This document shows positions 1-64,000 of a DNA stretch of 64,000 bases, piece by piece (the first letter of the stretch is position 1; each line of letters begins with the position of its first letter). The position numbers and the translations under genes were made by a program. The stretch is taken from the IMG/VR virus record IMGVR_UViG_3300029743_000281. The stretch is one strand, 5' to 3'. The stretch comes from a virus (taxonomy: Duplodnaviria; Heunggongvirae; Uroviricota; Caudoviricetes). The notes beneath the pieces are model-generated. The model did no database searches. It worked only from the letters and a program-made list of their open reading frames with translations, and was not told where the DNA came from.

Positions 1-380
1 TCCTTGTCCACCTTTCCCTCGAAAATGGGAATGGCGCGACACAGGTCGTAATTCACGAGTCTCTGCTGCGGATACTCAACACCCGGCAGCCGGTAGGATC
101 TTGTTCTGTCCCAGCCACAGCTCTGATAGAGCAGCCGCACAAGATTCTTGCTCTTGATCTCATATCGGTCGTCCTGATTTTTCTTTGGAACACGATTGGC
201 CCCCTCTGCATCCATCCCACACGCTTGTATTGCAAACATCTGCTTGGTCGGGTTGTAGAGAAAATGATAGAATTCTGGGCGGCCAATAGATTCAAGGGCG
301 CTCCGGAAGACCGTGATGCGACCGTCTGCATATCGAAATGTAATCCCCAGCATATTCTGCTGCCATGTCTTTGCTGGCAT
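1..380 (-). CDS. Hypothetical protein, 5' part only (continues left of window); carries a module also seen in ORF 440..1177 and in the C-terminus of recombinase 1056..3017
   Basis: ATG at ~380 preceded by GGAAGGAGGAAAAATT. Open to the window edge in a frame absent from the ORF track. Motif 'MFAIQAC...YEI..K.LV' parallels 'FNTAC...' in the neighbours. Confidence 0.45.
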   Translation of the reverse strand, partial: MPAKTWQQNMLGITFRYADGRITVFRSALESIGRPEFYHFLYNPTKQMFAIQACGMDAEGANRVPKKNQDDRYEIKSKNLVRLLYQSCGWDRTRSYRLPGVEYPQQRLVNYDLCRAIPIFEGKVDK

Positions 381-439
381 AATTTTTCCTCCTTCCTGAA
401 AAAGGGTAGACTCCCCCCCTTGGTGCCCAAATTCAATTT

Positions 440-1177
440 TTATAGATTTTGCTGTTGTCCGGGCATACCCGTAAGCATTCCAACCGAGACAAAACCATCC
501 ATTTGCCTCAGCTCAGACTCTTGGCGATGCTGCTCAACAGGCATGCCAAATGTACCCGCGATGTCATCTGGGTAGTAACCCTTCCGAGGATTCACAGGCT
601 GTTCTTCCGTATTCTCTTCGGCCACTGTCGTAGGTTGTTGATCAGCAGACTGCTTCTTTTTACACTCGTGGAACACCTCGGCCGCCACAAGGTCAAACAC
701 ATAGAGAGCTTCGCCCTCGAACTCGATGCGGTATCCGAGGATCTTATACCGGCAGTCACCGGACCAATCCATTTCCTTATAAAGCAATTCTGAAAATAAC
801 CTGCAGGACATTTTCCGACTCTTACGCTTGTCCGGTTTTGCGATACACCAGCGCAGAGCATCCCTGTCATTTTCATTACAGCCTTTAACTACAAGCCGCT
901 TTAAGTCGCTGTTAAACATGATGTTGACGTACACCACATCCTCCAAACCTGCAATGCAGGCCGTGTTGAATGTGATGCTGTCTTTCCTTATTATAATGGC
1001 GGGATCTCGAAGATGTGCAAAAAGTTCCCTCCGGGCGACCTGATAGCCATCATAATCAAAGGTCTGCTCGATCTCCGTTCTCCTCTGTTCCCGCTCCGAC
1101 ATCTGCTCCGCACTCAGTTCCAACACCTGCGGATTCTCCATCTCCATTGTCTGCTGATTCGCCAGCTCCATGTTCAT
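440..1177 (-). CDS. Hypothetical protein with a recombinase-C-terminal-like module (FNTAC..VEYV..MDW..KY)
   Basis: 245-aa ORF whose start overlaps the 3' end of the upstream recombinase by ~120 bp. Its central segment aligns by eye with residues ~410-500 of the 653-aa recombinase. Confidence 0.5.
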   Translation of the reverse strand: MNMELANQQTMEMENPQVLELSAEQMSEREQRRTEIEQTFDYDGYQVARRELFAHLRDPAIIIRKDSITFNTACIAGLEDVVYVNIMFNSDLKRLVVKGCNENDRDALRWCIAKPDKRKSRKMSCRLFSELLYKEMDWSGDCRYKILGYRIEFEGEALYVFDLVAAEVFHECKKKQSADQQPTTVAEENTEEQPVNPRKGYYPDDIAGTFGMPVEQHRQESELRQMDGFVSVGMLTGMPGQQQNL

Positions 1178-3017
1178 CTGGTATAGGCCACCCTTCTATT
1201 ATTTTCTCTGCTTCATGTAAAAGTTCTTCAAGGTCTTCTGAGGTCAATGTACTGTATTCGGCCAGTTCCTTTGCCGGCCGCAAAACATCCCATTCAGCCG
1301 CATAGTGCCTCTGCTCCAGTAGATTAATCTCTCCGATGCTGGTAATCGGTCTTCCAAATGTGTCCTCCCATTCCGGAGGCAAAATGTTAATAATCTGCTT
1401 AACTGTCCTCCCTGCGATTTCAGCTCGGTCATCTGTTTCAGCTTCTTTGGGCGGAAGAACGATGTTCTCCGTCTTTACCATTTCAGGTTCGTCCAGTTGA
1501 AACAGCATAACCTTTTGGTCATCATTCTCGATAAAGTCACCACGGAAACGGTATTTCAGGTCCTGATCCCAATCCATAATGTCAAACAGCGTTTTCGCCA
1601 GTCCACGGCACGACTTGGACAGCGCACACCACCGCCCTTCGCGCAGCTTTCCCCAGTGAATTGCATTTGGATTGTTCCCATCACACGGTCGAACAGCAAT
1701 ACACCTGTTCACTGAATTCAACAGCAGCTCTACATACTCCACATTCTCAAATTTTTTGAGGCAGGCCGTATTAAAGCACAGTTTTCCATCTGCTATTGTC
1801 ATCGCAGGGTTTTGCGTAGTAGAGAAATACTGAGACCGAACCACCTCATAGCCACGCATGTCTAATCCTGCTTTATATTCAATCTGTCGCGTGTCCTCCA
1901 ACTCGCTCATAACACTTTCAGATGCCTTTTGATATTCATCCGTTGAGAATCCGGTCCAGTCTTTATCCAGTGGTACATATCCTCGAAGGATTCCATTGTC
2001 AACAACGCTTAGTACAGGCAAGGGCCTAGCTTTCTTCGCATAGGCACGTGATGCCCGAAGAAAATTTGCTGCTTCATATACAGTTCGAGAAACTATGGCT
2101 TCATGATGATTTTTTCTTCTAAACTGCGTTCTTTCACCATTGTTCTTTTTGGCTTTGTGTGTCAAAAAATTAGGGGTAAATGTCTTCCACGCCCTAATGT
2201 CACCACAATGACGTTCATTTGCAACAATCTCGGCCAGTGTGCTTGCGCTCCACTCATAACTTCCCTGCTTTGTCTTGCGTTTATAGGCTTTAAGCAATTC
2301 TGCAATATCAGAAAATGAAACACCATTCAAGTAAAGATAGTAGATTGCTTTTACAGTTTCAGCTTCGTCCTCATTGACGATAAGGTCACCATCTTCGTCC
2401 CGGTCATAGCCAAGCAGCTCTGGTGTTAAAAACAGTCCCTTCCTAAACCGGCGTTCAATCGACCAGTTCATAATGACCGATTTTGAATGGGATTCTTCTT
2501 CAGCAACCGAGGCCAAAATCGTCAAGATCATTCGTCCATTATTGTCAAGCGTATAAATGTTGTCTGCTTCAAACTGAACACCTACAGGCGGTTCAAGGTT
2601 TTTCAGAAGGTCAATAACAGAAAGGCAATCAACGATGTTTCTTGCAAATCGAGCAATCGACTTGGTCATGATCAAATCTATTTTCCCGGCTTTGCAATCC
2701 TCAATCATCTGGAGCATGCCTTTTCGGTGTGCAATAGATGTTCCGCTTATACCTTCATCTGCATAGATTCCAACAAGTTCCCATCCAGGATGTCCTGTAA
2801 TGTACTCAGTATAATAATTCTTTTGAAGTTCATAAGAAGATGTCTGTTCGTCATTATCCGTTGAGACCCGAACATAGGCCGCCACACGGCGAATTCCACC
2901 GCTCTCCATAAAATCCGCAGTAGGCTTTGCAGGGATTATTTCGATTTCAGACGCATCCGTGCCTTTATATTTATCACGGATTTTCTGCTTACGGTCTTGT
3001 CCACTGTTTTCTTTCAC
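1056..3017 (-). CDS. Large serine recombinase (resolvase/invertase N-domain plus recombinase domain plus C-terminal extension)
   Basis: N-terminal 'RVAAYVRVSTDNDEQ...SIARFARN' serine-recombinase catalytic region; 653 aa. Confidence 0.9.
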   Translation of the reverse strand: MKENSGQDRKQKIRDKYKGTDASEIEIIPAKPTADFMESGGIRRVAAYVRVSTDNDEQTSSYELQKNYYTEYITGHPGWELVGIYADEGISGTSIAHRKGMLQMIEDCKAGKIDLIMTKSIARFARNIVDCLSVIDLLKNLEPPVGVQFEADNIYTLDNNGRMILTILASVAEEESHSKSVIMNWSIERRFRKGLFLTPELLGYDRDEDGDLIVNEDEAETVKAIYYLYLNGVSFSDIAELLKAYKRKTKQGSYEWSASTLAEIVANERHCGDIRAWKTFTPNFLTHKAKKNNGERTQFRRKNHHEAIVSRTVYEAANFLRASRAYAKKARPLPVLSVVDNGILRGYVPLDKDWTGFSTDEYQKASESVMSELEDTRQIEYKAGLDMRGYEVVRSQYFSTTQNPAMTIADGKLCFNTACLKKFENVEYVELLLNSVNRCIAVRPCDGNNPNAIHWGKLREGRWCALSKSCRGLAKTLFDIMDWDQDLKYRFRGDFIENDDQKVMLFQLDEPEMVKTENIVLPPKEAETDDRAEIAGRTVKQIINILPPEWEDTFGRPITSIGEINLLEQRHYAAEWDVLRPAKELAEYSTLTSEDLEELLHEAEKIIEGWPIPDEHGAGESADNGDGESAGVGTECGADVGAGTEENGDRADL

Positions 3018-3026
3018 GGTTTCACC

Positions 3027-3998
3027 TTATTCCCTGAGCGTCCAGTACCACTGGCGCATTTTTCTATAGCTCTGTATTCCTAGCACGCGCTTCGTCTCAG
3101 CTATGGTTCTGCGACTTATTCCAGCTTCTCCAAGCCTTTCATAGATTTCTTTTGATGCCATATCACCTTTTACAAGATACTGCTTCAAAAGAGCGCAAGC
3201 CATTTCCGTTTTTGTCTTATACTCCAAAGTCTGCACTTCTTGTTTTTCATCGCAGCTTTCAGATATGGAATCCAGCCATTGGAACCCGTAATCCTCTGTT
3301 ATCGAGAAACTGATTTTAGACCCATCTGGTCCTAAGCTGTTTTTTATCTGGTGAACGACACGGATATCCATGTTTTCTGCATCGCGCTCAATCTGCAACA
3401 CACTTCTTGCAGCCGCCACCACGTCAATGCTTCCAAGACTTCTATACAAGCCTTTTATGCCTTCCTTTTTGTTCAAGTGCCCTATCAGCACAATGGCGCA
3501 ATCATAGGTAGCCGCCCACATTCCAAGGTGCTGCATCAGCCGCCTTGCTTTTCCAGCAATCTGCAAATCGGAGTCACTGGAGAGGTATGCTTGAATTGGG
3601 TCAATCACAACAAGCCTCGGTCGAAACGCAACGATTGCATCCCTAATGCGTTCATCATCGAGTGTCAGCCCACTGTTGACTTCTTCATTGATAAATGCCA
3701 CTTTGCTGCAGTCTGCGCCCTGTTCTTCCAGACGGGGTTTTATCGTATCCGCAACCCCGTCTTCTGAGCATTGGTAGATAACCCTCTGTGGTTGCTCCAA
3801 TGGTTTTCCGTCAGGAAAGGCACCTCCTGTGGTTATTTCAGCAATCAGATTCATCATCATTGTAGACTTGCCATCACCGGGGTCTCCCTGTAGCAAGGTT
3901 ATTTTTCCAATTGCAATATATGGATACCAGAGCCAGCGGACTGGCGATGATTCGACCTCACTATACAGCGTCAAAAGTCCTTCTTGCACTCGTCCCAA
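3027..3998 (-). CDS. RecA-like AAA ATPase (AAA_25-like), partner of the recombinase module
   Basis: Walker A 'GDPGDGKST', RecA-like core, 323 aa. Confidence 0.75.
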   Translation of the reverse strand: MGRVQEGLLTLYSEVESSPVRWLWYPYIAIGKITLLQGDPGDGKSTMMMNLIAEITTGGAFPDGKPLEQPQRVIYQCSEDGVADTIKPRLEEQGADCSKVAFINEEVNSGLTLDDERIRDAIVAFRPRLVVIDPIQAYLSSDSDLQIAGKARRLMQHLGMWAATYDCAIVLIGHLNKKEGIKGLYRSLGSIDVVAAARSVLQIERDAENMDIRVVHQIKNSLGPDGSKISFSITEDYGFQWLDSISESCDEKQEVQTLEYKTKTEMACALLKQYLVKGDMASKEIYERLGEAGISRRTIAETKRVLGIQSYRKMRQWYWTLRE

Positions 3999-4256
3999 TC
4001 CCCCGTTCCCGCATTGTATAACCCTTAGAGTTCTTCAGTTTTATTATACATCTGCACTGGCGAGTTGACTGTCAAGCAGTAGACGACACGTTTTTCTAAA
4101 TGTCAACTACTGCTTGACATTTGATAGAAAATATTCTCTAAGGATGCAACACCGTAAGGGGAGGAAGGTTGCATCCTTACCGCATTAATTTGCTATGTGT
4201 TTTGTTCGGCGCAATAATTGTCTTGTTCTTATGCGGGCCCGTTTGGAGGTAAAGCC
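3999..4256. promoter_or_regulatory. Divergent control region with paired operator-like inverted repeats and a structured leader upstream of the XRE gene
   Basis: Perfect 13-bp inverted repeat TGTCAAGCAGTAG ... CTACTGCTTGACA ~25 bp apart, each overlapping a TTGAC(A/T) -35-like box. A 9-bp-stem hairpin GGATGCAAC-N17-GTTGCATCC lies in the leader. RBS GGAGGTAAAGCC before ATG 4257. Confidence 0.5.
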
Positions 4257-4598
4257 ATGCCTATAGACTACCCTGCGCTCGGAAAACGTATAGCGTTTTT
4301 TCGGAACCAGTCTCACCTCACGCAAGAATACTTTGCATACGAGGTTCATCTTTCCCGTCAATACATCAGTCAGCTCGAAACCGCTGCCTGCCGACCAAGT
4401 CTTGAAACAATCGTAGAGATTGCAAACACTCTCGGCGTTTCTACAGATGACCTGCTTGTCGATAGTCTGACCCACTCCGTTTCCACATCAGACACCGAAG
4501 TTCATCGGCTTCTGATTGACTGCAACGAACTCGAAGCTGAAATTCTCACTCGTACCTTGAAAGAATTACGCGCCATCCTTTACAGCCTCGGCGTATAA
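4257..4598 (+). CDS. XRE-family HTH transcriptional regulator (candidate prophage repressor)
   Basis: 'LGKRIAFFRNQSHLTQEYFAYEVHLSRQYISQLE' helix-turn-helix. Plus strand, opposite to the lytic genes. Confidence 0.75.
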   Translation: MPIDYPALGKRIAFFRNQSHLTQEYFAYEVHLSRQYISQLETAACRPSLETIVEIANTLGVSTDDLLVDSLTHSVSTSDTEVHRLLIDCNELEAEILTRTLKELRAILYSLGV

Positions 4599-4599
4599 A

Positions 4600-4684
4600 C
4601 AAAAATCGCCCGCATAAGCCACCGCTGCACCTTCTTTGCCAGAGGGTGCTTCTGTGGTCTATGCGGGCTACATGTAACCAAGGT
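4600..4684. terminator. Long imperfect hairpin between the convergent genes 4257..4598 and 4685..5053 (candidate bidirectional terminator)
   Basis: GCCCGCATAAGCCAC ... GTGGTCTATGCGGGC arms. Confidence 0.35.
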
Positions 4685-5053
4685 CTACATTTTAGTTGAA
4701 GTCCAACAATCGTACAGGAAATCTAACAGCCCAGTTCCTATTGTTTGAACTGCGATTGATCCGCTCATTGACTTAAGCCGAGTCTCCATTGTCTGCCGTA
4801 ATTCTGGCGCAAGTTCAGTTCTCTGGCCCATTGCTTCCAGAGAGTATTCTACCGAATTGTTCACTAAGCCAGACAGGGTTCTCCCATCGACCGACACTGC
4901 GTCTCTCTCCAAACTTATCACTGCGTTCATTTTCTTTTTCGCGTCAGACTGCGACAAGTTCATCAAGTACGCTTTGATTGCTGCGGCAACTACCATCTCC
5001 GACCCAGTCAATCCATAGGATTCAATATGTACCTGTTCAAGTTCATGCTTCAT
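4685..5053 (-). CDS. Hypothetical protein
   Basis: GGAGGAAATCGT then ATG (MKHELEQ...). The longer track ORF upstream of this ATG lacks an RBS. Confidence 0.5.
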   Translation of the reverse strand: MKHELEQVHIESYGLTGSEMVVAAAIKAYLMNLSQSDAKKKMNAVISLERDAVSVDGRTLSGLVNNSVEYSLEAMGQRTELAPELRQTMETRLKSMSGSIAVQTIGTGLLDFLYDCWTSTKM

Positions 5054-5198
5054 ACGATTTCCTCCTGATCGTGTGTCTCTGGCACCCAGCATAAAGCAAA
5101 ACTCTATACATAGCAATCCCGTCCAAATAAAAAAGCCCACCGGGTCACCATCTCCCTTTGCATATTCACAAAGCCAGAAAGTGACCCGGTGGGCTGTA

Positions 5199-6413
5199 TC
5201 AGTTCTTCTCAACTTCAATATGGTCTGGATATACTAGTACCTTCGATACTTCCTTTTCAAACCGGTCCTGATCCATGGTCGGCCACTCCAATTCTTGTAG
5301 GATTGCTTCGATAAGTTCCTTTTCCTTAACAAAGCGGTTGCCGCATCGCTCTTTACCTTTCCCCTTTTGCCGATTCCGGCAGTTCCACGCTTTATAGGTA
5401 CTCTGCGTCTTGGAACCACCAGCAGCTTTCAAAGTCCGGCGCAAAAAAGGGGCACCACATTCTCCACAGAATACTTTACCGTAGAGGAAGTGATGCTCCC
5501 TGTTCGTTTTATGAATACCGACCTGTGCCAGCTCTTTTCGTTTTTCCAGAATTTTTTGTGCCTTATCCCAGGTCTCCCGATCTATGATTGCTTCATGGTC
5601 ATCCCACAGATAATTAGATTCCACCTTCTGATTCGGATCGGGCTTCTTGGTCAGGTAGTCCAACGGAGCTTTCTTCTGTAACCGCTTGTCACCCACATAG
5701 GTTTCATTTGAAACCATGTACCGGAGAGTTTCTACTCCAAACCCCTTTTTACTGTGCAACGATTGAGCCCCCAGCTCTCCCAGCTCTTTAGCGATTTGTC
5801 TATAGCTCTCGCCTTCGATGAATCTGCGGAATACTTCCTTTACAATCCAAGCGTCCTTGTTGGGAACCAGTTCGCCATCCACACAGTCGTAGCCGAGAAT
5901 ACGATTATTGCCGAGATTGTACTCACCTCGTGCAAATCGGCTTGCATAAGCAGCCTTTTCATTTTCACTGATAGAATGACTTTCATCCTGTGCCACTGCT
6001 GCCAAGATGGATAGAACGAAATCACAGGTTGGATCATCTGTGCGGATATTTTGTTCCTCAAAAATGATTGTAACCCCCAGCGTTCTAAACCATTTGGCAT
6101 ACTGCTGGCAATCCACCATGTTCCGAGAAAACCGGGAAATACTCTTGCAAATGATAATATCCATCTTCTTGGCTTCGGCGGCCGCCACCATTTCCTGAAA
6201 ACCCGGTCGATTTTTCACTCGTGTAGCAGAATGCCGGTCAGCATATACCTTAACCAGTTCCCAGTCGGGATGACTTTGGATCAGCTCCTCGTAATACTTC
6301 TGCTGAGTTTCAAAGCTTTCATCCTGCTCGTTGCGAAAAGTGCTGACACGGCAATACGCGGCCACACGTTTCTTTGCCACTGGGATTTTTGGCATTACCT
6401 TTTTAATAATCAT
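5199..6413 (-). CDS. Large serine recombinase 2
   Basis: 'VAAYCRVSTFRNEQ...SISRFSRN' plus a C-terminal Cys-rich zinc ribbon. Confidence 0.9.
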   Translation of the reverse strand: MIIKKVMPKIPVAKKRVAAYCRVSTFRNEQDESFETQQKYYEELIQSHPDWELVKVYADRHSATRVKNRPGFQEMVAAAEAKKMDIIICKSISRFSRNMVDCQQYAKWFRTLGVTIIFEEQNIRTDDPTCDFVLSILAAVAQDESHSISENEKAAYASRFARGEYNLGNNRILGYDCVDGELVPNKDAWIVKEVFRRFIEGESYRQIAKELGELGAQSLHSKKGFGVETLRYMVSNETYVGDKRLQKKAPLDYLTKKPDPNQKVESNYLWDDHEAIIDRETWDKAQKILEKRKELAQVGIHKTNREHHFLYGKVFCGECGAPFLRRTLKAAGGSKTQSTYKAWNCRNRQKGKGKERCGNRFVKEKELIEAILQELEWPTMDQDRFEKEVSKVLVYPDHIEVEKN

Positions 6414-7914
6414 TTGCTGCTACTCCATTCTCCTTGGCACGGAGGTTCTTTGCCGTCTGCATGGCAGCATTACGCTGTGCCTCCCGCGTATTCACTGACT
6501 TCTTATCAGCCCGCACCACGCTCACTGGCTTGTTCTCGCTCCGCTGCGCACGGTCCAGCGAGTTCCGATAAAGCTCTGCCACATGGGTCGGTTCCTCAAC
6601 CTTGGATGCATTCAAAGCAACCTCGCTCTCCAGACCACATTTCCAGAACACCCGCATGGTGTCCTGTTTAAATTCAATGTGCCCCACCAAGTCATCCAGC
6701 CAGTAATACTGGACGGTGTCCAGTTTCGGGCTCTCTGCCTTGATTTCCAGCATCCTCTGCATAGCTACCGTCCGCTTCTTTTCCTTGATTTCAAGGGTGT
6801 TGTAGGCTTCCAGCAGGGCAGCATCCACAAGATACCCTTTGACCGCATACCCACGGCAGCCGTCCACATCAAAGCAGCCAAGGATGCGCTTGTGGCTGTT
6901 CACTTTCATGACCCTCGGAATCATCTTCTTCCCACACAGCGGGCAGACAATGTTTGTATCGTAGTAGGGATACCGGCTGTACTCCCCATGCGGAGATTTC
7001 AGTTTCATAATGCGCTGTACCTGCTGGTAGGTATGGCGGTCGATAATAGGAACATGGTGGTTCCTGACGTTGTAGACCGGAATCACAGTCGAGTCGTTCC
7101 GGACACTCCTATGGGAAATATGGTCAACACTGACCCATTTCTGAAGCCGCATATCACCAATGTACTTCTCGTTCTCAAGGAGATACTTAAGGGCGGTCTT
7201 GTTCCACGTCTGCTTACCCCTTGCGGAAGGAGCCTGTATAAAGGTCAGCTCATCCAGAATGTCCGTCATGGGGATGCCGTACTGGTACATTTTGAAAATC
7301 ATCCGCACAATGGCAGCTTCGTCCGGTTCAATGACAATTTCACCGTCCTTGGTCTTCCGATAGCCATAGGTCTTGGTCCAGCGCGACTCACCACTTTCAA
7401 ACCGCTTGCGAATGCCCCATTTCAGGTTTTCGGAGATGGAACGGCTTTCCTCCTGTGCAAAAGCCGCCATGACCGTCAGAATCAGTTCGGACACCGACGT
7501 TGCCGTATCCAGTCCTTCCTTTTCAAAGTAAAGCTGGACACCGATGCTCTGAAGATGGCGCACATAGGACAGACATTCGACCGTGTTGCGGGCAAATCGA
7601 GAGATACTTTTTGCCATGATATAATCGACCTTGCCTGCCTCGCAATCCTCCATCATCCGCAAGAACTCTTTACGCTTTTTCACGCTGGTTCCGCTGATGC
7701 CCTCATCGGCGTAGACATCCACCAACATCCAGCCAGGGTGCTGGGCAATCTTAGCGCGGAAGGCTTTCATCTGCTCCTCCAAGCTGTGGAGCTGAATCTC
7801 CTGGTCCGTGCTGACACGGGCATAGACTGCAACGCGGACTGTTTTCAAGGTTCTAAGTGCCTGAAAGCCAAGCTTCTGTACCCCAGTGTCTACCTTTTCT
7901 ACTGTAATTTCCAT
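6403..7914 (-). CDS. Large serine recombinase 3
   Basis: 'VAVYARVSTDQE...SISRFARN'; 503 aa. Confidence 0.9.
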   Translation of the reverse strand: MEITVEKVDTGVQKLGFQALRTLKTVRVAVYARVSTDQEIQLHSLEEQMKAFRAKIAQHPGWMLVDVYADEGISGTSVKKRKEFLRMMEDCEAGKVDYIMAKSISRFARNTVECLSYVRHLQSIGVQLYFEKEGLDTATSVSELILTVMAAFAQEESRSISENLKWGIRKRFESGESRWTKTYGYRKTKDGEIVIEPDEAAIVRMIFKMYQYGIPMTDILDELTFIQAPSARGKQTWNKTALKYLLENEKYIGDMRLQKWVSVDHISHRSVRNDSTVIPVYNVRNHHVPIIDRHTYQQVQRIMKLKSPHGEYSRYPYYDTNIVCPLCGKKMIPRVMKVNSHKRILGCFDVDGCRGYAVKGYLVDAALLEAYNTLEIKEKKRTVAMQRMLEIKAESPKLDTVQYYWLDDLVGHIEFKQDTMRVFWKCGLESEVALNASKVEEPTHVAELYRNSLDRAQRSENKPVSVVRADKKSVNTREAQRNAAMQTAKNLRAKENGVAANDY

Positions 7915-7926
7915 GTACTTTTCTCC

Positions 7927-8868
7927 TTATTGCCATTTGGGGTCGTTCAGGACCTTCTGCTGTTCATCATTGTATTTTTTTCGTCCGGAGTGGAGCAAGC
8001 CCATCTGAATCATGGTCTGCACATGCTCGAACTGTTCTCTGCTGACAATGCCTTCATGATGGTCCTCCAGATGAACTTGGGCGCGTTCTCCCCTGTTCCG
8101 CTTGCTGTATCGGTGGCCGTTCTTGCCGTAGGCCGTGTAGTAGCAATCCGTCCAGTAATCCCCCATGTATGCGACATTTTTCAGCATATTGGGTAGCCGA
8201 TTTCGATTCTGAGACCATGACACACCGGTATTTTCCTCATCCTCCATCTTATCCAAGCAAGCTCGGATATCTGCGTAGCAGACTCCTTTTGCCGCTTGGT
8301 CAAAGGCATAGCGGACACGGCGGGCCTCGGATTCTTCAATTCTCCATTCACCCTGCTTGTTGACCCTGCGAAAGCCGTAGGTCACACGGCCGGTCGGAAT
8401 GCCCTGGTCATGGAGATAGGCGATGCCTGCTCGAACATTCTCACCGATGCTCTTGGACTCCTCCTCGGCAATGATGGCAAGGATGTGGAAGAACAGCTCG
8501 CTCTGACCATCCATCGTGTTAATGCCCTCTTTTTCAAAAATGACCGGGATGCCCAGCTCTTTCAGCTGACGCACCACGGTCACACAGTCAAGCATATTTC
8601 GGGAGAAACGGGAGATGGACTTGGTGTAGATGACATCGATCTTGCCATCCACACAGTCCTGAATCATCTGTCGGAATTCCGGCCGACGCTGCGTACTGCG
8701 TCCGCTGCCCTCATCCGCATAAACCTTTACGAGTTCTTCATCGGGGTTATTGGAGAGCAGCTCCGTGAAGTAGCTTTTCTGAATCTCATAGGAGCCTTCC
8801 TGACACTCCATACCGGTGCTGACTCGGCAATAAGCCGCCGCCCTTTTGCGTTTCACTACGATTTCCAT
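7927..8868 (-). CDS. Large serine recombinase 4 (start trimmed to MEIVVKRKRAAAYCRVST)
   Basis: 'AAYCRVSTGMECQE...SISRFSRN'. RBS GGAGGATGACGCA before the internal ATG. Upstream TTGCTA-17-CATTAT promoter-like at ~8905-8935. Confidence 0.8.
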   Translation of the reverse strand: MEIVVKRKRAAAYCRVSTGMECQEGSYEIQKSYFTELLSNNPDEELVKVYADEGSGRSTQRRPEFRQMIQDCVDGKIDVIYTKSISRFSRNMLDCVTVVRQLKELGIPVIFEKEGINTMDGQSELFFHILAIIAEEESKSIGENVRAGIAYLHDQGIPTGRVTYGFRRVNKQGEWRIEESEARRVRYAFDQAAKGVCYADIRACLDKMEDEENTGVSWSQNRNRLPNMLKNVAYMGDYWTDCYYTAYGKNGHRYSKRNRGERAQVHLEDHHEGIVSREQFEHVQTMIQMGLLHSGRKKYNDEQQKVLNDPKWQ

Positions 8869-8984
8869 TGCGTCATCCTCCTTTGGGGTAGTCGTATAAT
8901 GCCGCATGTACGGCTGAATAGCAAGTTCTGTCGCCCAGATAAATCGGCATATTACCGACAAACTATCTGCCTGACAGAACGGCT

Positions 8985-9025
8985 GAAATGCAGCAGATGC
9001 GACAAATGTAAAGGGCTTCCCGGTC
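8985..9025 (-). terminator. Intrinsic terminator after the lysis operon
   Basis: Perfect 9-bp stem GGGCTTCCC-N9-GGGAAGCCC followed by TTTACATTTGT on the minus strand. Confidence 0.5.
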
Positions 9026-9110
9026 AAATTGGGAAGCCCAGAGTGCGACGTTTGAATCAGCCCGGTCTATGTGCCAGAGAGTGCTTTTGTGTCATCGCAA
9101 CGAGGTGATA

Positions 9111-10583
9111 TTAGACCTTCTTGACGTAATCGAGGCTGATCCAGCCGTTACGCTTGCTGGCATAGGATTTCAGCAAGCCCCACTTGGATGCGCCCTTGCC
9201 TGTTGCCTCCGCAACAATGGTGAACACACCCTTGCCAGTAAAACCACGGGAACCGTAGTTCGTGCCGGGGCCTTTGCGGATACGTAGGCAGTTAGTGGAC
9301 ACCCGAACCGTGTAAGGCTGGAAGGTAGTGCCGGTGGGATAGACAACCCTGCCATCCTCAGCGAACACAAAATAACCGGGATTCTTATCCGCACATGCCT
9401 TTGCGTTACCAAGGTCACGGAACGCACCCTTCTGGGATGCGGCATCCGACCAGTTCTTGCGCACACGGTACAAGGCCGTAGTGGGCGTAGTGGCTACCGC
9501 CGCATCGTACTGGGTCAGGTTCCACTGCTCAATGACCCGGCAAAGGTTCTGTACATAGTCAAGGCTCGTCGCATAACCGCCGTCCTTGATGATCTGCACG
9601 GCTTTCTTGTAGTCAGTGCAGCCTGCCAGTCCTTCGTACCGCTTTTGGCTGCCGTTCATAGCCCCCAGCAGGTAAGCGGAATGGTCGTTGATAGAGTCCT
9701 CAATGGAACTGTACTTTCGGAAGTCTGCCGTAATGCTCACATAGCTGCCGTCCGTGTTCTGCTCCCCGGTTTTCATCGAATACACGGAATGCCCATCCCA
9801 GGCAGAACCCGACCAGGTATTCCCGGAAAGCGATGCCTTCATGCCAAAACAGTTATTGGCATTCTGTGCCAGCTCAGACTTGCCGTAGCCGGATTCCAGA
9901 ATGAACTGCGCCATGGACACGCTGGCAAGGATGCCAGATTGCTTCTGGTTAGCCATGAACATCGGTGCCACCTTTGCCACGACAGCCGCAGGCTCCATGT
10001 CCTTCAAAGAGGTTGCCTGCAAACCAGTGGACACAGCCGGAGTGCCGAGTGCCGCTGTCACCTTGGCAGCCAGATCACCAAGGCGGCTGTACAGCCAGTC
10101 GCCAGGGCAGGCTTTGTTCGCATACCAGCGGTGGACGGTCAACACCATCTCATCCGGTGCCGGCGCATAGTTCAGCGTCTTGTTCTTGTCCCCCAGCCAG
10201 AGCAGCTTCACCTTACCATTTCGCTTGCAGATATCGGTGCAAAGCTCGATCAGCGAAGTGTACACGGCACTGTTCATAGCATAAGGGTGGGTCAGGTCGC
10301 TGGCGCACTCGATAGTGATAGCCCGCTGGTCGTTTGCCGCACTGGAAGTACACCAGCTCCGGTTCTTCTCCTCGACACAAAGCGACACACGACCGTCCTT
10401 GCCGATGCCGTAGTTACAGCTTGCCTGCCGCGAGGTGCTGATGAAACAGCCACAAATGCTCTCGGCAGAGAGCTGACCCACCACACAGTGCGGGGTGATA
10501 CGGTCGATGCTGTGTGTCCGCAAGCCGGAATGGTTCGGGCTGAGGTTCGTATAAGCCACTAAGGGGCTGTTAGTGTATGCCAT
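9111..10583 (-). CDS. Bifunctional endolysin: N-acetylmuramoyl-L-alanine amidase plus glucosaminidase plus C-terminal SH3-like wall-binding module
   Basis: Amidase_2/PGRP-like 'NYGIGKDGRV...', glucosaminidase 'FILESGYGKSELAQNANNCFGMKA', C-terminal SH3-like. RBS GGAGGAATCTTCT then ATG. Confidence 0.85.
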   Translation of the reverse strand: MAYTNSPLVAYTNLSPNHSGLRTHSIDRITPHCVVGQLSAESICGCFISTSRQASCNYGIGKDGRVSLCVEEKNRSWCTSSAANDQRAITIECASDLTHPYAMNSAVYTSLIELCTDICKRNGKVKLLWLGDKNKTLNYAPAPDEMVLTVHRWYANKACPGDWLYSRLGDLAAKVTAALGTPAVSTGLQATSLKDMEPAAVVAKVAPMFMANQKQSGILASVSMAQFILESGYGKSELAQNANNCFGMKASLSGNTWSGSAWDGHSVYSMKTGEQNTDGSYVSITADFRKYSSIEDSINDHSAYLLGAMNGSQKRYEGLAGCTDYKKAVQIIKDGGYATSLDYVQNLCRVIEQWNLTQYDAAVATTPTTALYRVRKNWSDAASQKGAFRDLGNAKACADKNPGYFVFAEDGRVVYPTGTTFQPYTVRVSTNCLRIRKGPGTNYGSRGFTGKGVFTIVAEATGKGASKWGLLKSYASKRNGWISLDYVKKV

Positions 10584-10651
10584 AGAAGATTCCTCCAATA
10601 GAAAAAAGCCCGGATTTCTCCGGGCCCAGATAGTGTAGATTCGATTCTTGA

Positions 10652-11335
10652 TCAGGGCAGCAGCAGCTTCATGCCAATCAGGATGCAGTTGGACGTCAGC
10701 CCATTCAGCGCCCGGATGTCCGTGTAGCGAGTGCCGCTGCCGAGCTTGCGCTCTGCGATGCGCCAGAGGTTATCACCGGGAGCCACAGTATAGACCTCCC
10801 TGCCAACAAAGGCGTAAGCGTCCTCGGCATTCAGTACATACGCCACGCCGTCTTCTGCCTCCGGGCACTTGATCTTCAGCCAGTCCCCACAGTGTTCCAG
10901 AACATCCACAATGGAGTTCTTGGCGTAAACGGCAACCACTTCTGCATCCAGACTCGGTGTCTTTCGGATGTTCATCAGAGTTTTCAGCTTGCCATAAGCA
11001 ATGGCATCCGGCAAAGGTTCTGCAGACGGAAACTCCTCAAACGGGGTGCCCTCCGAAGGCTGCTCACCTTCCACTGCGGAGTTCTCCTCCGAAGTATTCT
11101 CCTCCGGGAAATCCGTTACAGGCTTCTCCTCAGCGTTCTCCTCCCGGGTCGTAGGCTCATCCGCCGGGTAGATCACCGTGCCGTCCTCGGCGAACACATA
11201 GCTGCCGGGGTTCTCGTCACACTTTGCCTTGGCATTCGCCAGCAGCTTATATGCACCGAGCTGGGATGCGTCATCGTTCCAATCGGCCCGAACACGATAA
11301 TAGCCGGTGTTCAGCTTTGCAGGATATTCGTTCAT
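10652..11335 (-). CDS. Cell-wall-binding protein with SH3-like N-module and C-terminal LysM
   Basis: N-terminal 45 aa nearly identical to the endolysin C-terminal module (YRVRADWND..PGSYVFAEDGTVIYP). LysM 'YTVAPGDNLWRIAERKLGSGTRYTDIRALNGL'. Confidence 0.7.
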   Translation of the reverse strand: MNEYPAKLNTGYYRVRADWNDDASQLGAYKLLANAKAKCDENPGSYVFAEDGTVIYPADEPTTREENAEEKPVTDFPEENTSEENSAVEGEQPSEGTPFEEFPSAEPLPDAIAYGKLKTLMNIRKTPSLDAEVVAVYAKNSIVDVLEHCGDWLKIKCPEAEDGVAYVLNAEDAYAFVGREVYTVAPGDNLWRIAERKLGSGTRYTDIRALNGLTSNCILIGMKLLLP

Positions 11336-11534
11336 AGTCGCTCCTCCATCAAAATTGAGGGAGAGGTTGCCCTCTCCCGATAGACTCCTTCATAAAGCGC
11401 ACAATTTTTTGGCTTTTGGGAGGTACTTTTCAGAAAACTTCTCTCATTATGCTTACTGAAATTCAGCATTTGGTACCCAGTTCTCCAAATTTTCCTCTCA
11501 TAAAGCACAATGAAAATAGCGAAAAGTTGTATAG

Positions 11535-11966
11535 TTACCCTTCTTTTTCGTCATTTTTCTCCGGGACGTGCTTCTCGTTGGTCAGCTGGATCAGCATATC
11601 CTTCAGCTTTTCGGGGATGGGAATACCGATCACAGCAGAATTTTCCAGAATGGACAGACCTTCATTGGACAGGTAGAAGAAGATCACGGCGGTGCGAATC
11701 GCTGCGCCGTTCTGAAGCACCTGCGTATCGATCACATTCGCCATACCTACCAGCAGGAAGATGCACACCTTCTTAGCAATTCCCTTAAAGCCCACTTCGC
11801 TGGACAGTTCCTTGCGGATACCCGCCGCAAGGATGCCGGTGAAGTAGTCGGTCACCACAAAGACGATGAGTGCGTAGAGGAAGCCATCAAAGCCTCCGAA
11901 AAACCAGCCGAGAAAACCGCCCAGTGCCGCAAAAGCAAACTGGAGCTTGTCGATTACATTTTGCAT
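11535..11966 (-). CDS. Phage holin (holin_4_1-like, multi-TM)
   Basis: Hydrophobic 'FAFAALGGFLGWFFGGFDGFLYALIVFVVTDYFTGILAA', immediately upstream of the lysin genes. Confidence 0.7.
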   Translation of the reverse strand: MQNVIDKLQFAFAALGGFLGWFFGGFDGFLYALIVFVVTDYFTGILAAGIRKELSSEVGFKGIAKKVCIFLLVGMANVIDTQVLQNGAAIRTAVIFFYLSNEGLSILENSAVIGIPIPEKLKDMLIQLTNEKHVPEKNDEKEG

Positions 11967-12073
11967 ACTTGTACCTTGCCTTTCCTGCCCTTTGCAGGGC
12001 ATAAAAAATAGGACGGTGCTCCGTCCTTGTGTAATGGTGTTCTATATAAACACAGCCGTGTGGCTGTGGGGTA

Positions 12074-14068
12074 TTAAATGGCGTTCAGCATACGAGCAAG
12101 ACTGGCTCCGATCAGCTCGTGTCCGATGGGATTCGGATGCACACCGTCAACGATATACTCCGCTTTTACCTTGGCATTTTTTGGACTCAGGCCGACCGTC
12201 CAGCCATCCAGTACAGCAAATCCGAACTCATCTCGTGCCACGTCGTAGATAGCCTGTTTGTACTGAGCCAGTGTAGCGCCCACCTTGTTAGCCGCCTCAC
12301 TGGAACGATGGAACGGTGTCAGGAAAACGATGCGCTTGCCGGGATACTTCTCGCAAAGTCCACTGCACAGTACATGAAGGGCTCCATAGAACGATACATC
12401 CGTAGTGTCAGCAATCGTTCCAAGCGCAACGCCTGTGCCGTAATCATTGGTGCCTCCTGCGATCACGACCATGTCTGCCGCAGCGTCCATACTCGAATAT
12501 CGCAGGGAAATTGCACCGGTCGGAGACTGGTACGAGGTACTGGAAATGCTGATGCCAGATACACCATAGTTTCGGCAGGTCGCTCCCAATTGCTCACAGG
12601 CGATTTCGCAATAACGCTTTTCAGCCCGCTTATTGGGAGAAGAACCACCCACAGGGGTATATGCTCCATAAGTGATAGAGTCCCCGATAAAGTTGATGGT
12701 CTTCCCTCTCCAGTTGGAGTTCTGCACCAGCAAAGCCTGTTCAATGGACTCCTTCACGGATTCGTTCCACTGAGCGAGCTTCTCCTCCACAGCCTTGTTC
12801 TGATTGTCAATAGCTGTCTTGTTCTCTGCCACCGCAGTCCGAATCGGCTCCAATTCAGTCTGCTTGTCCTGTTCGATCTTACTCAGAATCGCAGCCTCTC
12901 TCTGGACTGCCCTCCGGTCCCTATCTGCACCCACTCGGTTCAAAAGCTCCGTCAGGCAGTTCATACACGGCGTTCCTTCCGTATCACAAACCACAACCTG
13001 TGCTTTCGCTGCTTCCTCCTCGGTCAGATTGATATAGAGATACTTCGCAGAGCTGCGGTTCCATGCGGCGATCGATGTCAGCATCATAATGCCACCGTCA
13101 TCCATCTCCCTAAAATGCTGAGCAGGAACAATGGACAGTCGTCCGGCATAATGGAAGTCACCCTCCATACCACCCCAATTACCACGCATAATAGCTAGCT
13201 TGCCGCGCAGCCCATAAAAGAGGACATTCAGCTTGGCGTCATGGAGGTTCCCGGTCGGAATCAACAAATAATAGCCTTCGCCATTGGGATCAACACACCC
13301 CGACATATCATCGCTGGTATTCAGCCCACTAACATCAACATGACCCTTGTAAAAGTTACCGTCTCGAATCAAATCATAGTCGTTGCGCCATTCTTCGTGA
13401 ATATACTTTGCAAGACTTCCGTGAGCTACGCCATCCACAGTTTCAGCGTCGGCTCCTGCATAGTAGGCATCCACTGCCTTCAAGCGCTCACTCAGATTGG
13501 CATAGGTTTTTCCATCTGCATCCACACGGGCATCAAGGATTTCCGTATCAGTGGTATTACCACCGACAATACTGTTCATCCGAGCTGTAAGCTGATTCTT
13601 GGTGCTTTCCAGGTCCTTTCTCCCGGTTGCGAGATCATTTCTGGCAGTAGTCACCTGTCCGGTCAGGGTAGTGGTCGTTTCCTGAAGATTTTTGGCAATA
13701 CGCTGCTCGGTAGTTGAGAGTTCCTGACTGATAGCCGTATGCGTATCCGTCAGTTCTTTGCTGATAGCTGTATGAGTTTCCGAAAACTCCCTGCTCATAT
13801 CAGCCTTGGTCTGTGTAAGGTCAGTGTGCATCTGCTCGACATCAGCATCAACATCCTGCTCCAGATTCCGGACCTGTGCGGAATACTCCGAGCAGATTGC
13901 CCAGTATTCCTCGCTGCTCAAAGCAGTACCCGCCGGGACGGACTTACGGCTGATATAGCTGTCGCCTGTCTCCGGCTGATACACGATACTGAGCATCTCG
14001 TACTTGCTTCTCTTATTCCATGTGCCGCAATGCTTCGGCACAATGCGTCCGCCTACGAATTCACCCAT
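12074..14068 (-). CDS. Tail fibre/receptor-binding protein paralog A with C-terminal SGNH/GDSL hydrolase domain
   Basis: Shared N-terminus MGEFVGGRIVPKHCG plus coiled-coil repeats (ETHTAISKELTDTHTAISQELS). C-terminal 'FIGDSITYG...GGTNDY...DGVHPN'. Confidence 0.8.
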   Translation of the reverse strand: MGEFVGGRIVPKHCGTWNKRSKYEMLSIVYQPETGDSYISRKSVPAGTALSSEEYWAICSEYSAQVRNLEQDVDADVEQMHTDLTQTKADMSREFSETHTAISKELTDTHTAISQELSTTEQRIAKNLQETTTTLTGQVTTARNDLATGRKDLESTKNQLTARMNSIVGGNTTDTEILDARVDADGKTYANLSERLKAVDAYYAGADAETVDGVAHGSLAKYIHEEWRNDYDLIRDGNFYKGHVDVSGLNTSDDMSGCVDPNGEGYYLLIPTGNLHDAKLNVLFYGLRGKLAIMRGNWGGMEGDFHYAGRLSIVPAQHFREMDDGGIMMLTSIAAWNRSSAKYLYINLTEEEAAKAQVVVCDTEGTPCMNCLTELLNRVGADRDRRAVQREAAILSKIEQDKQTELEPIRTAVAENKTAIDNQNKAVEEKLAQWNESVKESIEQALLVQNSNWRGKTINFIGDSITYGAYTPVGGSSPNKRAEKRYCEIACEQLGATCRNYGVSGISISSTSYQSPTGAISLRYSSMDAAADMVVIAGGTNDYGTGVALGTIADTTDVSFYGALHVLCSGLCEKYPGKRIVFLTPFHRSSEAANKVGATLAQYKQAIYDVARDEFGFAVLDGWTVGLSPKNAKVKAEYIVDGVHPNPIGHELIGASLARMLNAI

Positions 14069-14148
14069 GATTTCATTCTCCCTTCTGCTTGCTCAAAGGC
14101 TTACCAACGTCTTTTTCGCAAGCAGGGGGGGAGGATGAAAATCAGCTT

Positions 14149-14199
14149 TCAGGAGTACCCCCCCCCGAAAATTTCTTTCACATTATCGTTCATATTCAT
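14149..14199 (-). CDS. Candidate 16-aa upstream ORF (MNMNDNVKEIFGGGYS) spanning the G9 tract
   Basis: RBS GGAGTGATAACA then ATG. The GGG GGG GGG codons coincide with the homopolymer. Confidence 0.3.
   Translation of the reverse strand: MNMNDNVKEIFGGGYS
14158..14166 (-). repeat. Homopolymeric G9 tract (C9 on plus strand) in the fibre A-B intergenic module
   Basis: Read directly. A C7 run on the coding strand 26 nt downstream is its partial complement. Confidence 0.9.
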
Positions 14200-14214
14200 T
14201 GTTATCACTCCATT

Positions 14215-16833
14215 TCACAGAATCAGTCGTTCCAGCAGGCTCTGGAAGGACGCCGCGATGATCTCATGCCCCTTTTCATCGGGATGCACGCCATTGCCAC
14301 CGTCCTTAGAGAATGCGAGCTTGCGGAAATTCTCATCATCGGGTCGCAGGTTGGATTCGTGGTACAGATCCAGGCATGGGATGCTGCGCCGCTTGCAGAT
14401 CTCAACGATTGCCTCCGAGTACTTCGCCATACCGCAGGTTGTCTTAGAAGGCATACTACCGACCCACGGAGTCGGGGTCACGATACCCAGCCGAGCCAGA
14501 GGAATGCGTTCATAGATGGCATCGATGGTTGCGTTGATGCAGCCACATATCGTATCGGTTCCCGTATCCGTAACAGTTCCCAGCGACTGGTCAGACGAGA
14601 GATCGTTGCCGCTGCCAAAGATGGTGATCACATCGGCATCCTCCGGGATATCACTGACGCGCTGGTAAAATGCTCGGTTGATATCTTTCCGACGCATATA
14701 ACCAGTCCCACTGACACCGAGGTTCACAGTCTTAATGCCTGTCTTTTCGGCAATATAATCGAAGTAGTGCTTCGTGGTACGGCTATTGCTTTCCGTCAAG
14801 CTGTCACCAAGGCATACCCATGTGCGACCATACCACTTAGGTTTCATACCGATAAAATAGCCACGAGTCATAGGCTGGATGCCGCAACTCTGCATACCGT
14901 TGATGCAGGCAATCCGAATAGAAGCTGCTCGTGCCGGAGAAGTCACAACCTTATTCTCAATCTTGCGATCAGTATTGCCCGTGTTGTTTTCGCCGCCGAC
15001 TCGATTTCCGTTCACATCGTAAAACGCATAGAGGCCGTACCCTGCTTTTCCGGCTGCGCTGATACAGTACGGTGTATACGGTTCCACAGTGATAGGCTCG
15101 GACAGCCGGTAATTCGTGTTACCAGTCGGATCTTTCACTATAGCACCTGTTGTCGGATTCAGGAGCATTCCGTTGTTTTCGGTAACTTTGACAGCTTCTC
15201 CAATAGCATATTCGTAGTTCTCGTCCACGATTTTGCTTGCCAGATGGTTTTCCAAGCCGGAGATCCTGCTATCGCGTTCTGCCGCCTGTTCTGCTGCTGT
15301 GCCGACCAGCTCTGCCGAAGGATAGCTGATTCGTGTAACCTTTTTGATTACACCCGTGAAATGGTTGTTCTCCACCCATGCGATGCGTACCGTTGCGGCA
15401 GTTGCCGGAACAGGAGAAATGCGGTCACGATAACCCGCAACTCCATCCGTCTTTTCCTGATAGCCGCCAACTACCTTGTCATCCGCATCGTAGAAAGCAT
15501 ACAGATACTTATTCCAGCCGCCGGAAACCGTAAAAGCATACAGTTCACCGGGGTTGACCGGAATCGGATCGGATACACGGAACGCTGTATTCTCGGATGC
15601 CAAGGGATGGACTTCACCCGCCTTCTCATTGATGCAGCGGTTTGCGGTGTAGGTGAACTCCAGTGCCTCACCCTCAACAACGGCGGCACTAAGCAGTGTA
15701 TTCTGCTCCCCGGTTGCCGCTGCAATCAGGTCGGCCTTCGCCTTTTCCAGACCAGTCTCCACCGCAACCATCCGAGATTCAGGTTTCTCGTTTAGCTCAT
15801 TGGTCGGGAAAAGGAAACGAGTCACTTCCTCCACCTTACCCATAAAATTCGAAACCTGAATCCAGGTGATACGCATACTGACTGCCCCACCCGGCGCGAT
15901 TACGATTCGATTCTCGATTTTACCGGACTTGTTATCCGGCGCGATCTCACCAGCGAGAACATTCTCGTCGCTGTCATAGAAGGCATAGTAGTATTTCTTC
16001 CAGCCACTTGACGCGGTGATAATATACACATGGCCTGCCACAACAGGGATCATCTCCGATGTGTGCCAATGGCCGTCGCTTTCATTCGTCAGCGTACCCA
16101 CCGTGCCGTTCAGATTGATGAAGGTCCGGCTCGTGGAAGCAAAGGTCAGTTCCTTTGTCTCACGACCAGTCGCCTCATCCAGAAGCTGGGACACGATTGT
16201 AGTAAGCCAATCATCCCACAGACCGCGTGTCTTTTCCGCAGAGCGCATTGCTTCGCCTAGTGAGGTATGGGTCGTACCCTGGTTGTCCACGCGGGCATCC
16301 AGAATCTCACTGTCAGTGGTCATGCCTCCGGCGATACTGTCCATCCGCTTATTCAGCGTGGTCTTAGCATCATTCAGTTCCTTACGGCCTGTATTCAAAT
16401 CAGTTTGGGCCAGTTCGACCTTGCCGGAAAGAGTTTCTGTAGTCTGCTGCAGGCTCTCCTGCATACGGCTTTCCGTTTCTGTGAGCTCCTGACTGATAGC
16501 CGTATGCGTATCCGTCAGTTCTTTGCTCATGGCTACATGAGTTTCGGAAAACTCCTTGCTCATGTCTGCCTTAGTCTGTGCAAGATCAGTGTGCATCTGT
16601 TGAACATCGGCATCCACATCCAGTTCCAGTTGATGCAGCTGCGCCGAATACTCCGCACAGATAGCCCAGTATTCCGCACTGTCCAACAACGTACCCGCCG
16701 GGACGGACTTGCGGCTGATATAGCTATCGCCCGTCTCCGGCTGGTACACGATACTGAGCATCTCGTACTTGCTGTTCTTGCTCCATACGCCGCAATGCTT
16801 CGGCACAATGCGGCCGCCTACGAATTCACCCAT
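14215..16833 (-). CDS. Tail fibre/receptor-binding protein paralog B (three internal ~100-aa repeat domains plus C-terminal SGNH hydrolase)
   Basis: Same N-terminus. Repeated 'GGWNKYLYAFYD...' domains. C-terminal 'CLGDSLTES...GSGNDL...DGGNGVHPD'. Confidence 0.8.
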   Translation of the reverse strand: MGEFVGGRIVPKHCGVWSKNSKYEMLSIVYQPETGDSYISRKSVPAGTLLDSAEYWAICAEYSAQLHQLELDVDADVQQMHTDLAQTKADMSKEFSETHVAMSKELTDTHTAISQELTETESRMQESLQQTTETLSGKVELAQTDLNTGRKELNDAKTTLNKRMDSIAGGMTTDSEILDARVDNQGTTHTSLGEAMRSAEKTRGLWDDWLTTIVSQLLDEATGRETKELTFASTSRTFINLNGTVGTLTNESDGHWHTSEMIPVVAGHVYIITASSGWKKYYYAFYDSDENVLAGEIAPDNKSGKIENRIVIAPGGAVSMRITWIQVSNFMGKVEEVTRFLFPTNELNEKPESRMVAVETGLEKAKADLIAAATGEQNTLLSAAVVEGEALEFTYTANRCINEKAGEVHPLASENTAFRVSDPIPVNPGELYAFTVSGGWNKYLYAFYDADDKVVGGYQEKTDGVAGYRDRISPVPATAATVRIAWVENNHFTGVIKKVTRISYPSAELVGTAAEQAAERDSRISGLENHLASKIVDENYEYAIGEAVKVTENNGMLLNPTTGAIVKDPTGNTNYRLSEPITVEPYTPYCISAAGKAGYGLYAFYDVNGNRVGGENNTGNTDRKIENKVVTSPARAASIRIACINGMQSCGIQPMTRGYFIGMKPKWYGRTWVCLGDSLTESNSRTTKHYFDYIAEKTGIKTVNLGVSGTGYMRRKDINRAFYQRVSDIPEDADVITIFGSGNDLSSDQSLGTVTDTGTDTICGCINATIDAIYERIPLARLGIVTPTPWVGSMPSKTTCGMAKYSEAIVEICKRRSIPCLDLYHESNLRPDDENFRKLAFSKDGGNGVHPDEKGHEIIAASFQSLLERLIL

Positions 16834-16853
16834 GATTTCATTCTCCTTCCTGC

Positions 16854-16964
16854 TTACATAAAGGCTTCAAAGCGTCTTTGTCGGCAAGCAGGAGGAGGAT
16901 GGAAATCATTTGTCAGGGAGTACCCCCCCCCGGAAATTTTTACCATAATCACGTTCTTATTCAT
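16854..16964 (-). CDS. Candidate 36-aa upstream ORF (MNKNVIMVKISGGGYS...) spanning the second G9 tract
   Basis: RBS AGGAGCTTTC then ATG; homologous to the 14149..14199 uORF. Confidence 0.3.
   Translation of the reverse strand: MNKNVIMVKISGGGYSLTNDFHPPPACRQRRFEAFM
16923..16931 (-). repeat. Homopolymeric G9 tract (C9 on plus strand) in the fibre B-C intergenic module
   Basis: Read directly. The intergenic segment is ~80% identical to 14069..14214. Confidence 0.9.
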
Positions 16965-16977
16965 GAAAGCTCCTATT

Positions 16978-19900
16978 TTAGTTTTGCGGCAGTACACATA
17001 TTGCCATATTTCTAAAAGCAACATCTGCTATCTGCATATATCCTTCAATTGCCGGATGAACACCATTCGTTCCGACTGCCTCGGTAATCTTATTCCTTGT
17101 GTTAACCTGTTTGCTCGTTGCTGGCATATTGTATTCGCTATCAAACTGTGTGGCAACGTTCAAAAACTCCACATAATTCTTAAACTCTTCATCATTTGCC
17201 AAAGACTGATATGCCAAATTCATTCCCATTACGCTCCTACTAAGTGCATAGGGATTAGAATATGCACTATTCGCGCCATAGTTAGCTCCAGTTCCTCCAT
17301 TGAAAGACGGCATTTGAATTCCCATTACCTTTACCTTCGCTTCAGGGAATTCATCATGCAGTTTTCTAATGAACTCTTTCGCATTTTCTACATGAATTTT
17401 GACTGTATAAGCATCGGGTGTAGAGCAATATCCGCCAAGAGCATTCCAGCTGAGCAAGGTATAGACAAAATCTATCCCTGCAAAGCCATTTCTTTCACAA
17501 TATGATTTAAAGCTGATCTTATCTTGCACAGCATCCCAAAACGGATTACCTTCAGCATAACCTGTACTCGTAAAGGCGATTGCTTCCGGGTGAGTCGCAT
17601 TTGACAAATGAGTTAAGTTCCCTCCCCCCACAGGCATTTTACCTGTGTGGTTCTGAAACCTGGTAAACTTAATTCTTTTCTTCTCAATCGTCTCCATTTG
17701 CCAGACATTTCCATTTTCATCACGCCAGAGACTGTGTTGGTCCGTATTGTCTTTGTCATGTGTCGAATACACCCACATTCCGAGACTTGTGTTTGATGGT
17801 TTGGCAAGGTAACTAGCCCAAGTCCAGCCACCATAACCTTCGTAGCCTATTTGGCCTCTTTTCTTTGTTCCAATTAACTCAATATTGTTTCTACCCAGAC
17901 CGCTTGGCGAACCACCCGTTTCGAGGACACGTCTTGCCAATTCAACACACCACTCACCACCTGTCGTCAAGCTGTCCCCTATACATAGAATATTTTTCTT
18001 TTCTATCGGGCTCTGCCCTGCTTTTCTGATAGCAAGAGTAGTCGTTGCAGAGGCAATAATTCGGTCACTGCAATCTCGAACATTCAGCGTCAATTTATGT
18101 TCACCCTCTTGATCAGCTTTAGGTGTCACTTCAAAATAGCGATTTGTATTTTTTCCGATATCACAAATGCACTCCAAATTAAAGTTATATGGATTTGGAT
18201 GTTCTACAATGCCACGGTAGAAAAGTTGCAGTGTATCATCAACAACGCCATATATCTTGTCTGGCAGAACTACTCTCGGAGGAGTTTCAATGTTCAGCTT
18301 TTCAATTTTCTCATCAAAGCCCTGTTTAACACTCGAAATGGTTTCATCGATTGCAAGTTGCTTGATTGCTGCATCAATTCTCTGCTGGACATTTTCGCTT
18401 TGAGGATTGCTCAGTTGGGCTTTATCCAAGAGGTTTTCTACTACCTCAATGACTTGATCAAGCTGATGCTTCCTCAGTTGATATATACTCTCCAGGTACT
18501 CAACAAACATATCAAGTCTATCCTGATTGATCAGCTCTGTATCATGAATTGGAAACCAGTCTTTCAGTTCTTTGTCAACTCTGAACGGTCCATCTCCTGC
18601 CTGACATGTGTAACAGACTGCGCCGTAATCAGGAGGATTAAGATTCTTGCCTGTATTGCCAAACATAACACTAATATGCTGATCACAGGTAAACCCCGCA
18701 TAAAGTTCTACTGAATTCTCATTTTCAATGGGTGTTGAAAAACGAAACTCAATCTTTCTTCTCTCACCAGATTTGATATGGAAACCTTCTCTTGTTTCGT
18801 CTGCAAGAATAGCCCCCTTATGATTGTTTACAGAAACCACACAGCGTATTTTTTCAATATAGGCATTGTTTTCTTTGCGATTTTCTATCGTAAAAACTAG
18901 AGTGTTGAAATGCTTGGCTTTCCCAATTGGAGCTGCCCAACCAGTAAAGGTTGAAGTTGTATAACTCAAAACAGCATAGGATACAGGCACAAGATTTTGC
19001 TCATCCGATACAGCCCATGAATCCTGAAATGAGTTTTTCAGCTTTGCCAAGCTTTCTTTTATATTTTTCTCAACTTCTCGCCACTTTGCTTTATTCGGAT
19101 TATAGCCGGTCAGCCATACAGCCAAATTGTAACGTCCCCCCGTTGAACAATCTTCCATTTTGGCAAACTGACCGTTCGTGGTATACAAACTACCCGAAGT
19201 TGCTTCTTGACTACCAAACACGTTTGTGCAAATCACATCCGCTTGTAGAAGGATGAAGACTTTTCTTCCTTGTTCAAAGAACAACCCATTCACATCACAG
19301 TGAACACGTTTTTCATCGTTAGGCTCAATTGTGACATTGAGGTACTTGTTAAAGGAGATTTTCTCTTCACTAGCATCATCGAATGCTATTGCAACACGAA
19401 TTTGATTGATTCTTTCACTACGTGCCTTGACGATAAATTCAATTCCTGTTACAAGAATACTTTCGTCGATCAAATACGAGGAAACCCAGCCGCTAAAGGT
19501 CGATGAATCATATGGATAGTACAATTCTCCTCCGTGGATTTTCTTTACTTCTGTTTCTAAAAGCTCCTGAACATACTTTTCAGCCAGTTGTTCATGCACA
19601 GCCTCCCGCATCTCACCGGCTCTCAGAGCTCGTATCGCATTTCCAAGAGTATTATGCGTATGACCATACGAATCAACACGAGCATCCAGAATCTCCGCAT
19701 CCGAGGTCTTTCCCCCGGCAATGCTGTCCATCCGTTTGTTCAACGTATCCTTGGCATCCTTCAGTTCCTGCCGGCCGGTGTTCAGGTCGGACTTGGCCTG
19801 TTCGACCTTGCCGGTCAACTCTGAACTGGTCTGTTCCAGATTCTCATTGACTCGCTGTTCTGTTTCCGACAACTCCTGACTGATTGCCTTGTGCGTATCA

Positions 19901-20220
19901 TCCAGTTCCTTGCTGATCGCCGTATGGGTCTCCTTGAACTCCTGACTCATGGCATTTTTGACTGCCGTAACATCACTGTGCATCTGCTGGACATCCACGT
20001 CCACGTCCTGTTCCAGCTTCCGCATCTGTGCGGAATAATGGGCACACAGCGACCAGTAACTCTCATCTGCCAGCGAGATGCCCACAGGCACAGCCTTACG
20101 GCTGATATAGCTGTCACCGGTCTCGCCGTCCAGTACGATCATCAAGGGTTCATAGGTTTTCTTCTGATCCCAGACACCTACATGGTCCGGTACCACCCGT
20201 TTGCCAACAAACTCTCCCAT
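16978..20220 (-). CDS. Tail fibre/receptor-binding protein paralog C (1080 aa) with C-terminal SGNH hydrolase domain
   Basis: Same N-terminus MGEFVGKRVVPDHVG. 'ILCIGDSLTTGG...GVHPAIEGY'. Confidence 0.8.
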   Translation of the reverse strand: MGEFVGKRVVPDHVGVWDQKKTYEPLMIVLDGETGDSYISRKAVPVGISLADESYWSLCAHYSAQMRKLEQDVDVDVQQMHSDVTAVKNAMSQEFKETHTAISKELDDTHKAISQELSETEQRVNENLEQTSSELTGKVEQAKSDLNTGRQELKDAKDTLNKRMDSIAGGKTSDAEILDARVDSYGHTHNTLGNAIRALRAGEMREAVHEQLAEKYVQELLETEVKKIHGGELYYPYDSSTFSGWVSSYLIDESILVTGIEFIVKARSERINQIRVAIAFDDASEEKISFNKYLNVTIEPNDEKRVHCDVNGLFFEQGRKVFILLQADVICTNVFGSQEATSGSLYTTNGQFAKMEDCSTGGRYNLAVWLTGYNPNKAKWREVEKNIKESLAKLKNSFQDSWAVSDEQNLVPVSYAVLSYTTSTFTGWAAPIGKAKHFNTLVFTIENRKENNAYIEKIRCVVSVNNHKGAILADETREGFHIKSGERRKIEFRFSTPIENENSVELYAGFTCDQHISVMFGNTGKNLNPPDYGAVCYTCQAGDGPFRVDKELKDWFPIHDTELINQDRLDMFVEYLESIYQLRKHQLDQVIEVVENLLDKAQLSNPQSENVQQRIDAAIKQLAIDETISSVKQGFDEKIEKLNIETPPRVVLPDKIYGVVDDTLQLFYRGIVEHPNPYNFNLECICDIGKNTNRYFEVTPKADQEGEHKLTLNVRDCSDRIIASATTTLAIRKAGQSPIEKKNILCIGDSLTTGGEWCVELARRVLETGGSPSGLGRNNIELIGTKKRGQIGYEGYGGWTWASYLAKPSNTSLGMWVYSTHDKDNTDQHSLWRDENGNVWQMETIEKKRIKFTRFQNHTGKMPVGGGNLTHLSNATHPEAIAFTSTGYAEGNPFWDAVQDKISFKSYCERNGFAGIDFVYTLLSWNALGGYCSTPDAYTVKIHVENAKEFIRKLHDEFPEAKVKVMGIQMPSFNGGTGANYGANSAYSNPYALSRSVMGMNLAYQSLANDEEFKNYVEFLNVATQFDSEYNMPATSKQVNTRNKITEAVGTNGVHPAIEGYMQIADVAFRNMAICVLPQN

Positions 20221-20237
20221 TTTACTTCCTTTCCGGC

Positions 20238-20987
20238 TTACGCCTCATTGTATCTCACGATCAAGTGACCTTCATCGTCCATCTCAAAAATCAGACCCAG
20301 CGCGTCCCAGCTCTGGAACACCAGATGTCCATCCATATTGATGGACGAGGTGACTATGCCCTCCTCGATATCCTTCGCCACCTTATCAATGGTGCTGGAC
20401 ACAGACCCCTGCGCCAGTCCCAGCTTATCATCCGAGCGCATCACGAGGTATCCGTCATTGGTGATGAGGAATTCCAGGATGCCCTTGGCGGCAGCATTCA
20501 ACGCCTGCTTATAGGTCAGCGTGGCGATTTTACCGTTCTTGACCGCTGCACGGGCCACATTCAGCACCAGACTGAACGAACCAATCACATCTCCCTCATC
20601 GGACAGAAGGTAGATGTCAATCGGGAATCTGCCGTATATTTCGGTCATAAAGGATGTGACCGTCAGGATGACCGCACCGTCATCCACGAACACAAGGTCC
20701 GGGCGGGTCTCGCTGGAATACTGGAACACTGCACCGTCCGGCCGAGTAGCTGAGTAGCTGACGATGGTATCCTTACTGACCTTATACTCCAGCGAGTTCT
20801 GATACAGCCGACACCGCACTTTTCGGGCTTGGTTGTCGTACTGCTTGACCGGGATGTGGGTCGGGATCAGGTTCTCTGTGAATGACAGTTCCACGTCCTG
20901 AAACACCGTGAACGACTTAGTCACCAGTGCCTCCTGCGCCGGTTTCTCCGCTGTCTGTACCACTGCTTTCGCCTTCCTGTTTGCCAT
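20238..20987 (-). CDS. Hypothetical tail/baseplate protein (start taken at MANRKAKAV)
   Basis: Sits between Tal and the fibres. Overlaps the Tal 3' end by ~70 bp. Confidence 0.5.
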   Translation of the reverse strand: MANRKAKAVVQTAEKPAQEALVTKSFTVFQDVELSFTENLIPTHIPVKQYDNQARKVRCRLYQNSLEYKVSKDTIVSYSATRPDGAVFQYSSETRPDLVFVDDGAVILTVTSFMTEIYGRFPIDIYLLSDEGDVIGSFSLVLNVARAAVKNGKIATLTYKQALNAAAKGILEFLITNDGYLVMRSDDKLGLAQGSVSSTIDKVAKDIEEGIVTSSINMDGHLVFQSWDALGLIFEMDDEGHLIVRYNEA

Positions 20988-22857
20988 CTTCTTCGCCTCC
21001 TCCCTCTGTCGGGGTATCCGGGTCGGGCTCAGGTTCCGGTGGCTCATAGCCTACCGTCTGCCAAATTTCTCCGTCCCACAGCTTCAGCCGCAGGGCGGTT
21101 GTATCGACCCAGAGTGCATTTGTTTTCGGATTCTTTGGTGCTGCCTCCTGCGCACAGATGGGCGGAGCATACCGCTCATCCAGTTTCGCCAGCAGCGTGT
21201 CGGACAGCTTATCCGCTGTTCCGTACCGCTCGTCTAGGTTTTTGATGAGTTCTTCCGACAAAGCAGATGCCGTCTTATATCGCTCATCCAACTGTGCAAG
21301 CAGCACCTCGGACAGCTTATCTGCCGTACCGTAGCGTGCGTCCAGGCTTTTGATGAGTTCTTCAGACAAGGCGGATGCCGTCTTATACCGCTCATCCAAC
21401 TGTTCGAGCAGTTCTTCAGTCAGTTCTCCGGCTTTCTTATAGCGTTCATCCAGCTCCTGCAGGGTGTTTTCCAGCAGCAACGCCGTCTTGACCGGGGAAT
21501 CGTCCCGCTCCCAGCCGTAGCCCCATGTCTTACCGCCATCGGTGGAGATGAAAAACCCATCCGGGCTGTTCTTCCACGCAAAGGTGGACTTTGCCAGTGA
21601 CCCGGCATTGAAGGCATACCGCACGGTTTCACCGTTCACCTCGGTCACGTTCTGGTAGTGCAGACCGAACAGACCGGCCAGCAGAGTACCGTCATAGACC
21701 ATCGACACGGAAATGCCGCCGATCTGCTCACCCATGCTGGTTTCCACACGGAGCGCGGTGTTGTAGGCTTCATTGGCTGTGTTTCGGATGTTGCTCAGTG
21801 CTGTAGTCAAAGACGAGTTCCGGCTGCTGACCGTAGAGTTCGACAGCGTAATGCCATCGTACCGTTCCAGCAGACAGTCGTATTGTGTTTCGGTCACCTT
21901 GGAGCTGACCTCGATGCCGAGCTTGGAAATAAACACATGGACGGTATCGCACAGACTCACCTGCTCCGCTTCCACCACATCCTCATAGTCCGGGGTATTC
22001 CAGAGCTGGATAAAGTCGATGTCGATATCCACCTGCGGCTCGGTCAGGCTGGTGTTCTTCAGATAATCCTGTGCAAAAGAGCGCATCATCTCATCCGTGG
22101 GCTTATCCTGAAATCCACTAGTGCAATCTAGTACCGTGATCTTCTGGTACGGAACTGACCGCTGCTCCACCAGCACCACCTTCTCCGGCAACTCCGTCAC
22201 CTCGCCGGTCTCGGAATTCTGCCAGTACGGATGTACACCCGTGATGACGCTCTCAATGTTCTTCTCCATCTTGAAGTCGATGAGGTTTTTGCCGTAAACG
22301 ATATGCACGCCGTGGTCTGAGCCCCGGTGATGATGGAGCTTGACCGTGTATCGGTCCCACTCGTACTCTCCGCCAAAGGTGTCCAGCACCGAGCCGTCGA
22401 TACCGCCGAGGCAGTTCCGAAAAGAGGACGGCACCGAGAGCCGAAAAGAGGCGCTGGAGGAGATATCCGTCCAGACCTCAAAGGGGCACTCGGATGCCGC
22501 GTGGTTTCCCAGCCCCGCCAGCGCACCGGTGCAGCCGGTCGTGGCAAAAGGAGAAACCGTAATGAAGTTTAGCTGATACGAGATGTGCCTTGCCTTGACA
22601 GTCAGCTTGCCATCAATCGGCGTTGCGATTTTGTAGATACGGAACGGCTGCGATCTGCCTGTGTCGGATGGCTTTGCAAGGATGATGCTCCCTTCTTCCA
22701 GCTGATCCGCATGGATACCATCTGCTGGGTAAACCATCTCCAGCTCAAAGCTGCCGTTTCGTTTTTCCGTCACGATGCAGGACTGTGCATCTGCCAGCTT
22801 GCCGATGCCATTGTTGTCAAACTTAGACTCCATGGATGCATACAGACAAGGGATCAT
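20917..22857 (-). CDS. Tail-associated/minor structural protein (Tal-like) with an internal stalk of ~23-aa tandem repeats
   Basis: N-terminal 'SKFDNNGIGKLADAQSCIVTEKRNGSFELEMVYP', typical of the phage minor-structural-protein N-terminal region. Repeats LDERYKTASALSEELIKxLDxRYGTADKLS x4. Confidence 0.75.
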   Translation of the reverse strand: MIPCLYASMESKFDNNGIGKLADAQSCIVTEKRNGSFELEMVYPADGIHADQLEEGSIILAKPSDTGRSQPFRIYKIATPIDGKLTVKARHISYQLNFITVSPFATTGCTGALAGLGNHAASECPFEVWTDISSSASFRLSVPSSFRNCLGGIDGSVLDTFGGEYEWDRYTVKLHHHRGSDHGVHIVYGKNLIDFKMEKNIESVITGVHPYWQNSETGEVTELPEKVVLVEQRSVPYQKITVLDCTSGFQDKPTDEMMRSFAQDYLKNTSLTEPQVDIDIDFIQLWNTPDYEDVVEAEQVSLCDTVHVFISKLGIEVSSKVTETQYDCLLERYDGITLSNSTVSSRNSSLTTALSNIRNTANEAYNTALRVETSMGEQIGGISVSMVYDGTLLAGLFGLHYQNVTEVNGETVRYAFNAGSLAKSTFAWKNSPDGFFISTDGGKTWGYGWERDDSPVKTALLLENTLQELDERYKKAGELTEELLEQLDERYKTASALSEELIKSLDARYGTADKLSEVLLAQLDERYKTASALSEELIKNLDERYGTADKLSDTLLAKLDERYAPPICAQEAAPKNPKTNALWVDTTALRLKLWDGEIWQTVGYEPPEPEPDPDTPTEGGGEEDGKQEGESSGTDSGETGAGGTGD

Positions 22858-22875
22858 CCCGCTCCACCTCCTTCC

Positions 22876-23658
22876 TCACAGCGTCCACCAGCGCGGAGTC
22901 ACCTCCACCGCTGTGATACCGCCCGTCCATGCGATCTGTGTCTTTCCGGCCGGCAGTTCCGGGAAGTCGTCCGAGAGGATGGTCTCATTGCAGAAGCCGC
23001 CCGCATTGTAGGCATTGTGCGTCTCACAGTTCAGCAGGACATAATCCTTGATGCTGTAGATGGTGATGGATTCATCGCCTACATACAGCACACCGCCCGA
23101 ATCTCCGTAGACCTTGAAGATGGGCTGTGCCGGGAATGCGAAGGGGTTCATGAGGTTGCTCCGGCTTTCCAGCCGCATAGTCCTTTGTCCTTCCACGCTC
23201 CACCGCTGGGGCTTGCAATTGAACACCAGATCCATCTTGGCGGCTTTCTGCGCCGTCACATCGAACTCCATCGCTTCGGTGCAAACTGCCATCCGGAAGA
23301 AATCCGGGTCATAGGTATCCTGCAATTTCTGGTAGCCAACCGGAGACAGCAGCCACGACTTGACCGCGGCGGTCTTAGCGGGCAGACCGTTAAAGAAGAA
23401 CGCTTCATACTTGATATCCACATTCTGATACCGCCGCCGACCTGCCCTTGCATTCTCGCTGATGATGTCTCCGTTTCTGCCGGGGACTGAGGTGCTTTCC
23501 ACATCTACTGCCGGGGAATCGTACACACTGGGTCCGGACAAATATAAAAGGAAGTCCTTGCTGGACTTCCCGGCAAAGGACAGATACTGTCGTGCAAACC
23601 TGCCCCTCAAATCAAACTGGGATACTGTCTTTTTCTCAGGCAAATAGCCCATACGCAT
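22876..23658 (-). CDS. Distal tail protein (Dit-like)
   Basis: Position immediately after the TMP; ~260 aa siphovirus tail component. Confidence 0.65.
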   Translation of the reverse strand: MRMGYLPEKKTVSQFDLRGRFARQYLSFAGKSSKDFLLYLSGPSVYDSPAVDVESTSVPGRNGDIISENARAGRRRYQNVDIKYEAFFFNGLPAKTAAVKSWLLSPVGYQKLQDTYDPDFFRMAVCTEAMEFDVTAQKAAKMDLVFNCKPQRWSVEGQRTMRLESRSNLMNPFAFPAQPIFKVYGDSGGVLYVGDESITIYSIKDYVLLNCETHNAYNAGGFCNETILSDDFPELPAGKTQIAWTGGITAVEVTPRWWTL

Positions 23659-23665
23659 CACCTTC

Positions 23666-26600
23666 TTACTTATAGACCGAATCGTCCTGGTCGATCATCT
23701 CATTGATCTTGTCAGCCACGATCTGTGCCAGTTCGTTATCGTTCCGGGCGTTGTAGCCGTTCACTGTGATGTGAACGCCACCCAGATTCGTGTTCTTTGT
23801 TGTTCCGCCGCCGGCCAGAGCAGCCTGCGGAAAATTCCAACCGCTTGTGTTCAGCCGGGGAATATTGATCTCCGGCAGGCTAAAGGAGCAGATTCCCGCC
23901 ATCCCCTGCTGAACCTTAGAGGCCATAGACCGGATCTGCTTCAGCAGACCGCCCTCGCTGGCCTTGATGCCGCCAGTCAGCAGCTTCATGAAGTCAGGCA
24001 TATAGGTGTCGGCATCTGCCAGCGGTCCTTCGTCCGGCACCGAGAAGTGCAGGAAACTGCGGATGCCGTTTGCCACGCTCTTGGCGGCATTACCGACCCA
24101 CGACACGCCTTTCTTGATGCCTCCAGCGATACCACTGACCACATCCTTGCCCCAGTTTACCGCCGAGGAAGCCACGTTCTTGACGCCGCTCCAGATAGAG
24201 GATGCCACGTTGCCGATGGCAGACGCCGCATTGGAGATGCCATTCTTAATGGCAGTCACACCATTGGAGAACACAGAAGTGACCTTATTCCAGATGTTGG
24301 TCACACCCTCCCGGAAACCATCACAGTTTTTCCAGAGAGCAGTCAGTCCCAGACCGATGCCGCCGACTGCTGCCACTGCGATACCCGCAGGACCGGCCAG
24401 ACCTGCAAGTGCTGTACCCGCCGAGGCAAGCACACCGCCAGCCGAAGAAGCGATACCAGCCAATGCACTGCCTGCACCGGCAGCAAGACCAGACACCGTT
24501 GTGCCAACAGAACCGAACAGCCCCGCAATCGCAGAACCAGCCGAGCCAGCGATACCGCCCAGCGTGGAGCCCACACTGGAGAGCAGCCCGGACAGGCTGC
24601 TGCCAACACCGCCGAGTTTTGAGAGGACACCGGTCGCCACACTGCCGAGGTTCGACAAGATGCCGGTCCCGCTGCTGCCAAGGCCGCCCAGCTTCGAGAT
24701 GACACCGGTGATCCCTTGTCCCAGACCACCCATCTTAGAGGTCAGCCCGGAGATCAGGTTTCCGAAGTTCGAGACGATCTGTCCGCCATCGGCGTTGCCG
24801 ATCTTCGACAGGAAACCACCCATCTTTGTCAGCAGACCACCGCCGCCATCCGTTCCCAGTGCATTGCCGAGGTTCGTGAGCGTCTCGCCCAAGCTGCCGA
24901 AGGTACTCTTCATAGAGCCGAGCTTATCCACGATGCCGGTGACCGTGCTGACAGTATCGCCCACCTTGCTGAAGCCCTCGCCCAGTCCCTTAAGGAAATC
25001 CGAGTTGAAGGTATCACCGAGGCTGTGGATTGCATTGCCCAGAGAACTGGTCTGGTCGCTCAAGTCTCCGATGGAGGTCTTCATGTCGGAGAACCCCTGC
25101 TTCACCTCATCGCTCATGCTGCTGACCGATGTTTTGGTGATCTTTTCAAGGTCACTCCAGACAGACTTAAACTCGCTGGACATGCCTTCCAGACCGTTCA
25201 TAAGCCCAGTTCGGATGTCGGATGCCAGTCCGCTTGCAGCAGACCGTACTCTGTTGGTGCTGCCAGTGATCGTTGAAGCAAATCCGCTCACCACAGACCT
25301 CACCTTATCGCTCATGTCTCCCACGGGCGTGTTCAGGTTGGTTTTCATGGAGCCGGACAGGGTCTTGACTGCCTTGACGACCTTGCCTTGATTCTTCTTG
25401 ATACCACTCGCCAGCAGCTTCATGAAGTCCGGCATATACTCATCCGCATCGGACAAAGGACCGGTATCAGGCACAGAGAAATGCAGCAGACTTCTGACCT
25501 TACTTGCCACATTCTCTGCGGCCCGGACGACCGATCCTGCCGCCGCACGAACACCGGCCGCCATCTGGGAGCAGATGTCACTGCCCCAGCTGTATGCCGA
25601 AGAAGCAATGGAGCTGAGAGAGTTGAAGCTGTTCTTGATGCCGGACACACCGGAAGAAACCGTGGAGCGCAGATTGGACATAGCGCCGGACACCGCCGAC
25701 TGCACACTGGAAAAGGTGGAGCTGGTCGTGGATTTCACACCGTTCCAGCCCGTTGATACCGTGGACTTCACAGAGTTCACAGCCGAAGATGCCGTGCTGC
25801 GGATGGTATTCCAGCTAGAACTGAGTACCGACTGGATGCTCGACCAACTGCTGCTGGTCAGGCTGCGGAGATTGTTCCAGCCAGCCGTGACTGCGCTCTT
25901 GACCGCATTGACTGAGCTGGTGGTTGCACTCTTGATGCTGTTCCAGCTCGTATTCAGCACGGTCTGGATGGAATTCCAACTGGACGTTGTCAAACTGCGC
26001 AGATTCGTCCACCCGGTCGTGACGGAAGTTTTCACTGCGTTGACCGAGGCTGTCGTTGCGCTCTTGATGCTGTTCCAGCTTGTGTTCAGTGCCGTCTGGA
26101 TGGAACTCCAACTGGATGTTGTCAACGTGCGCAGGTTAGTCCAGCCATTGGTGACAACCGTTTTGACTGCACTGACCGCAGTTGTGCTTGCGGATTTGAT
26201 GGAATTCCAGCTTGCCGTCAGGCTCGACTGGATGCCGGACCAGCTGGATATTGTAAGGGTGTGGAGTTGCGTCCAGCCATTGGTGACAGCGGTTTTCACG
26301 CTGTTCAGGCTGGTTGTCACGGAAGTCGTGATGCCGGTCCATGCAGTTGCGAGGTTGGTCTTGACCGCATTCCATGCCGTAGCGGTGTCCGATGCAATAC
26401 CGGACCATGCCGCAGACATGGATGCCTTGATGCTGTCGATCTGACTCGTCACAGACTGTGCCATGCCAGTGCAGGCAGTTGATACGGAATCAGACACACC
26501 CGACCATGCGGTCTGGGCTTCTGTCTCCACGCCGGACCATGCGTTAGAGGTATCCGTTTTCATCTGGGTGGTAGAGTCGCTGGTCTTGCCGGTGATGGCA

Positions 26601-29491
26601 TCCCAGATACCACCAAAAAATCCGGAGATTCCTTCCCATGCGCTGGAAATGCCAGACTTGATACCCTCCCACGCAGTGCTTGCCGTAGACTGGATGCCTT
26701 CCCATGCCCCGGACAGTCCGGTCGCCACCGTATCGACCGCAGATGTCACACCCGACTGGATACTATCCCAAGCTGTAGAAATCGCACCCTTGATGCCATC
26801 CCATGCAGACGAGGCAGTGGACTGGATTCCCGTCCATGCAGTCGAAAGCCCAAAGCCGAGCGTCTCAACCGCGCCGGACACAAAGGAGGAGATTCCCTCC
26901 CATGCGCCGGAGATGACACCCGAAATACCCTCCCACACAGTCGATGCCGCCGACTTGATATTTTCCCAAGCTGTAGACCAGTCGCCGGAGATGACGCTCA
27001 TGACAGTCGAAATGACCGCCGAGATCGCATCCATAACCCCGCTGACCACGCCGGAGATTGCCTCCCAGACCGTAGAGAACACAGTCTGCAAGCCGGTCAG
27101 GATACCGCCGAGGAAATCGGAGATTCCACTGAAGGTGGACTGTGCGTTCTCGTCCATCTCCCCGGTTTTCCCCGTGAAGAACGAGACGATGCCGTTCCAG
27201 ATGCCCTCGAAGAAATCCTTGATCCCCGTCCAGACCCCGGTACAGAAATCCGAGATCCCGGTCCAGATGTTGGACGCGGTGGTCTGGATGCCTGTCAGGA
27301 TGCCGGAGAAGAAATCGCTGATTCCCGTCCAGATTCCTTCAAAGAATCCTTGGATGCTCTCCCAGACCGAGTTCCAGTCCGTACCGAACCAGCCGAGGAA
27401 CACATCTGCTACAGCCTTCAAGGTGTCCAGCACCGTGGAGAAGATGGACTTGATGCCGTCCCAAATTCCGGAGAAGATACCCTTGACGGCCGCCCATGCG
27501 CCGCTCCAGTTGCCCTGGAAGAGATTGGAGAACACATCGAACAGACCAATCAGCGTGTCGAGGACTGTTCCCAGTACCGTGGATACAACCTGAAAGGCAC
27601 CCTCAAACACAGGAGCCAAAACCTGACAGAAGCCGTCCCAGACAGCTTTCAGCACCTCTACGATATCCTTGAAATCAAAGCCGAGGGCATTGAGCCGCTG
27701 GGTCAGCTGGTCGCAGAAGCCGCGCACTTTTTCGACGATGCCATTCCAGATGTTAGTAATAGCTGTACGGAACTCTTCATTGGTATTCCAGAGGTGCATG
27801 AATGCAGCCACCAGCGTACCGATCACGGCAACCACTGCCATGACGGGAGCCGAAATGCCGCCGAGAGCTGCGCCCAGCTTCCCGAACAGTCCGCTTGCGC
27901 TGCCCACACGGGTGGAGAGCAGCCGGATGCCCTTAGCCAGCGAACTGAAGCCCTTTAATGCTGTGCCCGCTGTCGATATGGTTTTACCCAGCACGATAAG
28001 CAGCGGTCCAATGGCCGCAGCCAGAGCCGCCACCTTGAGGATGGTCTCTCTGGTGCTGTCGTCCATACTGTTGAGCTCGTCCACGAATGCCTGCACCGCC
28101 GACACGATTTTGCGGATGGTGGGCATCAAGAGGTCGCCAAAGGAAATAGCCAGCTCCTCCAACTGAGATTTCAGAATGGTAAGCTGGCCGTTGAGGTTAT
28201 CCTGCATGGTCTCTGCCATGCTCTCCGCAGAACCGTCACAGTTCTCAATGGCACCACGGAGCTTGTCGATGTCACCTTCGCCGGCATTCATCAGGGCAAG
28301 GAAACCGGACATAGCGTTCTTGCCGACCAGCGATTCGGCATTGGCTGCCTTTTCAGATTCGGTCAGACCGGAGAAAGCCACACGGCAGTCCGCAAGGATA
28401 TCGTTCAGGCTTCTCATACTGCCGTCCGCATTGCTGGTGGCAATCGTGACCTCTCCGATGTTCTTGCCTGCAAAGGTCACTTCACCGGCAAGGTTGTTCA
28501 TGATGGAACGCAGCGAAGTACCTGCCTGTGATGCCTTGATACCGCTGTTTGCCATGAGGCCGATAGCTTCCGCCGTATCCTCTGCACTGAAACCCAGCGC
28601 ACCGGCGATAGGCGCACAGTACTTGAAGGTCTCGCCCATCATGCTGACGTTGGTGTTTGCATTGGACGATGCCGCAGCAAGAATGTCCGCAAAGTGTCCA
28701 GAATCCGCGGCCGACAAACCAAAGGCAGTCAGCGCATCCGTGACGATATCAGAGGTAGTCGCCAAGTCCTCACCGGATGCAGCAGCAAGGTTCATGATAC
28801 CTTCGATGCCATCCAGCATATCCCCGGTCTTCCAGCCGGCCATCGCCATATATTCCATAGCGGAGGCGGCTTCGGAGGCAGAGAACTTGGTCTTGGCACC
28901 CATCTCGCGGGCTTTGGCACGGAGCTGGTCAAAGTCATCCCCTGTTGCACCGGAAATAGCAGAGACCTTGCTCATTTCCTGGTCGAAGTCTGCTGCGGTC
29001 TTTACCGCCGCTGTGCCTAAGCCAGTAACTGCCGCCGTAACCGGCAGGAACTTCTTACCCACACTTTCGACCTGAGAGCCAACCGTCTGGAGCTTTTCTC
29101 CCACCGCATCGATCTTGGCAAGGGTCACATTGGTGACCGCCGCCTGTTCCTGCAGGGATTTAAGGTTCTGCTCCGTCTCCACGATCTCACGCTGGAGTGC
29201 ATCGTACTGGTCCTGCGTGATCTTGCCATCTGCAAGCTGCTGATTGGCCTGCTCTGCCGCCGTCTTTAAGGTGGTGAGCTTCTCCTTGGTGGCTTCGATA
29301 GCCTCCTTCAGCATCCTCTGCTTCTGGGTGACAGCCTCGGTGTTGGAAGGGTCCAGTTTCAGGAGCTTGTTGACATCCTTCAGCTCAGACTGCGTTTTTT
29401 TGATGGTTTTGTTGACGCTTTCCAGTGCCTTGGATAATTTTGTAGTGTCGCCGCCGATCTCAACGGTAATGCCTGCGATTCTGGATGCCAT
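23666..29491 (-). CDS. Tail tape measure protein (~1940 aa)
   Basis: N-terminal coiled coil. Long arrays of W/T-rich ~35-aa repeats (TAWTGITTSVTTSLNSVKT...). Duplicated 'LHFSVPDxGPLxDADxYMPDFMKLL' motif. RBS GGAGGAGGTGG. Confidence 0.9.
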   Translation of the reverse strand: MASRIAGITVEIGGDTTKLSKALESVNKTIKKTQSELKDVNKLLKLDPSNTEAVTQKQRMLKEAIEATKEKLTTLKTAAEQANQQLADGKITQDQYDALQREIVETEQNLKSLQEQAAVTNVTLAKIDAVGEKLQTVGSQVESVGKKFLPVTAAVTGLGTAAVKTAADFDQEMSKVSAISGATGDDFDQLRAKAREMGAKTKFSASEAASAMEYMAMAGWKTGDMLDGIEGIMNLAAASGEDLATTSDIVTDALTAFGLSAADSGHFADILAAASSNANTNVSMMGETFKYCAPIAGALGFSAEDTAEAIGLMANSGIKASQAGTSLRSIMNNLAGEVTFAGKNIGEVTIATSNADGSMRSLNDILADCRVAFSGLTESEKAANAESLVGKNAMSGFLALMNAGEGDIDKLRGAIENCDGSAESMAETMQDNLNGQLTILKSQLEELAISFGDLLMPTIRKIVSAVQAFVDELNSMDDSTRETILKVAALAAAIGPLLIVLGKTISTAGTALKGFSSLAKGIRLLSTRVGSASGLFGKLGAALGGISAPVMAVVAVIGTLVAAFMHLWNTNEEFRTAITNIWNGIVEKVRGFCDQLTQRLNALGFDFKDIVEVLKAVWDGFCQVLAPVFEGAFQVVSTVLGTVLDTLIGLFDVFSNLFQGNWSGAWAAVKGIFSGIWDGIKSIFSTVLDTLKAVADVFLGWFGTDWNSVWESIQGFFEGIWTGISDFFSGILTGIQTTASNIWTGISDFCTGVWTGIKDFFEGIWNGIVSFFTGKTGEMDENAQSTFSGISDFLGGILTGLQTVFSTVWEAISGVVSGVMDAISAVISTVMSVISGDWSTAWENIKSAASTVWEGISGVISGAWEGISSFVSGAVETLGFGLSTAWTGIQSTASSAWDGIKGAISTAWDSIQSGVTSAVDTVATGLSGAWEGIQSTASTAWEGIKSGISSAWEGISGFFGGIWDAITGKTSDSTTQMKTDTSNAWSGVETEAQTAWSGVSDSVSTACTGMAQSVTSQIDSIKASMSAAWSGIASDTATAWNAVKTNLATAWTGITTSVTTSLNSVKTAVTNGWTQLHTLTISSWSGIQSSLTASWNSIKSASTTAVSAVKTVVTNGWTNLRTLTTSSWSSIQTALNTSWNSIKSATTASVNAVKTSVTTGWTNLRSLTTSSWNSIQTVLNTSWNSIKSATTSSVNAVKSAVTAGWNNLRSLTSSSWSSIQSVLSSSWNTIRSTASSAVNSVKSTVSTGWNGVKSTTSSTFSSVQSAVSGAMSNLRSTVSSGVSGIKNSFNSLSSIASSAYSWGSDICSQMAAGVRAAAGSVVRAAENVASKVRSLLHFSVPDTGPLSDADEYMPDFMKLLASGIKKNQGKVVKAVKTLSGSMKTNLNTPVGDMSDKVRSVVSGFASTITGSTNRVRSAASGLASDIRTGLMNGLEGMSSEFKSVWSDLEKITKTSVSSMSDEVKQGFSDMKTSIGDLSDQTSSLGNAIHSLGDTFNSDFLKGLGEGFSKVGDTVSTVTGIVDKLGSMKSTFGSLGETLTNLGNALGTDGGGGLLTKMGGFLSKIGNADGGQIVSNFGNLISGLTSKMGGLGQGITGVISKLGGLGSSGTGILSNLGSVATGVLSKLGGVGSSLSGLLSSVGSTLGGIAGSAGSAIAGLFGSVGTTVSGLAAGAGSALAGIASSAGGVLASAGTALAGLAGPAGIAVAAVGGIGLGLTALWKNCDGFREGVTNIWNKVTSVFSNGVTAIKNGISNAASAIGNVASSIWSGVKNVASSAVNWGKDVVSGIAGGIKKGVSWVGNAAKSVANGIRSFLHFSVPDEGPLADADTYMPDFMKLLTGGIKASEGGLLKQIRSMASKVQQGMAGICSFSLPEINIPRLNTSGWNFPQAALAGGGTTKNTNLGGVHITVNGYNARNDNELAQIVADKINEMIDQDDSVYK

Positions 29492-29539
29492 GCGGATAAC
29501 CACCTCCTCCGGGGCATAAGTAAAGACCCATCCGCACAA

Positions 29540-29729
29540 GGCGAATAGGCCGAAAGTTCTAAACTTGAAATTGCTCGTTAGTTTTTAGCATTGAAATTTC
29601 AGAAAACTCGGTTTTTCTGAAATTTCTTAATTTTTGCAATTTCAAATTATCTTGATTTTCTGAAATTTCTATGGTAAAATCTCTACAGTAATTTCATTTT
29701 CCTGCTTTTCAGGAAAGAAAGGAGCATCT
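29540..29729 (+). promoter_or_regulatory. AT-rich promoter/operator region for fic with three copies of the 8-bp palindrome GAAATTTC
   Basis: TTGATT - 17 bp (containing GAAATTTC) - TAAAAT with TG extension, giving an operator between -35 and -10. Further GAAATTTC copies at ~29590 and ~29615. Confidence 0.55.
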
Positions 29730-30875
29730 ATGAGCAATCGAGCTGGTACACTTGTCAGCAATCTGTCTGGCGATATGGCATACCAATCTTTTCGTCCTGC
29801 ACCCCTTCCTCCTTACCCTCCCATCGAGCTTAGTGGAGAATTAGTCACCAAACTTATTGATGCCAACAAAAAGCTGGCTACGCTAGATGGTCTTTCTTCA
29901 CGCATTCCGAATATGGATCTTTTTGTGTCCATGTATGTTCGGAAAGAAGCCCTTCTCTCCTCGCAAATTGAAGGTACACAATGCACACTGGATGATATTC
30001 TGAATCCTCTAATGGAGGAGAACACGAATCTGAACGTTTCCGATGTTGTCAATTACATTAAGGCAACAGAATTCGCACTGAACCGTCTCCACACCCTCCC
30101 ACTGTGCAATAGACTCATCAAAGAAACTCACGCTGTTCTCATGGAAGGGGTACGGGGGCAGGAAAAAAGCCCTGGTGAATTCCGCTATTCTCAAAACTGG
30201 ATTGGCGGTCAGGGCAGCACCATACGAAACGCTCGTTATATTCCTCCAAATCCTGATGATATGCAAACCGCCATGTCTGATTTGGAAAAATACATGAATA
30301 GCGATGACGCTCTCGATCCATTGATTCAGGCCGCTTTGATTCACTATCAGTTCGAGACAACTCACCCATTTCTGGATGGTAACGGTCGTGTTGGACGACT
30401 GCTGATCACGCTATTCTTAATGGAAAAAGGGATCTTATCTCGTCCGGCACTGTATATCTCCTACTTTTTGAAAATGAACCGCGTTGAGTATTACGACAGA
30501 ATGACTCAGGTTCGCAAAACCGGCGACTATGAACAATGGGTCATCTTTTTCCTGCAAGCACTCTCCGATTCTGCCAGCGATGCTATTCAAACCATCGACA
30601 AGCTCACAGTGCTTCACAATAAAAGCATTGCTCAGTTCGATGACCTCTCAAAACGTCAAAAGACCAATGTCCTCAAGGTGTTTAGCTATATCGAGACTAA
30701 TCCGATTATTGACATCCAGAAAACAGCGACTGCTGTTGACCTTTCCTACAACACAGTCTCTAAGATTGTCTTGCTCCTTGTTGAAAAGGGCATTCTTCAG
30801 CAGACGGACAAATCCGGAAAGGCAAAGATTTTCTCTTATCCTGAATACCTCGATATTCTTCGCAAAGACACCTGA
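29730..30875 (+). CDS. fic: Fic/Doc family protein (AMPylation-type motif HPFxDGNGR)
   Basis: 'HPFLDGNGRVGRLLITLFLM' canonical Fic motif; 381 aa; local GC visibly lower than the flanks; opposite strand to the tail genes. Confidence 0.9.
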   Translation: MSNRAGTLVSNLSGDMAYQSFRPAPLPPYPPIELSGELVTKLIDANKKLATLDGLSSRIPNMDLFVSMYVRKEALLSSQIEGTQCTLDDILNPLMEENTNLNVSDVVNYIKATEFALNRLHTLPLCNRLIKETHAVLMEGVRGQEKSPGEFRYSQNWIGGQGSTIRNARYIPPNPDDMQTAMSDLEKYMNSDDALDPLIQAALIHYQFETTHPFLDGNGRVGRLLITLFLMEKGILSRPALYISYFLKMNRVEYYDRMTQVRKTGDYEQWVIFFLQALSDSASDAIQTIDKLTVLHNKSIAQFDDLSKRQKTNVLKVFSYIETNPIIDIQKTATAVDLSYNTVSKIVLLLVEKGILQQTDKSGKAKIFSYPEYLDILRKDT

Positions 30876-30884
30876 TATCACTTT

Positions 30885-30925
30885 CCCGCCCAGCACACGC
30901 TGGACGGGATTTTTCTTTATCCTCA
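30885..30925 (+). terminator. Intrinsic terminator after fic
   Basis: CCCGCCCAGC-acac-GCTGGACGGG then TTTTTCTTTAT. Confidence 0.6.
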
Positions 30926-30972
30926 CAAGCTTTCATGCTAATTTCGTAATCAATATAAGCACGAAAGCTTGG

Positions 30973-31514
30973 TTAGAACCGGTCAAAGTCAGCCTGCGAT
31001 GCCAGCTCCTGATACGGATACTCATCGTTCTGCCGCTCTGTGAACATGTCATTGACCAACCCGATGGTCAGCAAGTCGAGGTCGGCGATGCTGATACCGA
31101 GCTGCACACAGCGCAGCATGAAGAGCGGGGTGGTCATTACCCGCTCACTTTTGCGAGGTTTTTTCTTGCCTCTACCTCCGTCTGGACATTCAGACCCCAC
31201 AGTTCGATCAGCTGAGGCAGAATCTGGTAGATAGAGAAGGTATTGAAGTTTTCCAGCCACTCATCCGGGGTGTCCGGCACCTGGTCCGGATGGGCGTGCT
31301 TCGCCATAATATAGGCGATATTCTCGAACATCTCCAGACTAAACAGGTCAAGGCTGGAGCTTTCCTCATCGTTATCCCCCACGCTCTTTTCCAGAGAACG
31401 CAGGTCTTTGTAGATATCCCGGCCGAACTTAATGCGATACAGCCTCGGCACGGCTGCGCTGGCGCGGAAATCAACCTGCTGTCCATCGATCTCGATTTTC
31501 TTCGTAATAGCCAT
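30973..31514 (-). CDS. Tail assembly chaperone G-T fusion product made by programmed -1 frameshift
   Basis: The G frame ends at 31137; the overlapping -1 frame stays open to 30973. A slippery heptamer lies 20 nt before the G stop. Confidence 0.5.
31137..31514 (-). CDS. Tail assembly chaperone (gpG-like)
   Basis: 125 aa, acidic, between the major tail protein region and the TMP. Confidence 0.65.
   Translation of the reverse strand: MAITKKIEIDGQQVDFRASAAVPRLYRIKFGRDIYKDLRSLEKSVGDNDEESSSLDLFSLEMFENIAYIMAKHAHPDQVPDTPDEWLENFNTFSIYQILPQLIELWGLNVQTEVEARKNLAKVSG
31158..31164 (-). other. -1 ribosomal frameshift slippery site A_AAA_AAC (plus strand GTTTTTT)
   Basis: Codons AGA|AAA|AAC in the G frame; the shifted frame reads AAA AAA CCT. 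Confidence 0.55.
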
Positions 31515-31580
31515 AAGTCAAATCCTCCATTTCATGTAGAAAGGGCAGAGCCTCCGCCCTGCCCTCAGTTCGTGTCGTGC
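31515..31580 (-). repeat. ~50-bp intergenic element (hairpin GGGCAG..CTGCCC plus CTACATGAAAtGGAG), copy 1
   Basis: Near-identical copy at 32423..32470; the two copies bracket the SPFH gene. Confidence 0.6.
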
Positions 31581-32414
31581 TTACTCTGCCGGGTCGATAC
31601 TGACCAGTGCATTGCTGCCGCTGACGGTGGGCAGCTTGCCATCCCATTTCTGGATCTTCTGGTACTCGATCAGGGTATCAGACAGGCTTTCTGCAATCTT
31701 GCGGTTTGCCTCAGCCTGAGCATCTGCGGCAATGGAGGTCTTCTGTGCCTCCGCCTCGGCATTGGTGATTGCCACTTGCTTGTCGGCTTCTGCCTTTGCA
31801 ATGGCGGCCTCATTCTCGATTTTCTGCTTGTCAGCGTTCTGCTGGGCAATGGACTTCTGCTGGATGGCAGTGTTGTATGCCTCTTCAAAATCCATGTTGT
31901 TGATGACCACCTTATTGATGAACACAGCACCCTCGCCATACTTCTGGTTCAGGGACTCTGCCAGCTTCTGCTGTGCCAGCGGCTCGATCTTGGTGCGGTT
32001 GGTGACCTCATTGGGGCCAAGCTCGGCCATGGCAGACTTGATGGCAGATGCCACCAACTCGTCACCAACCAGATTCTTGGTGTCGGATACATTGGCATAC
32101 AGCCATGCACTCCTTTCGGGAAGCACCTGATAGGTCACGATCACATCTGCGGCATACACAGGAGTCTTGTCGGAGGCTTCGCCCCAGATCTGTGCCTCGA
32201 TGTGCTTGTCCTGCTGCTTGTTGGACACGGTATGGATGCTCTGGACAAACGGAATGGTGAAGTTGAGCTTGCCACTCTGGATGGTGGCCTCCTGAATCTG
32301 GCCGAAGCTGGTCTTCACGCCCGTGTAGCTGGTTGGGACGATGGTCACCGACTGGAACAGCAGGAAGGCCACAAAGATGACAGTAAACAGAGAAAATACA
32401 CGACGACTCTTCAT
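31581..32414 (-). CDS. SPFH/band-7 (stomatin/prohibitin/HflK-C-like) membrane protein
   Basis: N-terminal TM 'VFSLFTVIFVAFLLF', then an SPFH core, then a C-terminal coiled coil 'AEADKQVAITNAEAEAQK'. Confidence 0.75.
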   Translation of the reverse strand: MKSRRVFSLFTVIFVAFLLFQSVTIVPTSYTGVKTSFGQIQEATIQSGKLNFTIPFVQSIHTVSNKQQDKHIEAQIWGEASDKTPVYAADVIVTYQVLPERSAWLYANVSDTKNLVGDELVASAIKSAMAELGPNEVTNRTKIEPLAQQKLAESLNQKYGEGAVFINKVVINNMDFEEAYNTAIQQKSIAQQNADKQKIENEAAIAKAEADKQVAITNAEAEAQKTSIAADAQAEANRKIAESLSDTLIEYQKIQKWDGKLPTVSGSNALVSIDPAE

Positions 32415-32422
32415 AATTCATA

Positions 32423-32470
32423 AACTCCTTTTCATGTAGTGGCAGAGCCGAAGCCCTGCCTCGTTTTCAT
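32423..32470 (-). repeat. ~50-bp intergenic element, copy 2
   Basis: GGCAGGGCTTCGGCTCTGCC hairpin plus ACTACATGAAAAGGAG. Confidence 0.6.
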
Positions 32471-33078
32471 CAGCCCTGAGGATCAGACTCTTCAGTCACC
32501 ACACTGGATGCCTCAGACTGCGGCTCGTAGACCTTCTCGTACCACTTGTTGTAGACATCATCGCTGGTATTGGTGCTGGTCTTGGCCTTGACATAACCGT
32601 TTGCCAGCGGCGTTGCCTGCAATGTCAGGGTGTCGGTCTTGACCTCCTTGCTGTCCTCGTTGGTATCACCTTCGATGGACGGACGGCTTGCCACACAGTT
32701 GTACATAACATGGCGGATATGCCGCTGGTCGCCATCGAACTCGAACAGGAATGCGAAGTGCTCCAGCTCGGCATTGGCGTTTTCCGCCAGAACGCCGTTG
32801 CCATCCAGTTCCTCGTGCATAATGTCCGTGAGGAAGGACTCCGGAATCAGGGCGATTTCCAGATCACCCTCATAGCCGGAGTTGTTATTCACGACATAGT
32901 AGGCGATATTGTCCGCATAGAACGGCTCAATATCACCATTGGCATCCAGGGACAGACTGACCGCACCGGGGATGCGTACCGGGGTATCGTAGGTAACGCC
33001 GCCGTCCTCGTCAAAGGTTGCCTTGGCGTAATGGCAGTTTTTCAGGCCGTACTTGACCTTGTTGCTTTTCTTACCCAT
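32470..33078 (-). CDS. Major tail protein (phi13/TP901-1-like family)
   Basis: 'MGKKSNKVKYGLKNCHYA...' characteristic N-terminus; 202 aa. Confidence 0.8.
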   Translation of the reverse strand: MGKKSNKVKYGLKNCHYAKATFDEDGGVTYDTPVRIPGAVSLSLDANGDIEPFYADNIAYYVVNNNSGYEGDLEIALIPESFLTDIMHEELDGNGVLAENANAELEHFAFLFEFDGDQRHIRHVMYNCVASRPSIEGDTNEDSKEVKTDTLTLQATPLANGYVKAKTSTNTSDDVYNKWYEKVYEPQSEASSVVTEESDPQG

Positions 33079-33115
33079 TGCTTTCTCCTCTCGTGAAAAA
33101 AGTCCTGCGGCTGAC

Positions 33116-33433
33116 TCAGACGGTCAGCTCATACAGGACTTCATACATCTTTTCCGTCTCAATCCAAACCTCGCTCTTTTCATAGAAAAGCTCGTGGGCG
33201 GTCAGGACTTCTTCGATTGCTGCCTCCGTATCCGGATCTTTGTAATCGGTGTACACCTCAATGTCCAGCCGATTGAAGTGGTGGTACACGATGCCGTCCG
33301 CACTAAAATTTGCGGCTTTCGGATACAGAAAACAGATGAATGGCGGATCAGGGCTTTCCCCTTCTGCAAAATGGTCATACGCATAGGGCAGCCCCATTTC
33401 TTCCACCATCGCTTTGACTTCTGCGTGGGTCAT
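33116..33433 (-). CDS. Hypothetical tail-module protein
   Basis: 105-aa ORF in the tail-completion position. Confidence 0.45.
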   Translation of the reverse strand: MTHAEVKAMVEEMGLPYAYDHFAEGESPDPPFICFLYPKAANFSADGIVYHHFNRLDIEVYTDYKDPDTEAAIEEVLTAHELFYEKSEVWIETEKMYEVLYELTV

Positions 33434-33442
33434 GGCATCCTC

Positions 33443-33823
33443 CTACTTCAGTGCTTTCTCGATGAGGCTTTGGAGCAGCTCGACCCCCTCCTGCTCGGCA
33501 GGAGCAATGTGCGGTCTTGCCGCCACACGCCCACCGCCGCGCTTGGCGTGGCCCTTTTCCAAAAGATGCGCCAGCTGGTATCGGTCTTTGGAATGGACGA
33601 CCATCTGAAGGCTCTGACTGGATTCCTCCTGCTTGGTCGCCACCCAGCTCGACTTATACCGACCGGTCCGGGATGGCGCGCCGGCCTCGATTTCCTCCTT
33701 GACCGTCTTTGCTGATTTCCGAACCGCTCGTTTGACCTCGGAGGATGCCAGCTTCGCATATTCCTGCAAGCCCTCATTGACGGCCGCCGCAAGCCCGTCC
33801 ACGCTGACGGTTTTACTGCTCAT
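33443..33823 (-). CDS. HK97 gp10-like tail-component/neck protein
   Basis: 'SSKTVSVDGLAAAVNEGLQEYA...' resembles the HK97 gp10 family. Confidence 0.6.
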   Translation of the reverse strand: MSSKTVSVDGLAAAVNEGLQEYAKLASSEVKRAVRKSAKTVKEEIEAGAPSRTGRYKSSWVATKQEESSQSLQMVVHSKDRYQLAHLLEKGHAKRGGGRVAARPHIAPAEQEGVELLQSLIEKALK

Positions 33824-34152
33824 CTCTGCCTCCGTTCCAGCCTGCAATGCAGCTTTGTGGTTTTCTTGTTGTAGTTCATGGGGTCAACTGACGTGATGTC
33901 ATAAAGCTCACCACGAAACAGTACCCGGAACCCGGTAGAAGTCAGCTTATTGACCTCGCTGCACCAACGTACCGTGAACACCACGCTTTTCTGTTCGGCC
34001 GTGACTTCACCTTCATCCTCCTGCGCCTCAAAGGTCGAAGCGTAGGCGAAGCAGGTGTAATAATCCACCCATGCGTTCCGATGATTGCCGACCTTATCGG
34101 TCATGTGCTTACTTTGCTGGATCGTGATCCTCTCATTCAGCTTATCGATCAT
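33820..34152 (-). CDS. Head-tail adaptor/head closure protein (SPP1 gp16-like)
   Basis: 110 aa with 'ITIQ...VDYYTCFAY...FRVLFRGELYDITSV'. Confidence 0.65.
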   Translation of the reverse strand: MIDKLNERITIQQSKHMTDKVGNHRNAWVDYYTCFAYASTFEAQEDEGEVTAEQKSVVFTVRWCSEVNKLTSTGFRVLFRGELYDITSVDPMNYNKKTTKLHCRLERRQR

Positions 34153-34490
34153 CAGAACACCCCCTCCCTCACAGCAAACAGAATCGAACGGAGCGTCAGC
34201 ATCAACTGCTTATGGTCCGCTTCGTCCCGGTGTTCGTACAAATAGCCCAGCGCATACAGAATTGCCACACGGCAAGTGCTGCGGAGGGCTTCCAGCTCCC
34301 TCGTCGGTGTGACCCCGTTCTCGGCATCCCGGTCAGCGGCATTGACTGCCTCCCACTGGTCGTCCGTGAGCCGGCCCACATCCTTACACATCTGCTCGGC
34401 CGAGGAAAGCATAATGCCGATCAGGGCATCTTCATCCCCGCTGTCCACGCGCAGATAGGTCTTCGCTTCAAAAAGCGGGATCAGTGCCAT
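34152..34490 (-). CDS. gp6-like head-tail connector protein
   Basis: 112 aa; 'AKTYLRVDSGDEDALIGIMLSSAEQMCKD' resembles the gp6-like family. Confidence 0.65.
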   Translation of the reverse strand: MALIPLFEAKTYLRVDSGDEDALIGIMLSSAEQMCKDVGRLTDDQWEAVNAADRDAENGVTPTRELEALRSTCRVAILYALGYLYEHRDEADHKQLMLTLRSILFAVREGVF

Positions 34491-34512
34491 GATCGGTCAT
34501 CCCCCTCTCTTA

Positions 34513-35718
34513 TCAGCCGCCGGCAGCCATCTGAAGGAGCTGCACGGACTCGGGCAGGATCAGCTTGCCATCGACACGCTGGGTGGTCAGGAAGCCGACC
34601 TGATCCGTGCGGGCATACAGCTCGTTCAGGCGACGGAAGGTGCGGTTCTGGCGGTCAGCCACCCAGTAGTAGCTGTAGTCACCAAAGGCCATGACCTTGT
34701 TACCGCCCTTGATCTCCGGCATAAAGGCGGAGGTCTTCAGGGGACGGTTCAGCAGAGTATCGGGCTTGCCGATCTCCAGACCCGGCTTCCAGATATAGTT
34801 GCCGTTGTTGTCCTTGATGGTCATCAGCTGCAGCACCAGTGCCTCGTTGCAGAGGAACTGCGCCTTCTTGCGGTAAGGAGCCTTCAGTGCGTAGTACAGC
34901 TTGAAAATCTCATCAAAGGTGACAGCATCCTGCTTGGCAGCCTTGACACCGACCTTTGCGCCGCCGGTCTCAGCCAGCAGACCCAGAGGCTTACCAACAC
35001 CGTCACCGGTGATGAAGGCGCGCTCCTCCGCATTACCCATACGCACACCGAAACGGCGGGCAATATAGGTGGCGAGGTCAAAGGCGGAATCGTTCAGCAG
35101 CTCGTTGGAAATCTTGATCATGGTGCCCAGCTTGTAGGCGGACAGCATAGTCTGGCCGAAGGTCGCATCGCTTTCGGGGATCTCCTCGCCCTCATCGATC
35201 CAGCTTGCCTCGCCGGTATCCTCTGCGATGGGGATCTTGCGGGTTCCGGAGCTGGTACGGATGACAGTCGCCATGCCGCGGAAGATGTTGTTCTCCTCCA
35301 GTGCCTCCACCAGCTTCTTCTCGAACTCATCAGGAACGGTAAAGCCGCCCTCGGTGTCCTCGCCCACGGACAGAGCGTTGCGAACCTCACCGTAATGACC
35401 ACGGTTGCGGATCATGTTCCAGAAGTTCTCGGCGTACTCGGCAGTAGCAGTCGGCTTCACATCCTTCTTGCTGCCGTTCTTGGGATCGGCATGGACGGGG
35501 TTGGAAGTGGGCGCAGACAGCTGTGCCTCGATCTGTGCCTGCTGTTCCAGCCGCTCGATCTCAGCACCCAGGTCCTTGACCTCCTGTGCCATCTTGTTGT
35601 ACTGCTCCACAGCCTCGGCCTTGACCAGACCGTTATCGCCGCGGTTCTTTTCCAGGAAATCCTTGGTCTGCTCCCAGAGGGTATTGCGCTTGGTGCGCAG
35701 TTCCAGAATCTTACTCAT
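34513..35718 (-). CDS. Major capsid protein, HK97 fold
   Basis: RBS GGAGGTACAACACT then ATG (MSKILELR). ~400 aa with an N-terminal coiled-coil delta domain. Confidence 0.85.
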   Translation of the reverse strand: MSKILELRTKRNTLWEQTKDFLEKNRGDNGLVKAEAVEQYNKMAQEVKDLGAEIERLEQQAQIEAQLSAPTSNPVHADPKNGSKKDVKPTATAEYAENFWNMIRNRGHYGEVRNALSVGEDTEGGFTVPDEFEKKLVEALEENNIFRGMATVIRTSSGTRKIPIAEDTGEASWIDEGEEIPESDATFGQTMLSAYKLGTMIKISNELLNDSAFDLATYIARRFGVRMGNAEERAFITGDGVGKPLGLLAETGGAKVGVKAAKQDAVTFDEIFKLYYALKAPYRKKAQFLCNEALVLQLMTIKDNNGNYIWKPGLEIGKPDTLLNRPLKTSAFMPEIKGGNKVMAFGDYSYYWVADRQNRTFRRLNELYARTDQVGFLTTQRVDGKLILPESVQLLQMAAGG

Positions 35719-35772
35719 AGTGTTGTACCTCCATGAATTTCGTGTTTTCGGCATGAAAAAAGCCGGGGCGCA

Positions 35773-36624
35773 TTATTTCATGCACTCCAGCTGTTTCATC
35801 AGGACGTTATAGGAGTAATCCCCTTCCTCCGTCTTACCGTCCATGTCAAGGACAGGACCGGCCTCCGCAGGGGGATCACTGGGCGGCTCCGTTTGAGCCG
35901 CAGGGGTATCAGGCTTGACTCCCAGACGATTCAGGACGATTAGATCCATCTGACGACTGGAGAAAAGGTGCCCTGCCGCATCCTGCTGGAACGGCTTCTT
36001 TTCTTCGCCCTCGCCCGGTTCCTCATCGGGAGTCTCCTCCAGCTTATCGGGGTCCGCCGGGTCACTGTCAGGTTCATCCTCTTTCTTTGAGAAAAGGATC
36101 TCATCCGCAAAGCCCAGCTCCACTGCTTTCTTGGCATTCATCCACGTTTCGTTGGACATGAGGTTTGCAATGCGGGCATGGGTCAGACCGCTTTTGGCTG
36201 CATAAGCGTTGATGATGCTTTCCTTGACCTCATTCAGCACCTCGATGGCTTTCTCCATATCCTTGGTGTTCCCCATCGCAACGGTACTGGGGTCGTGGAT
36301 CATCAGCATAGCAACCGGGCTCATCTGGACGGTATCTCCGGCCATGGCAACAACGGATGCCGCAGATGCAGCAATCGCATCGATCTTGACCGTGATGCTG
36401 CCCTTGTAGTCCTTGAGCATGGTATAGATTTCGGCAGCAGCAAACACATTGCCGCCCGGACTGTTGATCCAGACGGTCACATCACCCTCACCGGCATTTA
36501 GCTCATCCCGGAACATCTGCGGTGTAATTTCATCACCCCAGAAAGATTCCTCGTCGATGGGACCTTCCAGCCGGAGGGTTCTGGTCTCGTCACTGTCCTT
36601 GATCCAGTTCCAGAACTTTTTCAT
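35773..36624 (-). CDS. Prohead protease (ClpP/S14-like)
   Basis: 'VWINSPGGNVFAAAEIYTML...ASAASVVAMAGD' ClpP-like Ser/His region. Confidence 0.8.
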   Translation of the reverse strand: MKKFWNWIKDSDETRTLRLEGPIDEESFWGDEITPQMFRDELNAGEGDVTVWINSPGGNVFAAAEIYTMLKDYKGSITVKIDAIAASAASVVAMAGDTVQMSPVAMLMIHDPSTVAMGNTKDMEKAIEVLNEVKESIINAYAAKSGLTHARIANLMSNETWMNAKKAVELGFADEILFSKKEDEPDSDPADPDKLEETPDEEPGEGEEKKPFQQDAAGHLFSSRQMDLIVLNRLGVKPDTPAAQTEPPSDPPAEAGPVLDMDGKTEEGDYSYNVLMKQLECMK

Positions 36625-38021
36625 ATTGCTCTCCTTTCTTTCTGTCGTTTTGGCGTACTCTCACTCTGCCGGTTTTCGCTGTCAGGGGTTTCTTCCTCCG
36701 GCTGTGTCTGCTGAGGCTGATTCTGCTGGGCCGCGGCAGCCTTGTTCTGCTGCGCCAGTCCAGCATCCTTCAGCTTCACATAGCCACCGTTGAGGTAGTA
36801 GTCATCACCGCCCTGGTCAGCCGGGATCAGATCCATGTTTTCCAGACGATGGATATCGTTGGGAGACAGAAAACCATTGCTGATGCCGGTGGCATAGCCG
36901 TTCATCCGGCTCTGGTAGTCGCCGCGCAGCAGACCGTCCACATTGAACTTCGGAAAGTAGGTATCCTGCTCTTCCTCCAGCAGCAGATCCTTGATGATGC
37001 TCTGCTCAATGCGGACGAGCCACGGAGTCAGGGAATGCATCACGAAGTTCAGCGACTGGTATTCGATGTTGGAGAAGGTCGCATGGGACAGATCCGCTAC
37101 CAGATGCGGAGGCACACGGAAAATGCGACATATCTCCGTGACGGAGAACTGCTTGGATTCAAGGAACTGACTGTCTTCCGGCGGCAGCGATACAGGCTTG
37201 TAGGTCATGCCTTCTTCGAGAACCGCCACACGATGGGCGTTGGCTGCGCCACCGTATGCCGCTTCCCAGTTATCCCGGACACGATTCGGGTCCTTGATGA
37301 CCCCGGGATGTTCCAGCACACCGCTGGGCTGAGCGCCGTTCTTGAAGAACGCCGAGCCGTACTTATCCACCGCAATGGAGGTGCCAAGGCTGTTTTTCAT
37401 CATGGCAATCGGTGAGAAACCGATCAGGCCATTGAAGCCCAACCCCGGCACATGGAATATCTCATCCCGGCGAAAGTAGATATCCTTGTTCTGCTCTCCC
37501 GGAACTTCATCCGTATAGGCGTGGTAGATGTAGTACAGTTCTCCGCTTTCATCGCGATCCACTTCGACGTTTTCCGGCAGCAGCGGATACAGACCCAGTA
37601 CCGTGTTCTTTCCATCCCGGACGATCTGTGCGTAGGCATTGCCCCAGAGGAGCAGATGGGTCATCAGGGTCTCCCAGAAGACGAAAGCCGTCATCTCCGG
37701 GTTCGGCTGCCGATACAGGATTTTGTACAGCGGATGATCCCGTGCCTTTTCCTTGTTGCCGTTGTCATCCGTCACCCGATACAGATGCAGCGGCAGGGCC
37801 GCAATGGACTCTGCCAGCAGTCGAACACAGGCATACACGGTCGGGATCTGCATGGCGGCTTTTTCGTCCACCTGCTCTCCTGCATTGGAACGACCAAACA
37901 CAAAGGTCTGCCCGGAATCGCGGACATTGTCCGTGACCTCTGGCAGACCTTGTTTGGGTGGTGATTCTGTTTTGGGGGAGTCCCTTGGGTTTTCAAAACC
38001 TAGCCATTCCCAGAATGTCAT
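36621..38021 (-). CDS. Portal protein (HK97 family)
   Basis: 466 aa between TerL and the protease. Confidence 0.8.
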   Translation of the reverse strand: MTFWEWLGFENPRDSPKTESPPKQGLPEVTDNVRDSGQTFVFGRSNAGEQVDEKAAMQIPTVYACVRLLAESIAALPLHLYRVTDDNGNKEKARDHPLYKILYRQPNPEMTAFVFWETLMTHLLLWGNAYAQIVRDGKNTVLGLYPLLPENVEVDRDESGELYYIYHAYTDEVPGEQNKDIYFRRDEIFHVPGLGFNGLIGFSPIAMMKNSLGTSIAVDKYGSAFFKNGAQPSGVLEHPGVIKDPNRVRDNWEAAYGGAANAHRVAVLEEGMTYKPVSLPPEDSQFLESKQFSVTEICRIFRVPPHLVADLSHATFSNIEYQSLNFVMHSLTPWLVRIEQSIIKDLLLEEEQDTYFPKFNVDGLLRGDYQSRMNGYATGISNGFLSPNDIHRLENMDLIPADQGGDDYYLNGGYVKLKDAGLAQQNKAAAAQQNQPQQTQPEEETPDSENRQSESTPKRQKERRAI

Positions 38022-38049
38022 TTTTCAGCAAATCCTTTCATTTTTTCTT

Positions 38050-38109
38050 TCCTTGTGTTCCAACAAGTGGTATAATATAGTCTATACTGTTGCTTACGGA
38101 GGTTTTTCC
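38050..38109 (+). promoter_or_regulatory. Promoter for abi (extended -10 TGgTATAAT)
   Basis: cttgtgttccaacaagTGgTATAATatag, then RBS GGAGG. Confidence 0.5.
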
Positions 38110-39081
38110 ATGCTGACGATAAATCAGTTGATGCGATATCTGCGTTCCAAACATCATATTACTGTCAAAAGCAATCAGTCCCAGTCATTGCGCAACATGG
38201 GCTACTATCATGGTTTTAAAGGCTATCGGTTTATCCGAACCCCGAACCAAAGGATTGCTTTTTCTTCGTTTGATGAAGTCTCTGCTTTAAACAATTTCGA
38301 TATGAAGTTGAAAGCGTTGTTTTACCCTAAGGTCATGTTTATCGAAACTGCATTAAAGAGCTATGTGATTGAAGCCACACTTAAGGATTCTCATTCTGAG
38401 AACATCGACACAATCTTCGGTAAATCAATCACAAACTACCGTTCCTTCACTCCAGGTAGCAGAAACTATCATCAGGAATACGCAAAACGTATGTCGCTTC
38501 GTAGCAAAATCAATAGTGCTTTGCTTCGTGATTATGGAAACAAAAAGCAAACCGTCAATCATTTTTTTGACACTGACCGGTCCATACCTATTTGGGCGGC
38601 TTTTGAATCCCTGGCACTAGGTGAATTCGGAACTTTCTTTGCGTGTGCAAACGCGAATGTCAAAAAGAGTACTTCTGCAATACTTCACCTGCCCAGTCAA
38701 CTTGACGCTGATGGAAGAATTACAGAGTTCATTATTTATTCAATCAAAGACCTCCGTAATGCTGTTGCTCACAACAACACTATTTTCGACACGCGGTTCC
38801 AAACTGGTGAGATCAATCAGCGTCTTGTTGCACTTTTAGAAACCGAAATAGGCATTTCAAATCTGGATTTCAAATATATTTATTCATACGTCATACTCCT
38901 AACCTACGTTCTCAGAAAAATGGGTGAAACCAAAACATCCTGCAAGCAATTTTTGAATGCGTATATTGCCTTGACCGATGAATTGCGCACACAACTCCCG
39001 GCAAATGTCTGCAATCAAATTCTAGGCACTCAGCAACGTCCACATCTGCGCCAGCTGCAAAATTTCATTTCCAATTCGTAA
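38110..39081 (+). CDS. Abortive-infection protein, Abi_2 (AbiD/AbiF-like) family
   Basis: Low-GC, plus-strand gene inserted between portal and terminase. Layout 'FDMKLKALFYPKVMFIETALKS...NAVAHNNTIFD' typical of Abi_2. Confidence 0.75.
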   Translation: MLTINQLMRYLRSKHHITVKSNQSQSLRNMGYYHGFKGYRFIRTPNQRIAFSSFDEVSALNNFDMKLKALFYPKVMFIETALKSYVIEATLKDSHSENIDTIFGKSITNYRSFTPGSRNYHQEYAKRMSLRSKINSALLRDYGNKKQTVNHFFDTDRSIPIWAAFESLALGEFGTFFACANANVKKSTSAILHLPSQLDADGRITEFIIYSIKDLRNAVAHNNTIFDTRFQTGEINQRLVALLETEIGISNLDFKYIYSYVILLTYVLRKMGETKTSCKQFLNAYIALTDELRTQLPANVCNQILGTQQRPHLRQLQNFISNS

Positions 39082-39099
39082 GATTCTCTTGCATAATTT

Positions 39100-39186
39100 C
39101 TTTTCTTGTGGTATAGTATAGCTATGAATTGCGGTGGTCGTCTTCGGACAACACCTTGAAAGAGCCTGATGCGTCGGGCTCTTTTT
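39100..39186 (+). ncRNA. Candidate short transcript (sRNA or micro-ORF MNCGGRLRTTP): promoter, ~60 nt, terminator
   Basis: TTGCAT-17-TATAGT at 39096-39124. Terminator AGAGCC-N9-GGCTCT then TTTTTCTTTTTG at ~39150-39186. Confidence 0.3.
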
Positions 39187-39197
39187 CTTTTTGTCTT

Positions 39198-39404
39198 TTA
39201 TTCTTTCTCCAGCTCCGGCAGACCGGCCAGGCTGGTGCCGAGAGATGCCACGCCAGCCACGATCGCTGCGCTGCCTACCGCCATCCAGTCCACCGTACCG
39301 CTGGGCATCTGGGTCACGACCAGAGCTGCACCGGTCTGGAACATGGTCTTTGCGGCGCGGATACTTGCTGCGCGCCACCAGTCTGCACTCATTAGATACT
39401 TCAT
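39198..39404 (-). CDS. Small membrane protein (holin-like?)
   Basis: RBS GGAGGATAAGAAT then ATG. Hydrophobic 'AALVVTQMPSG..WMAVGSAAIVAGVASLG'. Confidence 0.4.
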   Translation of the reverse strand: MKYLMSADWWRAASIRAAKTMFQTGAALVVTQMPSGTVDWMAVGSAAIVAGVASLGTSLAGLPELEKE

Positions 39405-39430
39405 ATTCTTATCCTCCATGATTTTGTATA

Positions 39431-41056
39431 TCAAAAAACGATCATGTCACGTTCATCGTAGATGCTGCCCTGCTGCTGTCCTTCATTTCGGATGCAGCGG
39501 TCCAGTGCCATGATCGCAGCGACGATACCGTCAATTTTCTCCGGCGACTTTGCCTTGGTAGGCTTAATATTGCCGGCCGGATCAGTGTCCACGACCACAT
39601 TGCCGGCCATCCATGCCATGATGGGGTTGCCGCCGTGAACGATACGTCCTTCCATCAGGAGCTTATAGAACTCCTTGGTGGGTGGACTCATATCCTTAAA
39701 CCCTTGTCCGAAAGGCACAACGGTAAAGCCCATCCCCTCTAGGTTCTGGGTCATCTGCACCGCTCCCCATCGGTCGAAGGCGATTTCCCTAATGTGGTAT
39801 GTGTTTCCAAGTTCCTCAATGATCTTCTCTATGAATCCGTAGTGGATGACATTTCCCTCGGTCGCCATCAGATACCCTTGCCGGTACCAGACATCGTATG
39901 GCACAGATGCCCTGCGCACCCGCTGCGGAATCGTATCCTCCGGAATCCAGAAGAACGGCATCATGATGTACTTTTCATCCGAGGTTCTGGGTGGGAACAT
40001 CAGCACAAAAGCCGTGATGTCACCGGTGCTGGACAAGTCCAGTCCACCGTAGCAGTCACGGCCTTTGAGAGCTTCCATATCGATTGGTTGGTTGCCGAGG
40101 TCATAGATGTGTTCCGGGATAAATCGGGTCAGTGAGGACACCCACATATTCAAACGGAGCTGCTTGAACACATTCTCCTCTGCGGGATTATCCAATGCCT
40201 CCTGAAACGCATCCCGGACACGCTGGATCTGGATGGTCTGTCCCAGTGAGGGATTGGCCTTGTACCAGTTGGCTTCATCATGCCAGTCATCTTCATCGGT
40301 CAATCCATAGACCACCGGATAGAATGTGTGGTCTATCTTGCGACCGGCAAGAAGATCAAGGGCTTTCATATGCAGCTCATAGCAGATGCTCTCCTTGTCC
40401 GTGCCGGCCGTGGTGATCAGGAAGAACAGCGGCTGTTCACGGGCATCACCGGAACCTTTGGTCAGGACATCGTAGAGCTTGCGATTGGGCTGGGCATGGA
40501 CTTCGTCCAGCACCAGACCGGACACGTTCAAGCCGTGCTTCGTGCCGACTTCCGCCGACAACACCTGATAGAACCCGGCGTTGCTGTAATTCACAATGCG
40601 TTTGGTTGCCGCCATAATCTTGCAGCGCTTCATGAGTGCCGGCGTCATCTGCACCATCTGGTTGGCAACGTCAAAGACGATGGATGCCTGCTGCCGGTCG
40701 GCGGCAGCGCCATAGACTTCTGCGGAGGGCTCGTTATCGGCAAACAGCAGATACAATGCCACCGCAGCGGCCAGCTCCGACTTGCCGTTCTTCTTTCCGA
40801 TTTCGACATAAGCTGTGCGGAACTGTCTGTTTCCGCGCTCATCCACAATACCGAAAACATCCCGGATGATCTGCTCCTGCCAAGGGAGCAGCCAGAACCG
40901 CTTGCCCGCCCACTTGCCTTTGGTGTGTCGGAGGTTTTCGATAAAGCGCACGGCGCGGTCGGCCTTGGCTTTATCGTAGTGACAGGTCGGCAGCATGAAG
41001 CGGCTGGGCTTGTAGTCTTTGAGTTTTGGGTAGTTCTTCGGTCTGCTCTCCATCAT
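39431..41056 (-). CDS. Terminase large subunit
   Basis: Terminase_1-like ATPase 'GKKNGKSELAAAVALYLL' plus a nuclease domain; 541 aa. Confidence 0.9.
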   Translation of the reverse strand: MMESRPKNYPKLKDYKPSRFMLPTCHYDKAKADRAVRFIENLRHTKGKWAGKRFWLLPWQEQIIRDVFGIVDERGNRQFRTAYVEIGKKNGKSELAAAVALYLLFADNEPSAEVYGAAADRQQASIVFDVANQMVQMTPALMKRCKIMAATKRIVNYSNAGFYQVLSAEVGTKHGLNVSGLVLDEVHAQPNRKLYDVLTKGSGDAREQPLFFLITTAGTDKESICYELHMKALDLLAGRKIDHTFYPVVYGLTDEDDWHDEANWYKANPSLGQTIQIQRVRDAFQEALDNPAEENVFKQLRLNMWVSSLTRFIPEHIYDLGNQPIDMEALKGRDCYGGLDLSSTGDITAFVLMFPPRTSDEKYIMMPFFWIPEDTIPQRVRRASVPYDVWYRQGYLMATEGNVIHYGFIEKIIEELGNTYHIREIAFDRWGAVQMTQNLEGMGFTVVPFGQGFKDMSPPTKEFYKLLMEGRIVHGGNPIMAWMAGNVVVDTDPAGNIKPTKAKSPEKIDGIVAAIMALDRCIRNEGQQQGSIYDERDMIVF

Positions 41057-41529
41057 CCGCCACCTCCCAGCAGGTTTTCCATCTCATCAGCAGCATCCGC
41101 AGGGCTGCAATCCGAGGCAATGATCCGGCTTCGGGAGGATGGGGTCAGACCGAACTGCTCGGCAAAGCGGTTCATGATTTTCAGATAGGTCTGTGCAATG
41201 GAGACCTGCGGCACCTGCTGCCAATAGCCGGAGGGCGTTTTGACGATGGTGCCGTGCTGGGTGATGAATTCTTCTGCTTCTTTCCATCGTGCGTATGCCT
41301 GACAATAGCCGGCGAAGGCAGCCATGTCCACTTCGGTCAGGATGCCGATGGCTTCCATCTGCTTGGCAAGACGCCGCCATTCTTTTTTTGCTTCCGGCTC
41401 CAGCCATTTCGGACACGCCGGTGCTTTCTTTGTGGGCTTCGGTTCGCTGGTATTCAGCGGATGCTTGCCCGGATTGCCTTCCAGTTCCTTCATGGCGGTC
41501 GGCTTCGGTTTTCTGCCTCTGGTAGCCAT
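41053..41529 (-). CDS. Terminase small subunit (P27 family)
   Basis: 'MATRGRKPKPTAMKELEGNPGKHPLN' typical P27-family N-terminus. Confidence 0.8.
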   Translation of the reverse strand: MATRGRKPKPTAMKELEGNPGKHPLNTSEPKPTKKAPACPKWLEPEAKKEWRRLAKQMEAIGILTEVDMAAFAGYCQAYARWKEAEEFITQHGTIVKTPSGYWQQVPQVSIAQTYLKIMNRFAEQFGLTPSSRSRIIASDCSPADAADEMENLLGGGG

Positions 41530-41554
41530 TGGCTATCCCTCCCTTCTGTAAAAA

Positions 41555-41605
41555 TGGGCAAAAGAAAAAGGACCTCCGAAGAAGTCCTTTGTATATCAAA
41601 CACGG
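41555..41605 (-). terminator. Intrinsic terminator separating the early small genes from the packaging operon
   Basis: Minus strand AGGACTTCTTCGGAGGTCC then TTTTTCTTTTGCCCATTTTT. Confidence 0.5.
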
Positions 41606-41650
41606 CGGATACGAGACACAGCCCCCTGCGGGGCGTGTGTCCTTTATTGG

Positions 41651-42028
41651 TTATGCGTTGGGGTTGGCTTCTTTCCAAGCCTCGTACTCATCGACCAGCT
41701 CTGCCTCCTCGATGACCTGCCAGACCGCGCAGAATCGGATGCGCTGGCGTTCTATGTCCTCGGCCGTCCAGCTCTCCGGCTTGTGGCTCATGTCGTGGTA
41801 GGCATCCATCTCGGCTCTCGTCCGCTGGAAAAGGATGTCCTTGAGCTGCAGGGTTTCGGCGTTGTTCCGCAGGGTGTACCGCTTGTCCTCGGCTGCCCGG
41901 CAAAGTTTGCCAAGGTCATCGCAGTTGATGCTCATGTCCTGCTTGAACATGAGCTCAATGCCGGTCAGCTCTCGCTCGGTGGCAGCCGCCTGAATGCTGG
42001 CAAGGTAGGTTTTGGCTTTCTTCATCAT
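41651..42028 (-). CDS. Hypothetical protein
   Basis: RBS GGAGGATACAGACC then ATG ATG. Confidence 0.5.
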   Translation of the reverse strand: MMKKAKTYLASIQAAATERELTGIELMFKQDMSINCDDLGKLCRAAEDKRYTLRNNAETLQLKDILFQRTRAEMDAYHDMSHKPESWTAEDIERQRIRFCAVWQVIEEAELVDEYEAWKEANPNA

Positions 42029-42034
42029 GGTCTG

Positions 42035-42231
42035 TATCCTCCGTATGCTTTGTTTTCCGTGGGGCTTCTCCCCTTCGGTGTGACTGTATATTACCGTCAC
42101 TGGGGAAGTATATCAAGCGGCTATGATACACGATCATTCGCCCACAGTCTTGTCGGATATGTGTATATCCTGCGCACGGAAGATCTGCCGCAACGAGCAA
42201 AAGCCCCCCGCAGGGAGCCCCCGCCCATATC
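42035..42231 (-). repeat. Repeated promoter-leader module, copy 1
   Basis: Coding strand TTGATA - 17 bp - TAATAT, conserved upstream GGGCGAATGATCGTGTATCATAGCCGC, leader hairpin GGGG..CCCC, RBS. Confidence 0.7.
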
Positions 42232-42516
42232 TCAGTGTGCGTTCCGGATGCACCATTCGATGGCGTGTCCGGCATCCGAGAAGACCTCATCCGAAATCTT
42301 CAGCAGTTCCAGTCGGCACTCGATCGATGAAAGCCCTTCCTTGGGGTCCTCAGCGAATCCGTAAACCGCAGCCTCCACGCCGCCCTTCCAGTTCGTTTTG
42401 GCAACCAGAACCCGGTCGCCAAACTGCAGGATGCTGTCGTTGCAGGGACTGAGCAGGTCGTAGTAGCTCTCAATGCTGATGCTGTGTTCCGGGAAGTTGT
42501 TCAGATGCTTCTTCAT
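42232..42516 (-). CDS. Hypothetical protein
   Basis: 94-aa ORF, RBS present. Confidence 0.5.
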   Translation of the reverse strand: MKKHLNNFPEHSISIESYYDLLSPCNDSILQFGDRVLVAKTNWKGGVEAAVYGFAEDPKEGLSSIECRLELLKISDEVFSDAGHAIEWCIRNAH

Positions 42517-42649
42517 GGTGAAATCCTCCGTGTTTTTTCATTCCGTAGGGTCTTCCCCTTTCGGTATGCACATATTACCGTCATGTGGGGAGGATAGCAA
42601 GCGGCTATGCTGCACGATCATCCGCCCGGAATACCGGGCAGAATGTACA
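42517..42649 (-). repeat. Repeated promoter-leader module, copy 2
   Basis: TTGCTA-17-TAATAT; same conserved core. Confidence 0.7.
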
Positions 42650-42868
42650 TCACTCTCCGTCCTCGGCATCCTGTTCAATGAATTCCCGGATTACTTCATA
42701 AAAGAGCTGGGGGTCGTATTCCAGCGGCTCACGACCTTGGGAAAAATCAATTTCAATCTGGTCCTTGACCATCTCCTTGGCAGCTTCCAGCGTGAAGCCA
42801 GCCTTATCCTCGTCATTCATATTGTTGTAGATGTCCACGATAAGGTCCATGACTCTTTCGTCGTTCAT
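42650..42868 (-). CDS. Hypothetical acidic protein
   Basis: RBS GGAGGAATGAGT then ATG (MNDERV). Confidence 0.5.
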   Translation of the reverse strand: MNDERVMDLIVDIYNNMNDEDKAGFTLEAAKEMVKDQIEIDFSQGREPLEYDPQLFYEVIREFIEQDAEDGE

Positions 42869-42987
42869 ACTCATTCCTCCGTTGCCCCACCACCTCGCCA
42901 CACAGCCCCTGTGTGGGGCTTGTGCGGTTTGGTTGGGGGAGTTTGTTGGCTTGCATCTGCGCCCCCTTTGTGGGGGCTGTGTCGGGC

Positions 42988-43182
42988 TTACTTCTCCGCC
43001 TTGCCCAGAAGGTAGGCTTCCTCCATGGCTTTCTGGATGCCCCAGACGGGAACCTCGATGAAATCCTCGCTGTCGCAGCCGCGCGCTTCAAGGTCGCCTC
43101 GGTTTTCCACCTCCACCATCAGGCGCTTTGCGATGTCCAGCAGGGCTTTCTGCTGCTTCCTGGTCAGGGTCTGCTTTTTCAT
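42988..43182 (-). CDS. Hypothetical protein
   Basis: 64-aa ORF directly downstream of repeat copy 3. Confidence 0.45.
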   Translation of the reverse strand: MKKQTLTRKQQKALLDIAKRLMVEVENRGDLEARGCDSEDFIEVPVWGIQKAMEEAYLLGKAEK

Positions 43183-43350
43183 GTCTATGTACCTCGCTTT
43201 CGTTTTTGTGACTGTATATTACCGTCACGTCCCGCAGATAGCAAGGCCGCAGATTACACGATCATTCACGCCAGGATCGGTGTATATTTGAGAGCCCTAG
43301 CACAGGAAAAGGGGCCGCCCTTTCAGGCAAGCCCCCCCGCAGTTTTCTGC
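43183..43350 (-). repeat. Repeated promoter-leader module, copy 3
   Basis: Same conserved core (ttaccgtcac ... gatagcaaggc ... acacgatcattc). Confidence 0.7.
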
Positions 43351-43800
43351 TCAGTAGTCTTCTTCCTCATCGTAGTCGTCTTCGCAGTCGTCGTAGTCCT
43401 CTTCCTCATCGCAGCTGTCGTCCCAGTCTTCCGCCATATCGCGGTAATCCCACATATCCTTGGTGGGCTGGCTGCGAAGGTCGGGGTTCTGCTTGATGTA
43501 GTCGGCAACCGCACCCTCAAGGGTATCCAGAACCTTTTCGTAGGCATCCTCGCTGAAGATCTCCCAAAGGGCTACGGTCAGGCTGCTGATTTCTGCGTTG
43601 CCCTTGGCGATCAGGAACCGGGCCGCGGGGTTGCAGGTTTCTTTGCCGTAGCCCTGGTTGACCATGTCGCCGTCGTTGAAGAATCGGTACCCGATCCGTG
43701 CGGTGGCTCTGACCAGTTCTCCGGCGAGGCTATCCGCCTTGCCGCTCGTGGGAACCAGTTCCTCGAAAAGCTTATTGATGCGGTTTTCATTCTTCGTCAT
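43351..43800 (-). CDS. Hypothetical protein with an extremely acidic C-terminal tail
   Basis: RBS GGAGGATACAAAA then ATG; C-terminus DSCDEEEDYDDCEDDYDEEEDY. Confidence 0.5.
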   Translation of the reverse strand: MTKNENRINKLFEELVPTSGKADSLAGELVRATARIGYRFFNDGDMVNQGYGKETCNPAARFLIAKGNAEISSLTVALWEIFSEDAYEKVLDTLEGAVADYIKQNPDLRSQPTKDMWDYRDMAEDWDDSCDEEEDYDDCEDDYDEEEDY

Positions 43801-43970
43801 TTTTGTATCCTCCAGCGTGTTTTTTGTGTTTTCCGTGGGGTTTTCCCTTTCGGTATGCACATATTACCGTCACTTTCGCACACTATCAAGCGGCTATGAT
43901 ACACGATCATTCGCCCCTAGATTTGTGTACATTCGGGCGGTATGACATTGGATGGACACGAGCAAAGGGC
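43801..43970 (-). repeat. Repeated promoter-leader module, copy 4
   Basis: Same conserved core. Confidence 0.7.
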
Positions 43971-44004
43971 CGGTTTCCCAGCCCCTTGCCCCTATCCATC
44001 CGGT

Positions 44005-44265
44005 TTATTTGCGGATTTCGAGGTAGCTTATATTGCCCCAGCAATCGGTGGTCTTGAACCGCACCTTCTGTTCGGTTTCCCGGTCGAGGGCTACCTTCCT
44101 CAGAAGTTTCATCTTCTGGATGCGCCGCAGAAGGTCTGCTGCGTTCTTGGCATCTTCAATGGCGTCTTGGATCTCGACCACCGAGCAGTCGGTACCGTAC
44201 CAAAGGTTGCTGAGTGCCTCCGGAATGCCGTTGGCAGTGAAAAGTCGGATGTTCGTATAGGTCAT
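44005..44265 (-). CDS. Hypothetical protein
   Basis: RBS AAGGAGATAAACACC then ATG. Confidence 0.5.
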   Translation of the reverse strand: MTYTNIRLFTANGIPEALSNLWYGTDCSVVEIQDAIEDAKNAADLLRRIQKMKLLRKVALDRETEQKVRFKTTDCWGNISYLEIRK

Positions 44266-44371
44266 GGTGTTTATCTCCCTTCGTTTTTGTGACTGTATAT
44301 TACCGTCACTCAGGGCTGATAGCAAGCGGCTAATGTACACGATCATCTGGCTCTTCACTCCGGAAAATGTG
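44266..44371 (-). repeat. Repeated promoter-leader module, copy 5 (shorter)
   Basis: Same conserved core. Confidence 0.65.
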
Positions 44372-44926
44372 TCACTTTATGCCGCCGTGGTATTCCTCGA
44401 TATACTGCCTTCCGTCCGGTTCGGTGACCACCGCAGGGTAGCGCACACGGCTGCCGTGCCGGGTCAGGAGCTCGGCGGCAAGGTCTGCCAGTTCTCCGAG
44501 AATCTCCATGTTCCACTCGAGGCGGTCATCCTCCGCCATGACCTTGCAGAATTCATACGCAGCGTTGTAGATCTCATCGTTGCGGGCACTCTGGGCATCC
44601 GAAAGTTCCAGTTCCTCCTCCGTCTCCGGCACCGTAGGCTTCGGGCACTCCGCCCAGCGCCCTTCGTAGGTCTCGCCGGCCTCACAGCCGTCGGCGTCGT
44701 ATTCGTTGACCCGAACCCACCGGTTCGACTGGAACACTCGCTCGGTGATGCCATTCTTCCGGATGCTGAGCATCACCTTCTCTCCATTTTCATTGACACC
44801 CCACAGGGCGTCCGGGTAATCCCCGAACTCCTGAATCATCTGACGGCGAGTGGCAAGGTCGCCAAAATTGGCGGCCAATACATTGAGCCGGATCGTGTCC
44901 AGCTTCTTGTCCAGTTCCATTTTCAT
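44372..44926 (-). CDS. Hypothetical protein
   Basis: 185-aa ORF with RBS. Confidence 0.5.
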   Translation of the reverse strand: MKMELDKKLDTIRLNVLAANFGDLATRRQMIQEFGDYPDALWGVNENGEKVMLSIRKNGITERVFQSNRWVRVNEYDADGCEAGETYEGRWAECPKPTVPETEEELELSDAQSARNDEIYNAAYEFCKVMAEDDRLEWNMEILGELADLAAELLTRHGSRVRYPAVVTEPDGRQYIEEYHGGIK

Positions 44927-44943
44927 ATTCGTTCTCCCCTTTC

Positions 44944-45150
44944 TCAAAAATCCAAGGTCTCCAGAACCTCGTCCGTGCCGGTCTCCCAGTCGTGGCGGGT
45001 CAAGCGGATGCGGCTGTACAGCTCGGTGCTGTCCGGCTCATCGAAAAGCCGGAAGCATTCCCTGGCAAACCCCTCGTCGGTGTACTGCTGGGTCTCGTCG
45101 GGCTGGCCGTCCAGCCGGGTGAAGGTGATCTCGTAGGTGTAGCGTTCCAT
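44944..45150 (-). CDS. Hypothetical small protein
   Basis: RBS GGAAAGGAAGGAAAAAC then ATG. Confidence 0.45.
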   Translation of the reverse strand: MERYTYEITFTRLDGQPDETQQYTDEGFARECFRLFDEPDSTELYSRIRLTRHDWETGTDEVLETLDF

Positions 45151-45355
45151 GTTTTTCCTTCCTTTCCGTTTCGGTATGTGCATATTACCGTCGTTTCGGC
45201 ATAATAGCAAGGCCATAAAACGTCATATTATCGACGATCATCAGCCCATATCTTTGGTGGATCTATGTCGATAAATGGCCTTGATAAATATGTGTTTTAG
45301 AGCGAATATACAGACACCGAAAGGAAAACACACACAGAAAACGGAGGCAAACACC
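45151..45355. repeat. Repeated promoter module, copy 6, arranged as a divergent pair
   Basis: The minus-strand copy serves 44944..45150. A plus-strand TTGATA-17-GAATAT plus a similar leader serves 45356..45604. Confidence 0.6.
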
Positions 45356-45604
45356 ATGAAAAAGACCATCAGCGAGATCGAAAGCATCATCGAGGACCAC
45401 ATTGCAGAGCTTGAAGAAGAATACGAGCTGGACATTTTCGACCGCAACGACATCCGGGAAGAAGAATACCGCAAGGGCGGTTGGAAGCACGACCCCTTCC
45501 CCGAAGAGCTGGAGGAGGAAGAGGACGAGGAAGAAGAATGGCATTACATGAGCCTTGAGCAGCAGCTCTACGAAGTCGGCATGAGCATGCGGGATTTCCT
45601 TTAA
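45356..45604 (+). CDS. Small acidic protein (plus strand)
   Basis: RBS GGAGGCAAACACC then ATG; EEEEDEEEE stretch; terminator hairpin CCCCAGC-AAG-GCTGGGG at ~45623-45640. Confidence 0.5.
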   Translation: MKKTISEIESIIEDHIAELEEEYELDIFDRNDIREEEYRKGGWKHDPFPEELEEEEDEEEEWHYMSLEQQLYEVGMSMRDFL

Positions 45605-45714
45605 GAGAATCCGCCAAGGAACCCCCAGCAAGGCTGGGGCTGTTCCCCGTTGTCCCCGTTTTCCGTTGACCATATACACAGTTCTGCCGCCTAAAGATCG
45701 TGGAAGATCCTGCT

Positions 45715-45840
45715 CTTTCCCGGCTTGCTATTCTTGCAAACCAGAGCTAATATACAGTAAACTGGGAAAGGATTCTCGATGATCCGAGGCCCCCCACCAG
45801 CCCACAAGCCAGCCCCTCCTGCCTAGGCAGAAGGGGCCGT
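45715..45840 (+). ncRNA. Candidate short plus-strand transcript (sRNA or micro-ORF MIRGPPPAHKPAPPA)
   Basis: TTGCTA-17-TAATAT at 45715-45750. Terminator: near-palindrome CCCCTCCTGCCTAGGCAGAAGGGG then CCGTTTTCTTTATT. Confidence 0.3.
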
Positions 45841-45845
45841 TTTCT

Positions 45846-46217
45846 TTATTCGGGCTGTGTGCCGTCGCTTGTTTGGATGGCCGCAAGTCCCGATGCGGTG
45901 CGAACGAAAAGCTCCGGATTCCAGAACCGTTTTCTGAACCTGTCCATGAGTTCCTGCGGCAAGTCCGTGAAGTCTTCCTTGCCCAACCCGCAGAGGAAGA
46001 AGCGGCCGCGGATCGGCTGTCTCAGTTCCCGGATATACCGGCTGAACAGCTTGTCCGTAAACAGTCCGTTGTCATCCGTGACCAGGGCGACCGGTTCCGG
46101 CCACGGGTAGGTTGCCGTGATGCAGTCGCAGTCCAGCACCTTATAGTACTCTTCCAGCGTGGGCTGGATATCGATCTCCTTCGGATGTTCCATCGGCTCG
46201 ATCAAAAGCACCTTCAT
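45846..46217 (-). CDS. Hypothetical protein
   Basis: Start MKVLLIEPMEHPKE overlaps the upstream stop. Confidence 0.5.
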   Translation of the reverse strand: MKVLLIEPMEHPKEIDIQPTLEEYYKVLDCDCITATYPWPEPVALVTDDNGLFTDKLFSRYIRELRQPIRGRFFLCGLGKEDFTDLPQELMDRFRKRFWNPELFVRTASGLAAIQTSDGTQPE

Positions 46218-46672
46218 TCGACCCACCCCGCTTTCACGATTGCCCAGTCGGTCAGCGATGTCTTTTCCCCAAGAAAGTCTTCCATCGCTTCGACCGTACC
46301 GCAAGTGTTGCACACCATGATCTCTGCGTAGCGGCTGATGGCTTGCTGTTGGTGGTCGTAACAGTCCGGCTCAGCGCCGCACCGTGGGCAACGTGGGCCC
46401 GTCTGTCGCGTCTTACCGAGGTGGTCGAGCGATTCCTTTACCTCGGCCTCGGACGCCACACGGTGGCAACTGTCCGCGCCGTAAGCAACGTTCAGGCTGC
46501 CGCCTGTATCCCAGGAAACCATCACATTGCCGGCATCGTCCACACCACGGCAGGTTCCCTGCGTGCCCAAGGCCGGTGCCTGGGCATCTTCCATTCGGTC
46601 CAGCACCACACGGCAGCCGACCGGGAACTGTGTCCGCAGAGTTTCTACGGTCTTTCTATCCGGAAATCTCAT
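46214..46672 (-). CDS. Hypothetical protein with C-terminal Cys4 zinc ribbon
   Basis: RBS AAGGAGGTGCAGGG then ATG; 'CPRCG...CNTCG'. Confidence 0.5.
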   Translation of the reverse strand: MRFPDRKTVETLRTQFPVGCRVVLDRMEDAQAPALGTQGTCRGVDDAGNVMVSWDTGGSLNVAYGADSCHRVASEAEVKESLDHLGKTRQTGPRCPRCGAEPDCYDHQQQAISRYAEIMVCNTCGTVEAMEDFLGEKTSLTDWAIVKAGWVE

Positions 46673-47151
46673 CCCTGCACCTCCTTGATCATCTTCTCCG
46701 CGAGTTTCTTGTTGTTGGTACACTTCTTCAGTGCGCCCTCCAAGATGTGCATCGGGAAATGAAATGCTTTATAGCCATCGTGAAGGACTCGATAGTAGTA
46801 CAGACTCGGCATTTTCTGCCCATAGTCGTGTTCCATGATGTAGACCATGGCGATGACGGTCATGGGCTCCGCATCCTTGCTCACCACCTCGACCGTCATA
46901 TTTTCCTTGCGGTAGTAGTGCGGGAAGCCCTCATAGATGTCGAGGTTCTTCTCATCGCCAGCGGAGATTTCCCACACCAGGACCGGTGTGTTCTTTCCCT
47001 TGTTCGGCAGGATGGTCGCGCAGCCGTGGAAGGCCAGCTCCCAGTCTTCCAGAACAGCCTGGCCCACAATGCGGGCATCCGGGCACCGCTGTGCCATCTG
47101 CTCCACCGACAAGTTGCTGCCGTATGCGATGTAATACTTCTTTTCGTTCAT
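46669..47151 (-). CDS. Gamma-glutamyl cyclotransferase-like (GGCT/AIG2 family) protein 1
   Basis: 'YYIAYGSNLSVEQM' signature N-terminus; 160 aa. Confidence 0.75.
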   Translation of the reverse strand: MNEKKYYIAYGSNLSVEQMAQRCPDARIVGQAVLEDWELAFHGCATILPNKGKNTPVLVWEISAGDEKNLDIYEGFPHYYRKENMTVEVVSKDAEPMTVIAMVYIMEHDYGQKMPSLYYYRVLHDGYKAFHFPMHILEGALKKCTNNKKLAEKMIKEVQG

Positions 47152-47283
47152 AGTCGCTTGCTTCTTTCGTTTCCGCTGTTGTCTGGCGGTATGCTATATA
47201 TGCCTCTGTTTTGCCCGAATAGCAAGGCCAATGTGCATCATATCCTGCACAATGATTTCCTCACAGGATCGGCAAAATTGTAC
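47152..47283 (-). repeat. Repeated promoter-leader module, copy 7
   Basis: Same conserved core. Confidence 0.65.
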
Positions 47284-47820
47284 TCAGTCGATTTCTTTGA
47301 GGAACTCCACCGCTGCCGCCTTTCCGATGCTGGAAGACAGCCCGCTGTGCAATGTATCTGTCGGGAATCCCCACTCCGTATACCCGTCTGCCAACAAGTC
47401 GAAGTACTCATGGCTGGGGCAGCCGAGCTGCCTTTCTTCGTGCAAGATGTATGCCATACAGGTTTTCAGCTTCTTCATCCGATGCCCATCCAGATTCCAG
47501 ACGGGAAGCTGGAACTGCTTCTTGTAATAGTACCGAGGGCAGCCCTCATACCGATCCAGCAGCAGTTCATCAAACTCGGAAAGCAGCCATACCACAGCTG
47601 GGACGCTTTCATTGGCATCCTGCTCGATGGTGGCGTAGCACCCGGTCTTACTTTTCTTGAACAGGAGTCGGTATCCGTAGATCTCGGTAACACCGACCGG
47701 CACCGCATAGGGGCATCTGTGCCCCATCCGTTCCATGTCAAGGTTGCTGCCGTAGGCAAGATAGTACCGAGACGGCTTTCTGCTGATCCCGCCCTTGTCG
47801 AACCGGAAGTGATCAATCAC
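47284..47820 (-). CDS. Gamma-glutamyl cyclotransferase-like (GGCT/AIG2 family) protein 2 (GTG start)
   Basis: 'YYLAYGSNLDMERM'. Proposed GTG start overlaps the upstream stop (GGTGATTGA). The longer ATG ORF would overlap gene 47813..48043. Confidence 0.65.
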   Translation of the reverse strand: MIDHFRFDKGGISRKPSRYYLAYGSNLDMERMGHRCPYAVPVGVTEIYGYRLLFKKSKTGCYATIEQDANESVPAVVWLLSEFDELLLDRYEGCPRYYYKKQFQLPVWNLDGHRMKKLKTCMAYILHEERQLGCPSHEYFDLLADGYTEWGFPTDTLHSGLSSSIGKAAAVEFLKEID

Positions 47821-48043
47821 CGACCTCACCGCCTTCCGCTGCGGAAAAGTCCACGCCGTCAAAGTCCTCAGCTTCCAGAACGATCTGTCCGTTGTGCCAC
47901 CAGTCGCTGACCGCCTGGACGGCCTCATCCATCGTGGGTTCCTTGATCTCAGATTCGTTGACCTCGACCACCCGTTTGAGGGTCTCGGTGATGACCACCC
48001 GGAACGTTCTGCCGGGTGCGGTTTCTCTGGTTTCATTTTTCAT
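47813..48043 (-). CDS. Small acidic protein (76 aa)
   Basis: RBS AGAAGGAGGGCGATACGCC then ATG. Confidence 0.55.
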   Translation of the reverse strand: MKNETRETAPGRTFRVVITETLKRVVEVNESEIKEPTMDEAVQAVSDWWHNGQIVLEAEDFDGVDFSAAEGGEVGD

Positions 48044-48113
48044 GGCGTATCGCCCTCCTTCTACCGCCTAAAGGGCGGTTGCCCGCCCGATAGGTGCCCG
48101 TGCAAGTCGGCGC

Positions 48114-49049
48114 TTATGCGTTGCGCCAGCTTGCGTTGCCCTCCATATTCCGCAGAAGGATCTCCCGTGCTGTTTTGAACTCGTCCCCGATGAAGCCCAG
48201 CCGAAGCATCCAGCACCGCATTGCGTATTTCTCATTGTCAGTCTGCTGGGGCTTGGGGCTTGCGGTCTTCACCATCTTGGCAAGCTGGCTCATTGCGAGG
48301 CAAAGCTGGATGTAGGCTTTCAGCTCACCGGCGTGAAGTCCGTTCTGCTTGCCGTCGCTGGGGTCGGCAAACTGGAAAAGCCGGAATTCAATCGTGCCCT
48401 TGGTGAAGGTGGCGTGGAGGTTCAGCATATGGTATCGGCTTTCATTGTAATGTGCCGTTCTGCCGTAGTTTGCGTGGTTGCCGGCGTACCAGATGTCGGC
48501 AAGCTCGGTCATGGTCGTCGGCTTTCTCTTGTTCAGCTGGTCAAGGAATCGGGGGTCGACCACTCGGCAGTACTGTCCGGTTCTGCCTGCATCGATGCGA
48601 ATCGCTCTGCCGATCTGTTCTTCGTGGGCGGCCATGATGTTGACCAGATTCCGCAGAGTCTTGGGGGTGTGGCTGCCCTTGCCGATGTGGATGTGAACGC
48701 CGCATCCCCGGCTGGGGCTGGACTTTGCGCCAGCCTTGCGGAGCAGTCGGATGATCGCCTGCAAGGTCTCGATGTCCTCGTAGGTAAGGATGGGGGTCAC
48801 CATCTCGCACTTTTCAGCTTCCGGTCCGTGGATGCTGATGTCTCGCTGGAATTTCCAAACCCTGCCCTGCTGGTCCTTGCAAGCCCAGCTCATGTACCCG
48901 TACTCGCCGGCTGCGTACCATGCGGTCGTTCCGAAGAACTCGGCAACCTTTCTGGCTGCTTTCTCGCGGGTGATGTTGTTCATCTCAACCTCGACCCCGA
49001 TGGTCTGCATCTTCATGGCTTCGATCTGCTCTCTGGTCTTATCGTTCAT
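48114..49049 (-). CDS. Amidoligase (Amidoligase_2-like, glutamine-synthetase-like fold)
   Basis: 'QTIGVEVEMNNITR...GCGVHIHIG'; RBS AAAAGGAGATAAACACC then ATG. Confidence 0.7.
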   Translation of the reverse strand: MNDKTREQIEAMKMQTIGVEVEMNNITREKAARKVAEFFGTTAWYAAGEYGYMSWACKDQQGRVWKFQRDISIHGPEAEKCEMVTPILTYEDIETLQAIIRLLRKAGAKSSPSRGCGVHIHIGKGSHTPKTLRNLVNIMAAHEEQIGRAIRIDAGRTGQYCRVVDPRFLDQLNKRKPTTMTELADIWYAGNHANYGRTAHYNESRYHMLNLHATFTKGTIEFRLFQFADPSDGKQNGLHAGELKAYIQLCLAMSQLAKMVKTASPKPQQTDNEKYAMRCWMLRLGFIGDEFKTAREILLRNMEGNASWRNA

Positions 49050-49240
49050 GGTGTTTATCTCCTTTTGTCTTGTTCTGTTCCCCTTGCGGTATGTGCATAT
49101 TACCGTCATGTGGGGAGGATAGCAAGGCCATAAAGGGTCAAATAATCACCGATCATTCAGGGCAAAGATCGTGTACATTATGGCGAGAAATACACTTGAT
49201 ACTGTACATTTTCAGAGTTAATATCGGTACAATGGAAGAA
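49050..49240 (-). repeat. Repeated promoter-leader module, copy 8
   Basis: Same conserved core. Confidence 0.7.
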
Positions 49241-49364
49241 GCTCTCTCTTATCCGGCGGCCCCCATAAGGGGTCAGGAGCTTACGCTCCCGCCTCCTGCG
49301 CCTGGGGTGCGCCGTCAGCCCCACAGTCGGGCTGTGTGGGGGCTTCCGCTGCCGCTTCGGCCGT

Positions 49365-50411
49365 TTAAACGCCGCCGTGTGTCGCCTGTTTTGCGACTTT
49401 CAGCGCATCTCGTTTTGCCTTTTCCTTGACCCGGAACTTTTCGGCATCTTCCTTGGTGCGGAATGCCGCATGACCGGTAAGGTTCTGCATCAGGAGCTTG
49501 CGGATGGTCTTGTGTTCATCCCCGTTCAGACCCAGTCGGATCAGCCAGATGCGAAGTGCGTACTTCTCATTGGCATCGTTGACGGTCTTTGCCTGAATCC
49601 GCTTTTGGGTAACTGCCATCCGGTTCATAGCGGAACAAAGTTCTGTGTATGCACTCACCTTCTCCTGCGTCAGCGGACCGGCAAAGGTCAGGCTGATTTT
49701 TTCTGCCGTGATAGAGATTCCAGTCATGCCGGTTGTGCCGGCACCCAGGCGGTACTCTTCCAGCTCATCCAGCATCTCCTCCACCGTGCGGGTAGATGCC
49801 TGTTCCAAGGCATCCAGCAGGCTGTTCGATACCGAGAAGTTCGTGCCCATTGCTTTGTTCAACAAAGGACCGCGGCTGTACATCAGGTTCAGGAAGTTGC
49901 GGATGCTCTGGGCTGTATGCCCCGCCATCGGTAGGCTGATGGTCAGTTCGTCCACATCCTGCAAGGTCGGCTGTTCGGTCGGAACAGGCGCCTCATCCGC
50001 ATCGGTGTCGTTCACGGTGTCCATCGGCTCATCCTCGTCCACCGGTTCCTGAACTTCCGGGGATTCCTCGGCAGTTGCGCCCGACTCCTCAGTGGGCTGA
50101 GTATCCTCTGTGCTGTCCACGGTCTCATCTGACTCTTCACACTCCGATTCCGTGGTCTCCCCGCAGGCAGCTTCGGTCTCCGGGGTCTCCACGCCTTCTT
50201 CACGGATGATGCCCTCGTCCAGCAGCGTCCGGATGATCTCCGGCGCAGCGTTATCTTCGATCACAAGCGTCCCCTCCTTTTCTACGGTGTAGCTGCCGAC
50301 AATGTAAGCGCACCGCGGCATGAAAGTGTACCGGGAATGAAGCCCGGTCAACTCCATCAGGCGGCTTACCAGCACCTTGCGATCCTCGATGTTCAATGCG
50401 TACTTTTTCAT
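49365..50411 (-). CDS. Amidoligase-like paralog with a long acidic insert
   Basis: C-terminal 80 aa align with amidoligase 48114..49049 (NEKYALRIWLIRLGLNGDEHKTIRKLL vs NEKYAMRCWMLRLGFIGDEFKTAREIL). Confidence 0.55.
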   Translation of the reverse strand: MKKYALNIEDRKVLVSRLMELTGLHSRYTFMPRCAYIVGSYTVEKEGTLVIEDNAAPEIIRTLLDEGIIREEGVETPETEAACGETTESECEESDETVDSTEDTQPTEESGATAEESPEVQEPVDEDEPMDTVNDTDADEAPVPTEQPTLQDVDELTISLPMAGHTAQSIRNFLNLMYSRGPLLNKAMGTNFSVSNSLLDALEQASTRTVEEMLDELEEYRLGAGTTGMTGISITAEKISLTFAGPLTQEKVSAYTELCSAMNRMAVTQKRIQAKTVNDANEKYALRIWLIRLGLNGDEHKTIRKLLMQNLTGHAAFRTKEDAEKFRVKEKAKRDALKVAKQATHGGV

Positions 50412-50619
50412 AGCTTTGTGCTCCTTTGCCTTTGTTTTTTCGGTAGCACATATATCGCTCTAATTCGATAATATAGCAAGGCCATTTAGCGACATTTCTC
50501 ATATTCGACCCATTACACAAACCGTGCCAAACACGACTGTGCAGGATCGTCCGATATGTATGCCCACTGTATCACGGGGGCATTCTAACCTCGCAATACG
50601 GTGGGCCGTTTTATAGGAT
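50412..50619 (-). repeat. Repeated promoter-leader module, copy 9
   Basis: TTGCTA-17-GATATA; same conserved core. Confidence 0.65.
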
Positions 50620-51429
50620 TCAGCCAGCTCCGCCCTCCAGCACAGCGATGCGACGCTCAAACTCTGCCGCCTGGTTTTCCAGTGCTCCGAGTCTCTCGGC
50701 ATCCGTCTTGGGCTTTTCCTCGGTTTCTCCGTCAAGGATCAGGTAGCGTTCCATGACATATCCGGGAATGGTGTCGTAGGTTACAGCACACCAGCCGTCT
50801 CCCTGCCCGGTCACATCCAGCCGGGTACCATTGGGAATCCATGCCAGCCGGTCTGCGGTCTTGGACGGAGCTTGACGCAGACTCAATCGCCCGCCCGTGA
50901 CGGTCGCCTTGTTTCGGGTCTCCTGCATCTTGACTTCGCTCATGTCTGTTTCCTCCTGAGTCGTTCCATAGTCGATGCCCTTCAGCCGGCCACCGTATTT
51001 CCACTTACCGAGCGTTGCATCCCGGTGGATGCTGTTGCCGTTCACCGTAGTGGAACAGTGGGTGATTTCCAGCGGACGCACCTTGGTGACGATGCCTACA
51101 TGATAGTAGTCCAGCAGATCACCGCCATCCGCCTTGTAGCGGTCCGGCAGATTGTAGCTGCTGTCTCCCGGTTTTCGGGCTTTGTAGACGATCTCACCCA
51201 CAAACAGATCAGCAGATTTGATCTCTGCAAAGTCGGTCATCTGTTTCCGGGCTGCGTAGTTACTGCCGTGGATGCCATTCCAGCCTCCACCAGCCCTGCG
51301 GACCGCACCGATGATGAGACCGATGCAGTCACAGGTGCCATCCGTGCCGCTGCCGCCGATGCGATAGTCCGGTTTCGTAGCACAGATGGCTTCGAGCTGC
51401 TCCAGAAAAGCAGCTAGTTTGATGCTCAC
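50620..51429 (-). CDS. NlpC/P60-like cysteine peptidase with C-terminal SH3b domain
   Basis: 'GTCDCIGLIIGA' resembles the NlpC/P60 Cys motif DCSGLV. 'DYYHVGIVTKV' resembles the His motif. C-terminal SH3b-like region. Confidence 0.55.
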   Translation of the reverse strand: MSIKLAAFLEQLEAICATKPDYRIGGSGTDGTCDCIGLIIGAVRRAGGGWNGIHGSNYAARKQMTDFAEIKSADLFVGEIVYKARKPGDSSYNLPDRYKADGGDLLDYYHVGIVTKVRPLEITHCSTTVNGNSIHRDATLGKWKYGGRLKGIDYGTTQEETDMSEVKMQETRNKATVTGGRLSLRQAPSKTADRLAWIPNGTRLDVTGQGDGWCAVTYDTIPGYVMERYLILDGETEEKPKTDAERLGALENQAAEFERRIAVLEGGAG

Positions 51430-53678
51430 TCCGATTCACTTCCGTTCACGGGCAATCCGGCCGCCCATGCGATGCCGGACAGTACAAAAAAGACACACGG
51501 CAGCGCGACACCATTGCCCCAGAGCTTATACTCTGCGGCATCCGAATACGGATCAGCCAGCCACTTACGGATCTGCTTTTCCGTTTTCGGTTTCTTGGCA
51601 TGGGTCACAAGTCTGCGGTGTGTTTCAAACGCATCCTGCCAGAAGGCAAGTTCCTCCTCGGTGGGGTTCTCTGTAGCGAGGTCATGGCACCACCAGTCCG
51701 GAAAACCTTGCAGCCGTGCGCACTCGGTCGGGGTCAGACGGCGGACAGTATAGGATACGGGAGCCGGCTGTGCCTCCGGGTTGTCGATGACCAGCCGGTC
51801 ATTGAAAGCATCCTGCCCGTTGAAGCCGCTGGGATGCGCCCCAGTCGCCACCGTTCCCGACACGCCATCGTTCAGGTGCGGCACCGGTGCTATGGTAGTG
51901 GGGTCCTTAAAGTCCCGGGCCATAAGGGTGGGAGATACATTCTCCTCGACCCTCATGAAGGAGCCGGTGGTCATAGCGTAGACATCTTCCGGTGCGCAGA
52001 CTGCGTGACGGTCAGTGGCATCCAGCGTAAAGCAGACATCTTCGTTGATGCCGTCGCCTTGCGGACCATTCTCGTCTTTGCGACCGATCATGTTGCCCTG
52101 CAGTACGAAGGTCTGCATCTGATCGCTCCGGGTCGCCATGAGCGCACCGGACTTTCCGTGCAGGTCGATCAGCTCATTGCGCTGATTTACATGGAATGCC
52201 GTCACGTCATCCGGCTGCGCCACAAAGGTCTGCTGTTTCATTCCCGGCTGTGCAGACAGCGAACCCGCCGTCTCGCCCAGATCCCGGACTTCATCCCGCT
52301 GGTTCTGGGTAAAGGCAACCGTCTCGACCACACAGATGCCGCCCTGGTTACAGGTCGGGTCACCGCCGCTGCGATCCAGCGTCCGGGAAGTTTCCGCTTC
52401 ATAGAATCCGCTGTGGGGGTTATCCGACATCATGGAATGGCTGGCTTTCGAGCAGACACCGTAGCACTTCGGGACGAATACAGTTTGGTCATTGTTGCAG
52501 CCGAGGGTGGCGGACTTATCCTCCTGCCAGATGGCGCCCTTGCCGCCTCCTTCACACCCAGAGCGAATCTTCAGCGTGACGGCCGGCAAGTTTTCCACCC
52601 CTTCCCTACTGTTTTCCACGCCATCCAGAACCAGCGGAACATTGCCGCCGCCCGTACCGCATCTACTGGTCAGAGTCTGTACCTTGCCATCCTTGGAAAT
52701 TTTCACTCGACTGTCAGTCGGATGATTTTCCAAAGCGATGGCGGCAGGCACGACTCCGGCCCGGAGTGTAGGAGAACGTTCTTCCTCATATCCGATGCTC
52801 CTCGCATTGGCGGAGTGTTCGGTGCAAAAACCTGCGGATTCCAAAACGCAAGGCGGGTGATGTGCCTCTGCACGGAGAATGGAGGTCACCTCTTCGGTCA
52901 CATCCATCCTCTCCCCACCCTGATCGTTCAGGCATATTCTTCCGCAGCAGCCTGCCGTTCCAGTGCCGCCTTCAGCACCGGAGGCAGCTCTTTGCCACGC
53001 ACGGAAGCTCTCCGCAGAATACCCAGACACGCCTTCGGACTCAAATAATACTTTTGGAGCACCGTGGTCTGCAAAATCTGCGACAAGGTAGATGCGTTTT
53101 CTCCTTTGGGGTACGCCCCACCATTGAGCGTCAAGAACTCGATATGCGACGCTCCATCCGTCTCCCAGATAGTAATCTGCATCGGGCCAGCCTTTTTTGT
53201 CAGGCGCAGGCACCTCGGTGGACGGTTCCTTAACACCGATGACGGCTTCGAGGACTGCCTTGAAGTCCTGTCCTTTGTTTGAGGAGAAGGCCCCCGGCAC
53301 ATTCTCCCACACGATAAATCTTGGTTTTGCTCCATTGGTCTTACACCTCATTTCCTTCACGATTCGAATCGCTTCATAGAACAGGCTGGACCGTGAACCA
53401 TCCAGACCGTCTCTTTTACCGGCAATGGACATATCCTGACAAGGACTGCCAAAGGTGATGATATCCACCGGCGGCAAGTCTGCGCCGTTGATGGCGGACA
53501 CATCTCCGTAGTGCTTCACCTCCGGCAGACGCTTGGTCGTGACCCGGATGGCGAAGGGCTCCACTTCGCTGCTCCACAGCGGCGTGATACAGCCTGTCAG
53601 TAAACCGCCCAAAGGAAAACCCCCGGAGCCATCAAAGAGGCTGCCGAGGGTCAGTTGGATATTCGATTCGGTGCTCAT
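51426..53678 (-). CDS. DNA (cytosine-5)-methyltransferase, large (750 aa)
   Basis: Motif I 'FDGSGGF', motif IV 'GSPCQDMSIAG', motif VI 'ENVPG'. Confidence 0.85.
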   Translation of the reverse strand: MSTESNIQLTLGSLFDGSGGFPLGGLLTGCITPLWSSEVEPFAIRVTTKRLPEVKHYGDVSAINGADLPPVDIITFGSPCQDMSIAGKRDGLDGSRSSLFYEAIRIVKEMRCKTNGAKPRFIVWENVPGAFSSNKGQDFKAVLEAVIGVKEPSTEVPAPDKKGWPDADYYLGDGWSVAYRVLDAQWWGVPQRRKRIYLVADFADHGAPKVLFESEGVSGYSAESFRAWQRAASGAEGGTGTAGCCGRICLNDQGGERMDVTEEVTSILRAEAHHPPCVLESAGFCTEHSANARSIGYEEERSPTLRAGVVPAAIALENHPTDSRVKISKDGKVQTLTSRCGTGGGNVPLVLDGVENSREGVENLPAVTLKIRSGCEGGGKGAIWQEDKSATLGCNNDQTVFVPKCYGVCSKASHSMMSDNPHSGFYEAETSRTLDRSGGDPTCNQGGICVVETVAFTQNQRDEVRDLGETAGSLSAQPGMKQQTFVAQPDDVTAFHVNQRNELIDLHGKSGALMATRSDQMQTFVLQGNMIGRKDENGPQGDGINEDVCFTLDATDRHAVCAPEDVYAMTTGSFMRVEENVSPTLMARDFKDPTTIAPVPHLNDGVSGTVATGAHPSGFNGQDAFNDRLVIDNPEAQPAPVSYTVRRLTPTECARLQGFPDWWCHDLATENPTEEELAFWQDAFETHRRLVTHAKKPKTEKQIRKWLADPYSDAAEYKLWGNGVALPCVFFVLSGIAWAAGLPVNGSESE

Positions 53679-54445
53679 ACAGCCTCCTCTCCGAGCATCT
53701 GCTCTTTGGCTTTCAGGTAGAAATCCCTTGACACTTCAAATCCGTAGCTGTCACGTCCCAGTTCTCTGGCAGCCCGGAGCGTTGCACCGCTGCCGGCGCA
53801 AGGGTCGATGACCACATCTCCGGGATCGGTAAAGATCTTGATCAGGCGTTTCAGCACGGACACCGGTTTCTGGGACGGATGGATCTTCGGATAGTCCTTG
53901 CCATCCCGTTTCCAGTCAAACCAATTGAAGATCATGTGGGACTTGCCGTCCTCGCCGACGTTGTTGAACTTCGGGAGCTTGCCCCGGTACAAGACCAGCG
54001 CATACTCCGTTGCACCCACGATCTTCATGTTGGCTTTCAAAACCTGCGGGCTGTAGTTCTTACAGAAGGTCAGCGGGATATAGTTCTTGAAGCCGTACTT
54101 CTCAGCTTCCGTGATGACCTTGGGGATCTGCTGGAACGCACAGAACACGATCATGCACGGTGCGCCCTTTTCCCCTTTCATGGGTTCTTTCTTCAGCAGC
54201 CGGTTACAGAAATGGAAATATTCTGCGATATTGAAAGTGAAGTCGGTGTTGAATGCCGCTTTCCGGGCCTTATCGCTCTCTCCATTCCGGTTATCTCCGT
54301 CCACATACCAATCCGGGCGGCTGGCGTAGAAGTCCGACCCGATGTTATACGGGATGTCGGCGATCACCAGCTGTGCCTTGGGGATGTTGTAGGACTTGAA
54401 GTTCTGGAAGTTGTTATGGAACAGGACACATCTGGGTTCAGTCAT
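53675..54445 (-). CDS. DNA N6-adenine/N4-cytosine methyltransferase (N6_N4_Mtase family)
   Basis: 'LVIADIPYN' DPPY-type motif and C-terminal 'VIDPCAGSGATL'. Confidence 0.8.
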   Translation of the reverse strand: MTEPRCVLFHNNFQNFKSYNIPKAQLVIADIPYNIGSDFYASRPDWYVDGDNRNGESDKARKAAFNTDFTFNIAEYFHFCNRLLKKEPMKGEKGAPCMIVFCAFQQIPKVITEAEKYGFKNYIPLTFCKNYSPQVLKANMKIVGATEYALVLYRGKLPKFNNVGEDGKSHMIFNWFDWKRDGKDYPKIHPSQKPVSVLKRLIKIFTDPGDVVIDPCAGSGATLRAARELGRDSYGFEVSRDFYLKAKEQMLGEEAV

Positions 54446-55706
54446 CTGCGTCCTCCTGTTCCGGCTGAAAGGACGCCACCTCATCGAACTTCAGCTTTTG
54501 ACCGTCACGGAGGACATACACATCCTCGTAGCGACCTTCGCTGTGTTCGATATAGCGCTTGACGATAACATCCACGAACTTGGGGTCAAGCTCAATGCCC
54601 CGGCACACCCGGTCAGTCTCCTCACAGGCGATCAAGGTCGAGCCGCTGCCGAGGAAGGGGTCAAGGACGATGCCGTTGGTCATGGTGGAGTTGCGGATGG
54701 GATAGCTCATCAGGCCGATGGGCTTCATGGTCGGGTGATCTTTGTTTGCTTTGGGACGGTCGTACTCCCAGATGGTGGTCTGCTTACGGTCGGAGTACCA
54801 CTGGTGCTTGCCCTTCAGTTTCCACCCATAGAGGCAGGGTTCATGCTGCCACTGATAGGGACTGCGACCCAGCACCAGAGCATTCTTTTTCCAGATGCAG
54901 CAACCGGACAGATAGAATCCCGCATCCTTGAACGCCTTTCGGAAATTCAGACCTTCCGTATCGGCGTGGAAGATGTAGATGGAACCGTCATCCGCCAGAT
55001 GACCGTGCATCTGCTTAAACGCCGCCAGCAGGAACTCGTAGAATTCCGAGTCGCCCATGTTGTCGTTCATGATCTTACCGGCCGATTCTTCCACATCTAC
55101 ATTGTACGGGGGATCGGAAAGCACAAGGTTGGCCTTCACGCCGTCCATCAGGGTATCGTAGCACTCAGCCTTCGTAGAATCACCGCACAGAACACGGTGC
55201 CGGCCCAGCATCCAAAGGTCACCTGCCTGCGAGAAGGTCGGCTGCTTCATCTCAGATTCCACATCGAAGTCATCTTCCTTGATGTCCTTGTCGTGGACCT
55301 TGTTGAACAGCGTCTCGATCTCAGGCGGCTCAAAGCCCGTCTTGCCCAGGTCGAAGTTGGAGTTCTCGATATCCTTCAGCAGGTCAGCCAGCAGGGAATC
55401 ATCCCACGCGCCGGTGATCTTGTTGAGCGCAATGTTCAGAGCTTTTTCTCGGTTCTTGTCGATGTCCACCACCGCACAAGGCACTTCGGTATAACCCAGT
55501 GCCATCGCAACGGTCAGGCGTTGATGGCCGCCGATGATCGTCATATCGGCATTGACCACCAGCGGATCGGCAAAACCAAACTCCTCAATGGAGTTCTTAA
55601 TCTTCTCGTACTCCTTGTCCCCCGGCTTCAGCTTTTTTCGGGGATTGTATGCAGCCGGCTTGAGTACGGTCACCGGCAGCATTTTCAGTTCAGCAGTTGC
55701 TTTCAT
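54438..55706 (-). CDS. ParB-like nuclease domain fused to a DNA methyltransferase
   Basis: N-terminal ParB-like 'LKPAAYNPRK...GGHQRL'; C-terminal 'LVLSDPPYN' and 'VLDPFLGSGSTLIAC'. Confidence 0.8.
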   Translation of the reverse strand: MKATAELKMLPVTVLKPAAYNPRKKLKPGDKEYEKIKNSIEEFGFADPLVVNADMTIIGGHQRLTVAMALGYTEVPCAVVDIDKNREKALNIALNKITGAWDDSLLADLLKDIENSNFDLGKTGFEPPEIETLFNKVHDKDIKEDDFDVESEMKQPTFSQAGDLWMLGRHRVLCGDSTKAECYDTLMDGVKANLVLSDPPYNVDVEESAGKIMNDNMGDSEFYEFLLAAFKQMHGHLADDGSIYIFHADTEGLNFRKAFKDAGFYLSGCCIWKKNALVLGRSPYQWQHEPCLYGWKLKGKHQWYSDRKQTTIWEYDRPKANKDHPTMKPIGLMSYPIRNSTMTNGIVLDPFLGSGSTLIACEETDRVCRGIELDPKFVDVIVKRYIEHSEGRYEDVYVLRDGQKLKFDEVASFQPEQEDADD

Positions 55707-55950
55707 GTAGTTCCTCCCAGTTCAGATTCACACACGCATGACCTCGGAGAACGGTACGAAAAAGGAGCCGAACTCAAAGCCCGACTCCAATTCATCGCTG
55801 TCCCCGCCCATCTCCGACTGCGGTTTTTCCGTAATCGGATACCATTCCGGGTCTTTCTCGTTCATGGATGCAAGGACCCTGTCCTCTGCATGGTCAATCG
55901 CGTGTACACAGATGCCTGCGGTGTTGCAGACTGCAAATACGCCAATCACT

Positions 55951-56253
55951 TTATTTTCCAATGCTGCTCTCTCCCTTCGCCCTGCCTTTATTGGCACAGG
56001 CTCGACTGCAATATTTTCTCGGAAGTCCGTACTGGTGCCGATAGGAAAACTCTCTGCCGCACATCGGGCAGACCTTTGACCACACGGTCTTCCAGTTCTG
56101 CGGTCTTGGGTGGGTGTTGTTCCACTTGGATCGGCATTCCGGGGAACAGAATTTTCTCGGTCGTCCCCGATGGTTCGGAACGATGGCAGCACCACACTGC
56201 GGACAGAAGGAAAATGCCATGTCCTTGATCATCTCGGCCGTGTAATCTTCCAT
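55951..56253 (-). CDS. Zinc-ribbon protein (two CxxC pairs x2)
   Basis: 'CPQCG...CSPEC...CPMCG...CSRAC'. Confidence 0.5.
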   Translation of the reverse strand: MEDYTAEMIKDMAFSFCPQCGAAIVPNHRGRPRKFCSPECRSKWNNTHPRPQNWKTVWSKVCPMCGREFSYRHQYGLPRKYCSRACANKGRAKGESSIGK

Positions 56254-56362
56254 CCATCCTCACCCCGTCCTCATTTTTCGCCGTTTCTATGTCAGTTCCA
56301 GTGGAAAATCTCAAAAAGCATACGAAAAGAATCGAAGCGGCAGCCGGCCCTGCCCCGCCGGG

Positions 56363-57013
56363 TTAGCTTGTTTTTGCGGCGTCCGGCTGCTGCTGGCTTC
56401 TCCATGTCCCGGAACAAGCTAAAACGTGCGAAAAAGCCCATGTTGCAAGGGTTTTCACACGCTTTGGTTCATTTCGGGGGAAAACAAAAGGCACCGGAGC
56501 GTTCACCCCGATGCCATCATCTTCACCTTGTTCATTTTGCGCCGTTAATTCCGGGACCCCCGGCCTATGAATTTTGCGTTTTTTTACACGAAAGGGGCCA
56601 CCGGTCTTCTGTTGACTTCGCCACAGAGAAGTGACCCCGGCCCCCGGTGGGGGTCTGTAGCGGTACACCGGGTGGATGTCTTTGGTCAGAGTCTTGCGGT
56701 CATGGCAGGCTTTGCACATCGGCTGCCAGTTTGCTTCGTCCCAGAATAGTCCGGAATCGCCACGGTGCGGTGTGATATGGTCTACCACGGTGGCTTTCGT
56801 GTATCTCCCCTGCCTCATGCACTCGGCGCAGAGCGGATGGGCTTGGAGGTACTGCCTGCTTATTTTTTGCCACTGTCTTGTATAGCCACGCTTACCCGCT
56901 GGGCGTGTGACTTCCGGGTGCAGCGGCAGATGCTTCGCACAGTAAAGGCTGCCCGGCTCAACCAGCTCCGGGCAACCGGGGTGTCGGCACGGCACCTTGG
57001 GTCTGCGGGGCAT
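56363..57013 (-). CDS. HNH endonuclease
   Basis: 'CAECMRQGRYTKATVVDHITPHRGD...NWQPMCKACHDRKT'. Confidence 0.75.
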   Translation of the reverse strand: MPRRPKVPCRHPGCPELVEPGSLYCAKHLPLHPEVTRPAGKRGYTRQWQKISRQYLQAHPLCAECMRQGRYTKATVVDHITPHRGDSGLFWDEANWQPMCKACHDRKTLTKDIHPVYRYRPPPGAGVTSLWRSQQKTGGPFRVKKRKIHRPGVPELTAQNEQGEDDGIGVNAPVPFVFPRNEPKRVKTLATWAFSHVLACSGTWRSQQQPDAAKTS

Positions 57014-57016
57014 GGG

Positions 57017-58084
57017 TCATTCCTCCCACGGCAGACCGGGCTTGCCGAAGTGACCGTAGGCACTGACCTTGTTGTAGTCCACGTCCAGCAGACCCAGACG
57101 CTGGATGATACCCTGCGGGGTCAGGTCGTAGCTGTCCTTGACGTAAGCCTGGATGAAGTCCAGCGGCTGGTGTTCCGTGCCGAAACACTCCACCGCCACG
57201 CCCACCGGCTGTACCACACCGATGGCATACGCCAGCTGGACTTCGCACTTGTCAGCGTAGCCGGCCTGCACGATGTCCTTGGCGATCTTCCGTGCCATAT
57301 ATGCTGCGGACCTGTCCACCTTGGTGGGGTCTTTGCCACTGAGGGCACCGCCGCCCATTCGACCGATACCGCCGTAGGTATCGCACGCCAGCTTACGGCC
57401 GGTGACACCACAGTCGGCGTAGCTGCCACCCAGCACGAACCGACCGGTGGGGTTCACCAGTTTCTGGAAGTTCCCGTCCAGACCGTACTCACAGGCAGCC
57501 AGCACCATCATGGATTCGATGATGTGGCGGAAGTCGCTGACCTCCACGTCCGGGCTGTGCTGCACGGAGCAGAGGAACGTAGTGATTCGGCCGGTGTCGT
57601 AGTCGTAGCTGACCTGCGCCTTGGCATCTGCCCGGAACATCTTGCTCGGATGGTTCTTCAGCAGTTGCAGGAACTTGGTGGCGACCATGTAGGGGATCGG
57701 CATCTGTTCGGCAGTCTCGTTGGTGGCATAACCGTACATGATGCCCTGGTCACCGGCACCGCCCTTATCCACGCCCAGTGCAATATCCGGCGACTGCTTA
57801 TCGACCAGGATGCCGATGCGGAGCAGTTCCCGGAAATCAAAGCCCATCTTGTCTGCACCGATACGGGTGATGACCTCATGGACGATCTGCTGGTAGTTGG
57901 GCTGGTAATCGGTGGTGACCTCGCCAGCGATAAAGAGCTGGCTGCGTTTCAGCAGACACTCGGTTGCCACACGGGCGTTCTTGTCGTGCTGGAGGATGTC
58001 GGTCACAATGGCATCTGCGATCTGGTCGCAGATCTTGTCCGGGTGGCCGTTGCTGACCTGCTCACAGGTGATAATCTTGCTCAT
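57017..58084 (-). CDS. metK: S-adenosylmethionine synthetase (MetK homolog, short form ~355 aa)
   Basis: Signatures 'GHPDKICDQIADA', 'GAGDQGIMYGYA', 'DTYGG', 'GGGALSGKDPTKVDRSAAY'. Confidence 0.85.
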   Translation of the reverse strand: MSKIITCEQVSNGHPDKICDQIADAIVTDILQHDKNARVATECLLKRSQLFIAGEVTTDYQPNYQQIVHEVITRIGADKMGFDFRELLRIGILVDKQSPDIALGVDKGGAGDQGIMYGYATNETAEQMPIPYMVATKFLQLLKNHPSKMFRADAKAQVSYDYDTGRITTFLCSVQHSPDVEVSDFRHIIESMMVLAACEYGLDGNFQKLVNPTGRFVLGGSYADCGVTGRKLACDTYGGIGRMGGGALSGKDPTKVDRSAAYMARKIAKDIVQAGYADKCEVQLAYAIGVVQPVGVAVECFGTEHQPLDFIQAYVKDSYDLTPQGIIQRLGLLDVDYNKVSAYGHFGKPGLPWEE

Positions 58085-58099
58085 AGCTGTTCCTCGCTT

Positions 58100-58560
58100 T
58101 CATGTATCACAAAGCAGGCCGCCTTTGCCGTTGCCCACAAACGTAGGCTCCCACAAAAGCTGCCTGCTCAGTATCGTGTGGTTTTCATCTTTTTGTTGCT
58201 GGTCTGTTGCCAGTTCTTCCCTCACAAAATGAGGGGTCAGATTCTTAAAAAGCATTGTTATTACGATGTTTTCAAGGCTTTCATTCTACTCTTTTTATCT
58301 TTTGTTGCTAATGTTGCTGGTAAAAAGTAAATCGCATATAAAAGAAAAGAATAATAAAAAAATAGGGTTTTGAGTCGCAACATCAGCAACACGTCCAAAA
58401 GCGCCGATATATCAGCGTTTTTCTGTTGCCGGTCTGTTGCCGATGTTGCTGGTCGAGGCTCAGAAGTGGTCTTGCAGTTCTGTAAAACCCAACTTTTGTG
58501 GCCATGGTGAGTCGCTTTCACGACTGAGCCGTGCCGCCCTTGTGTTCACTCTGCGGTCAC
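58100..58560. promoter_or_regulatory. AT-rich region with clustered TGTTGC iterons (candidate replication origin and/or operator array)
   Basis: At least 9 copies of TGTTGC in paired arrangements (TGTTGCtggtcTGTTGCcag; TGTTGCtaaTGTTGCtggt; TGTTGCcggtcTGTTGCcgaTGTTGCtggtcg) around an A-rich tract. Lies directly upstream of the primase-helicase gene. Confidence 0.5.
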
Positions 58561-60965
58561 TCCGGCACTACATTGAAGTCGCCTTTTGTGGTTTCGGAGA
58601 GGCAGAATTCCACGCCCAAAACGATCTGTGTTGTACTGCCGACACCATCCGCCGGACGCTTTTTCTGCACTGTGTACCTCTTGTCGATCTCGGCATTCAG
58701 CACCTTGGCCGAGTCTGCCCTGTACCCGTTTTCAGCACACCATTCCTTGTAGCGTGTATAAACGGCAGCACGGCGAAGCTCACTATCTGCTTTCGGTTGG
58801 AGACATTCACTGAAGAACTGCCCCATCTTATCCGAGAACATCTGGTAGTCCATGGTGGCCTGCACGACAGAATCCGGCATCTCCAGACCCTGACTGCGAA
58901 ACAACTTATACCCTTCCAGCATCCAGTTCAGGATACCAGACATATTTTCCGGTTCCGCAAAGAAGCCCTTCAATCCCTTATCCTGCTCTTTTTCATCAAA
59001 GTGGCGGTCAAAGGGAATGATTTTGATACGACCGGACTCGAACAAGGTCAGGTCCGTGATGTTCGGACGGTGGTTCGTGTTGATGAAGATCTTGAAGTTC
59101 GGACGGAACTCGAAGCTATTCTCATGCAAATATCGGGCCGTGATGGTGTCGTTACCAGTCAGGCGTTTGGTCAGGGCTGCATCCAACGTGATCTTCTTCT
59201 CCGGCTCAGAGATATTAACAAACCGGGAGCCGGCAAGGCGTGCAATCTCCTCAGACGGTCCGCCACTTTGGGCATTGAACTTTGCCTGCAGCATAGTCGG
59301 GTCGGCGTTTTTGCCGTACTCGCCCATGATCCGCAGGATGCTTTCCATGGTGGTGCCCTTGCCGTTTCGGGAAGTAGGACCATAGAGGATGAACAGACAT
59401 TCCATCCTCGTATCACCGGTCAAGGCGTATCCGATGGCTTTTTGCAGATAGTCGGCTCTCGCCTTATCCCCTTGCATGATCTCTGTGATGAAAGTCCGCC
59501 AGCGAGGGCAGTCTGCTTTCGGGTCATAGATGACCGGGGACACCTTTGTGAGGTAGTCGTCCGGGCGGTGTTCCCGGAACTCCATCGTCCGCAGATCCAG
59601 CGTTCCGTTCTGGCAGTTGAACAGGTAGATATCCCGGTCGTAGTGTTTCATGGACAGTGGGAACACAGACTTTGCATCCTTCAGCATGGTTTCCCGATGC
59701 TTTCTGAGCTGGAGCTTCCGCACCCTGTCGATGAATCGCTTTCGGGCATCTTCCTCTGTGATCGTCAGGGCAAACACATACAGCTTGTCTGCCAGCAGCT
59801 TCGCTAGTTCCGCCACCTTGAGGTTTTCTGTGTCCGGCTGCCAGACCTTCCCGTCATAAACATACCAGATGCCGCGCTCACTGTTATACCGGGCGATGGG
59901 CTTGAAGAAATCGGCAAACATATTGCCCATGCCGATCTCATCCCTGCCGTATCTGGGATTGGTGTGCGGAGCCATCTCATCCAACGACAGGGTGAGCTTT
60001 GTGATGTCCGGCTGGAACTCCGGGGATTTAGACTCCGGGTCAAGGTTTGTGAACTCCTCGTCCACGATGTCCTGTGCGTTGACCGGAACGTACACCGCTG
60101 CACAGGTGTTGACGGTGTTCCGAATGGAGATCGCACCGTAAGTCGTACCGGCCTGCCGGCGATCCCACTTGTCACGCATCAGGCCGGAGGTGCGAAAGAT
60201 GCGGTCCATCTGTTCTTCATCGCAGCCGCACCAGAACGCAAGGATGGACAGAAGTGCCATGTCCGCATCCGACTGGCTGTCATAGAGTTCTTCCCAGTCA
60301 CCGGCGTAGAGCTTCTTGAACTTGTCGCTGTTGCTGGCCTCCTCTGCATGGGCAATGACCGCGTCATCGTCCAGATACGAATGATGCCGAAGCTGTGTGT
60401 TCTGCACCTGCTTGTTGCGCTTCATCAGCGAATCCAGCAAGGTGGTCATAGCCGTCTCATCGTTGGGGATCTCCCCTGTGCGGTAAACATCTCCCGTCAC
60501 GGTGACGAAGCGGTTTGTCGCACCGGGCATGTACACTTCCAGCCCTTTGCTTCGGTTGTTGATGTAATAGACCGTCTTGTCATAGACAAAATCTTCCGGC
60601 ACACAGAAAAAGCCTCGCAGTCCCTTGCCGGACGGAGACTTCTCAACGTATGCCGTGGGGAAAATAGAAAGGACGGTCGCCGCTGTGTCATTCAGCGTAC
60701 CGTCCTCTCGGATACAGTGGTCTATATCGAATGCGCCGATGCCGTTTCCAACTGCAATGCCGATGCCGTCATAACCACCCATCGCGTAAGCCATGAGGGT
60801 GGTTTTGAAATCGGCAAATGTGCGCAGGTCGTTGATTCTGGCCCGGTCTCCATTGACCGGGTTGTACGGCATCTTGGTCTTCTGACCGCTGCGCTTTTCA
60901 AACTTCCAGACGCAGAACCGGCAGTCACTCTTCAGTTTCGCCGGAATGTTCTTGATGTCTACCAC
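58557..60965 (-). CDS. Replicative primase-helicase (PrimPol-like N-terminus, primase C-terminal domain, D5/P4-type SF3 helicase)
   Basis: 802 aa; Walker A 'GPTSRNGKGT'; N-terminal PrimPol-like 'GIAVGNGIGAFDIDH'. Confidence 0.8.
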   Translation of the reverse strand: MVDIKNIPAKLKSDCRFCVWKFEKRSGQKTKMPYNPVNGDRARINDLRTFADFKTTLMAYAMGGYDGIGIAVGNGIGAFDIDHCIREDGTLNDTAATVLSIFPTAYVEKSPSGKGLRGFFCVPEDFVYDKTVYYINNRSKGLEVYMPGATNRFVTVTGDVYRTGEIPNDETAMTTLLDSLMKRNKQVQNTQLRHHSYLDDDAVIAHAEEASNSDKFKKLYAGDWEELYDSQSDADMALLSILAFWCGCDEEQMDRIFRTSGLMRDKWDRRQAGTTYGAISIRNTVNTCAAVYVPVNAQDIVDEEFTNLDPESKSPEFQPDITKLTLSLDEMAPHTNPRYGRDEIGMGNMFADFFKPIARYNSERGIWYVYDGKVWQPDTENLKVAELAKLLADKLYVFALTITEEDARKRFIDRVRKLQLRKHRETMLKDAKSVFPLSMKHYDRDIYLFNCQNGTLDLRTMEFREHRPDDYLTKVSPVIYDPKADCPRWRTFITEIMQGDKARADYLQKAIGYALTGDTRMECLFILYGPTSRNGKGTTMESILRIMGEYGKNADPTMLQAKFNAQSGGPSEEIARLAGSRFVNISEPEKKITLDAALTKRLTGNDTITARYLHENSFEFRPNFKIFINTNHRPNITDLTLFESGRIKIIPFDRHFDEKEQDKGLKGFFAEPENMSGILNWMLEGYKLFRSQGLEMPDSVVQATMDYQMFSDKMGQFFSECLQPKADSELRRAAVYTRYKEWCAENGYRADSAKVLNAEIDKRYTVQKKRPADGVGSTTQIVLGVEFCLSETTKGDFNVVPE

Positions 60966-61363
60966 GTTCTCGCCTCCTTCTTGGTAATAGTGTCGGCAGT
61001 GCCCATGTTAAAGAACACCGCGATTGCCTGCTCCACTTCCCGCTGCTTGGCGGTAGAGGTCAGGCTTCCCAGCTTGTTCAGCAGGGCGTTCTTTCCGATG
61101 GTCGTGACCTGCTCTGCCAGTGCGACAGAGTTGCGCAGATACGCATGGTCATTGATCATTTGACAGTCTGCCTCTGCGATCTGAATGTGCGTGGGCAGAC
61201 CCTGCTTCTTCTGCACGGTGGTCAGGGGGATCACCGTCAGGGTGCTGGAGAAGCGGTTTGCCACATCGTTGCTGATGACCAGCACCGGGCGGCTGCCGCT
61301 CTGCACGGAACTGCCGTAATGGTCGCCCAGCTCGGCAAACCAGATTTCAAACCGCTGCACCAC
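60959..61363 (-). CDS. MazF/PemK/EndoA-family endoribonuclease toxin (GTG start proposed)
   Basis: 'FEIWFAELGDHYGSSVQSGSRPVLVISNDVANRFSSTLTVIPLTT' closely parallels B. subtilis EndoA/MazF. The track ORF extends 100 codons upstream as basic low-complexity sequence with no ATG. Confidence 0.7.
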   Translation of the reverse strand: MVQRFEIWFAELGDHYGSSVQSGSRPVLVISNDVANRFSSTLTVIPLTTVQKKQGLPTHIQIAEADCQMINDHAYLRNSVALAEQVTTIGKNALLNKLGSLTSTAKQREVEQAIAVFFNMGTADTITKKEARTW

Positions 61364-61689
61364 CTGCTGCGGAGAATCCTGCTGCGGTATGTCCTGCCGC
61401 AACGCTTCCTTCTGGGCAGACTTTTCAGATCGGGCAGTGTGCTGCTTGCGGAGCAGCCGCCCTTTCTGGTTGATGTATTTATTCACATGAGGTCTTGAAC
61501 GACCGTTCTTATTCTTGCGACCCAATGAAAACTCACCTCTTTTTCCCGGTCGATAGACCTTGGGTTGATGTAAAAGTAAAAAGCCGGACAGAGAAGTCAC
61601 AGCTTTGGCGGCGAATCGATCGCCGCAACAAAAAAGCCGAAGCAAAGTCATTTCTGACCGCCTCGGCAATACGCTTCTCTATCCAGCTT

Positions 61690-61730
61690 TTCCAGTATAA
61701 ATTATACCAAATTGAGGGCGTACCGTAAAG
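61690..61730 (-). promoter_or_regulatory. Near-consensus sigma-A promoter driving the mazF-primase operon
   Basis: Minus strand TTTACG-17-TGgTATAAT (with TTGACA further upstream). Followed by a ~330-nt leader with a hairpin GCCGAGGC-N16-GCTTCGGC then TTTTTTGTTG. Confidence 0.5.
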
Positions 61731-61791
61731 AAATGATTTTGTCAAGAAACCCTTGAAAATGTCAATAAACTACTGTAATGTGCGGTCTATT

Positions 61792-62229
61792 TCAACTTTT
61801 TTCTTCAAGTTTTCGCAGCTCCAAAGCAAGCAGCTCCAAGCCCAACTTTTTGAAGTGTCGGGCACGATTTACTCCAAGTACATGATCTTGCAAATCACAG
61901 ATTTCTTTGAGTGCTTTACCGTCCAAATAAAAGCCAACAACAGCCTCTCTTGCATTGGCATGTGGAATTGCCCATATCGCACGGATCAGCTTCTCCAGTG
62001 ACTCCCATTTCTGCTGACACTTCTTTTCCTTTTCTTCGAGCATGAATTGATACAGTTCTTGCTCGTTCTGGCTCTCGGCTTTACCCAGACTTTCCTTGAT
62101 GTCTGACATTTCCTGCTCCATAGCCAGCAGTTCCTCTCGAATGTGGGGAATCGCCTTGCAACATTCAAGAGCGTGGTTCACCTCCGCCTCAGTTGGCGGA
62201 TGATTTCCCAGAATACTCGGTCTTGCCAT
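61792..62229 (-). CDS. Hypothetical protein (possible small regulatory protein)
   Basis: 145-aa ORF, helical, no assignable family. Confidence 0.45.
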   Translation of the reverse strand: MARPSILGNHPPTEAEVNHALECCKAIPHIREELLAMEQEMSDIKESLGKAESQNEQELYQFMLEEKEKKCQQKWESLEKLIRAIWAIPHANAREAVVGFYLDGKALKEICDLQDHVLGVNRARHFKKLGLELLALELRKLEEKS

Positions 62230-62794
62230 TCTGTTTTCCTCCTCTCATGCGGTCTTTGTACTCCAAGACGACCGCAATTTTCTCTAGTGCCCTCTCCCGT
62301 TCAGCCTCCACAGTCTTCCGCCCCAGCACCTTGCCGGAGCTATCCTCCACCGTAGGGATGGCTTTCCGCTGCACAAAGAGCTGATGGGCAACAAGCTGTG
62401 TCCGTCCTCGCAGACTGCGCAGCCCGATTTCAAACAACTCGATCTCCTCACAGACCCGGCGGTACGGAGTGATCAGTTCTTCCTCCCGGCGCTCCTGAAT
62501 CTCTCGGTTCATGGATGCCAGTACCTTGTCGCAGTTGAGGACGGTGCGTTCCACCGGGTTGGACGTACCGCTTGTTTTAACTCGCTCGCCCTGCTCATGC
62601 GCTCCCTGCGACAGCTTGTAGATGACCTCGTCCCGGGTATAAAACCAGGCGTGGGATTCGTCGATCTGCCGCTTGAGTTCCTGCTTTCTCGCCAGAAGCT
62701 GTGGATAGGAATCGGCCAGTTCTCTGGCTTTTTCCATATAATCCGGTGTCCCAACAGAGGTCTGCGCCTCACCGGGATGTGTTTCTTCGCTCAT
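62189..62794 (-). CDS. Hypothetical protein
   Basis: RBS AAAGGAGGGCTTGACC then ATG (MSEETHPGEAQ). Confidence 0.5.
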   Translation of the reverse strand: MSEETHPGEAQTSVGTPDYMEKARELADSYPQLLARKQELKRQIDESHAWFYTRDEVIYKLSQGAHEQGERVKTSGTSNPVERTVLNCDKVLASMNREIQERREEELITPYRRVCEEIELFEIGLRSLRGRTQLVAHQLFVQRKAIPTVEDSSGKVLGRKTVEAERERALEKIAVVLEYKDRMRGGKQNGKTEYSGKSSAN

Positions 62795-62827
62795 GGTCAA
62801 GCCCTCCTTTCTGACCGATGTTCTGTA

Positions 62828-63157
62828 TCACATGACTGCCGCAGCCGAGAGATTCCTTTTAGCAGCTTTTCTCTCGGCTCGTTCCCGTGCCTTTGCCCTG
62901 CCTCGCTCCCAGCGTTCAACATTGATATCTGCCTGCCGCTTTGCCTCCTGCATCAGGATTTCCGGGTCCAGTTCAGTCAAAGTCCGATACCACTTCGAGT
63001 GGAAGAATCGCTCCAGTTTCTTTTTGCTGGACCGGTGTTTCCATTCCTCCGGCTCCTGCACCAGCTTGAACAGTGCTTTCCGATAATCCTTGAATGCCTG
63101 CAAAACGATGGCGTTTGCCAGTTCTGCGTAGCACTCGGCATACTCAACATTTCCCAT
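62828..63157 (-). CDS. Hypothetical basic protein
   Basis: 109-aa ORF; K/R-rich C-terminus. Confidence 0.45.
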   Translation of the reverse strand: MGNVEYAECYAELANAIVLQAFKDYRKALFKLVQEPEEWKHRSSKKKLERFFHSKWYRTLTELDPEILMQEAKRQADINVERWERGRAKARERAERKAAKRNLSAAAVM

Positions 63158-63860
63158 CGCCACTCTCCTTTGTGTCGTACCACGGCTTCACGAGCCGCTT
63201 GCCCTCAAGGCTGCAAGGATAGAGCTGGATGTCGTACCACGCCAGCTCATACATCTCATCCAGCAGACGGCGGTTGGGTTCCGGCAGGTTTGCGGCATAC
63301 TGGATGAACGCCTCGATAAACCGGGACTGGCTCGTTTCATCCTTCATCTGCCGTGCATAAACCGCCTCAGCGAACCGAAAGCACTGTTTCTTGTGCTGCT
63401 GAATCCAGTCGTACTTCCAAGTGATGGCTTTGAGGAGCGTTTTGCGGCTCTCATCCGACGTGACCTTGGGCATGGCCGCCTGCTGGCCCTTTTCTCGCAG
63501 ACGGGTGTAGCGTTCCCACGCTCTGTCCTCACTGCTGAAAATCAGCCGACAGCGTAGTTCCTCCAGTCGGACGACATACATAAGCCGACTGATTTCATTT
63601 TCGTAGAGGTCTTTGACCAGAAAGTCAAAGTTCATTTTGAGGTCAGCGGTGCGGCGCACCGGATTGTCCCCCAGCAGCTCACAGAGCAAGCCGGGTTCCC
63701 GGATGGGACGGAACATCGCATACGGAATTGTGAAGCCAACTTCATCGTGCTTGGGCTTGGTTGTTGCCACCGGCTTGGCAGTTTTATAGCGGTAATCGCT
63801 GTGTTCAAGGCTCAGACCAGTATTGCGGTCTTTCTCGTTCAAAAACAAAATCTTATCCAT
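63144..63860 (-). CDS. Hypothetical protein
   Basis: RBS GGAGGAATGAGA then ATG (MDKILFLNEK). Confidence 0.5.
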   Translation of the reverse strand: MDKILFLNEKDRNTGLSLEHSDYRYKTAKPVATTKPKHDEVGFTIPYAMFRPIREPGLLCELLGDNPVRRTADLKMNFDFLVKDLYENEISRLMYVVRLEELRCRLIFSSEDRAWERYTRLREKGQQAAMPKVTSDESRKTLLKAITWKYDWIQQHKKQCFRFAEAVYARQMKDETSQSRFIEAFIQYAANLPEPNRRLLDEMYELAWYDIQLYPCSLEGKRLVKPWYDTKESGDGKC

Positions 63861-63865
63861 TCTCA

Positions 63866-64000
63866 TTCCTCCAGCCGTGCTTTGACGGCAGAAATCAGCT
63901 TTTCCTGTGTCATGTCTTTCTGTTCCAAGGCTGCCATCACATCCTCGTCCACTGTGTCCTTTGTGATGATGTGGTGGATGGTGACCACCTGTGTCTGGCC
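63866..64000 (-). CDS. SNF2-family helicase, C-terminal fragment (gene continues right of window)
   Basis: 'GQTQVVTIHHIITKDTVDEDVMAALEQK' resembles the conserved SNF2 helicase C-terminal motif region. Stop at ~63866. Confidence 0.5.

Follow-up and report, generated by a model that had tools for sequence, protein, structure and literature searches.

Between positions 45,846 and 51,429 of the analysed window, a 64,000-nucleotide stretch of viral DNA, lies a gene block that many prophages of gut Clostridia carry, here in a typical copy: an amidoligase predicted from its motifs to be active is accompanied by two intact-looking GGCT/AIG2-like cyclotransferases and by a degenerate amidoligase paralogue that is probably a pseudoenzyme. 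By analogy, the most likely chemistry is the making and removal of a gamma-glutamyl amide on a cytoplasmic target. Two propositions, taken jointly, have in our judgement about an even chance of being right: that Heliusvirales-type temperate phages of gut Clostridia share a conserved accessory block of which the region is an ordinary copy, and that the block uses such chemistry in host takeover or counter-defence.

The phage itself, one of gut Clostridia, is temperate, of siphovirus type and Heliusvirales-like, with Ca. Heliusvirales phages as its nearest annotated relatives, and it encodes terminase, portal, capsid, tape measure, holin and endolysin. DNA-methylase genes flank the block on one side and terminase genes on the other, a SAM synthetase and three methylase genes being directly upstream. 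Gene content, homology, motif retention or loss and conserved linkage were observed for the following features, given in reading direction.

50620..51429, minus strand: CHAP/NlpC-P60-like cysteine peptidase domain, then SH3b, then a C-terminal helix; 269 aa (SH3_3, 1.6e-10; AF2 fold)
50441..50495, minus strand: promoter-like repeat module upstream of psAmid; TTGCTA at 50479-50474 (repeat family D5)
49365..50411, minus strand: degenerate amidoligase paralogue ('psAmid'), probably non-catalytic; 348 aa (PHROG 2443, hhalign)
49055..49156, minus strand: promoter-like repeat module upstream of the amidoligase (repeat families D1, D3, D5)
48114..49049, minus strand: Amidoligase_2 enzyme, a carboxylate-amine ligase of glutamine-synthetase / glutamate-cysteine-ligase type; 311 aa (PF12224, 8.7e-54; PHROG 2443, 2.5e-107)
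47813..48043, minus strand: acidic DpnD/PcfM-family protein; 76 aa (PF14207, 5e-12; pI 4.28)
47284..47820, minus strand: GGCT/AIG2-like gamma-glutamyl cyclotransferase, copy 1; 178 aa (GGACT, 5e-8; AIG2_2, 1.6e-6; PHROG 2520, 1.3e-34)
47185..47241, minus strand: promoter-like repeat module upstream of GGCT copy 2; TTGCTA at 47225-47220, TATATA at 47200-47195 (repeat family D5; strict motif match)
46669..47151, minus strand: GGCT/AIG2-like gamma-glutamyl cyclotransferase, copy 2; 160 aa (GGACT, 2e-11; PHROG 2520, 3.4e-41)
46214..46672, minus strand: DUF4314 domain with a C-terminal CxxC...CxxC zinc ribbon; 152 aa (PF14192, 1.1e-25)
45846..46217, minus strand: DUF3846 protein, last in the overlapping run GGCT2-DUF4314-DUF3846; 123 aa (PF12957, 8.9e-23)

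The eight minus-strand genes of the sequence-only reading were confirmed by an ORF check and by public gene calls on identical contigs, which yield the product lengths listed and the same boundaries. The three interleaved repeat-module promoters it had described were likewise located, before psAmid, the amidoligase and GGCT copy 2, and are promoter-like by sequence; ten similar modules lie between 42 and 50.5 kb. In that ahead of the amidoligase, TTGCTA (49125-49120) and TAATAT (49102-49097) are separated by a 17-nt spacer, with an ATGATCG box upstream. Amid-DpnD-GGCT1 and GGCT2-DUF4314-DUF3846 are runs of tightly packed or overlapping genes (the DpnD/PcfM stop overlaps the GGCT1 start), each with one such module ahead of it, and a scan of the minus strand between the two runs gave no terminator-like site.

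The intact amidoligase scores 183 bits against Amidoligase_2, where the cut-off is 22 bits, and has every clade-invariant motif, GVEVE, E-x-x-T-P, HIHIG, RYHMLNL and EFR being invariant among 10 homologues. It is the best-conserved gene of the block, at 66-69% identity between phages whose Clostridia hosts differ widely, while its neighbours have 26-56%. Both GGACT scores are above the Pfam cut-off, and PHROG 2520 is the gamma-glutamyl cyclotransferase family. The two copies are 37% identical (BLASTP 3e-29), and each retains the AYGSNL and D-x-Y-E-G signature invariant among 181 family members, in copy 1 as YGSNL and LDRYEG. Profiles thus back amidoligase and GGCT alike, one amidoligase copy keeps its conserved motifs, and the coexistence of intact enzymes of both kinds in one phage stands on profile and motif evidence.

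What of the other 'amidoligase'? The 348-aa protein, described earlier as an amidoligase-like paralogue with an acidic insert, is a true paralogue and the insert is real, but the ligase motifs have been lost. Pfam gave no matches to it, even at E<=10; PHROG 2443 'amidoligase' matches at 9.5e-39, and alignment to the amidoligase profile has an hhalign probability of 99.8% (E 3e-29). An N-terminal alpha/beta domain is followed by an acidic disordered linker of 77 residues (residues 74-150; 29 D/E, zero K/R) and then by an amidoligase-homologous C-terminal half whose fold is still like that of YbdK, glutamate-cysteine ligases and Dop. With the HxH, RxH..N and ExR motifs gone, psAmid was rejected as a second ligase. 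Streptococcus phage Javan102 and Peptoclostridium have psAmid with DUF4314 and with neither ligase nor GGCT, and Clostridium butyricum has it alone; since psAmid is found apart from the ligase, its function may be unrelated to that enzyme.

How constant is the arrangement? At least 599 viral contigs and about 460 bacterial species gave matches, and linkage was counted in the 102 loci that had enough flank, whose ligases share at least about 66% identity with the present one, a sample biased toward relatives of this phage. The core trio of psAmid, ligase and GGCT is complete in 95/102, psAmid being upstream of the ligase in 96 and GGCT downstream in 100, and 50/102 loci have two GGCT genes. The duplication of amidoligase and GGCT, which had been considered unusual, is therefore the norm. 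DUF4314 is inside the block at 92 of 99 loci. Rearrangements among Clostridia phages, which shift DUF4314, add or remove DpnD and duplicate GGCT, leave the ligase-GGCT pair intact. Part of the tight linkage could be inherited gene order, not selection for function.

The peptidase is another matter. Present in only 9/102 related loci, all of the closest clade, it is a late, lineage-specific insertion of a separately acquired cell-wall-hydrolase-like gene, outside the conserved core. It begins with a GTG that overlaps the stop codon of the C5 methylase gene upstream. Of the NlpC/P60 plus SH3b assignment, the SH3b part is supported by profile and a CHAP/NlpC-P60-like fold by an AlphaFold2 model (pLDDT 82), but its N-terminal domain has no NLPC_P60 or CHAP match in Pfam. 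The top Foldseek PDB matches (E 2e-6 to 9e-4) are the CHAP endolysins Ly7917 of a Streptococcus suis prophage, PlyGRCS and PlyPy, and Trichomonas NlpC1/2; the fit of the modelled fold to CHAP endolysins is no worse than that to NlpC/P60, and C35, H110 and H124 are invariant among 28 homologues. The layout of catalytic domain plus SH3b is shared with those proteins, whereas the absence of a Pfam CHAP or NLPC_P60 match, the location outside the lysis cassette, the overlap with the methylase stop and the extra C-terminal helix set it apart from them. With this distribution, overlap and fold, the suggestion that it extends a gamma-glutamyl theme is not sustained.

Nor do the small acidic proteins seem to be what was proposed for them. 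The acidity itself is confirmed, with a pI of 4.3 in the 76-aa protein and of 4.6 in the 348-aa one. However, these small proteins are members of generic mobile-element families, and DpnD, which tracks GGCT duplication, is in just 49/102 loci and has no conserved Pup-like C-terminus, so that there is no sign of a role as tag or substrate in any of them. DpnD/PcfM, DUF4314 with its zinc ribbon (a sub-threshold resemblance of the ribbon to the Lar family has E 0.005) and DUF3846 are typical of mobile-element establishment regions.

From all this we infer the gamma-glutamyl chemistry, the role of psAmid and the biological purpose. By analogy with characterised members of its fold, the ligase would couple a glutamate-type carboxylate, activated at the expense of ATP, to an amine. 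From the resulting gamma-glutamyl amide one or both GGCT enzymes would release the amine by cyclising the gamma-glutamyl group, provided that its alpha-amine is free, to 5-oxoproline. GGCT chemistry requires that free alpha-amine, and the D-Glu of stem peptides is acylated. With its hypervariable acidic disordered linker, psAmid would most likely be a regulatory or adaptor subunit, or an independent binding protein. An amine-bearing host or phage target might thus be transiently gamma-glutamylated in host takeover or counter-defence, a purpose favoured by the cytoplasmic look of the core proteins (no hydrophobic segment, signal peptide or membrane segment was found in any block protein), by the establishment-region neighbours and by the promoter-like modules; also on the supporting side, no block protein matches known defence-system models. 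On the other side, the counter-defence context is guilt by association only.

Would free small molecules not be simpler substrates? As auxiliary metabolic genes, ligase and GGCT would act on, for instance, glutamate and a polyamine or amino acid, as in the gamma-glutamyl cycle or the PuuA/PuuD putrescine pathway of E. coli, and host glutamate, 5-oxoproline, nitrogen or polyamine pools would be redirected during infection or lysogeny. Glutamine synthetase, glutamate-cysteine ligase, PuuA and YbdK, characterised enzymes of the fold, mostly have small-molecule substrates, PafA being the exception; the PHROGs category of the GGCT family is 'moron, auxiliary metabolic gene and host takeover', and the modules ahead of the genes are moron-like. 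One paper speculatively links phage amidoligase and GGCT to nitrogen metabolism (PMC10945688). This alternative is nevertheless unlikely, as no host pathway partner is encoded near so conserved a ligase, and simple metabolite chemistry would not be expected to come with a conserved, dead paralogue whose acidic linker evolves fast. Were ligase and cyclotransferase to act simultaneously on the same free gamma-glutamyl compound, the result would be an ATP-burning futile cycle, which tells against the metabolic alternative and also counts against our preferred explanation, as do the occurrences of psAmid apart from the ligase and of a ligase with no detectable GGCT.

The neighbouring methylases raise the issue of whether phage DNA or a nucleotide precursor bears an amino-acid-type adduct that ligase and GGCT, together with these methylases and the SAM synthetase, would build or trim. 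A C5 cytosine methylase gene is upstream in 86/102 loci, the order at the homologous Javan102 position is methylases, psAmid, DUF4314 and an Nmad4 'nucleotide modification associated' domain, an Amidoligase_2 gene on a C. perfringens plasmid adjoins DNA ligase and RNase H genes, and the ligase is basic (pI 9.3). Such modification is quite unlikely, however: among the window genes scanned there is no base hydroxymethylase, kinase, TET/JBP, glycosyltransferase or DpdA, the usual hypermodification machinery; methylase adjacency may be gene order kept within one broad phage group; and in Arthrobacter phages the pair is instead beside an RNA helicase and a GTPase (PMC5513430).

Is there one system at all, or do unrelated accessory genes merely share a conserved slot of a phage lineage? 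Besides the sampling skew and the occurrences of psAmid and DUF4314 without ligase or GGCT, Faecalibacterium phage FP_Taranis has the ligase with no detectable GGCT, and separate promoter-like units start before psAmid, ligase and GGCT2. Yet survival of the pair through rearrangement in Clostridia phages, and its recurrence in phages of Actinobacteria and of Proteobacteria that belong to unrelated groups (PMC5513430, PMC10945688), make this very doubtful. Highly improbable is cell-wall modification, near the original theme, in which ligase, GGCT and NlpC/P60-like peptidase would remodel gamma-D-glutamyl peptidoglycan stems or precursors for lysis or superinfection exclusion: a cell-wall role was proposed for the phiEco32 amidoligase, according to papers citing Iyer et al. 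2009 (PMC11318856, PMC10580990), and the peptidase has a cell-wall-binding SH3b and an endolysin-like modelled fold, but it is absent from 93/102 related loci, a complete holin, LysM/SH3 and amidase-glucosaminidase cassette is elsewhere in the phage, the cluster proteins lack signal peptides and membrane segments, and the GGCT free alpha-amine requirement conflicts with acylated stem D-Glu.

Comparable gene pairs are on record. Tn6164 of C. difficile has the order virulence-related protein, amidoligase, AIG2/GGCT, terminase (PMC3485107); C. clostridioforme LM41 prophages have two 'amidoligases' and one GGCT (PMC11318856); amidoligase adjoins AIG2/GGCT in the Arthrobacter phages (PMC5513430), and a Pseudomonas-like phage has both, together with a glutamine amidotransferase (PMC10945688). 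The searchable literature yielded no experimental function for this pairing or any family member, and no solved structure related to it by sequence was found, in keeping with the sequence-only reading that the pairing was computationally predicted and experimentally undefined.

Of characterised systems, pupylation in Actinobacteria (PafA, Dop, Pup) has in Dop an active deamidase/depupylase, whereas the paralogue here lacks the conserved motifs; no small protein ending GGQ or GGE is conserved in the block, and removal would fall to GGCT, limited to a single glutamyl with a free alpha-amine. The gamma-glutamyl cycle (glutamate-cysteine ligase and GGCT), PuuA/PuuD and butirosin BtrJ/BtrG likewise couple an ATP-dependent gamma-glutamyl ligase to a gamma-glutamyl-removing enzyme, and BtrG and GGCT have the same fold as both GGCT-like proteins here. 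However, those systems act on known substrates, small molecules or carrier-bound, and include further pathway genes, of which none is encoded here, and BtrJ is an ATP-grasp enzyme where the present ligase is of glutamine-synthetase type. Closest are the Amidoligase_2 (PF12224) neighbourhoods with AIG2/GGCT in Firmicutes phages that Iyer, Abhiman, Burroughs and Aravind reportedly predicted in 2009 (Mol Biosyst). The two enzyme families are again adjacent in a Firmicute prophage and nothing essential differs, though at this locus the first 'amidoligase' is a degenerate paralogue, GGCT is duplicated and a CHAP/NlpC-like SH3b gene is inserted upstream. The amidoligase-AIG2 pairing is thus already described computationally, and the region adds a member of a known, uncharacterised kind.

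What is observed of the block at 45846-51429 is its gene content, the conserved motifs that its proteins have kept or lost, and the conserved linkage of its genes. All eight open reading frames proposed in the sequence-only reading are present where it put them, and public gene calls on contigs carrying identical proteins give them the same boundaries. In reading direction, and with the short names used here, they are as follows.

The eight genes of the block
50620-51429, minus strand: 'peptidase', SH3_3 only in the Pfam search, N-terminal domain without Pfam match
49365-50411, minus strand: 'paralogue', PHROG 2443 'amidoligase' paralogue (9.5e-39), without Pfam match
48114-49049, minus strand: 'ligase' (Amid), Amidoligase_2 (PF12224), E 8.7e-54
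47813-48043, minus strand: DpnD/PcfM, 76 aa, by profile search
47284-47820, minus strand: GGCT1, GGACT/AIG2 above cut-off, PHROG 2520 at 1e-34
46669-47151, minus strand: GGCT2, GGACT/AIG2 above cut-off, PHROG 2520 at 3e-41
46214-46672, minus strand: DUF4314 plus C-terminal zinc ribbon, by profile search
45846-46217, minus strand: DUF3846, by profile search

That 48114-49049 encodes an amidoligase is borne out by a PF12224 score of 183.4 bits against a cut-off of 22, the match extending over profile positions 2-244 of 245. The family-conserved acidic, His and Arg motifs G-x-E-x-E, E-x-x-T-P, H-x-H, R-x-H..N and E-x-R were taken as active-site candidates. The ligase retains all the clade-invariant motifs (GVEVE, E-x-x-T-P, HIHIG, RYHMLNL and EFR), and its E20, E22, E82, T85, P86, H119, H121, R205, H207, N210, E221 and R223 are invariant among 10 homologues of 61-87% identity. 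Searching the PDB by sequence with the ligase and its profile retrieved no related solved structure, and no biochemical data on the Amidoligase_2 family were found in the searchable literature. The GGCT assignment of two further genes also holds, GGACT (PF06094) scoring 34.0 and 45.0 bits against a cut-off of 22.8, and AIG2_2 (PF13772) 28.9 and 29.0 bits against 27. The two copies are 37% identical, one keeping AYGSNL and LDRYEG, the other AYGSNL and LDIYEG. In 181 non-redundant sequences of the family, taken from related loci, YGSNL and D-x-x-E-G are at least 95% conserved; by analogy with human GGCT, we take the former to be substrate-binding and the glutamate of the latter to be catalytic.

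Is the second amidoligase-like protein, of 348 aa, an enzyme as had been supposed? As the paralogue is without a match in Pfam, even at E<=10, or in NCBIfam, and the N-terminal domain of the peptidase likewise, both were settled via structure prediction and profile-profile comparison. Judged by sequence the 348-aa protein is a true paralogue of the ligase, homologous over ligase residues 113-314 (hhalign probability 99.8%, E 3e-29). In that alignment HIHIG is replaced by ISLPM, RYHMLNL by TGMTGIS and EFRLFQF by SLTFAG, and the N-terminal GVEVE and E-x-x-T-P region of the ligase has no aligned counterpart; the supposition of a second enzyme is not borne out, a pseudoenzyme being much the more probable reading of the paralogue. 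Modelled at pLDDT 75.8, it consists of an N-terminal alpha/beta unit and a C-terminal half, both folded, with disordered residues 74-150 between them, and a structure search of a viral library gave a single weak but sensible match, to an Arthrobacter phage amidoligase. The linker, 77 residues of which 29 are acidic and none basic, varies in length across homologues from almost nothing to about 150 residues. With no Pfam family covering it, the paralogue retrieves by its profile 3683 cluster representatives at E<=0.001, part of which may be true ligases caught via a C-terminal extension common to both proteins; no informative domain fusions were found among the long homologues checked. In the window the paralogue stops at an in-frame TAA, while most homologues are about 32 residues longer (380-383 aa; ...PTQPDCGAD...EAGA; window 49270-49380). 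As the lost tail overlaps a hairpin at 49317-49339 that is repeated at 42898-42920, what is conserved there may be a nucleic-acid element (RNA or DNA) and not the protein.

The chemistry we infer for the block starts from its fold families. Characterised enzymes of the ligase fold are known to activate the gamma-carboxylate of glutamate, and GGCT-fold enzymes split gamma-glutamyl amides with a free alpha-amine, yielding 5-oxoproline. The glutamine amidotransferase found adjacent to such ligases is regarded, in the Pfam description, as a thiol peptidase, i.e., another bond-removing enzyme. In other phages such an amidotransferase is annotated adjoining the ligase (PMC10580990, PMC10945688). Given this fold-family chemistry and a bond-removing partner elsewhere, we favour the making and removal of a gamma-glutamyl amide: the ligase would make it on a cytoplasmic target, GGCT would take the gamma-glutamyl group off again, and the dead paralogue would serve as adaptor or regulator. 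The setting, to judge by the establishment-type small proteins that are neighbours, points to host takeover or counter-defence, and we put the whole reading at about an even chance of being right. That ligase and GGCT serve metabolite chemistry is unlikely, though to be kept in view. In a Pseudomonas-like phage the pair is accompanied by a glutamine amidotransferase and an ATP-grasp enzyme (PMC10945688), and in Arthrobacter cluster AL phages (PMC5513430) and a prophage-like module of C. difficile Tn6164 (PMC3485107) ligase and GGCT are simply annotated as adjacent.

The window is a temperate siphovirus-type phage with small and large terminase subunits, portal, HK97-type capsid, a 1957-aa tape measure and tail proteins, and it encodes a holin, a LysM/SH3 protein, an amidase-glucosaminidase endolysin and several serine recombinases. 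Among annotated phages it is nearest to human-gut ones placed in Candidatus Heliusvirales, whose hosts belong to Lachnospiraceae, Ruminococcus, Oscillospiraceae and Acutalibacteraceae (PMC11283538). At the phage end (1056-9027, minus strand) are four large serine recombinase genes of 653, 404, 503 and 366 aa, the last three adjacent and an AAA_25 ATPase gene (3027-3998) among them; four integrase-type genes are unusually many for one prophage. Two tail-region proteins of 664 and 872 aa (12074-16833, minus strand) each end in a GDSL lipase/acylhydrolase domain, which suggests esterase activity on a host surface polymer. Nearly all genes at about 42-54.5 kb are on the minus strand, and upstream of the block are a D5-type primase-helicase, SAM synthetase, an HNH endonuclease and then DNA methylase genes. 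The SAM synthetase gene clusters (51426-58084, minus strand) with three of these: two encode N6 methylases, one of them fused to ParB, and the third a C5 cytosine methylase of 750 aa that contains a long insert.

A scan of viral contigs with the ligase gave at least 599 confirmed relatives, and one of single genomes per species gave matches in about 460 bacterial species, Clostridia almost throughout. The nearest cultured carriers, at 86-87% ligase identity, are Blautia faecis, Faecalibacterium intestinale and Clostridium fessum, and close copies are present in the cultured lysogens Blautia faecis DFI.3.66, Faecalibacterium intestinale CLA-AA-H281 and Clostridium fessum SNUG30386. The open reading frames of 160 loci were scored against profiles from the window genes and counted in the 102 with enough flank; these loci were picked as best matches to the window's ligase, and the sample is thereby biased towards that ligase's relatives. 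A dead paralogue stands upstream of the ligase in 96 of the 102 and a GGCT gene downstream in 100, with the complete trio in 95; half (50/102) have two GGCT genes and 49 have DpnD. The duplications, which had been called unusual, are instead the standard arrangement. The ligase is the best-conserved gene of the block (66-69% identity, against 26-30% for the paralogue and 41-47% for GGCT), and annotation of C. clostridioforme LM41 prophages lists two 'amidoligases' and GGCT (PMC11318856).

In 86 of the 102 loci a C5 methylase gene is found upstream of the paralogue, and DUF4314 is within the block in 92 of 99. Homologues of the paralogue, named 'virulence-related protein' by NCBI, also occur without ligase or GGCT: Streptococcus phage Javan102 and a Peptoclostridium acidaminophilum prophage have methylases, then the paralogue homologue and DUF4314, then terminase, and Clostridium butyricum has the homologue alone, without DUF4314. 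DUF4314 is followed in Javan102 by a gene whose product has an Nmad4 'nucleotide modification associated' domain. A DNA-modification role tied to the methylases is an improbable alternative. That the genes of the block merely travel together is quite improbable. Pieces of the block have recombined into a mobilisable or conjugative element at two loci, GCA_027494245.1 JAKSHL010001468.1 with a truncated C5 methylase, identical peptidase, paralogue, ligase, DpnD and broken GGCT, and ERZ914771 k127_102445 retaining only truncated methylase, peptidase and a fused paralogue; both adjoin a relaxase, a NikA-like protein and an OLD-nuclease and UvrD-helicase pair resembling Gabija.

The 269-aa peptidase had been read as NlpC/P60 plus SH3b and as an extension of the gamma-glutamyl theme. 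Its bacterial SH3 domain stands (PF08239, 41.5 bits against a cut-off of 27); the N-terminal family gains no support from profiles, there being no match to NlpC/P60 (PF00877) or CHAP at E<=10 with the whole protein or residues 1-150, and none for that domain in NCBIfam. By sequence, a 28-homologue profile found only SH3 domains in the PDB, solved SH3b domains at 1.9e-8. The model (28 homologues, pLDDT 82) has an alpha/beta domain, an SH3-like barrel and a terminal helix, for which Foldseek ranked first in the PDB the CHAP+SH3b endolysins Ly7917, PlyGRCS and PlyPy, then Trichomonas NlpC/P60+SH3b proteins, these CHAP and NlpC/P60 matches having probability 1.0 and TM-scores that are low (0.2-0.35) due to differing orientation of the two domains. 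C35, H110 and H124, invariant in the 28 homologues, would fit a Cys-His-His papain-like site, and with the CHAP-first ranking this places the protein at superfamily level only. Its GTG start overlaps the stop codon of the C5 methylase gene, it is without signal peptide or membrane segment, and an identical protein is in 1705 index blocks of public assemblies. With a CHAP/SH3b gene in just 9 of the 102 loci, restricted to the clade nearest the window, it is a recent insertion rather than part of the theme. As a complete lysis cassette is present at 9111-12002, it was rejected as main endolysin; cell-wall remodelling is a very improbable role for the block.

Ten promoter-like modules lie on the minus strand at 42-50.5 kb (42088-50495), before small genes upstream of terminase, their usual form being a ATGATCGTGTA box followed by CTTGCTA and, after 17 nt, TAATAT; at 50479 and 47226 the -10 hexamer deviates and the upstream box is missing. 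Paralogue, ligase and GGCT2 are each preceded by one, and three modules are predicted to define as units the paralogue alone, Amid-DpnD-GGCT1 and GGCT2-DUF4314-DUF3846. Within the latter two, genes overlap or stand 70 nt apart, and a simple same-strand scan inside them found no terminator-like site. As conservation of the modules extends past the two hexamers, a dedicated regulator is suggested. Transcription from two plus-strand copies, at 45724 and 49195, would run antisense through the DUF3846 gene and the paralogue's 3′ end. An inverted copy (45264-45286) is near a small, very acidic plus-strand reading frame at 45275-45604, convergent with the block, of 82 aa in public gene calls and including an EEEEDEEEE run. 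The 76-aa DpnD was considered as a Pup-like tag and rejected, since its homologues end variably (EFTGREDGEADV, DFSAAEGGEVGD and others), without conserved GGQ or GGE, and the gene is missing from about half of the loci. PADLOC anti-phage defence models gave zero matches among the eight proteins at E<=0.01.

A bolder version of the gamma-glutamyl reading, and a long shot, is that the trio performs reversible single-residue tagging. A host protein with an immune or housekeeping function would receive from the ligase a single gamma-glutamyl group on its lysines or on another amine; the paralogue, by way of its fast-evolving acidic linker, would serve either as an adaptor that recruits the target or as a decoy mimicking nucleic acid, and GGCT would reverse the tagging. 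If true, phages would encode a pared-down counterpart of pupylation that serves counter-defence, and Amidoligase_2 would have its first assigned function. The block is common in the human gut, and the predicted chemistry, an ATP-dependent gamma-glutamyl ligase with a 5-oxoproline-forming remover, is narrow enough for direct test. A possible experimental entry point to the family is the cultured Faecalibacterium phage FP_Taranis (NC_047914), whose Amidoligase_2 gene (38% identity) adjoins the HTH immunity region; in the vicinity of that gene neither GGCT nor a dead paralogue was detected. No experimental work on the block's enzymes was found in the searchable literature. According to citing papers, Iyer et al. 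in 2009 described the amidoligase-AIG2 neighbourhood of Firmicutes phages computationally; it is now routinely annotated, and the window is a typical member. To it the present additions are modest: the upstream paralogue, its acidic linker hypervariable, is very probably a pseudoenzyme, other phages of Gram-positive hosts carry it with no ligase, and the peptidase is outside the system.

Follow-up and report, generated by a model that had tools for sequence, protein, structure and literature searches.

The region at positions 51426 to 58084 (minus strand) of the window, that is, of the whole stretch of 64,000 nucleotides of viral DNA analyzed here, is best explained, with moderate confidence, as the DNA-modification block of a phage whose own S-adenosylmethionine (SAM) synthetase supports methylation of its DNA against host restriction. 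A sequence-only reading had listed five genes in this region, encoding MetK, an HNH endonuclease, a fusion of a ParB domain with an amino-methyltransferase (MTase), a second amino-MTase and a C5-cytosine MTase, and each is present where it had been placed (Table 1). That reading had MetK following the methylases; in the direction of transcription, metK is actually the first gene of the row. Judging from the coordinates, stop/start codon overlaps join the ParB-MTase, the second amino-MTase, the C5-MTase and the next gene.

Table 1. Features of the DNA-modification block and its flanks (window coordinates)
Feature	Position	Strand	Basis
Non-coding region, primase/helicase gene to metK	58085..58556	-	Sequence read, repeat search, promoter scan
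metK, S-adenosylmethionine synthetase (methionine adenosyltransferase), short form, 355 aa	57017..58084	-	Pfam, TIGR01034, phrog_1569
HNH endonuclease ORF, 216 aa	56363..57013	-	PF01844 in residues 62-108; HNH PHROGs 144, 2323, 589
Terminator-like hairpin, 11-bp stem then T-run	56490..56515	-	Terminator scan
100-aa protein, two zinc-ribbon motifs (CxxC...RKFCSxxC, twice)	55951..56253	-	Weak Pfam zinc-ribbon matches
Small ORF just upstream of ParB-methylase, start codon uncertain	55728..55990	-	tblastn
ParB N-terminal domain + beta-class amino-MTase fusion	54438..55706	-	PF02195 34.4 bits, PF01555 98.3 bits
Second beta-class amino-MTase, 269 aa (256 aa from Met14 at 54445)	53675..54484	-	PF01555 88.6 bits; phrog_67
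C5-cytosine DNA MTase, 750 aa	51426..53678	-	PF00145, TIGR00675; all core motifs
C5-MTase variable region, residues ~205-640	51759..53066	-	Read from sequence

The phage origin of the DNA holds: genes for TerL, TerS, portal, protease, capsid and tape measure lie inside the window. The source is a temperate siphovirus, related to the Ca. Heliusvirales, which are likewise temperate siphoviruses of human-gut Firmicutes, and to the Streptococcus prophages of the Javan/phiD12 type. Its TerL is 76% identical to that of NatCom_42228 (Ca. Heliusvirales) and 75 to 77% identical to those of the Streptococcus prophages. The ParB-methylase, the long C5-methylase, the amidoligase and the GGACT gene of the window all recur in the Ca. 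Heliusvirales; in place of the polymerase and helicase of their described marker set, however, the window encodes a P4-type primase/helicase. The host is likely a member of the Lachnospiraceae such as Clostridium fessum, a prophage of which has the gene order of the window; the metK-carrying Javan-type prophages, in contrast, live in Streptococcus.

MetK had been called bona fide although shortened, with the motifs GHPDKICDQ, GAGDQG and DTYGG, and all of this was borne out. The protein contains three Pfam MetK domains (E 2e-55, 1.4e-27 and 1e-24), scores 401.8 bits against the NCBIfam equivalog TIGR01034 (cut-off 309.4 bits), matches phrog_1569 (E 5.6e-135), and aligns over its full length with E. 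coli MetK structures (E about 6e-97; 48% identity). It is 29 residues shorter than the E. coli enzyme. Could this short form be catalytically dead, or recruited non-enzymatically, for instance as a partner of HNH or terminase? The shortening and the in-frame position next to HNH, to which MetK is fused in one protein cluster (P0008), would fit such a role. We consider it very improbable, however, since all 19 catalytic and binding residues checked against E. coli MetK are kept, the equivalog cut-off is exceeded, and a dN/dS of 0.064 for the complete protein (66 pairs) indicates strong purifying selection. Moreover, a short form of 354 aa, with a SAM riboswitch, is the chromosomal metK of Oribacterium parvum. 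MetK is thus intact.

Cellular Firmicutes MetK proteins have the same fold and all the same catalytic residues (43 to 50% identity), but they are 377 to 397 aa long and under SAM-I (S-box) control; the phage copy shows five small loop deletions and is without the last ~14 residues. In a small, hand-picked sample of metK genes, a SAM-I riboswitch lay directly upstream of 10 of the 12 long cellular copies, as well as of the O. parvum gene, which has no phage genes nearby. No riboswitch or other Rfam family was found in the region upstream of the phage metK, nor any SAM riboswitch elsewhere in the window or before the phage-context metK copies L173, L175 and L179.

The claim of three methylases of different classes was only partly right: there are three DNA MTases, but two of them belong to the same beta class of amino-MTases. 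The ParB-methylase (phrog_498, E 1e-186) has the motifs DPPY (motif IV) and FLGSG, the former being kept in 55 of 57 orthologues, and a dN/dS of 0.07; its nearest solved relative is of the M.HpyAVI/DpnA type, and its target is probably N6-adenine. The second amino-MTase, whose solved relatives are M.HpyAVI and CcrM, has an atypical motif IV, DIPY, found in all 40 orthologues, and its reading frame ends 4 nt into the C5-MTase gene. This gene is optional: about half of the close relatives have it, and a PAPS-reductase-domain gene fills its slot in NatCom_991 and NatCom_17901.

The C5-MTase displays motifs I (FDGSGG), IV (PCQ), VI (ENV), VIII (QRRKR), IX (RRLTPTECARLQGFP) and X (GNG). Between motifs VIII and IX, where M.HhaI has ~100 aa, lies an insert of 444 aa. 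Some 11 short cassettes make up the variable region; each has an [S/T]-[L/I/V] core and a hydrophobic end, and homologues (n = 48, 648 to 821 aa) differ by the clean presence or absence of cassettes of 19 to 40 aa. Ca. Heliusvirales records typically contain long forms; the enzyme of Javan55 (417 aa) is of ordinary size. This architecture resembles that of the multispecific C5-MTases of temperate Bacillus phages (SPR, phi3T, rho11s, SPbeta MtbP, H2). According to work of the Trautner laboratory, the latter reportedly place several short target-recognition modules between motifs VIII and IX of a single core, have no cognate nuclease, and differ in their modules among related phages. The window enzyme is likewise phage-encoded and has no cognate nuclease, with short modules varying between close relatives, but it is much larger (750 aa compared to 443 aa for MtbP), and neither its variable region nor its cassettes had significant similarity to the MtbP recognition domains. 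We consider the variable region a putative array of target-recognition domains; the putative multispecificity is proposed from architecture.

The HNH domain is real, yet its place in a methylation island is doubtful. An ORF of 119 aa ending ...PVYRY* is found in 71 of 79 relatives, residues 120 to 216 are a non-conserved tail, and DNA comparison with L013 points to a TGA-to-AGA change at 56654-56656. The 216-aa ORF would therefore result from loss of a stop codon and read-through, the true HNH protein being most likely the first 119 aa (57013-56657). It is most likely a terminase-associated HNH of HK97/P27-type packaging systems, that is, a packaging accessory, rather than a restriction partner. 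The HNH gene begins in the metK reading frame, 3 nt past the metK stop. Upstream of metK, TGTTGC(C/T) iteron-like repeats, direct and inverted, flank an AT-rich core (about 58330-58365), and two sigma-70-like promoter matches were detected (58380-58351 and 58311-58283); the region probably serves the metK-HNH unit as origin and/or promoter. The terminator-like hairpin, about 140 nt past the ancestral HNH stop, is found in 65 related loci; its consensus fold has 11 pairs, with one-sided changes only and no double compensatory change. It may end the metK-HNH transcript, and given these two flanking elements metK-HNH is possibly a separate unit, which counts against a tie to the methylases.

Of the two small proteins further downstream, the zinc-ribbon protein matches phrog_2308 and also two HNH PHROGs, 1271 and 15471, in their C-terminal parts; tblastn finds it at a conserved position in relatives, and phiNJ3 is annotated with a 'zinc-finger protein' there. 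The small ORF had no match in Pfam or PHROG; the mechanical ORF has 155 aa, of which relatives conserve no more than the last ~87, and residues 69 to 155 match at a separate place in many loci.

Earlier work has already described the arrangement of metK with DNA methylases, both in this phage lineage and in Streptococcus prophages. The order primase, MetK, HNH, zinc ribbon, ParB-MTase, (second amino-MTase), C5-MTase is found in nearly all of the 80 closest viral contigs (IMG/VR loci), and is identical in the Streptococcus Javan55 prophage and in an Evtepia phage; synteny of MetK with methylases extends to hundreds of viral contigs and to distant Firmicutes phages. Among the closest known systems is that of the metK-carrying Streptococcus prophages (Javan series, phiNJ3/phiD12, 12/111phiA 'group A', Phi1207.3/phi-m46.1 type), whose MetK is likewise short (about 345 aa) and 54 to 58% identical to that of the window. 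As in the window, their genes run from primase/helicase through MetK, HNH, a zinc-finger protein, a ParB-type adenine methylase and (in some) a C5 methylase to the terminase. They are, however, without the second amino-methylase, and their methylation block directly precedes the terminase, whereas in the window other genes (SH3-domain protein, amidoligase, GGACT, DUF4314, Nmad4) separate the two by about 10 kb. Both MetK and the ParB-type adenine methylase are kept in Streptococcus phiNJ3 and in Erysipelothrix phi1605, the HNH of phi1605 lying upstream of MetK; no C5 methylase was found in the fetched stretches of these two.

MetK is probably an accessory. The 355-aa form is missing from three sister phages whose C5-methylases are just as long, and is therefore optional. 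Two of the three have instead a 'mini-MetK' of roughly 260 aa; in NatCom_28274 neither form was found near the methylase module. Many Ca. Heliusvirales likewise have mini-MetK or no MetK. Nor does MetK presence simply track methylase load, since the Evtepia phage (432 aa) and Javan55 pair it with an ordinary-sized C5-methylase. In 68 of 69 loci, mini-MetK and the ParB-methylase are direct neighbours, and a regular MetK within 4 kb was seen in none of the 80 loci of the mini-MetK search. This position links SAM synthesis with the methylases and not with host traits. It thereby argues against lysogenic conversion, in which prophage metK would act as a moron altering lysogen physiology through SAM-dependent pathways, its adjacency to methylases being incidental; aggregation, biofilm, polyamines and the activated methyl cycle are the host traits named. 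The 'endonuclease-metK' pair of Streptococcus prophages is described in the literature, and in S. agalactiae prophage 12/111phiA its deletion and complementation altered flocculation, chain length, glycocalyx and biofilm. The promoter-like sites, together with the cassette-like layout given by the conserved hairpin after HNH, also agree with a moron. Complementation was partial, however, and confounded by secondary mutations, and metK is tightly coupled, and sometimes fused, to a packaging-type HNH. We regard lysogenic conversion as unlikely, although it is the most serious rival.

Extra SAM might also act independently of the phage methylases, by making up for SAM that competing phages or host systems destroy, or by pushing host SAM-dependent enzymes to methylate rather than restrict incoming phage DNA. 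How Type I restriction and BREX turn out does depend on SAM levels, as shown by the SAM lyase (SAMase) of phage T3, another phage enzyme acting on the host SAM pool. T3 follows the opposite strategy: it destroys SAM, inhibits host MetK and disarms SAM-dependent defences, whereas the present phage would produce SAM and spend it on its own methylases. Microcystis phage Mel-JY01 and Faecalibacterium phage FP_Brigit, moreover, carry metK with no methylase nearby. However, the suggestion that MetK counters SAM-depleting host defences found no footing, no such defence being found in the literature searched; more SAM should favour SAM-dependent restriction as well, and the strong, repeated linkage of metK to phage methylases would be left unexplained. 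Taken together, these two variants appear improbable.

In Heliusvirales genomes, C5-methylase (K00558, 67%) and SAM synthetase (K00789, 58.9%) were reported (Nat Commun 2024, PMC11283538), and the two are the commonest auxiliary genes reported in Ca. Heliusvirales and Javan-related phages. The pairing of metK with a C5-methylase in phages had thus been published before it was noted in this DNA. That paper files both under cysteine and methionine metabolism, and Kieft et al., who described conserved residues, dN/dS below 1 and co-occurrence with dcm for viral metK, class the pair as organosulfur auxiliary genes. The genes might then reprogramme host organosulfur metabolism rather than protect DNA. 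This we judge quite improbable: the classification rests on KEGG pathway membership, the 'dcm' here is a DNA MTase whose DNA-recognition region is large and whose operon, next to packaging genes, encodes two more DNA methylases, and no further sulfur or methionine-cycle gene besides metK and the C5-MTase was found in the window.

The gene set thus probably helps the phage to methylate its own DNA against restriction. Intact MetK and synteny agree with the link that had been proposed between MetK and anti-restriction, a link we infer. During lytic growth, the phage would make a SAM synthetase that escapes the SAM-I feedback holding cellular metK of related Firmicutes in check, so that SAM supply could keep pace as many progeny genomes are methylated, each at many sites. 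The two amino-methylases would place m6A or m4C, and the multi-cassette C5 enzyme m5C at several motifs; fully methylated progeny DNA would then evade restriction in the next host. 'Self-sufficient', as the island had been called, is an overstatement, because the window yielded neither a methionine-supply gene nor one for an SAH nucleosidase, LuxS or SAH hydrolase; the host would still have to provide methionine and ATP and to remove SAH. MetK would be a booster and not an obligate part, as it is absent from some sister phages that share the methylases, and in many a mini-MetK directly before the ParB-methylase takes its place. The missing riboswitch, and a second MetK form beside the same methylase module, lend this explanation extra support. 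To the known arrangement, the present analysis adds phage metK copies without the SAM-I riboswitch that precedes most sampled cellular metK genes, the modular 444-aa region of the C5-methylase, the mini-MetK of sister phages, and an HNH protein that is more likely a packaging accessory.

Five ORFs lie back-to-back on the minus strand between positions 51426 and 58084, as the sequence-only reading had described, and their enzyme identities can be regarded as close to certain. The phage origin of the window was confirmed by genes for the large and small terminase, the portal, a ClpP-type protease, the major head protein and a 1957-aa tape measure; a holin, an endolysin and four large serine recombinases were also found. 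The features of the locus are collected in the table.

Features of the methylase-metK locus and of the short MetK-like protein of sister phages; L-numbers are DNA loci fetched for comparison, and other positions are those of the window
Feature	Position	Strand	Basis or remark
C5-cytosine methylase, 750 aa	51426-53678	-	PF00145 (E 6e-41), motifs I, IV, VI, VIII, IX, X
Second amino-methylase, N6_N4_Mtase	53675-54484	-	PF01555, 88.6 bits
ParB-methylase, ParB_N + N6_N4_Mtase	54438-55706	-	PF02195, PF01555, DPPY then FLGSG
HNH ORF, 216 aa	56363-57013	-	PF01844 (36.5 bits), residues 62-108
Terminator-like hairpin and T-run	56490-56515	-	~140 nt past ancestral HNH stop
metK, 355 aa	57017-58084	-	Three MetK Pfam domains, TIGR01034, E. 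coli MetK structure alignment
Non-coding stretch, 470 bp	58085-58556		After primase/helicase gene, upstream of metK
Mini-MetK	L090:6121-6948 (NatCom_991); also L091, L093-L172		MetK catalytic motifs

The N-terminal, central and C-terminal MetK domains (PF00438, PF02772 and PF02773) all scored above their cut-offs and spanned residues 4-354 of the phage protein, the same residues to which E. coli MetK structures aligned (E ~6e-97). The score against the TIGR01034 equivalog (EC 2.5.1.6; NCBIfam) was 401.8 bits, compared to a cut-off of 309.4. In a global alignment with E. coli MetK (48% identity), 19 of the 19 catalytic, metal-, ATP- and methionine-binding positions checked were retained (H14, D16, K17, E42, E55, Q98, D118, D163, K165, S186, T227, R229, F230, D238, R244, K245, K265, K269 and D271, E. 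coli numbering), so that the possibility of a catalytically dead MetK, raised with the sequence-only reading, was not borne out. Domains, equivalog score and residues together predict an enzyme forming SAM from ATP and methionine. A non-catalytic role for MetK is a rival to be set beside this complete set of residues and a median dN/dS of 0.064, calculated between the window copy and 66 related viral copies, in pairs that all contain the window sequence and are thus non-independent.

The 29 residues by which the protein is shorter than E. coli MetK correspond to five small loop deletions and the last ~14 residues. This short form is predicted to be no defect, since the phage MetK family phrog_1569 is itself only 346 positions long, the protein database holds thousands of relatives of 355-360 aa (a single cluster has 5,635 members), and the chromosomal metK of Oribacterium parvum, which has its own SAM riboswitch, encodes 354 aa. 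The window protein shares just 43-50% identity with the closest of the long cellular MetKs (377-397 aa); the phage clade is therefore old, rather than the product of a recent capture.

At least 402 relatives of the window MetK were found in IMG/VR. Nearly all of the 80 IMG/VR loci fetched had a common gene order: MazF-like protein, primase/helicase, MetK, HNH, zinc-ribbon protein, ParB-methylase, second methylase (in about half of the loci), C5-methylase, 348-aa amidoligase-associated protein, amidoligase and GGACT. A prophage of Clostridium fessum SNUG30386 carries a MetK copy 94% identical to that of the window, with the same neighbours, which suggests a host among the Lachnospiraceae. The architecture is also the same in Streptococcus Javan55 and phiNJ3 (MetK ~57% and TerL ~76% identical to the window) and in the Evtepia phage NatCom_42594, a member of Ca. 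Heliusvirales; Erysipelothrix phage phi1605 has a looser version, with a full-length MetK. Pairwise TerL identities (76% to NatCom_42228 and 64% to NatCom_991) make the window a possible member of Ca. Heliusvirales, which the Heliusvirales paper (PMC11283538) delimits by a TerL HMM bit-score >700 together with position in the tree.

The pairing of metK with a C5-methylase is already known, and the window is one more member. Kieft et al. reported viral metK with conserved substrate-binding motifs, dN/dS <1 and environmental expression, and found metK and dcm on the same genomes, Streptococcus suis phages included. The Heliusvirales paper (PMC11283538) gives a C5-methylase (K00558) in 67% and a SAM synthetase (K00789) in 58.9% of 1032 genomes, and ascribes the C5-methylase to anti-restriction. 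A Streptococcus agalactiae study mutated a prophage 'endonuclease-metK' pair, and most of the 138 phage records of INPHARED that match the window MetK are annotated as SAM synthetase. At present the result is for the most part the recovery of an already published gene pair in a further genome. In Helicobacter prophage records, for example that of phage Pt11061_1 (L085), metK is in fragments and followed by ndk, plsX and fabH; we did not count it as a phage gene, since it apparently belongs to host flank, probably included in the prophage call.

Sister phages such as NatCom_991 and NatCom_17901 have no 355-aa MetK; immediately 5' of their ParB-methylase lies a protein of ~260-275 aa, which we call mini-MetK. 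Its identity to the window MetK is 26% (BLASTP E 6e-14); of the MetK Pfam domains it passes the N-terminal one only, and it retains equivalents of HPDK, E42, E55, GDxG, DxK, D238, RK, GKD and KxD. Mini-MetK occurs in 25 annotated phage records, mostly as 'hypothetical', and in at least 594 IMG/VR stretches. The ParB-methylase starts no more than 50 nt past its end in 68 of the 69 loci with enough downstream sequence. A regular MetK was found within 4 kb of mini-MetK in none of 80 loci, and the two forms appear mutually exclusive among the matches listed and the local loci. In sister phages, mini-MetK takes the place of the 355-aa MetK. The presence of two very different SAM-synthetase forms in the same module suggests that SAM synthesis is wanted there. 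MetK is nevertheless optional, because NatCom_28274 carries a ParB-methylase and a 742-aa C5-methylase with neither MetK form near them. An ordinary C5-methylase of 417-432 aa occurs in MetK-carrying phages, and in Faecalibacterium phage FP_Brigit and Microcystis phage Mel-JY01 metK lies away from the methylases. A functional link between MetK and the phage methylases seems to us the somewhat better bet; generic auxiliary metabolism is one of its rivals.

At gathering thresholds no Rfam family was found in the window, and a tRNA scan of it returned nothing. A permissive Rfam scan of 55600-58700 detected no SAM riboswitch near metK, its sole match being a chance-level RsaOG. In a small sample, hand-chosen from the best 80 matches, a SAM-I riboswitch lay immediately 5' of the long cellular metK in 10 of 12 cases, and likewise before the short Oribacterium gene, whereas it was absent upstream of three metK copies in phage context (L173, L175 and L179). 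Since the window gene and these phage copies lack the element, the phage metK is probably a feedback-free copy. Such a riboswitch-free SAM synthetase would support phage-encoded DNA methylation, which would in turn serve anti-restriction; counter-defence through the SAM pool is a rival reading. The locus had been called self-sufficient, a description that has to be given up: no domain for SAH removal or methionine supply (SAH nucleosidase, SAH hydrolase, LuxS or methionine synthesis) was found when 56 ORFs of at least 58 aa on the minus strand were scanned with Pfam, six large ORFs being identified by PHROGs or NCBIfam instead. Methionine, ATP and the removal of inhibitory SAH would still be supplied by the host.

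In the ParB-methylase, the ParB_N domain scored 34.4 bits compared to a threshold of 26.3 (residues 6-88, with ParB-like PHROGs 620 and 8071), and the methylase domain 98.3 bits. Its motif IV, DPPY, is kept in 55 of 57 orthologues and precedes FLGSG, that is, motif IV comes before motif I, which places the enzyme in the beta class. An analogy with M.EcoGII, a non-specific adenine methylase, was dropped: a ParB domain in that enzyme would have implied a huge SAM demand, but the published paper gives it no additional domains. The canonical beta-class motif IV is (D/N/S)PP(Y/F/W). The second, predicted amino-methylase departs from it at the first proline, DIPY being present in 40 of 40 orthologues; its dN/dS is 0.10. 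From the coordinates, stop and start codons overlap along the ParB-methylase, the second methylase, the C5-methylase and the next gene, which encodes an SH3-domain protein. The slot of the second methylase appears to be a variable DNA-modification position, since a gene with a PAPS-reductase domain sits there, between ParB-methylase and C5-methylase, in NatCom_991 (L090:8249-9004) and NatCom_17901 (L091:8123-8983).

The C5-methylase contains, in order, motifs I (FxGxG, residue 15), IV (PCQ, 79), VI (ENV, 125), VIII (QxRxR, 191), IX (~646) and X (GNG, 721). Motif VIII (residue ~200) is separated from motif IX (residue ~644) by 444 residues, compared to ~100 in M.HhaI. On direct reading, this variable region consists of ~11 units, in each of which an [S/T]-[L/I/V] core precedes a short stretch of hydrophobic residues, for example SPTLRAG...IALE, VQTLTSRCGTGGGNVPLVLD, SATLGCNNDQTVFVP, SRTLDRSGG...VVE, FTLDATDRHAVCAP and SPTLMARDFKDPTTIAP. 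Self-BLAST detected no repeats in the region, and the sole obvious internal duplicate, found by eye, is formed by residues 454-488 and 493-527 (~46% identical). Alignment of 48 homologues from related contigs (648-821 aa) revealed cassettes of 19-40 aa cleanly present or absent at unit boundaries; one occurs in 31 of the 48, another in 14, and several in one to three. Heliusvirales records typically contain such long forms, mostly under the annotation 'hypothetical protein' or 'DNA methyltransferase'.

The multispecific methylases of Bacillus phages (SPR/phi3T/SPbeta type) carry several contiguous, independently exchangeable recognition domains between motifs VIII and IX, and the units of the C5-methylase lie in the same place. 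From this architecture we infer that the enzyme may be multispecific. The recognition domains of SPbeta MtbP had no significant similarity to the variable region; only the catalytic core and a weak 'FT(L/V)..DRH.V' stretch aligned.

The HNH nuclease itself, part of the proposed methylation island, was confirmed by its Pfam domain and by PHROG matches (E down to 1e-36); its place in that island was not, and we read it as a putative packaging accessory, probably not the restriction partner of the methylases. In phages of HK97/P27 type, an HNH protein of the HK97 gp74 kind commonly assists the terminase. The head and packaging module of the window is of this type (TerS phrog_83, TerL phrog_9, ClpP-like protease), and in NatCom_991 the ORF after the HNH has a sub-threshold Terminase_4 match (22.7 bits compared to 24.7); these two observations argue for the packaging role. 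In Javan55 the HNH gene lies 4.5 kb upstream of the terminase genes; in the window it is ~15 kb from TerS (41053-41529) and TerL (39431-41056). The HNH stops at 119 aa in 71 of 79 relatives, with an ancestral end ...PVYRY followed by TGA. The window ORF reaches 216 aa because this TGA is AGA at 56654-56656, a stop loss that could be a genuine mutation or a sequence error; the resulting tail (56363-56656) is non-conserved and crosses the terminator-like hairpin.

The HNH start lies 3 nt beyond the metK stop and in its frame (57011-57019), and the protein database holds an in-frame MetK-HNH fusion of 476 aa, the cluster P0008 with 11 member sequences. The hairpin is kept in 65 related loci, with highly conserved flanks (for example CCCCGAAATGAACCAAAG). 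Across these loci base changes were one-sided only, with no double compensatory changes, so that conservation of the structure is suggestive only; the element could terminate transcription, or serve as a signal of another kind in regulation or packaging. In the non-coding stretch upstream of metK, TGTTGC(C/T) repeats paired in both orientations flank an AT-rich core, giving it the look of an iteron-type replication origin, and two promoter-like sites are present. With these sites upstream and the hairpin downstream, metK-HNH may be its own transcription unit. This keeps alive a further rival, lysogenic conversion by metK.

Several other genes of the window deserve mention. A MazF-like toxin domain (residues ~105-232) with an N-terminal extension of ~100 aa is encoded just 5' of the primase/helicase (60959-61669) and is conserved in relatives. 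Between methylases and terminase, 47284-51429 encodes the SH3-domain protein, whose NlpC/P60-like N-terminus is possible but unconfirmed, an acidic protein of 348 aa with a match to the N-terminal section of an 'amidoligase' PHROG, Amidoligase_2 and a GGACT-type gamma-glutamyl cyclotransferase; this cluster, conserved in relatives, looks like a peptide-ligation or modification system. Small proteins with Nmad4 (nucleotide-modification-associated) and DUF4314 domains are encoded at 42232-42516 and 46214-46723, and the presence of Nmad4 may indicate additional roles in the modification of nucleic acids. An SPFH/Band-7 domain membrane protein (31581-32414) lies amid tail and head-tail genes. Two paralogous tail-fibre-like proteins of 664 aa (12074-14068) and 872 aa (14215-16833) have a common N-terminus and are likely receptor-modifying enzymes; the 872-aa copy ends in a GDSL/SGNH esterase domain, the 664-aa copy having been left out of the Pfam scan. 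The four serine recombinases (1056-3017, 5199-6413, 6403-7914 and 7927-9027), unusually many for a single prophage, cluster with an AAA_25 ATPase (3027-3998) at one end of the window (1056-9027), adjoining lysis genes.

A more far-reaching reading, which we consider improbable, is that SAM synthesis, instead of giving loose metabolic help, is integral to a 'hyper-methylation' machine of the phage. The C5 enzyme could then be multispecific for ~10 targets, its recognition cassettes shuffled between closely related gut phages; the SAM synthetase, whether the riboswitch-free 355-aa form or the previously uncharacterised mini-MetK, could be maintained next to the ParB-methylase to supply it, and the two are possibly coupled physically. 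The modular C5-methylase and mini-MetK are the parts most worth experiment. The former would offer a natural collection of specificities for cytosine methylation, and the latter, if a true SAM synthetase of such a machine, would be among the smallest known. In the gut, phage-borne methylases are a main means of escaping restriction, and most human guts are reported to contain this lineage. If an unregulated phage SAM synthetase enables full methylation of a burst of genomes at many motifs, SAM supply would be a testable bottleneck in this arms race, mirroring the destruction of SAM by T3.

Follow-up and report, generated by a model that had tools for sequence, protein, structure and literature searches.

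A tailed MazF-family protein lacking a recognisable antitoxin is paired with a P4-family primase in prophages of gut Clostridia

A MazF/PemK-family gene that lacks a recognisable antitoxin, carries a conserved basic tail at its N-terminus and is invariantly paired, often through translational coupling, with the gene of a P4-family primase is encoded in the 64,000-nt stretch of tailed-phage DNA analysed here (hereafter, the window). While solitary phage MazF genes have already been catalogued (PHROG 1936; Sma), the fixed pairing of a tailed MazF with a P4-family primase is new. Our preferred explanation, held tentatively and with somewhat less than even confidence, is that this antitoxin-less RNase is made together with the primase, is silenced by transcription termination in lysogens and cuts RNA at the onset of replication. 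All features described below lie on the minus strand of the window.

The identity of the MazF/PemK domain is real, and its catalytic residues are conserved. Residues 57 to 172 (61010..61357) match Pfam family PF02452 over the full profile (positions 1-109 of 109; 75.2 bits versus a cut-off of 23.1, E=5.8e-21), find PemK/EndoA structures in the PDB (4hke and 4mdx, E~1e-16) and share 39% identity over 116 residues with Bacillus subtilis EndoA, bearing out the parallel to EndoA/MazF RNases drawn in an earlier sequence-only reading of this DNA. Alignment with EndoA places R79 and T102 at the positions of R25 and T48 of MazF-Bs, for which catalytic or RNA-binding roles have been described (PMC8634880). 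G71, P80 and N90, likewise catalytic or RNA-binding residues, are also retained. R79 is invariant among the relatives, while T102 is at least 90% conserved in a 20-sequence alignment, with serine in some members. The motifs GxRPVLVIxND, LPTH and EQxxTI are common to both proteins, and an AlphaFold2 model of the monomer shows the strand and helix order expected of the MazF fold, an SH3-like beta-barrel with a C-terminal helix that pairs into a homodimer, but with a domain pLDDT of only 57-70. We infer RNase activity. The beta1-beta2 loop differs, reading HYGSSVQSG as compared with VVGSEQGG in MazF-Bs; because it is one residue longer and lacks the conserved glutamate (E20), the specificity, and conceivably the activity, of the window protein may differ from those of EndoA. 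Membership in the EndoA/UACAU-specific MazF orthologue group is not indicated, given the missing loop glutamate and a score of 24 bits, far below the cut-off of 120, against the NCBIfam MazF equivalog. The protein shares its fold family with EndoA (MazF-Bs, encoded by ndoA of the type II ndoAI/ndoA, or mazEF, locus) and with B. anthracis PemK (4hke, 4mdx), yet unlike EndoA it has no MazE/EndoAI gene upstream and bears an extra 55-residue basic N-terminal extension, and its gene belongs to the replication module of a prophage, where it overlaps the primase gene.

The coding sequence (60959..61525, 188 aa) starts at a TTG (61525..61523) located 7 nt 3′ of the Shine-Dalgarno sequence GAGGTGA (61533..61539) and closes the PemK/MazF domain ORF with a TAG stop codon (60961..60959). 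A homologous start codon, TTG or ATG, follows GGAGGTG in 41/41 viral relatives, and several lineages use a non-ATG start (TTG or GTG). Gene callers instead choose an in-frame ATG at 61651..61649 (P0001, 230 aa), which sits within the GAAA loop of a transcription terminator (T1, see below) and has no ribosome-binding site. The statement that no ATG-initiated ORF exists upstream was thus not strictly accurate, given this ATG. Many database entries mis-start MazF at this terminator-loop ATG, so the corrected gene model mends a systematic mis-annotation. It also divides the upstream in-frame codons, previously read as basic low-complexity sequence: 48 of them (61669 to 61526) are non-coding leader, open in the MazF frame by chance (8 to 76 codons among relatives), while the next 55 are real protein, encoding a conserved N-terminal extension that belongs to MazF, and the idea that these codons carry no meaning is unsupported.

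This extension comprises a conserved basic motif, MGRKNKNGRSRPHVNKYINQKGRLLRK (residues 1-27, 61445..61525), and a variable linker (residues 28-55, 61361..61444). The motif, rich in arginine and lysine, follows the pattern MGRKNKN..HVNKYINQKG, with M1, G2, R3, N15, K16, Y17 and I18 invariant in 80 sequences, and is restricted to this MazF clade. Its dN/dS of 0.04-0.10, versus 0.05-0.13 for the MazF domain, points to purifying selection on the tail as strong as that on the domain, while the linker varies in length and mostly shows values of 0.2-1.5 where estimable. That purifying selection has kept the tail while the flexible linker between it and the domain evolves fast might suggest a fused toxin-antitoxin, the tail inhibiting the domain intramolecularly, as in EzeT or CapRel, until freed by proteolysis or a trigger. 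We consider this the least probable of the explanations weighed here. MazE-type inhibitors place acidic segments in the RNA groove, which is positively charged, whereas this tail is strongly basic; comparison with antitoxin families revealed no similarity; and AlphaFold2 leaves the tail undocked on the domain and predicts it to be disordered, without secondary structure and with a pLDDT of 36-52 (linker, <45).

Nor is there a recognisable antitoxin elsewhere at the locus, in agreement with the sequence-only reading. We found no RHH-, AbrB- or MazE-type ORF in the stretch that separates the promoter from the MazF domain, no match to MazE, AbrB, RHH or PemI domains among 26 neighbouring or early ORFs, no antitoxin-domain neighbour in relatives of the locus and, by Pfam, no antitoxin-like domain in the downstream primase. 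The adjacent, co-transcribed antitoxin gene of type II mazEF/pemIK loci is therefore missing, the downstream gene being that of the 802-aa primase. A peptide antitoxin hidden in the leader, one of the possibilities raised earlier, gains no support, since the leader contains no conserved small ORF.

What does precede the MazF gene is a promoter that reads into terminators. The SigA/sigma-70-type promoter (61701..61729) consists of TTTACG (61729..61724), a 17-nt spacer and the extended -10 element TGgTATAAT (61709..61701), just as the sequence-only reading had described it. It scores 10/12 matches in a promoter scan, with the TG of the extended -10 present, and the latter keeps its position in all relatives. 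One base 3′ of the -10 lies a second -10-like hexamer, TATACT (61694..61699), and such tandem hexamers occur in every lineage examined. Upstream of the -35 (61740..61765), two TTGACA hexamers (61765..61760 and 61745..61740), the first of which appeared in the promoter scan, could serve as alternative -35 elements or regulator sites. With the transcription start deduced from the position of the -10, the untranslated leader measures ∼170 nt (about 61693..61526) rather than the ∼330 nt estimated before.

This leader RNA is predicted to form a nested terminator structure (61578..61692), in which an outer stem, P1 (61692..61672 with 61598..61578), encloses the inner intrinsic terminator T1 and a second hairpin, and ends in a U5 tract (61582..61578) to make up terminator T2. 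T1 (61630..61667) is composed of GCCGAGGCGGUCA-GAAA-UGACUUUGCUUCGGC (61667..61636) followed by U6 (61635..61630), and corresponds to the terminator-like hairpin spotted earlier; the second hairpin, GCGGCGAUCGAUUCGCCGC (61608..61626), differs in both loop and stem among close relatives with its pairing maintained. The predicted fold of -62.8 kcal/mol compares with -33.7 ± 3.4 for shuffled sequences (z=-8.6; 0/200 shuffles as stable), its minimum-free-energy and centroid structures agree, and eleven other leader types give z values of -3.6 to -9.3. Twelve diverged lineages with differing sequences keep the nested design, which is also present in isolate genomes, and when the window group is compared with the L014 group, four to six T1 pairs have changed on both sides and still pair. 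Attenuation control, as previously suggested, is a reasonable reading of such a conserved promoter-proximal terminator structure.

The order of promoter, structured non-coding RNA, terminator (here T1 and T2) and endoribonuclease gene is also that of type III toxin-antitoxin loci (toxIN, cptIN, tenpIN), and ToxN itself has a Kid/MazF-like fold. By analogy, excess terminated leader RNA might bind the tail or the active site to keep MazF inactive, and MazF could trim read-through transcripts at a UACAU pentamer (61568..61572) just 3′ of the T2 U-tract. EndoA-type MazFs recognise UACAU, and most lineages, among them the distant L120 and L142, have the pentamer just past the terminator; the arginine- and lysine-rich tail would fit RNA binding of this kind as well. 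Nevertheless, we regard this explanation as very improbable. The toxin belongs to PF02452, not ToxN/AbiQ, and Tandem Repeats Finder detected none of the tandem repeats of a type III RNA antitoxin in 60900..62300, the sole repeat being a 20-nt chance one elsewhere. Covarying stems with drifting loops are what plain terminators would be expected to show, and the leader has neither an Rfam match nor complementarity elsewhere in the window. Moreover, promoter and structured leader are both absent from more distant MazF-primase modules, although these retain the tail. An RNA antitoxin, as the sequence-only reading had contemplated, is hence unsupported.

We favour, instead, the tentative explanation given at the outset, an RNase silenced by transcription termination. 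A MazF/PemK-family phage endoribonuclease with a basic disordered tail and no protein antitoxin would here form a fixed two-gene module with a primase-helicase, and the SigA-type promoter would fire into the two nested terminators so that most transcripts end as leader RNAs of ∼65 or 115 nt. Expression of MazF and primase would depend on terminator read-through or antitermination in lytic development, with the weak TTG start further limiting MazF translation; since the primase start overlaps the MazF stop, both proteins would be made together. As phage DNA replication sets in, MazF would most likely cleave host RNA where it is single-stranded, and perhaps early phage RNA as well, each time at a short specific sequence. 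No antitoxin would be needed, because lysogens would not transcribe the gene and cells that make MazF would already be bound for lysis. Silence in the lysogen, read-through upon induction and the host RNA target are all points that we infer. The locus could show how a toxin is tolerated by transcriptional and translational control alone, albeit not as a general rule for the family: since distant members have neither promoter nor terminator leader, termination control is not the general basis for tolerating the toxin. Also against this explanation, UACAU is not avoided in the window (39 observed versus 42 expected), and the MazF and primase genes of 13 lineages are even enriched in it (42 versus 27 expected), so that there is no signature of self-immunity.

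Precedents exist for the parts of this arrangement. The PR′-6S RNA-tR′ unit of phage lambda is a promoter reading into a proximal terminator, yielding a short RNA unless RNA polymerase has been modified by the antiterminator Q, and the operon of the P4 primase (alpha), itself a P4-family primase, is controlled by premature termination through CI RNA. Like the lambda unit, the window locus has a strong promoter followed by promoter-proximal intrinsic terminators; unlike the lambda and P4 units, it has no detectable homologue of Q, N or CI RNA, upstream genes included, and a strong promoter set directly ahead of terminators, with no known antiterminator to go with it, tells against our preferred explanation. 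A Q-type unit also has a sigma-dependent promoter-proximal pause, on which the conserved second -10-like hexamer may bear. Two small genes upstream of the promoter (61792..62800), p145 (61792..62229) and p203 (62189..62800), may encode its regulators, as their C-termini read like a sigma region 4 helix-turn-helix. Their profile matches are weak (PHROG 36 ‘transcriptional regulator’, E=7e-4; SigH region 4, E=0.04), a comparison with the PDB gave no match, and p203 is 29-63% identical in other lineages. As for an RNase working without an antitoxin, the RegB protein of phage T4 is an early sequence-specific enzyme of RelE/YoeB-like fold that is antitoxin-free during lytic growth; it differs from the window MazF in its unrelated fold family, its virulent phage and the lack of primase coupling or a terminator-guarded leader.

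The genomic surroundings place MazF within a replication module, not at the head of the replication operon as first assumed, since it is preceded on its strand by genes for PolA, a ssDNA-binding protein, a PD-(D/E)XK nuclease and a SNF2 helicase. Chromosomes of Clostridium fessum and Faecalibacterium intestinale contain the MazF-primase module in integrated form, and another copy is named after Gemmiger formicilis. The phage is thus temperate, a prophage of gut Clostridia, and because the module is integrated in host chromosomes, lysogens must tolerate the MazF gene. A prophage-borne MazF with its own near-consensus promoter could alternatively act in defence or superinfection exclusion, as a single protein kept at a low level in the lysogen and activated by an incoming phage to abort infection. 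Such a solitary MazF-like antiphage protein on a mobile element has been documented in Sma of SaPIpT1028 (PMC12409344, PMC12829572), which the window MazF resembles in residing on a mobile element without an antitoxin gene. However, Sma serves in defence, is expressed in the lysogenic state and lies in an accessory or defence island, whereas MazF in the window is a fixed core gene of its phage family, lies behind terminators within the lytic replication module and is coupled to a primase that a lysogen should not express. With PADLOC defence models giving no match to the locus either, we consider a role in defence improbable.

By synteny, the gene downstream of MazF is its invariant partner. 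This gene (58557..60965) encodes an 802-aa prim-pol/D5-type (SF3) helicase, assigned to the P4-family primases by Pfam domains (D5_N, NrS1-1_pol-like_HBD, DUF5906 and Pox_D5) and TIGR01613 (E=3e-71). Its translation signals are located within the MazF 3′ end (60963..60977), where GGAGG (60977..60973) is followed after 7 nt by a GTG (60965..60963) that overlaps the MazF stop codon as GTGGTAG; overlaps of -4 to -20 nt are found in most relatives. Counting intact P4-family primase relatives for which upstream DNA was available, a tailed MazF lies directly upstream in 58/58 loci, and in 75/75 in a second scan, with the paired primases diverged to 50-60% identity. The junction stays intact while the genes upstream change, and conservation of the tail tracks the presence of the primase, not that of the leader. 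In total, no fewer than 477 viral contigs carry the family, and the MazF-primase pair returns without change in hundreds of related phages.

A factor that simply shuts off the host would have no need to remain linked to the primase gene across so much divergence or to be fused to a VapE helicase domain; this pattern speaks against our preferred explanation and points to a functional link closer than co-expression. MazF may work physically with the primase-helicase, either as a toxin that the primase neutralises, in a non-canonical toxin-antitoxin pair, or as an accessory component of the replication initiator that handles RNA or ssDNA, the MazF fold and its basic tail having been recruited to this end. 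We judge this possibility unlikely. In addition to the invariant pairing, the constant junction, the usual stop/start overlaps and the behaviour of the tail, two independent 50%-identity protein clusters (P0271 and P0321) fuse PemK_toxin to a VapE-like helicase domain, and early work reportedly tied Kid/PemK toxicity to DnaB-dependent replication. On the other hand, the residues for RNA binding and catalysis are kept just as they are in true RNases, MazF cleavage leaves 2′,3′-cyclic phosphate ends that cannot prime DNA synthesis, and the primase shows no antitoxin-like domain by Pfam. The fusions, for their part, may be artefacts, produced from overlapping genes by frameshifts or misassembly. 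That the tailed MazF is a dedicated partner of the primase-helicase, restrained by or acting through the initiator or serving as a replisome subunit, we hold to be rather unlikely. If true, the partnership would be a widespread module in Clostridia phages, with an RNase mechanistically tied to the start of replication, and the locus could uncover how phage replication and an RNase of toxin fold are directly connected.

Among known phage proteins, the window MazF matches the profile of PHROG 1936, ‘MazF-like growth inhibitor’ (E=4.6e-21, 76.5 bits). Members of PHROG 1936 and 35650, for example, Faecalibacterium phage FP_Brigit gp83, Lactobacillus phage Maenad gp061 and a protein of Evtepia phage NatCom_42594, likewise have a PemK domain and no annotated antitoxin adjoining. 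They differ in having no MGRKN..KYI tail and at most 42% identity to the window protein, and in the three records inspected their genes do not adjoin a P4-type primase. We found no functional characterisation of these proteins in the literature; phage MazF/PemK copies are labelled only as growth inhibitors, with no known mechanism, and the window locus offers a concrete, widespread and testable case, since prophages with the module can be had from cultures of Clostridium fessum, Faecalibacterium intestinale and Gemmiger. It is common for phage MazF-like genes to come without an annotated antitoxin, and in one gut phageome PemK/MazF was the most frequently annotated toxin (PMC10858875).

The frame that runs open on the minus strand from 61669 to a TAG at 60961..60959 carries, in its C-terminal part, a full-length PemK/MazF domain (Pfam PF02452, 75.2 bits, E=5.8e-21, profile positions 1-109 of 109), in agreement with a sequence-only reading that had likened a segment of the protein to EndoA/MazF-type RNases. 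The nearest solved structures in a PDB search (E~1e-16) are B. anthracis PemK (4hke) and B. subtilis EndoA (4mdx, 1ne8); EndoA is 39% identical to the window MazF over 116 residues. Arg25 and Thr48 are reported to be essential in EndoA, or MazF-Bs, with further contacts made by Gly18 and Pro26 (PMC8634880). These four residues align with R79, T102, G71 and P80 of the window protein, such that the catalytic Arg and Thr are both retained. In an 80-sequence alignment, R79 and P80 never vary and conservation of G71 is at least 90%; T102 is at least 90% conserved in a 20-sequence alignment, some members having Ser. Since the essential residues align and are conserved, the protein looks like an active MazF-type RNase. 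The beta1-beta2 loop of the family is an invariant HYGSSVQSG; unlike that of EndoA, it has not kept the Glu and is one residue longer, so the UACAU specificity of EndoA cannot be assumed here. AlphaFold2, run with 80 sequences, predicted a MazF-like domain at modest confidence. Cluster representatives also include single polypeptides with two tandem MazF domains, and one with four (P0192, P0196, P0237, P0256, P0273, P0290, P0294, P0296), possibly single-chain dimers.

The strongest new observation of this analysis is the pairing of MazF with a primase. The downstream gene (58557..60965, minus strand) encodes an 802-aa prim-pol/D5 helicase of the P4 primase family, whose GTG start (60965..60963) overlaps the MazF stop and whose GGAGG is embedded in the coding sequence of the conserved MazF C-terminus, KEARTW. 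Among 61 viral-contig relatives of this primase (50-99% identity), MazF with its basic N-terminal tail stood directly upstream in 58/58 intact loci with upstream DNA; two of the remaining three are cut at a contig end, and the third lies on a rearranged contig (L099) that has only a truncated primase left. Scanning again with a primase profile, we found MazF upstream in 75/75. We also sought MazF-less primase relatives, to ask whether the leader in front of MazF follows the primase or MazF, and found none among the retrieved loci. Only L099 looks like an exception, and it is what remains of the MazF-primase module after rearrangement, its primase fragment (2474-3940) being truncated at both ends beside a 517-aa opposite-strand ORF (1070-2623) that, read by eye, resembles a Y-family polymerase gene. 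A search from distant tailed MazFs showed that at least 477 viral contigs encode relatives. The same ~810-aa primase is the next gene in 27 of the 32 more distant MazF loci examined, starting 4-20 nt before the MazF stop in nearly all of those 27. In two 50%-identity clusters (P0271, P0321), a PemK_toxin and a VapE-like helicase domain form one polypeptide.

We tentatively read the gene as a phage endoribonuclease without an antitoxin that would stay unexpressed in the lysogen and be made with the primase at the onset of lytic replication. The main rival, to our minds a rather doubtful one, is that the MazF protein acts jointly with the primase-helicase or has its activity neutralised by that enzyme; both the unvarying synteny and the MazF-VapE fusions favor such a partnership more than mere co-expression.

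The absence of a recognisable antitoxin, as first proposed, held up in the leader, in 26 early-region ORFs, where Pfam found no MazE, AbrB, RHH, PemI or other antitoxin domain, and in the 20-kb neighborhoods of four relatives, where precomputed Pfam annotation likewise contained none. The idea that MazF heads the replication operon had to be given up: in relatives, it is preceded on the same strand by genes for an HTH regulator, a Sigma70_r4 protein, a PD-(D/E)XK nuclease, an ssDNA-binding protein, PolA, DUF932 and an SNF2 helicase. In distant lineages (L118-L151), nothing separates MazF from the SNF2 helicase gene before it; between these two, the window lineage has four small genes (240, 111, 203 and 145 aa; 61792-63866) plus the promoter and nested terminators. 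These intervening elements have therefore been inserted in front of a MazF-primase unit that is older and unbroken. Searches of PADLOC, NCBIfam and PDB added no informative match for MazF or for the 145-aa (61792..62229) and 203-aa (62189..62800) products, although inspection and sub-threshold matches suggest sigma-region-4-like helix-turn-helix motifs at the C-termini of the latter two. No DNA-level match was found in cultured phage genomes.

All 41 viral-contig relatives of MazF (45-98% identity) align from residue 1 of a protein starting at TTG 61525..61523, and in 41/41 a start codon, TTG in the close group and ATG in the distant group, occupies the homologous position behind a strong ribosome-binding site. 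In the window, this site is GAGGTGA (61539..61533), 7 nt upstream of the TTG. The in-frame open stretch before the true start ranges from 8 to 76 codons across relatives; as it coincides with the structured leader, it is non-coding. Gene callers systematically misplace the start at an in-frame ATG (61651..61649) in the GAAA loop of the inner leader terminator, T1, which yields a 230-aa product (P0001, 1144 member sequences).

From the true start to the MazF domain, the protein has 55 residues, in two parts. Residues 1-27 form a conserved basic motif (MGRKNKNGRSRPHVNKYINQKGRLLRK), encoded on the minus strand like the rest of the gene, in which M1, G2, R3, N15, K16, Y17 and I18 are invariant in the 80-sequence alignment. 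For this motif, pN of 0.09-0.16 and pS of 0.64-0.93 in informative pairs give a dN/dS of 0.04-0.10, equal to that of the MazF domain. The linker that follows (residues 28-55) is fast-evolving and variable in length, with a dN/dS mostly of 0.2-1.5 where estimable. Of the basic low-complexity codons that the sequence-only reading had seen in this frame, those from the TTG on encode this N-terminal extension, and those upstream belong to the leader. A pseudogene or chance ORF is ruled out by strong purifying selection and universal retention. An exhaustive profile search over 1.84 billion cluster representatives returned 7069 MazF-family matches; for ~35 of the top 150 clusters, the alignment begins at position 1, with MGRKN(K/R)R...(LGFNP)xKYI in common. 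A profile search for fusions of the tail motif with other domains found nothing but truncated or frameshifted copies of this one gene. About 10 distinct copies in metagenome assemblies keep the motif and are frameshifted before or inside the MazF domain (P0122, P0123, P0125, P0127, P0131, P0137, P0138, P0144, P0146), which could reflect either assembly errors or a toxic gene inactivated in nature.

An AlphaFold2 run with 20 sequences was unusable (pLDDT 43). The later run with 80 left the tail unstructured (pLDDT 36-52), so the candidate arrangement of a tail docked on the MazF domain was dropped. That the tail serves as an intramolecular antitoxin is unlikely, and a weaker alternative than a primase partnership, the tail being basic and undocked in the prediction.

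The promoter described at the outset is present on the minus strand as TTTACG (61729..61724), a 17-nt spacer and TGgTATAAT (61709..61701), with a second -10-like hexamer, TATACT, one base further on. Such tandem hexamers (TGnTATAAT, then TATAMT 0-1 nt on; 61694-61709 in the window) are kept in every lineage (L010-L108) amid diverged flanks and are reminiscent of sigma-dependent promoter-proximal pause elements. In the predicted fold of the RNA from about 61693, an outer stem pairing 61692..61672 with 61598..61578 ends in a U5 tract and encloses both a second hairpin (61626..61608) and T1, a canonical intrinsic terminator composed of the hairpin at 61667..61636 and the U6 tract at 61635..61630 already recognized in the sequence-only reading. 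The fold has a free energy of -62.8 kcal/mol vs -33.7 +/- 3.4 for shuffles (z=-8.6; longer segment, z=-6.05). An extended -10 promoter, an A-tract/hairpin/U-tract terminator and then a ribosome-binding site occur in 12/12 leader types examined (z-scores, -3.6 to -9.3), the terminator often nested or doubled. Stem sequences are wholly different between lineages, and pairs counted between leader groups covary, both sides having changed with pairing kept. The promoter-terminator arrangement also occurs in isolate genomes (Clostridium fessum, Faecalibacterium intestinale and others), where the element is chromosomally integrated; the phage is therefore temperate. One of the protein clusters takes its name from Gemmiger formicilis.

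Neither the leader nor the whole window matched an Rfam family. The leader region contains no tandem repeats, a search for cryptic small antitoxin ORFs uncovered no conserved small ORF in the leader, and possible targets of the leader RNA elsewhere in the window were chance matches of <=13 nt only. Two facts weaken the case for neutralization of MazF by an RNA antitoxin, namely the lack of repeats and the existence of distant modules with the tail and no leader, and we rank it below a partnership with the primase.

On our preferred reading of an antitoxin-free phage endoribonuclease, the nested terminators behind the promoter, together with the weak TTG start, would keep MazF off in the lysogen in the window lineage, and the protein would be made together with the primase once lytic replication begins. 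No antitoxin would be needed because MazF would not be expressed in the lysogen. Here, we infer RNase activity, lysogen silence and the nature of the target. A prophage-encoded defense resembling Sma, a solitary MazF-like antiphage protein, is possible, yet a core lytic-module gene behind terminators fits it poorly, and it too ranks below the primase partnership.

Phage MazF-like genes without annotated antitoxins are a class already catalogued, so solitary status alone is not new: PHROG 1936 matches the window MazF (E=4.6e-21), 98 cultured or assembled phage records, including FP_Brigit and Maenad, have a MazF-like gene, and PemK was the toxin most often annotated in one gut phageome (PMC10858875). 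In the searchable literature, we found no description of the family-specific N-terminal motif, the obligate, translationally coupled pairing with a P4-family primase, the MazF-VapE fusions or the nested-terminator leader.

UACAU, the EndoA-type recognition pentamer, directly follows the terminator U-tract in most lineages, including L120 and L142 (61568-61572 in the window). A further copy (61473-61477) arises from AAA TAC ATC, the codons for the conserved Lys-Tyr-Ile in the N-terminal motif, TAC being used for Tyr in 9/9 lineages with KYI. UACAU avoidance as a signature of self-immunity was rejected, with 39 observed vs 42 expected in the window. The pentamer is enriched in the MazF and primase genes of 13 lineages (42 observed vs 27 expected), and its dip in the tail-gene region (1 vs 7-11 expected) is post hoc and too weak to use. 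Except for restriction-type and TAG-containing words, no other pentamer is selectively avoided.

The most under-represented 5-mers in the whole window are CCWGG, GGWCC and GATC-containing pentamers, and methyltransferase genes at 51426-55706 encode a ParB-N6/N4 methyltransferase, a second N6/N4 methyltransferase and a C5 DNA methylase; taken together, the two features resemble restriction avoidance alongside self-methylation. In relatives, the gene corresponding to 57017-58084 encodes an S-adenosylmethionine synthetase. Minus-strand ORFs cover nearly all 64 kb, with short gaps or overlaps between them, which suggests a single direction of transcription for the whole genome. A minus-strand cluster at 42232-50411 is typical of nucleotide/DNA modification, with Pfam matches to Nmad4 (42232-42516), DUF3846 (45846-46313), DUF4314 (46214-46723), two GGACT/AIG2-like cyclotransferases (46669-47151, 47284-48036) and Amidoligase_2 (48114-49109).
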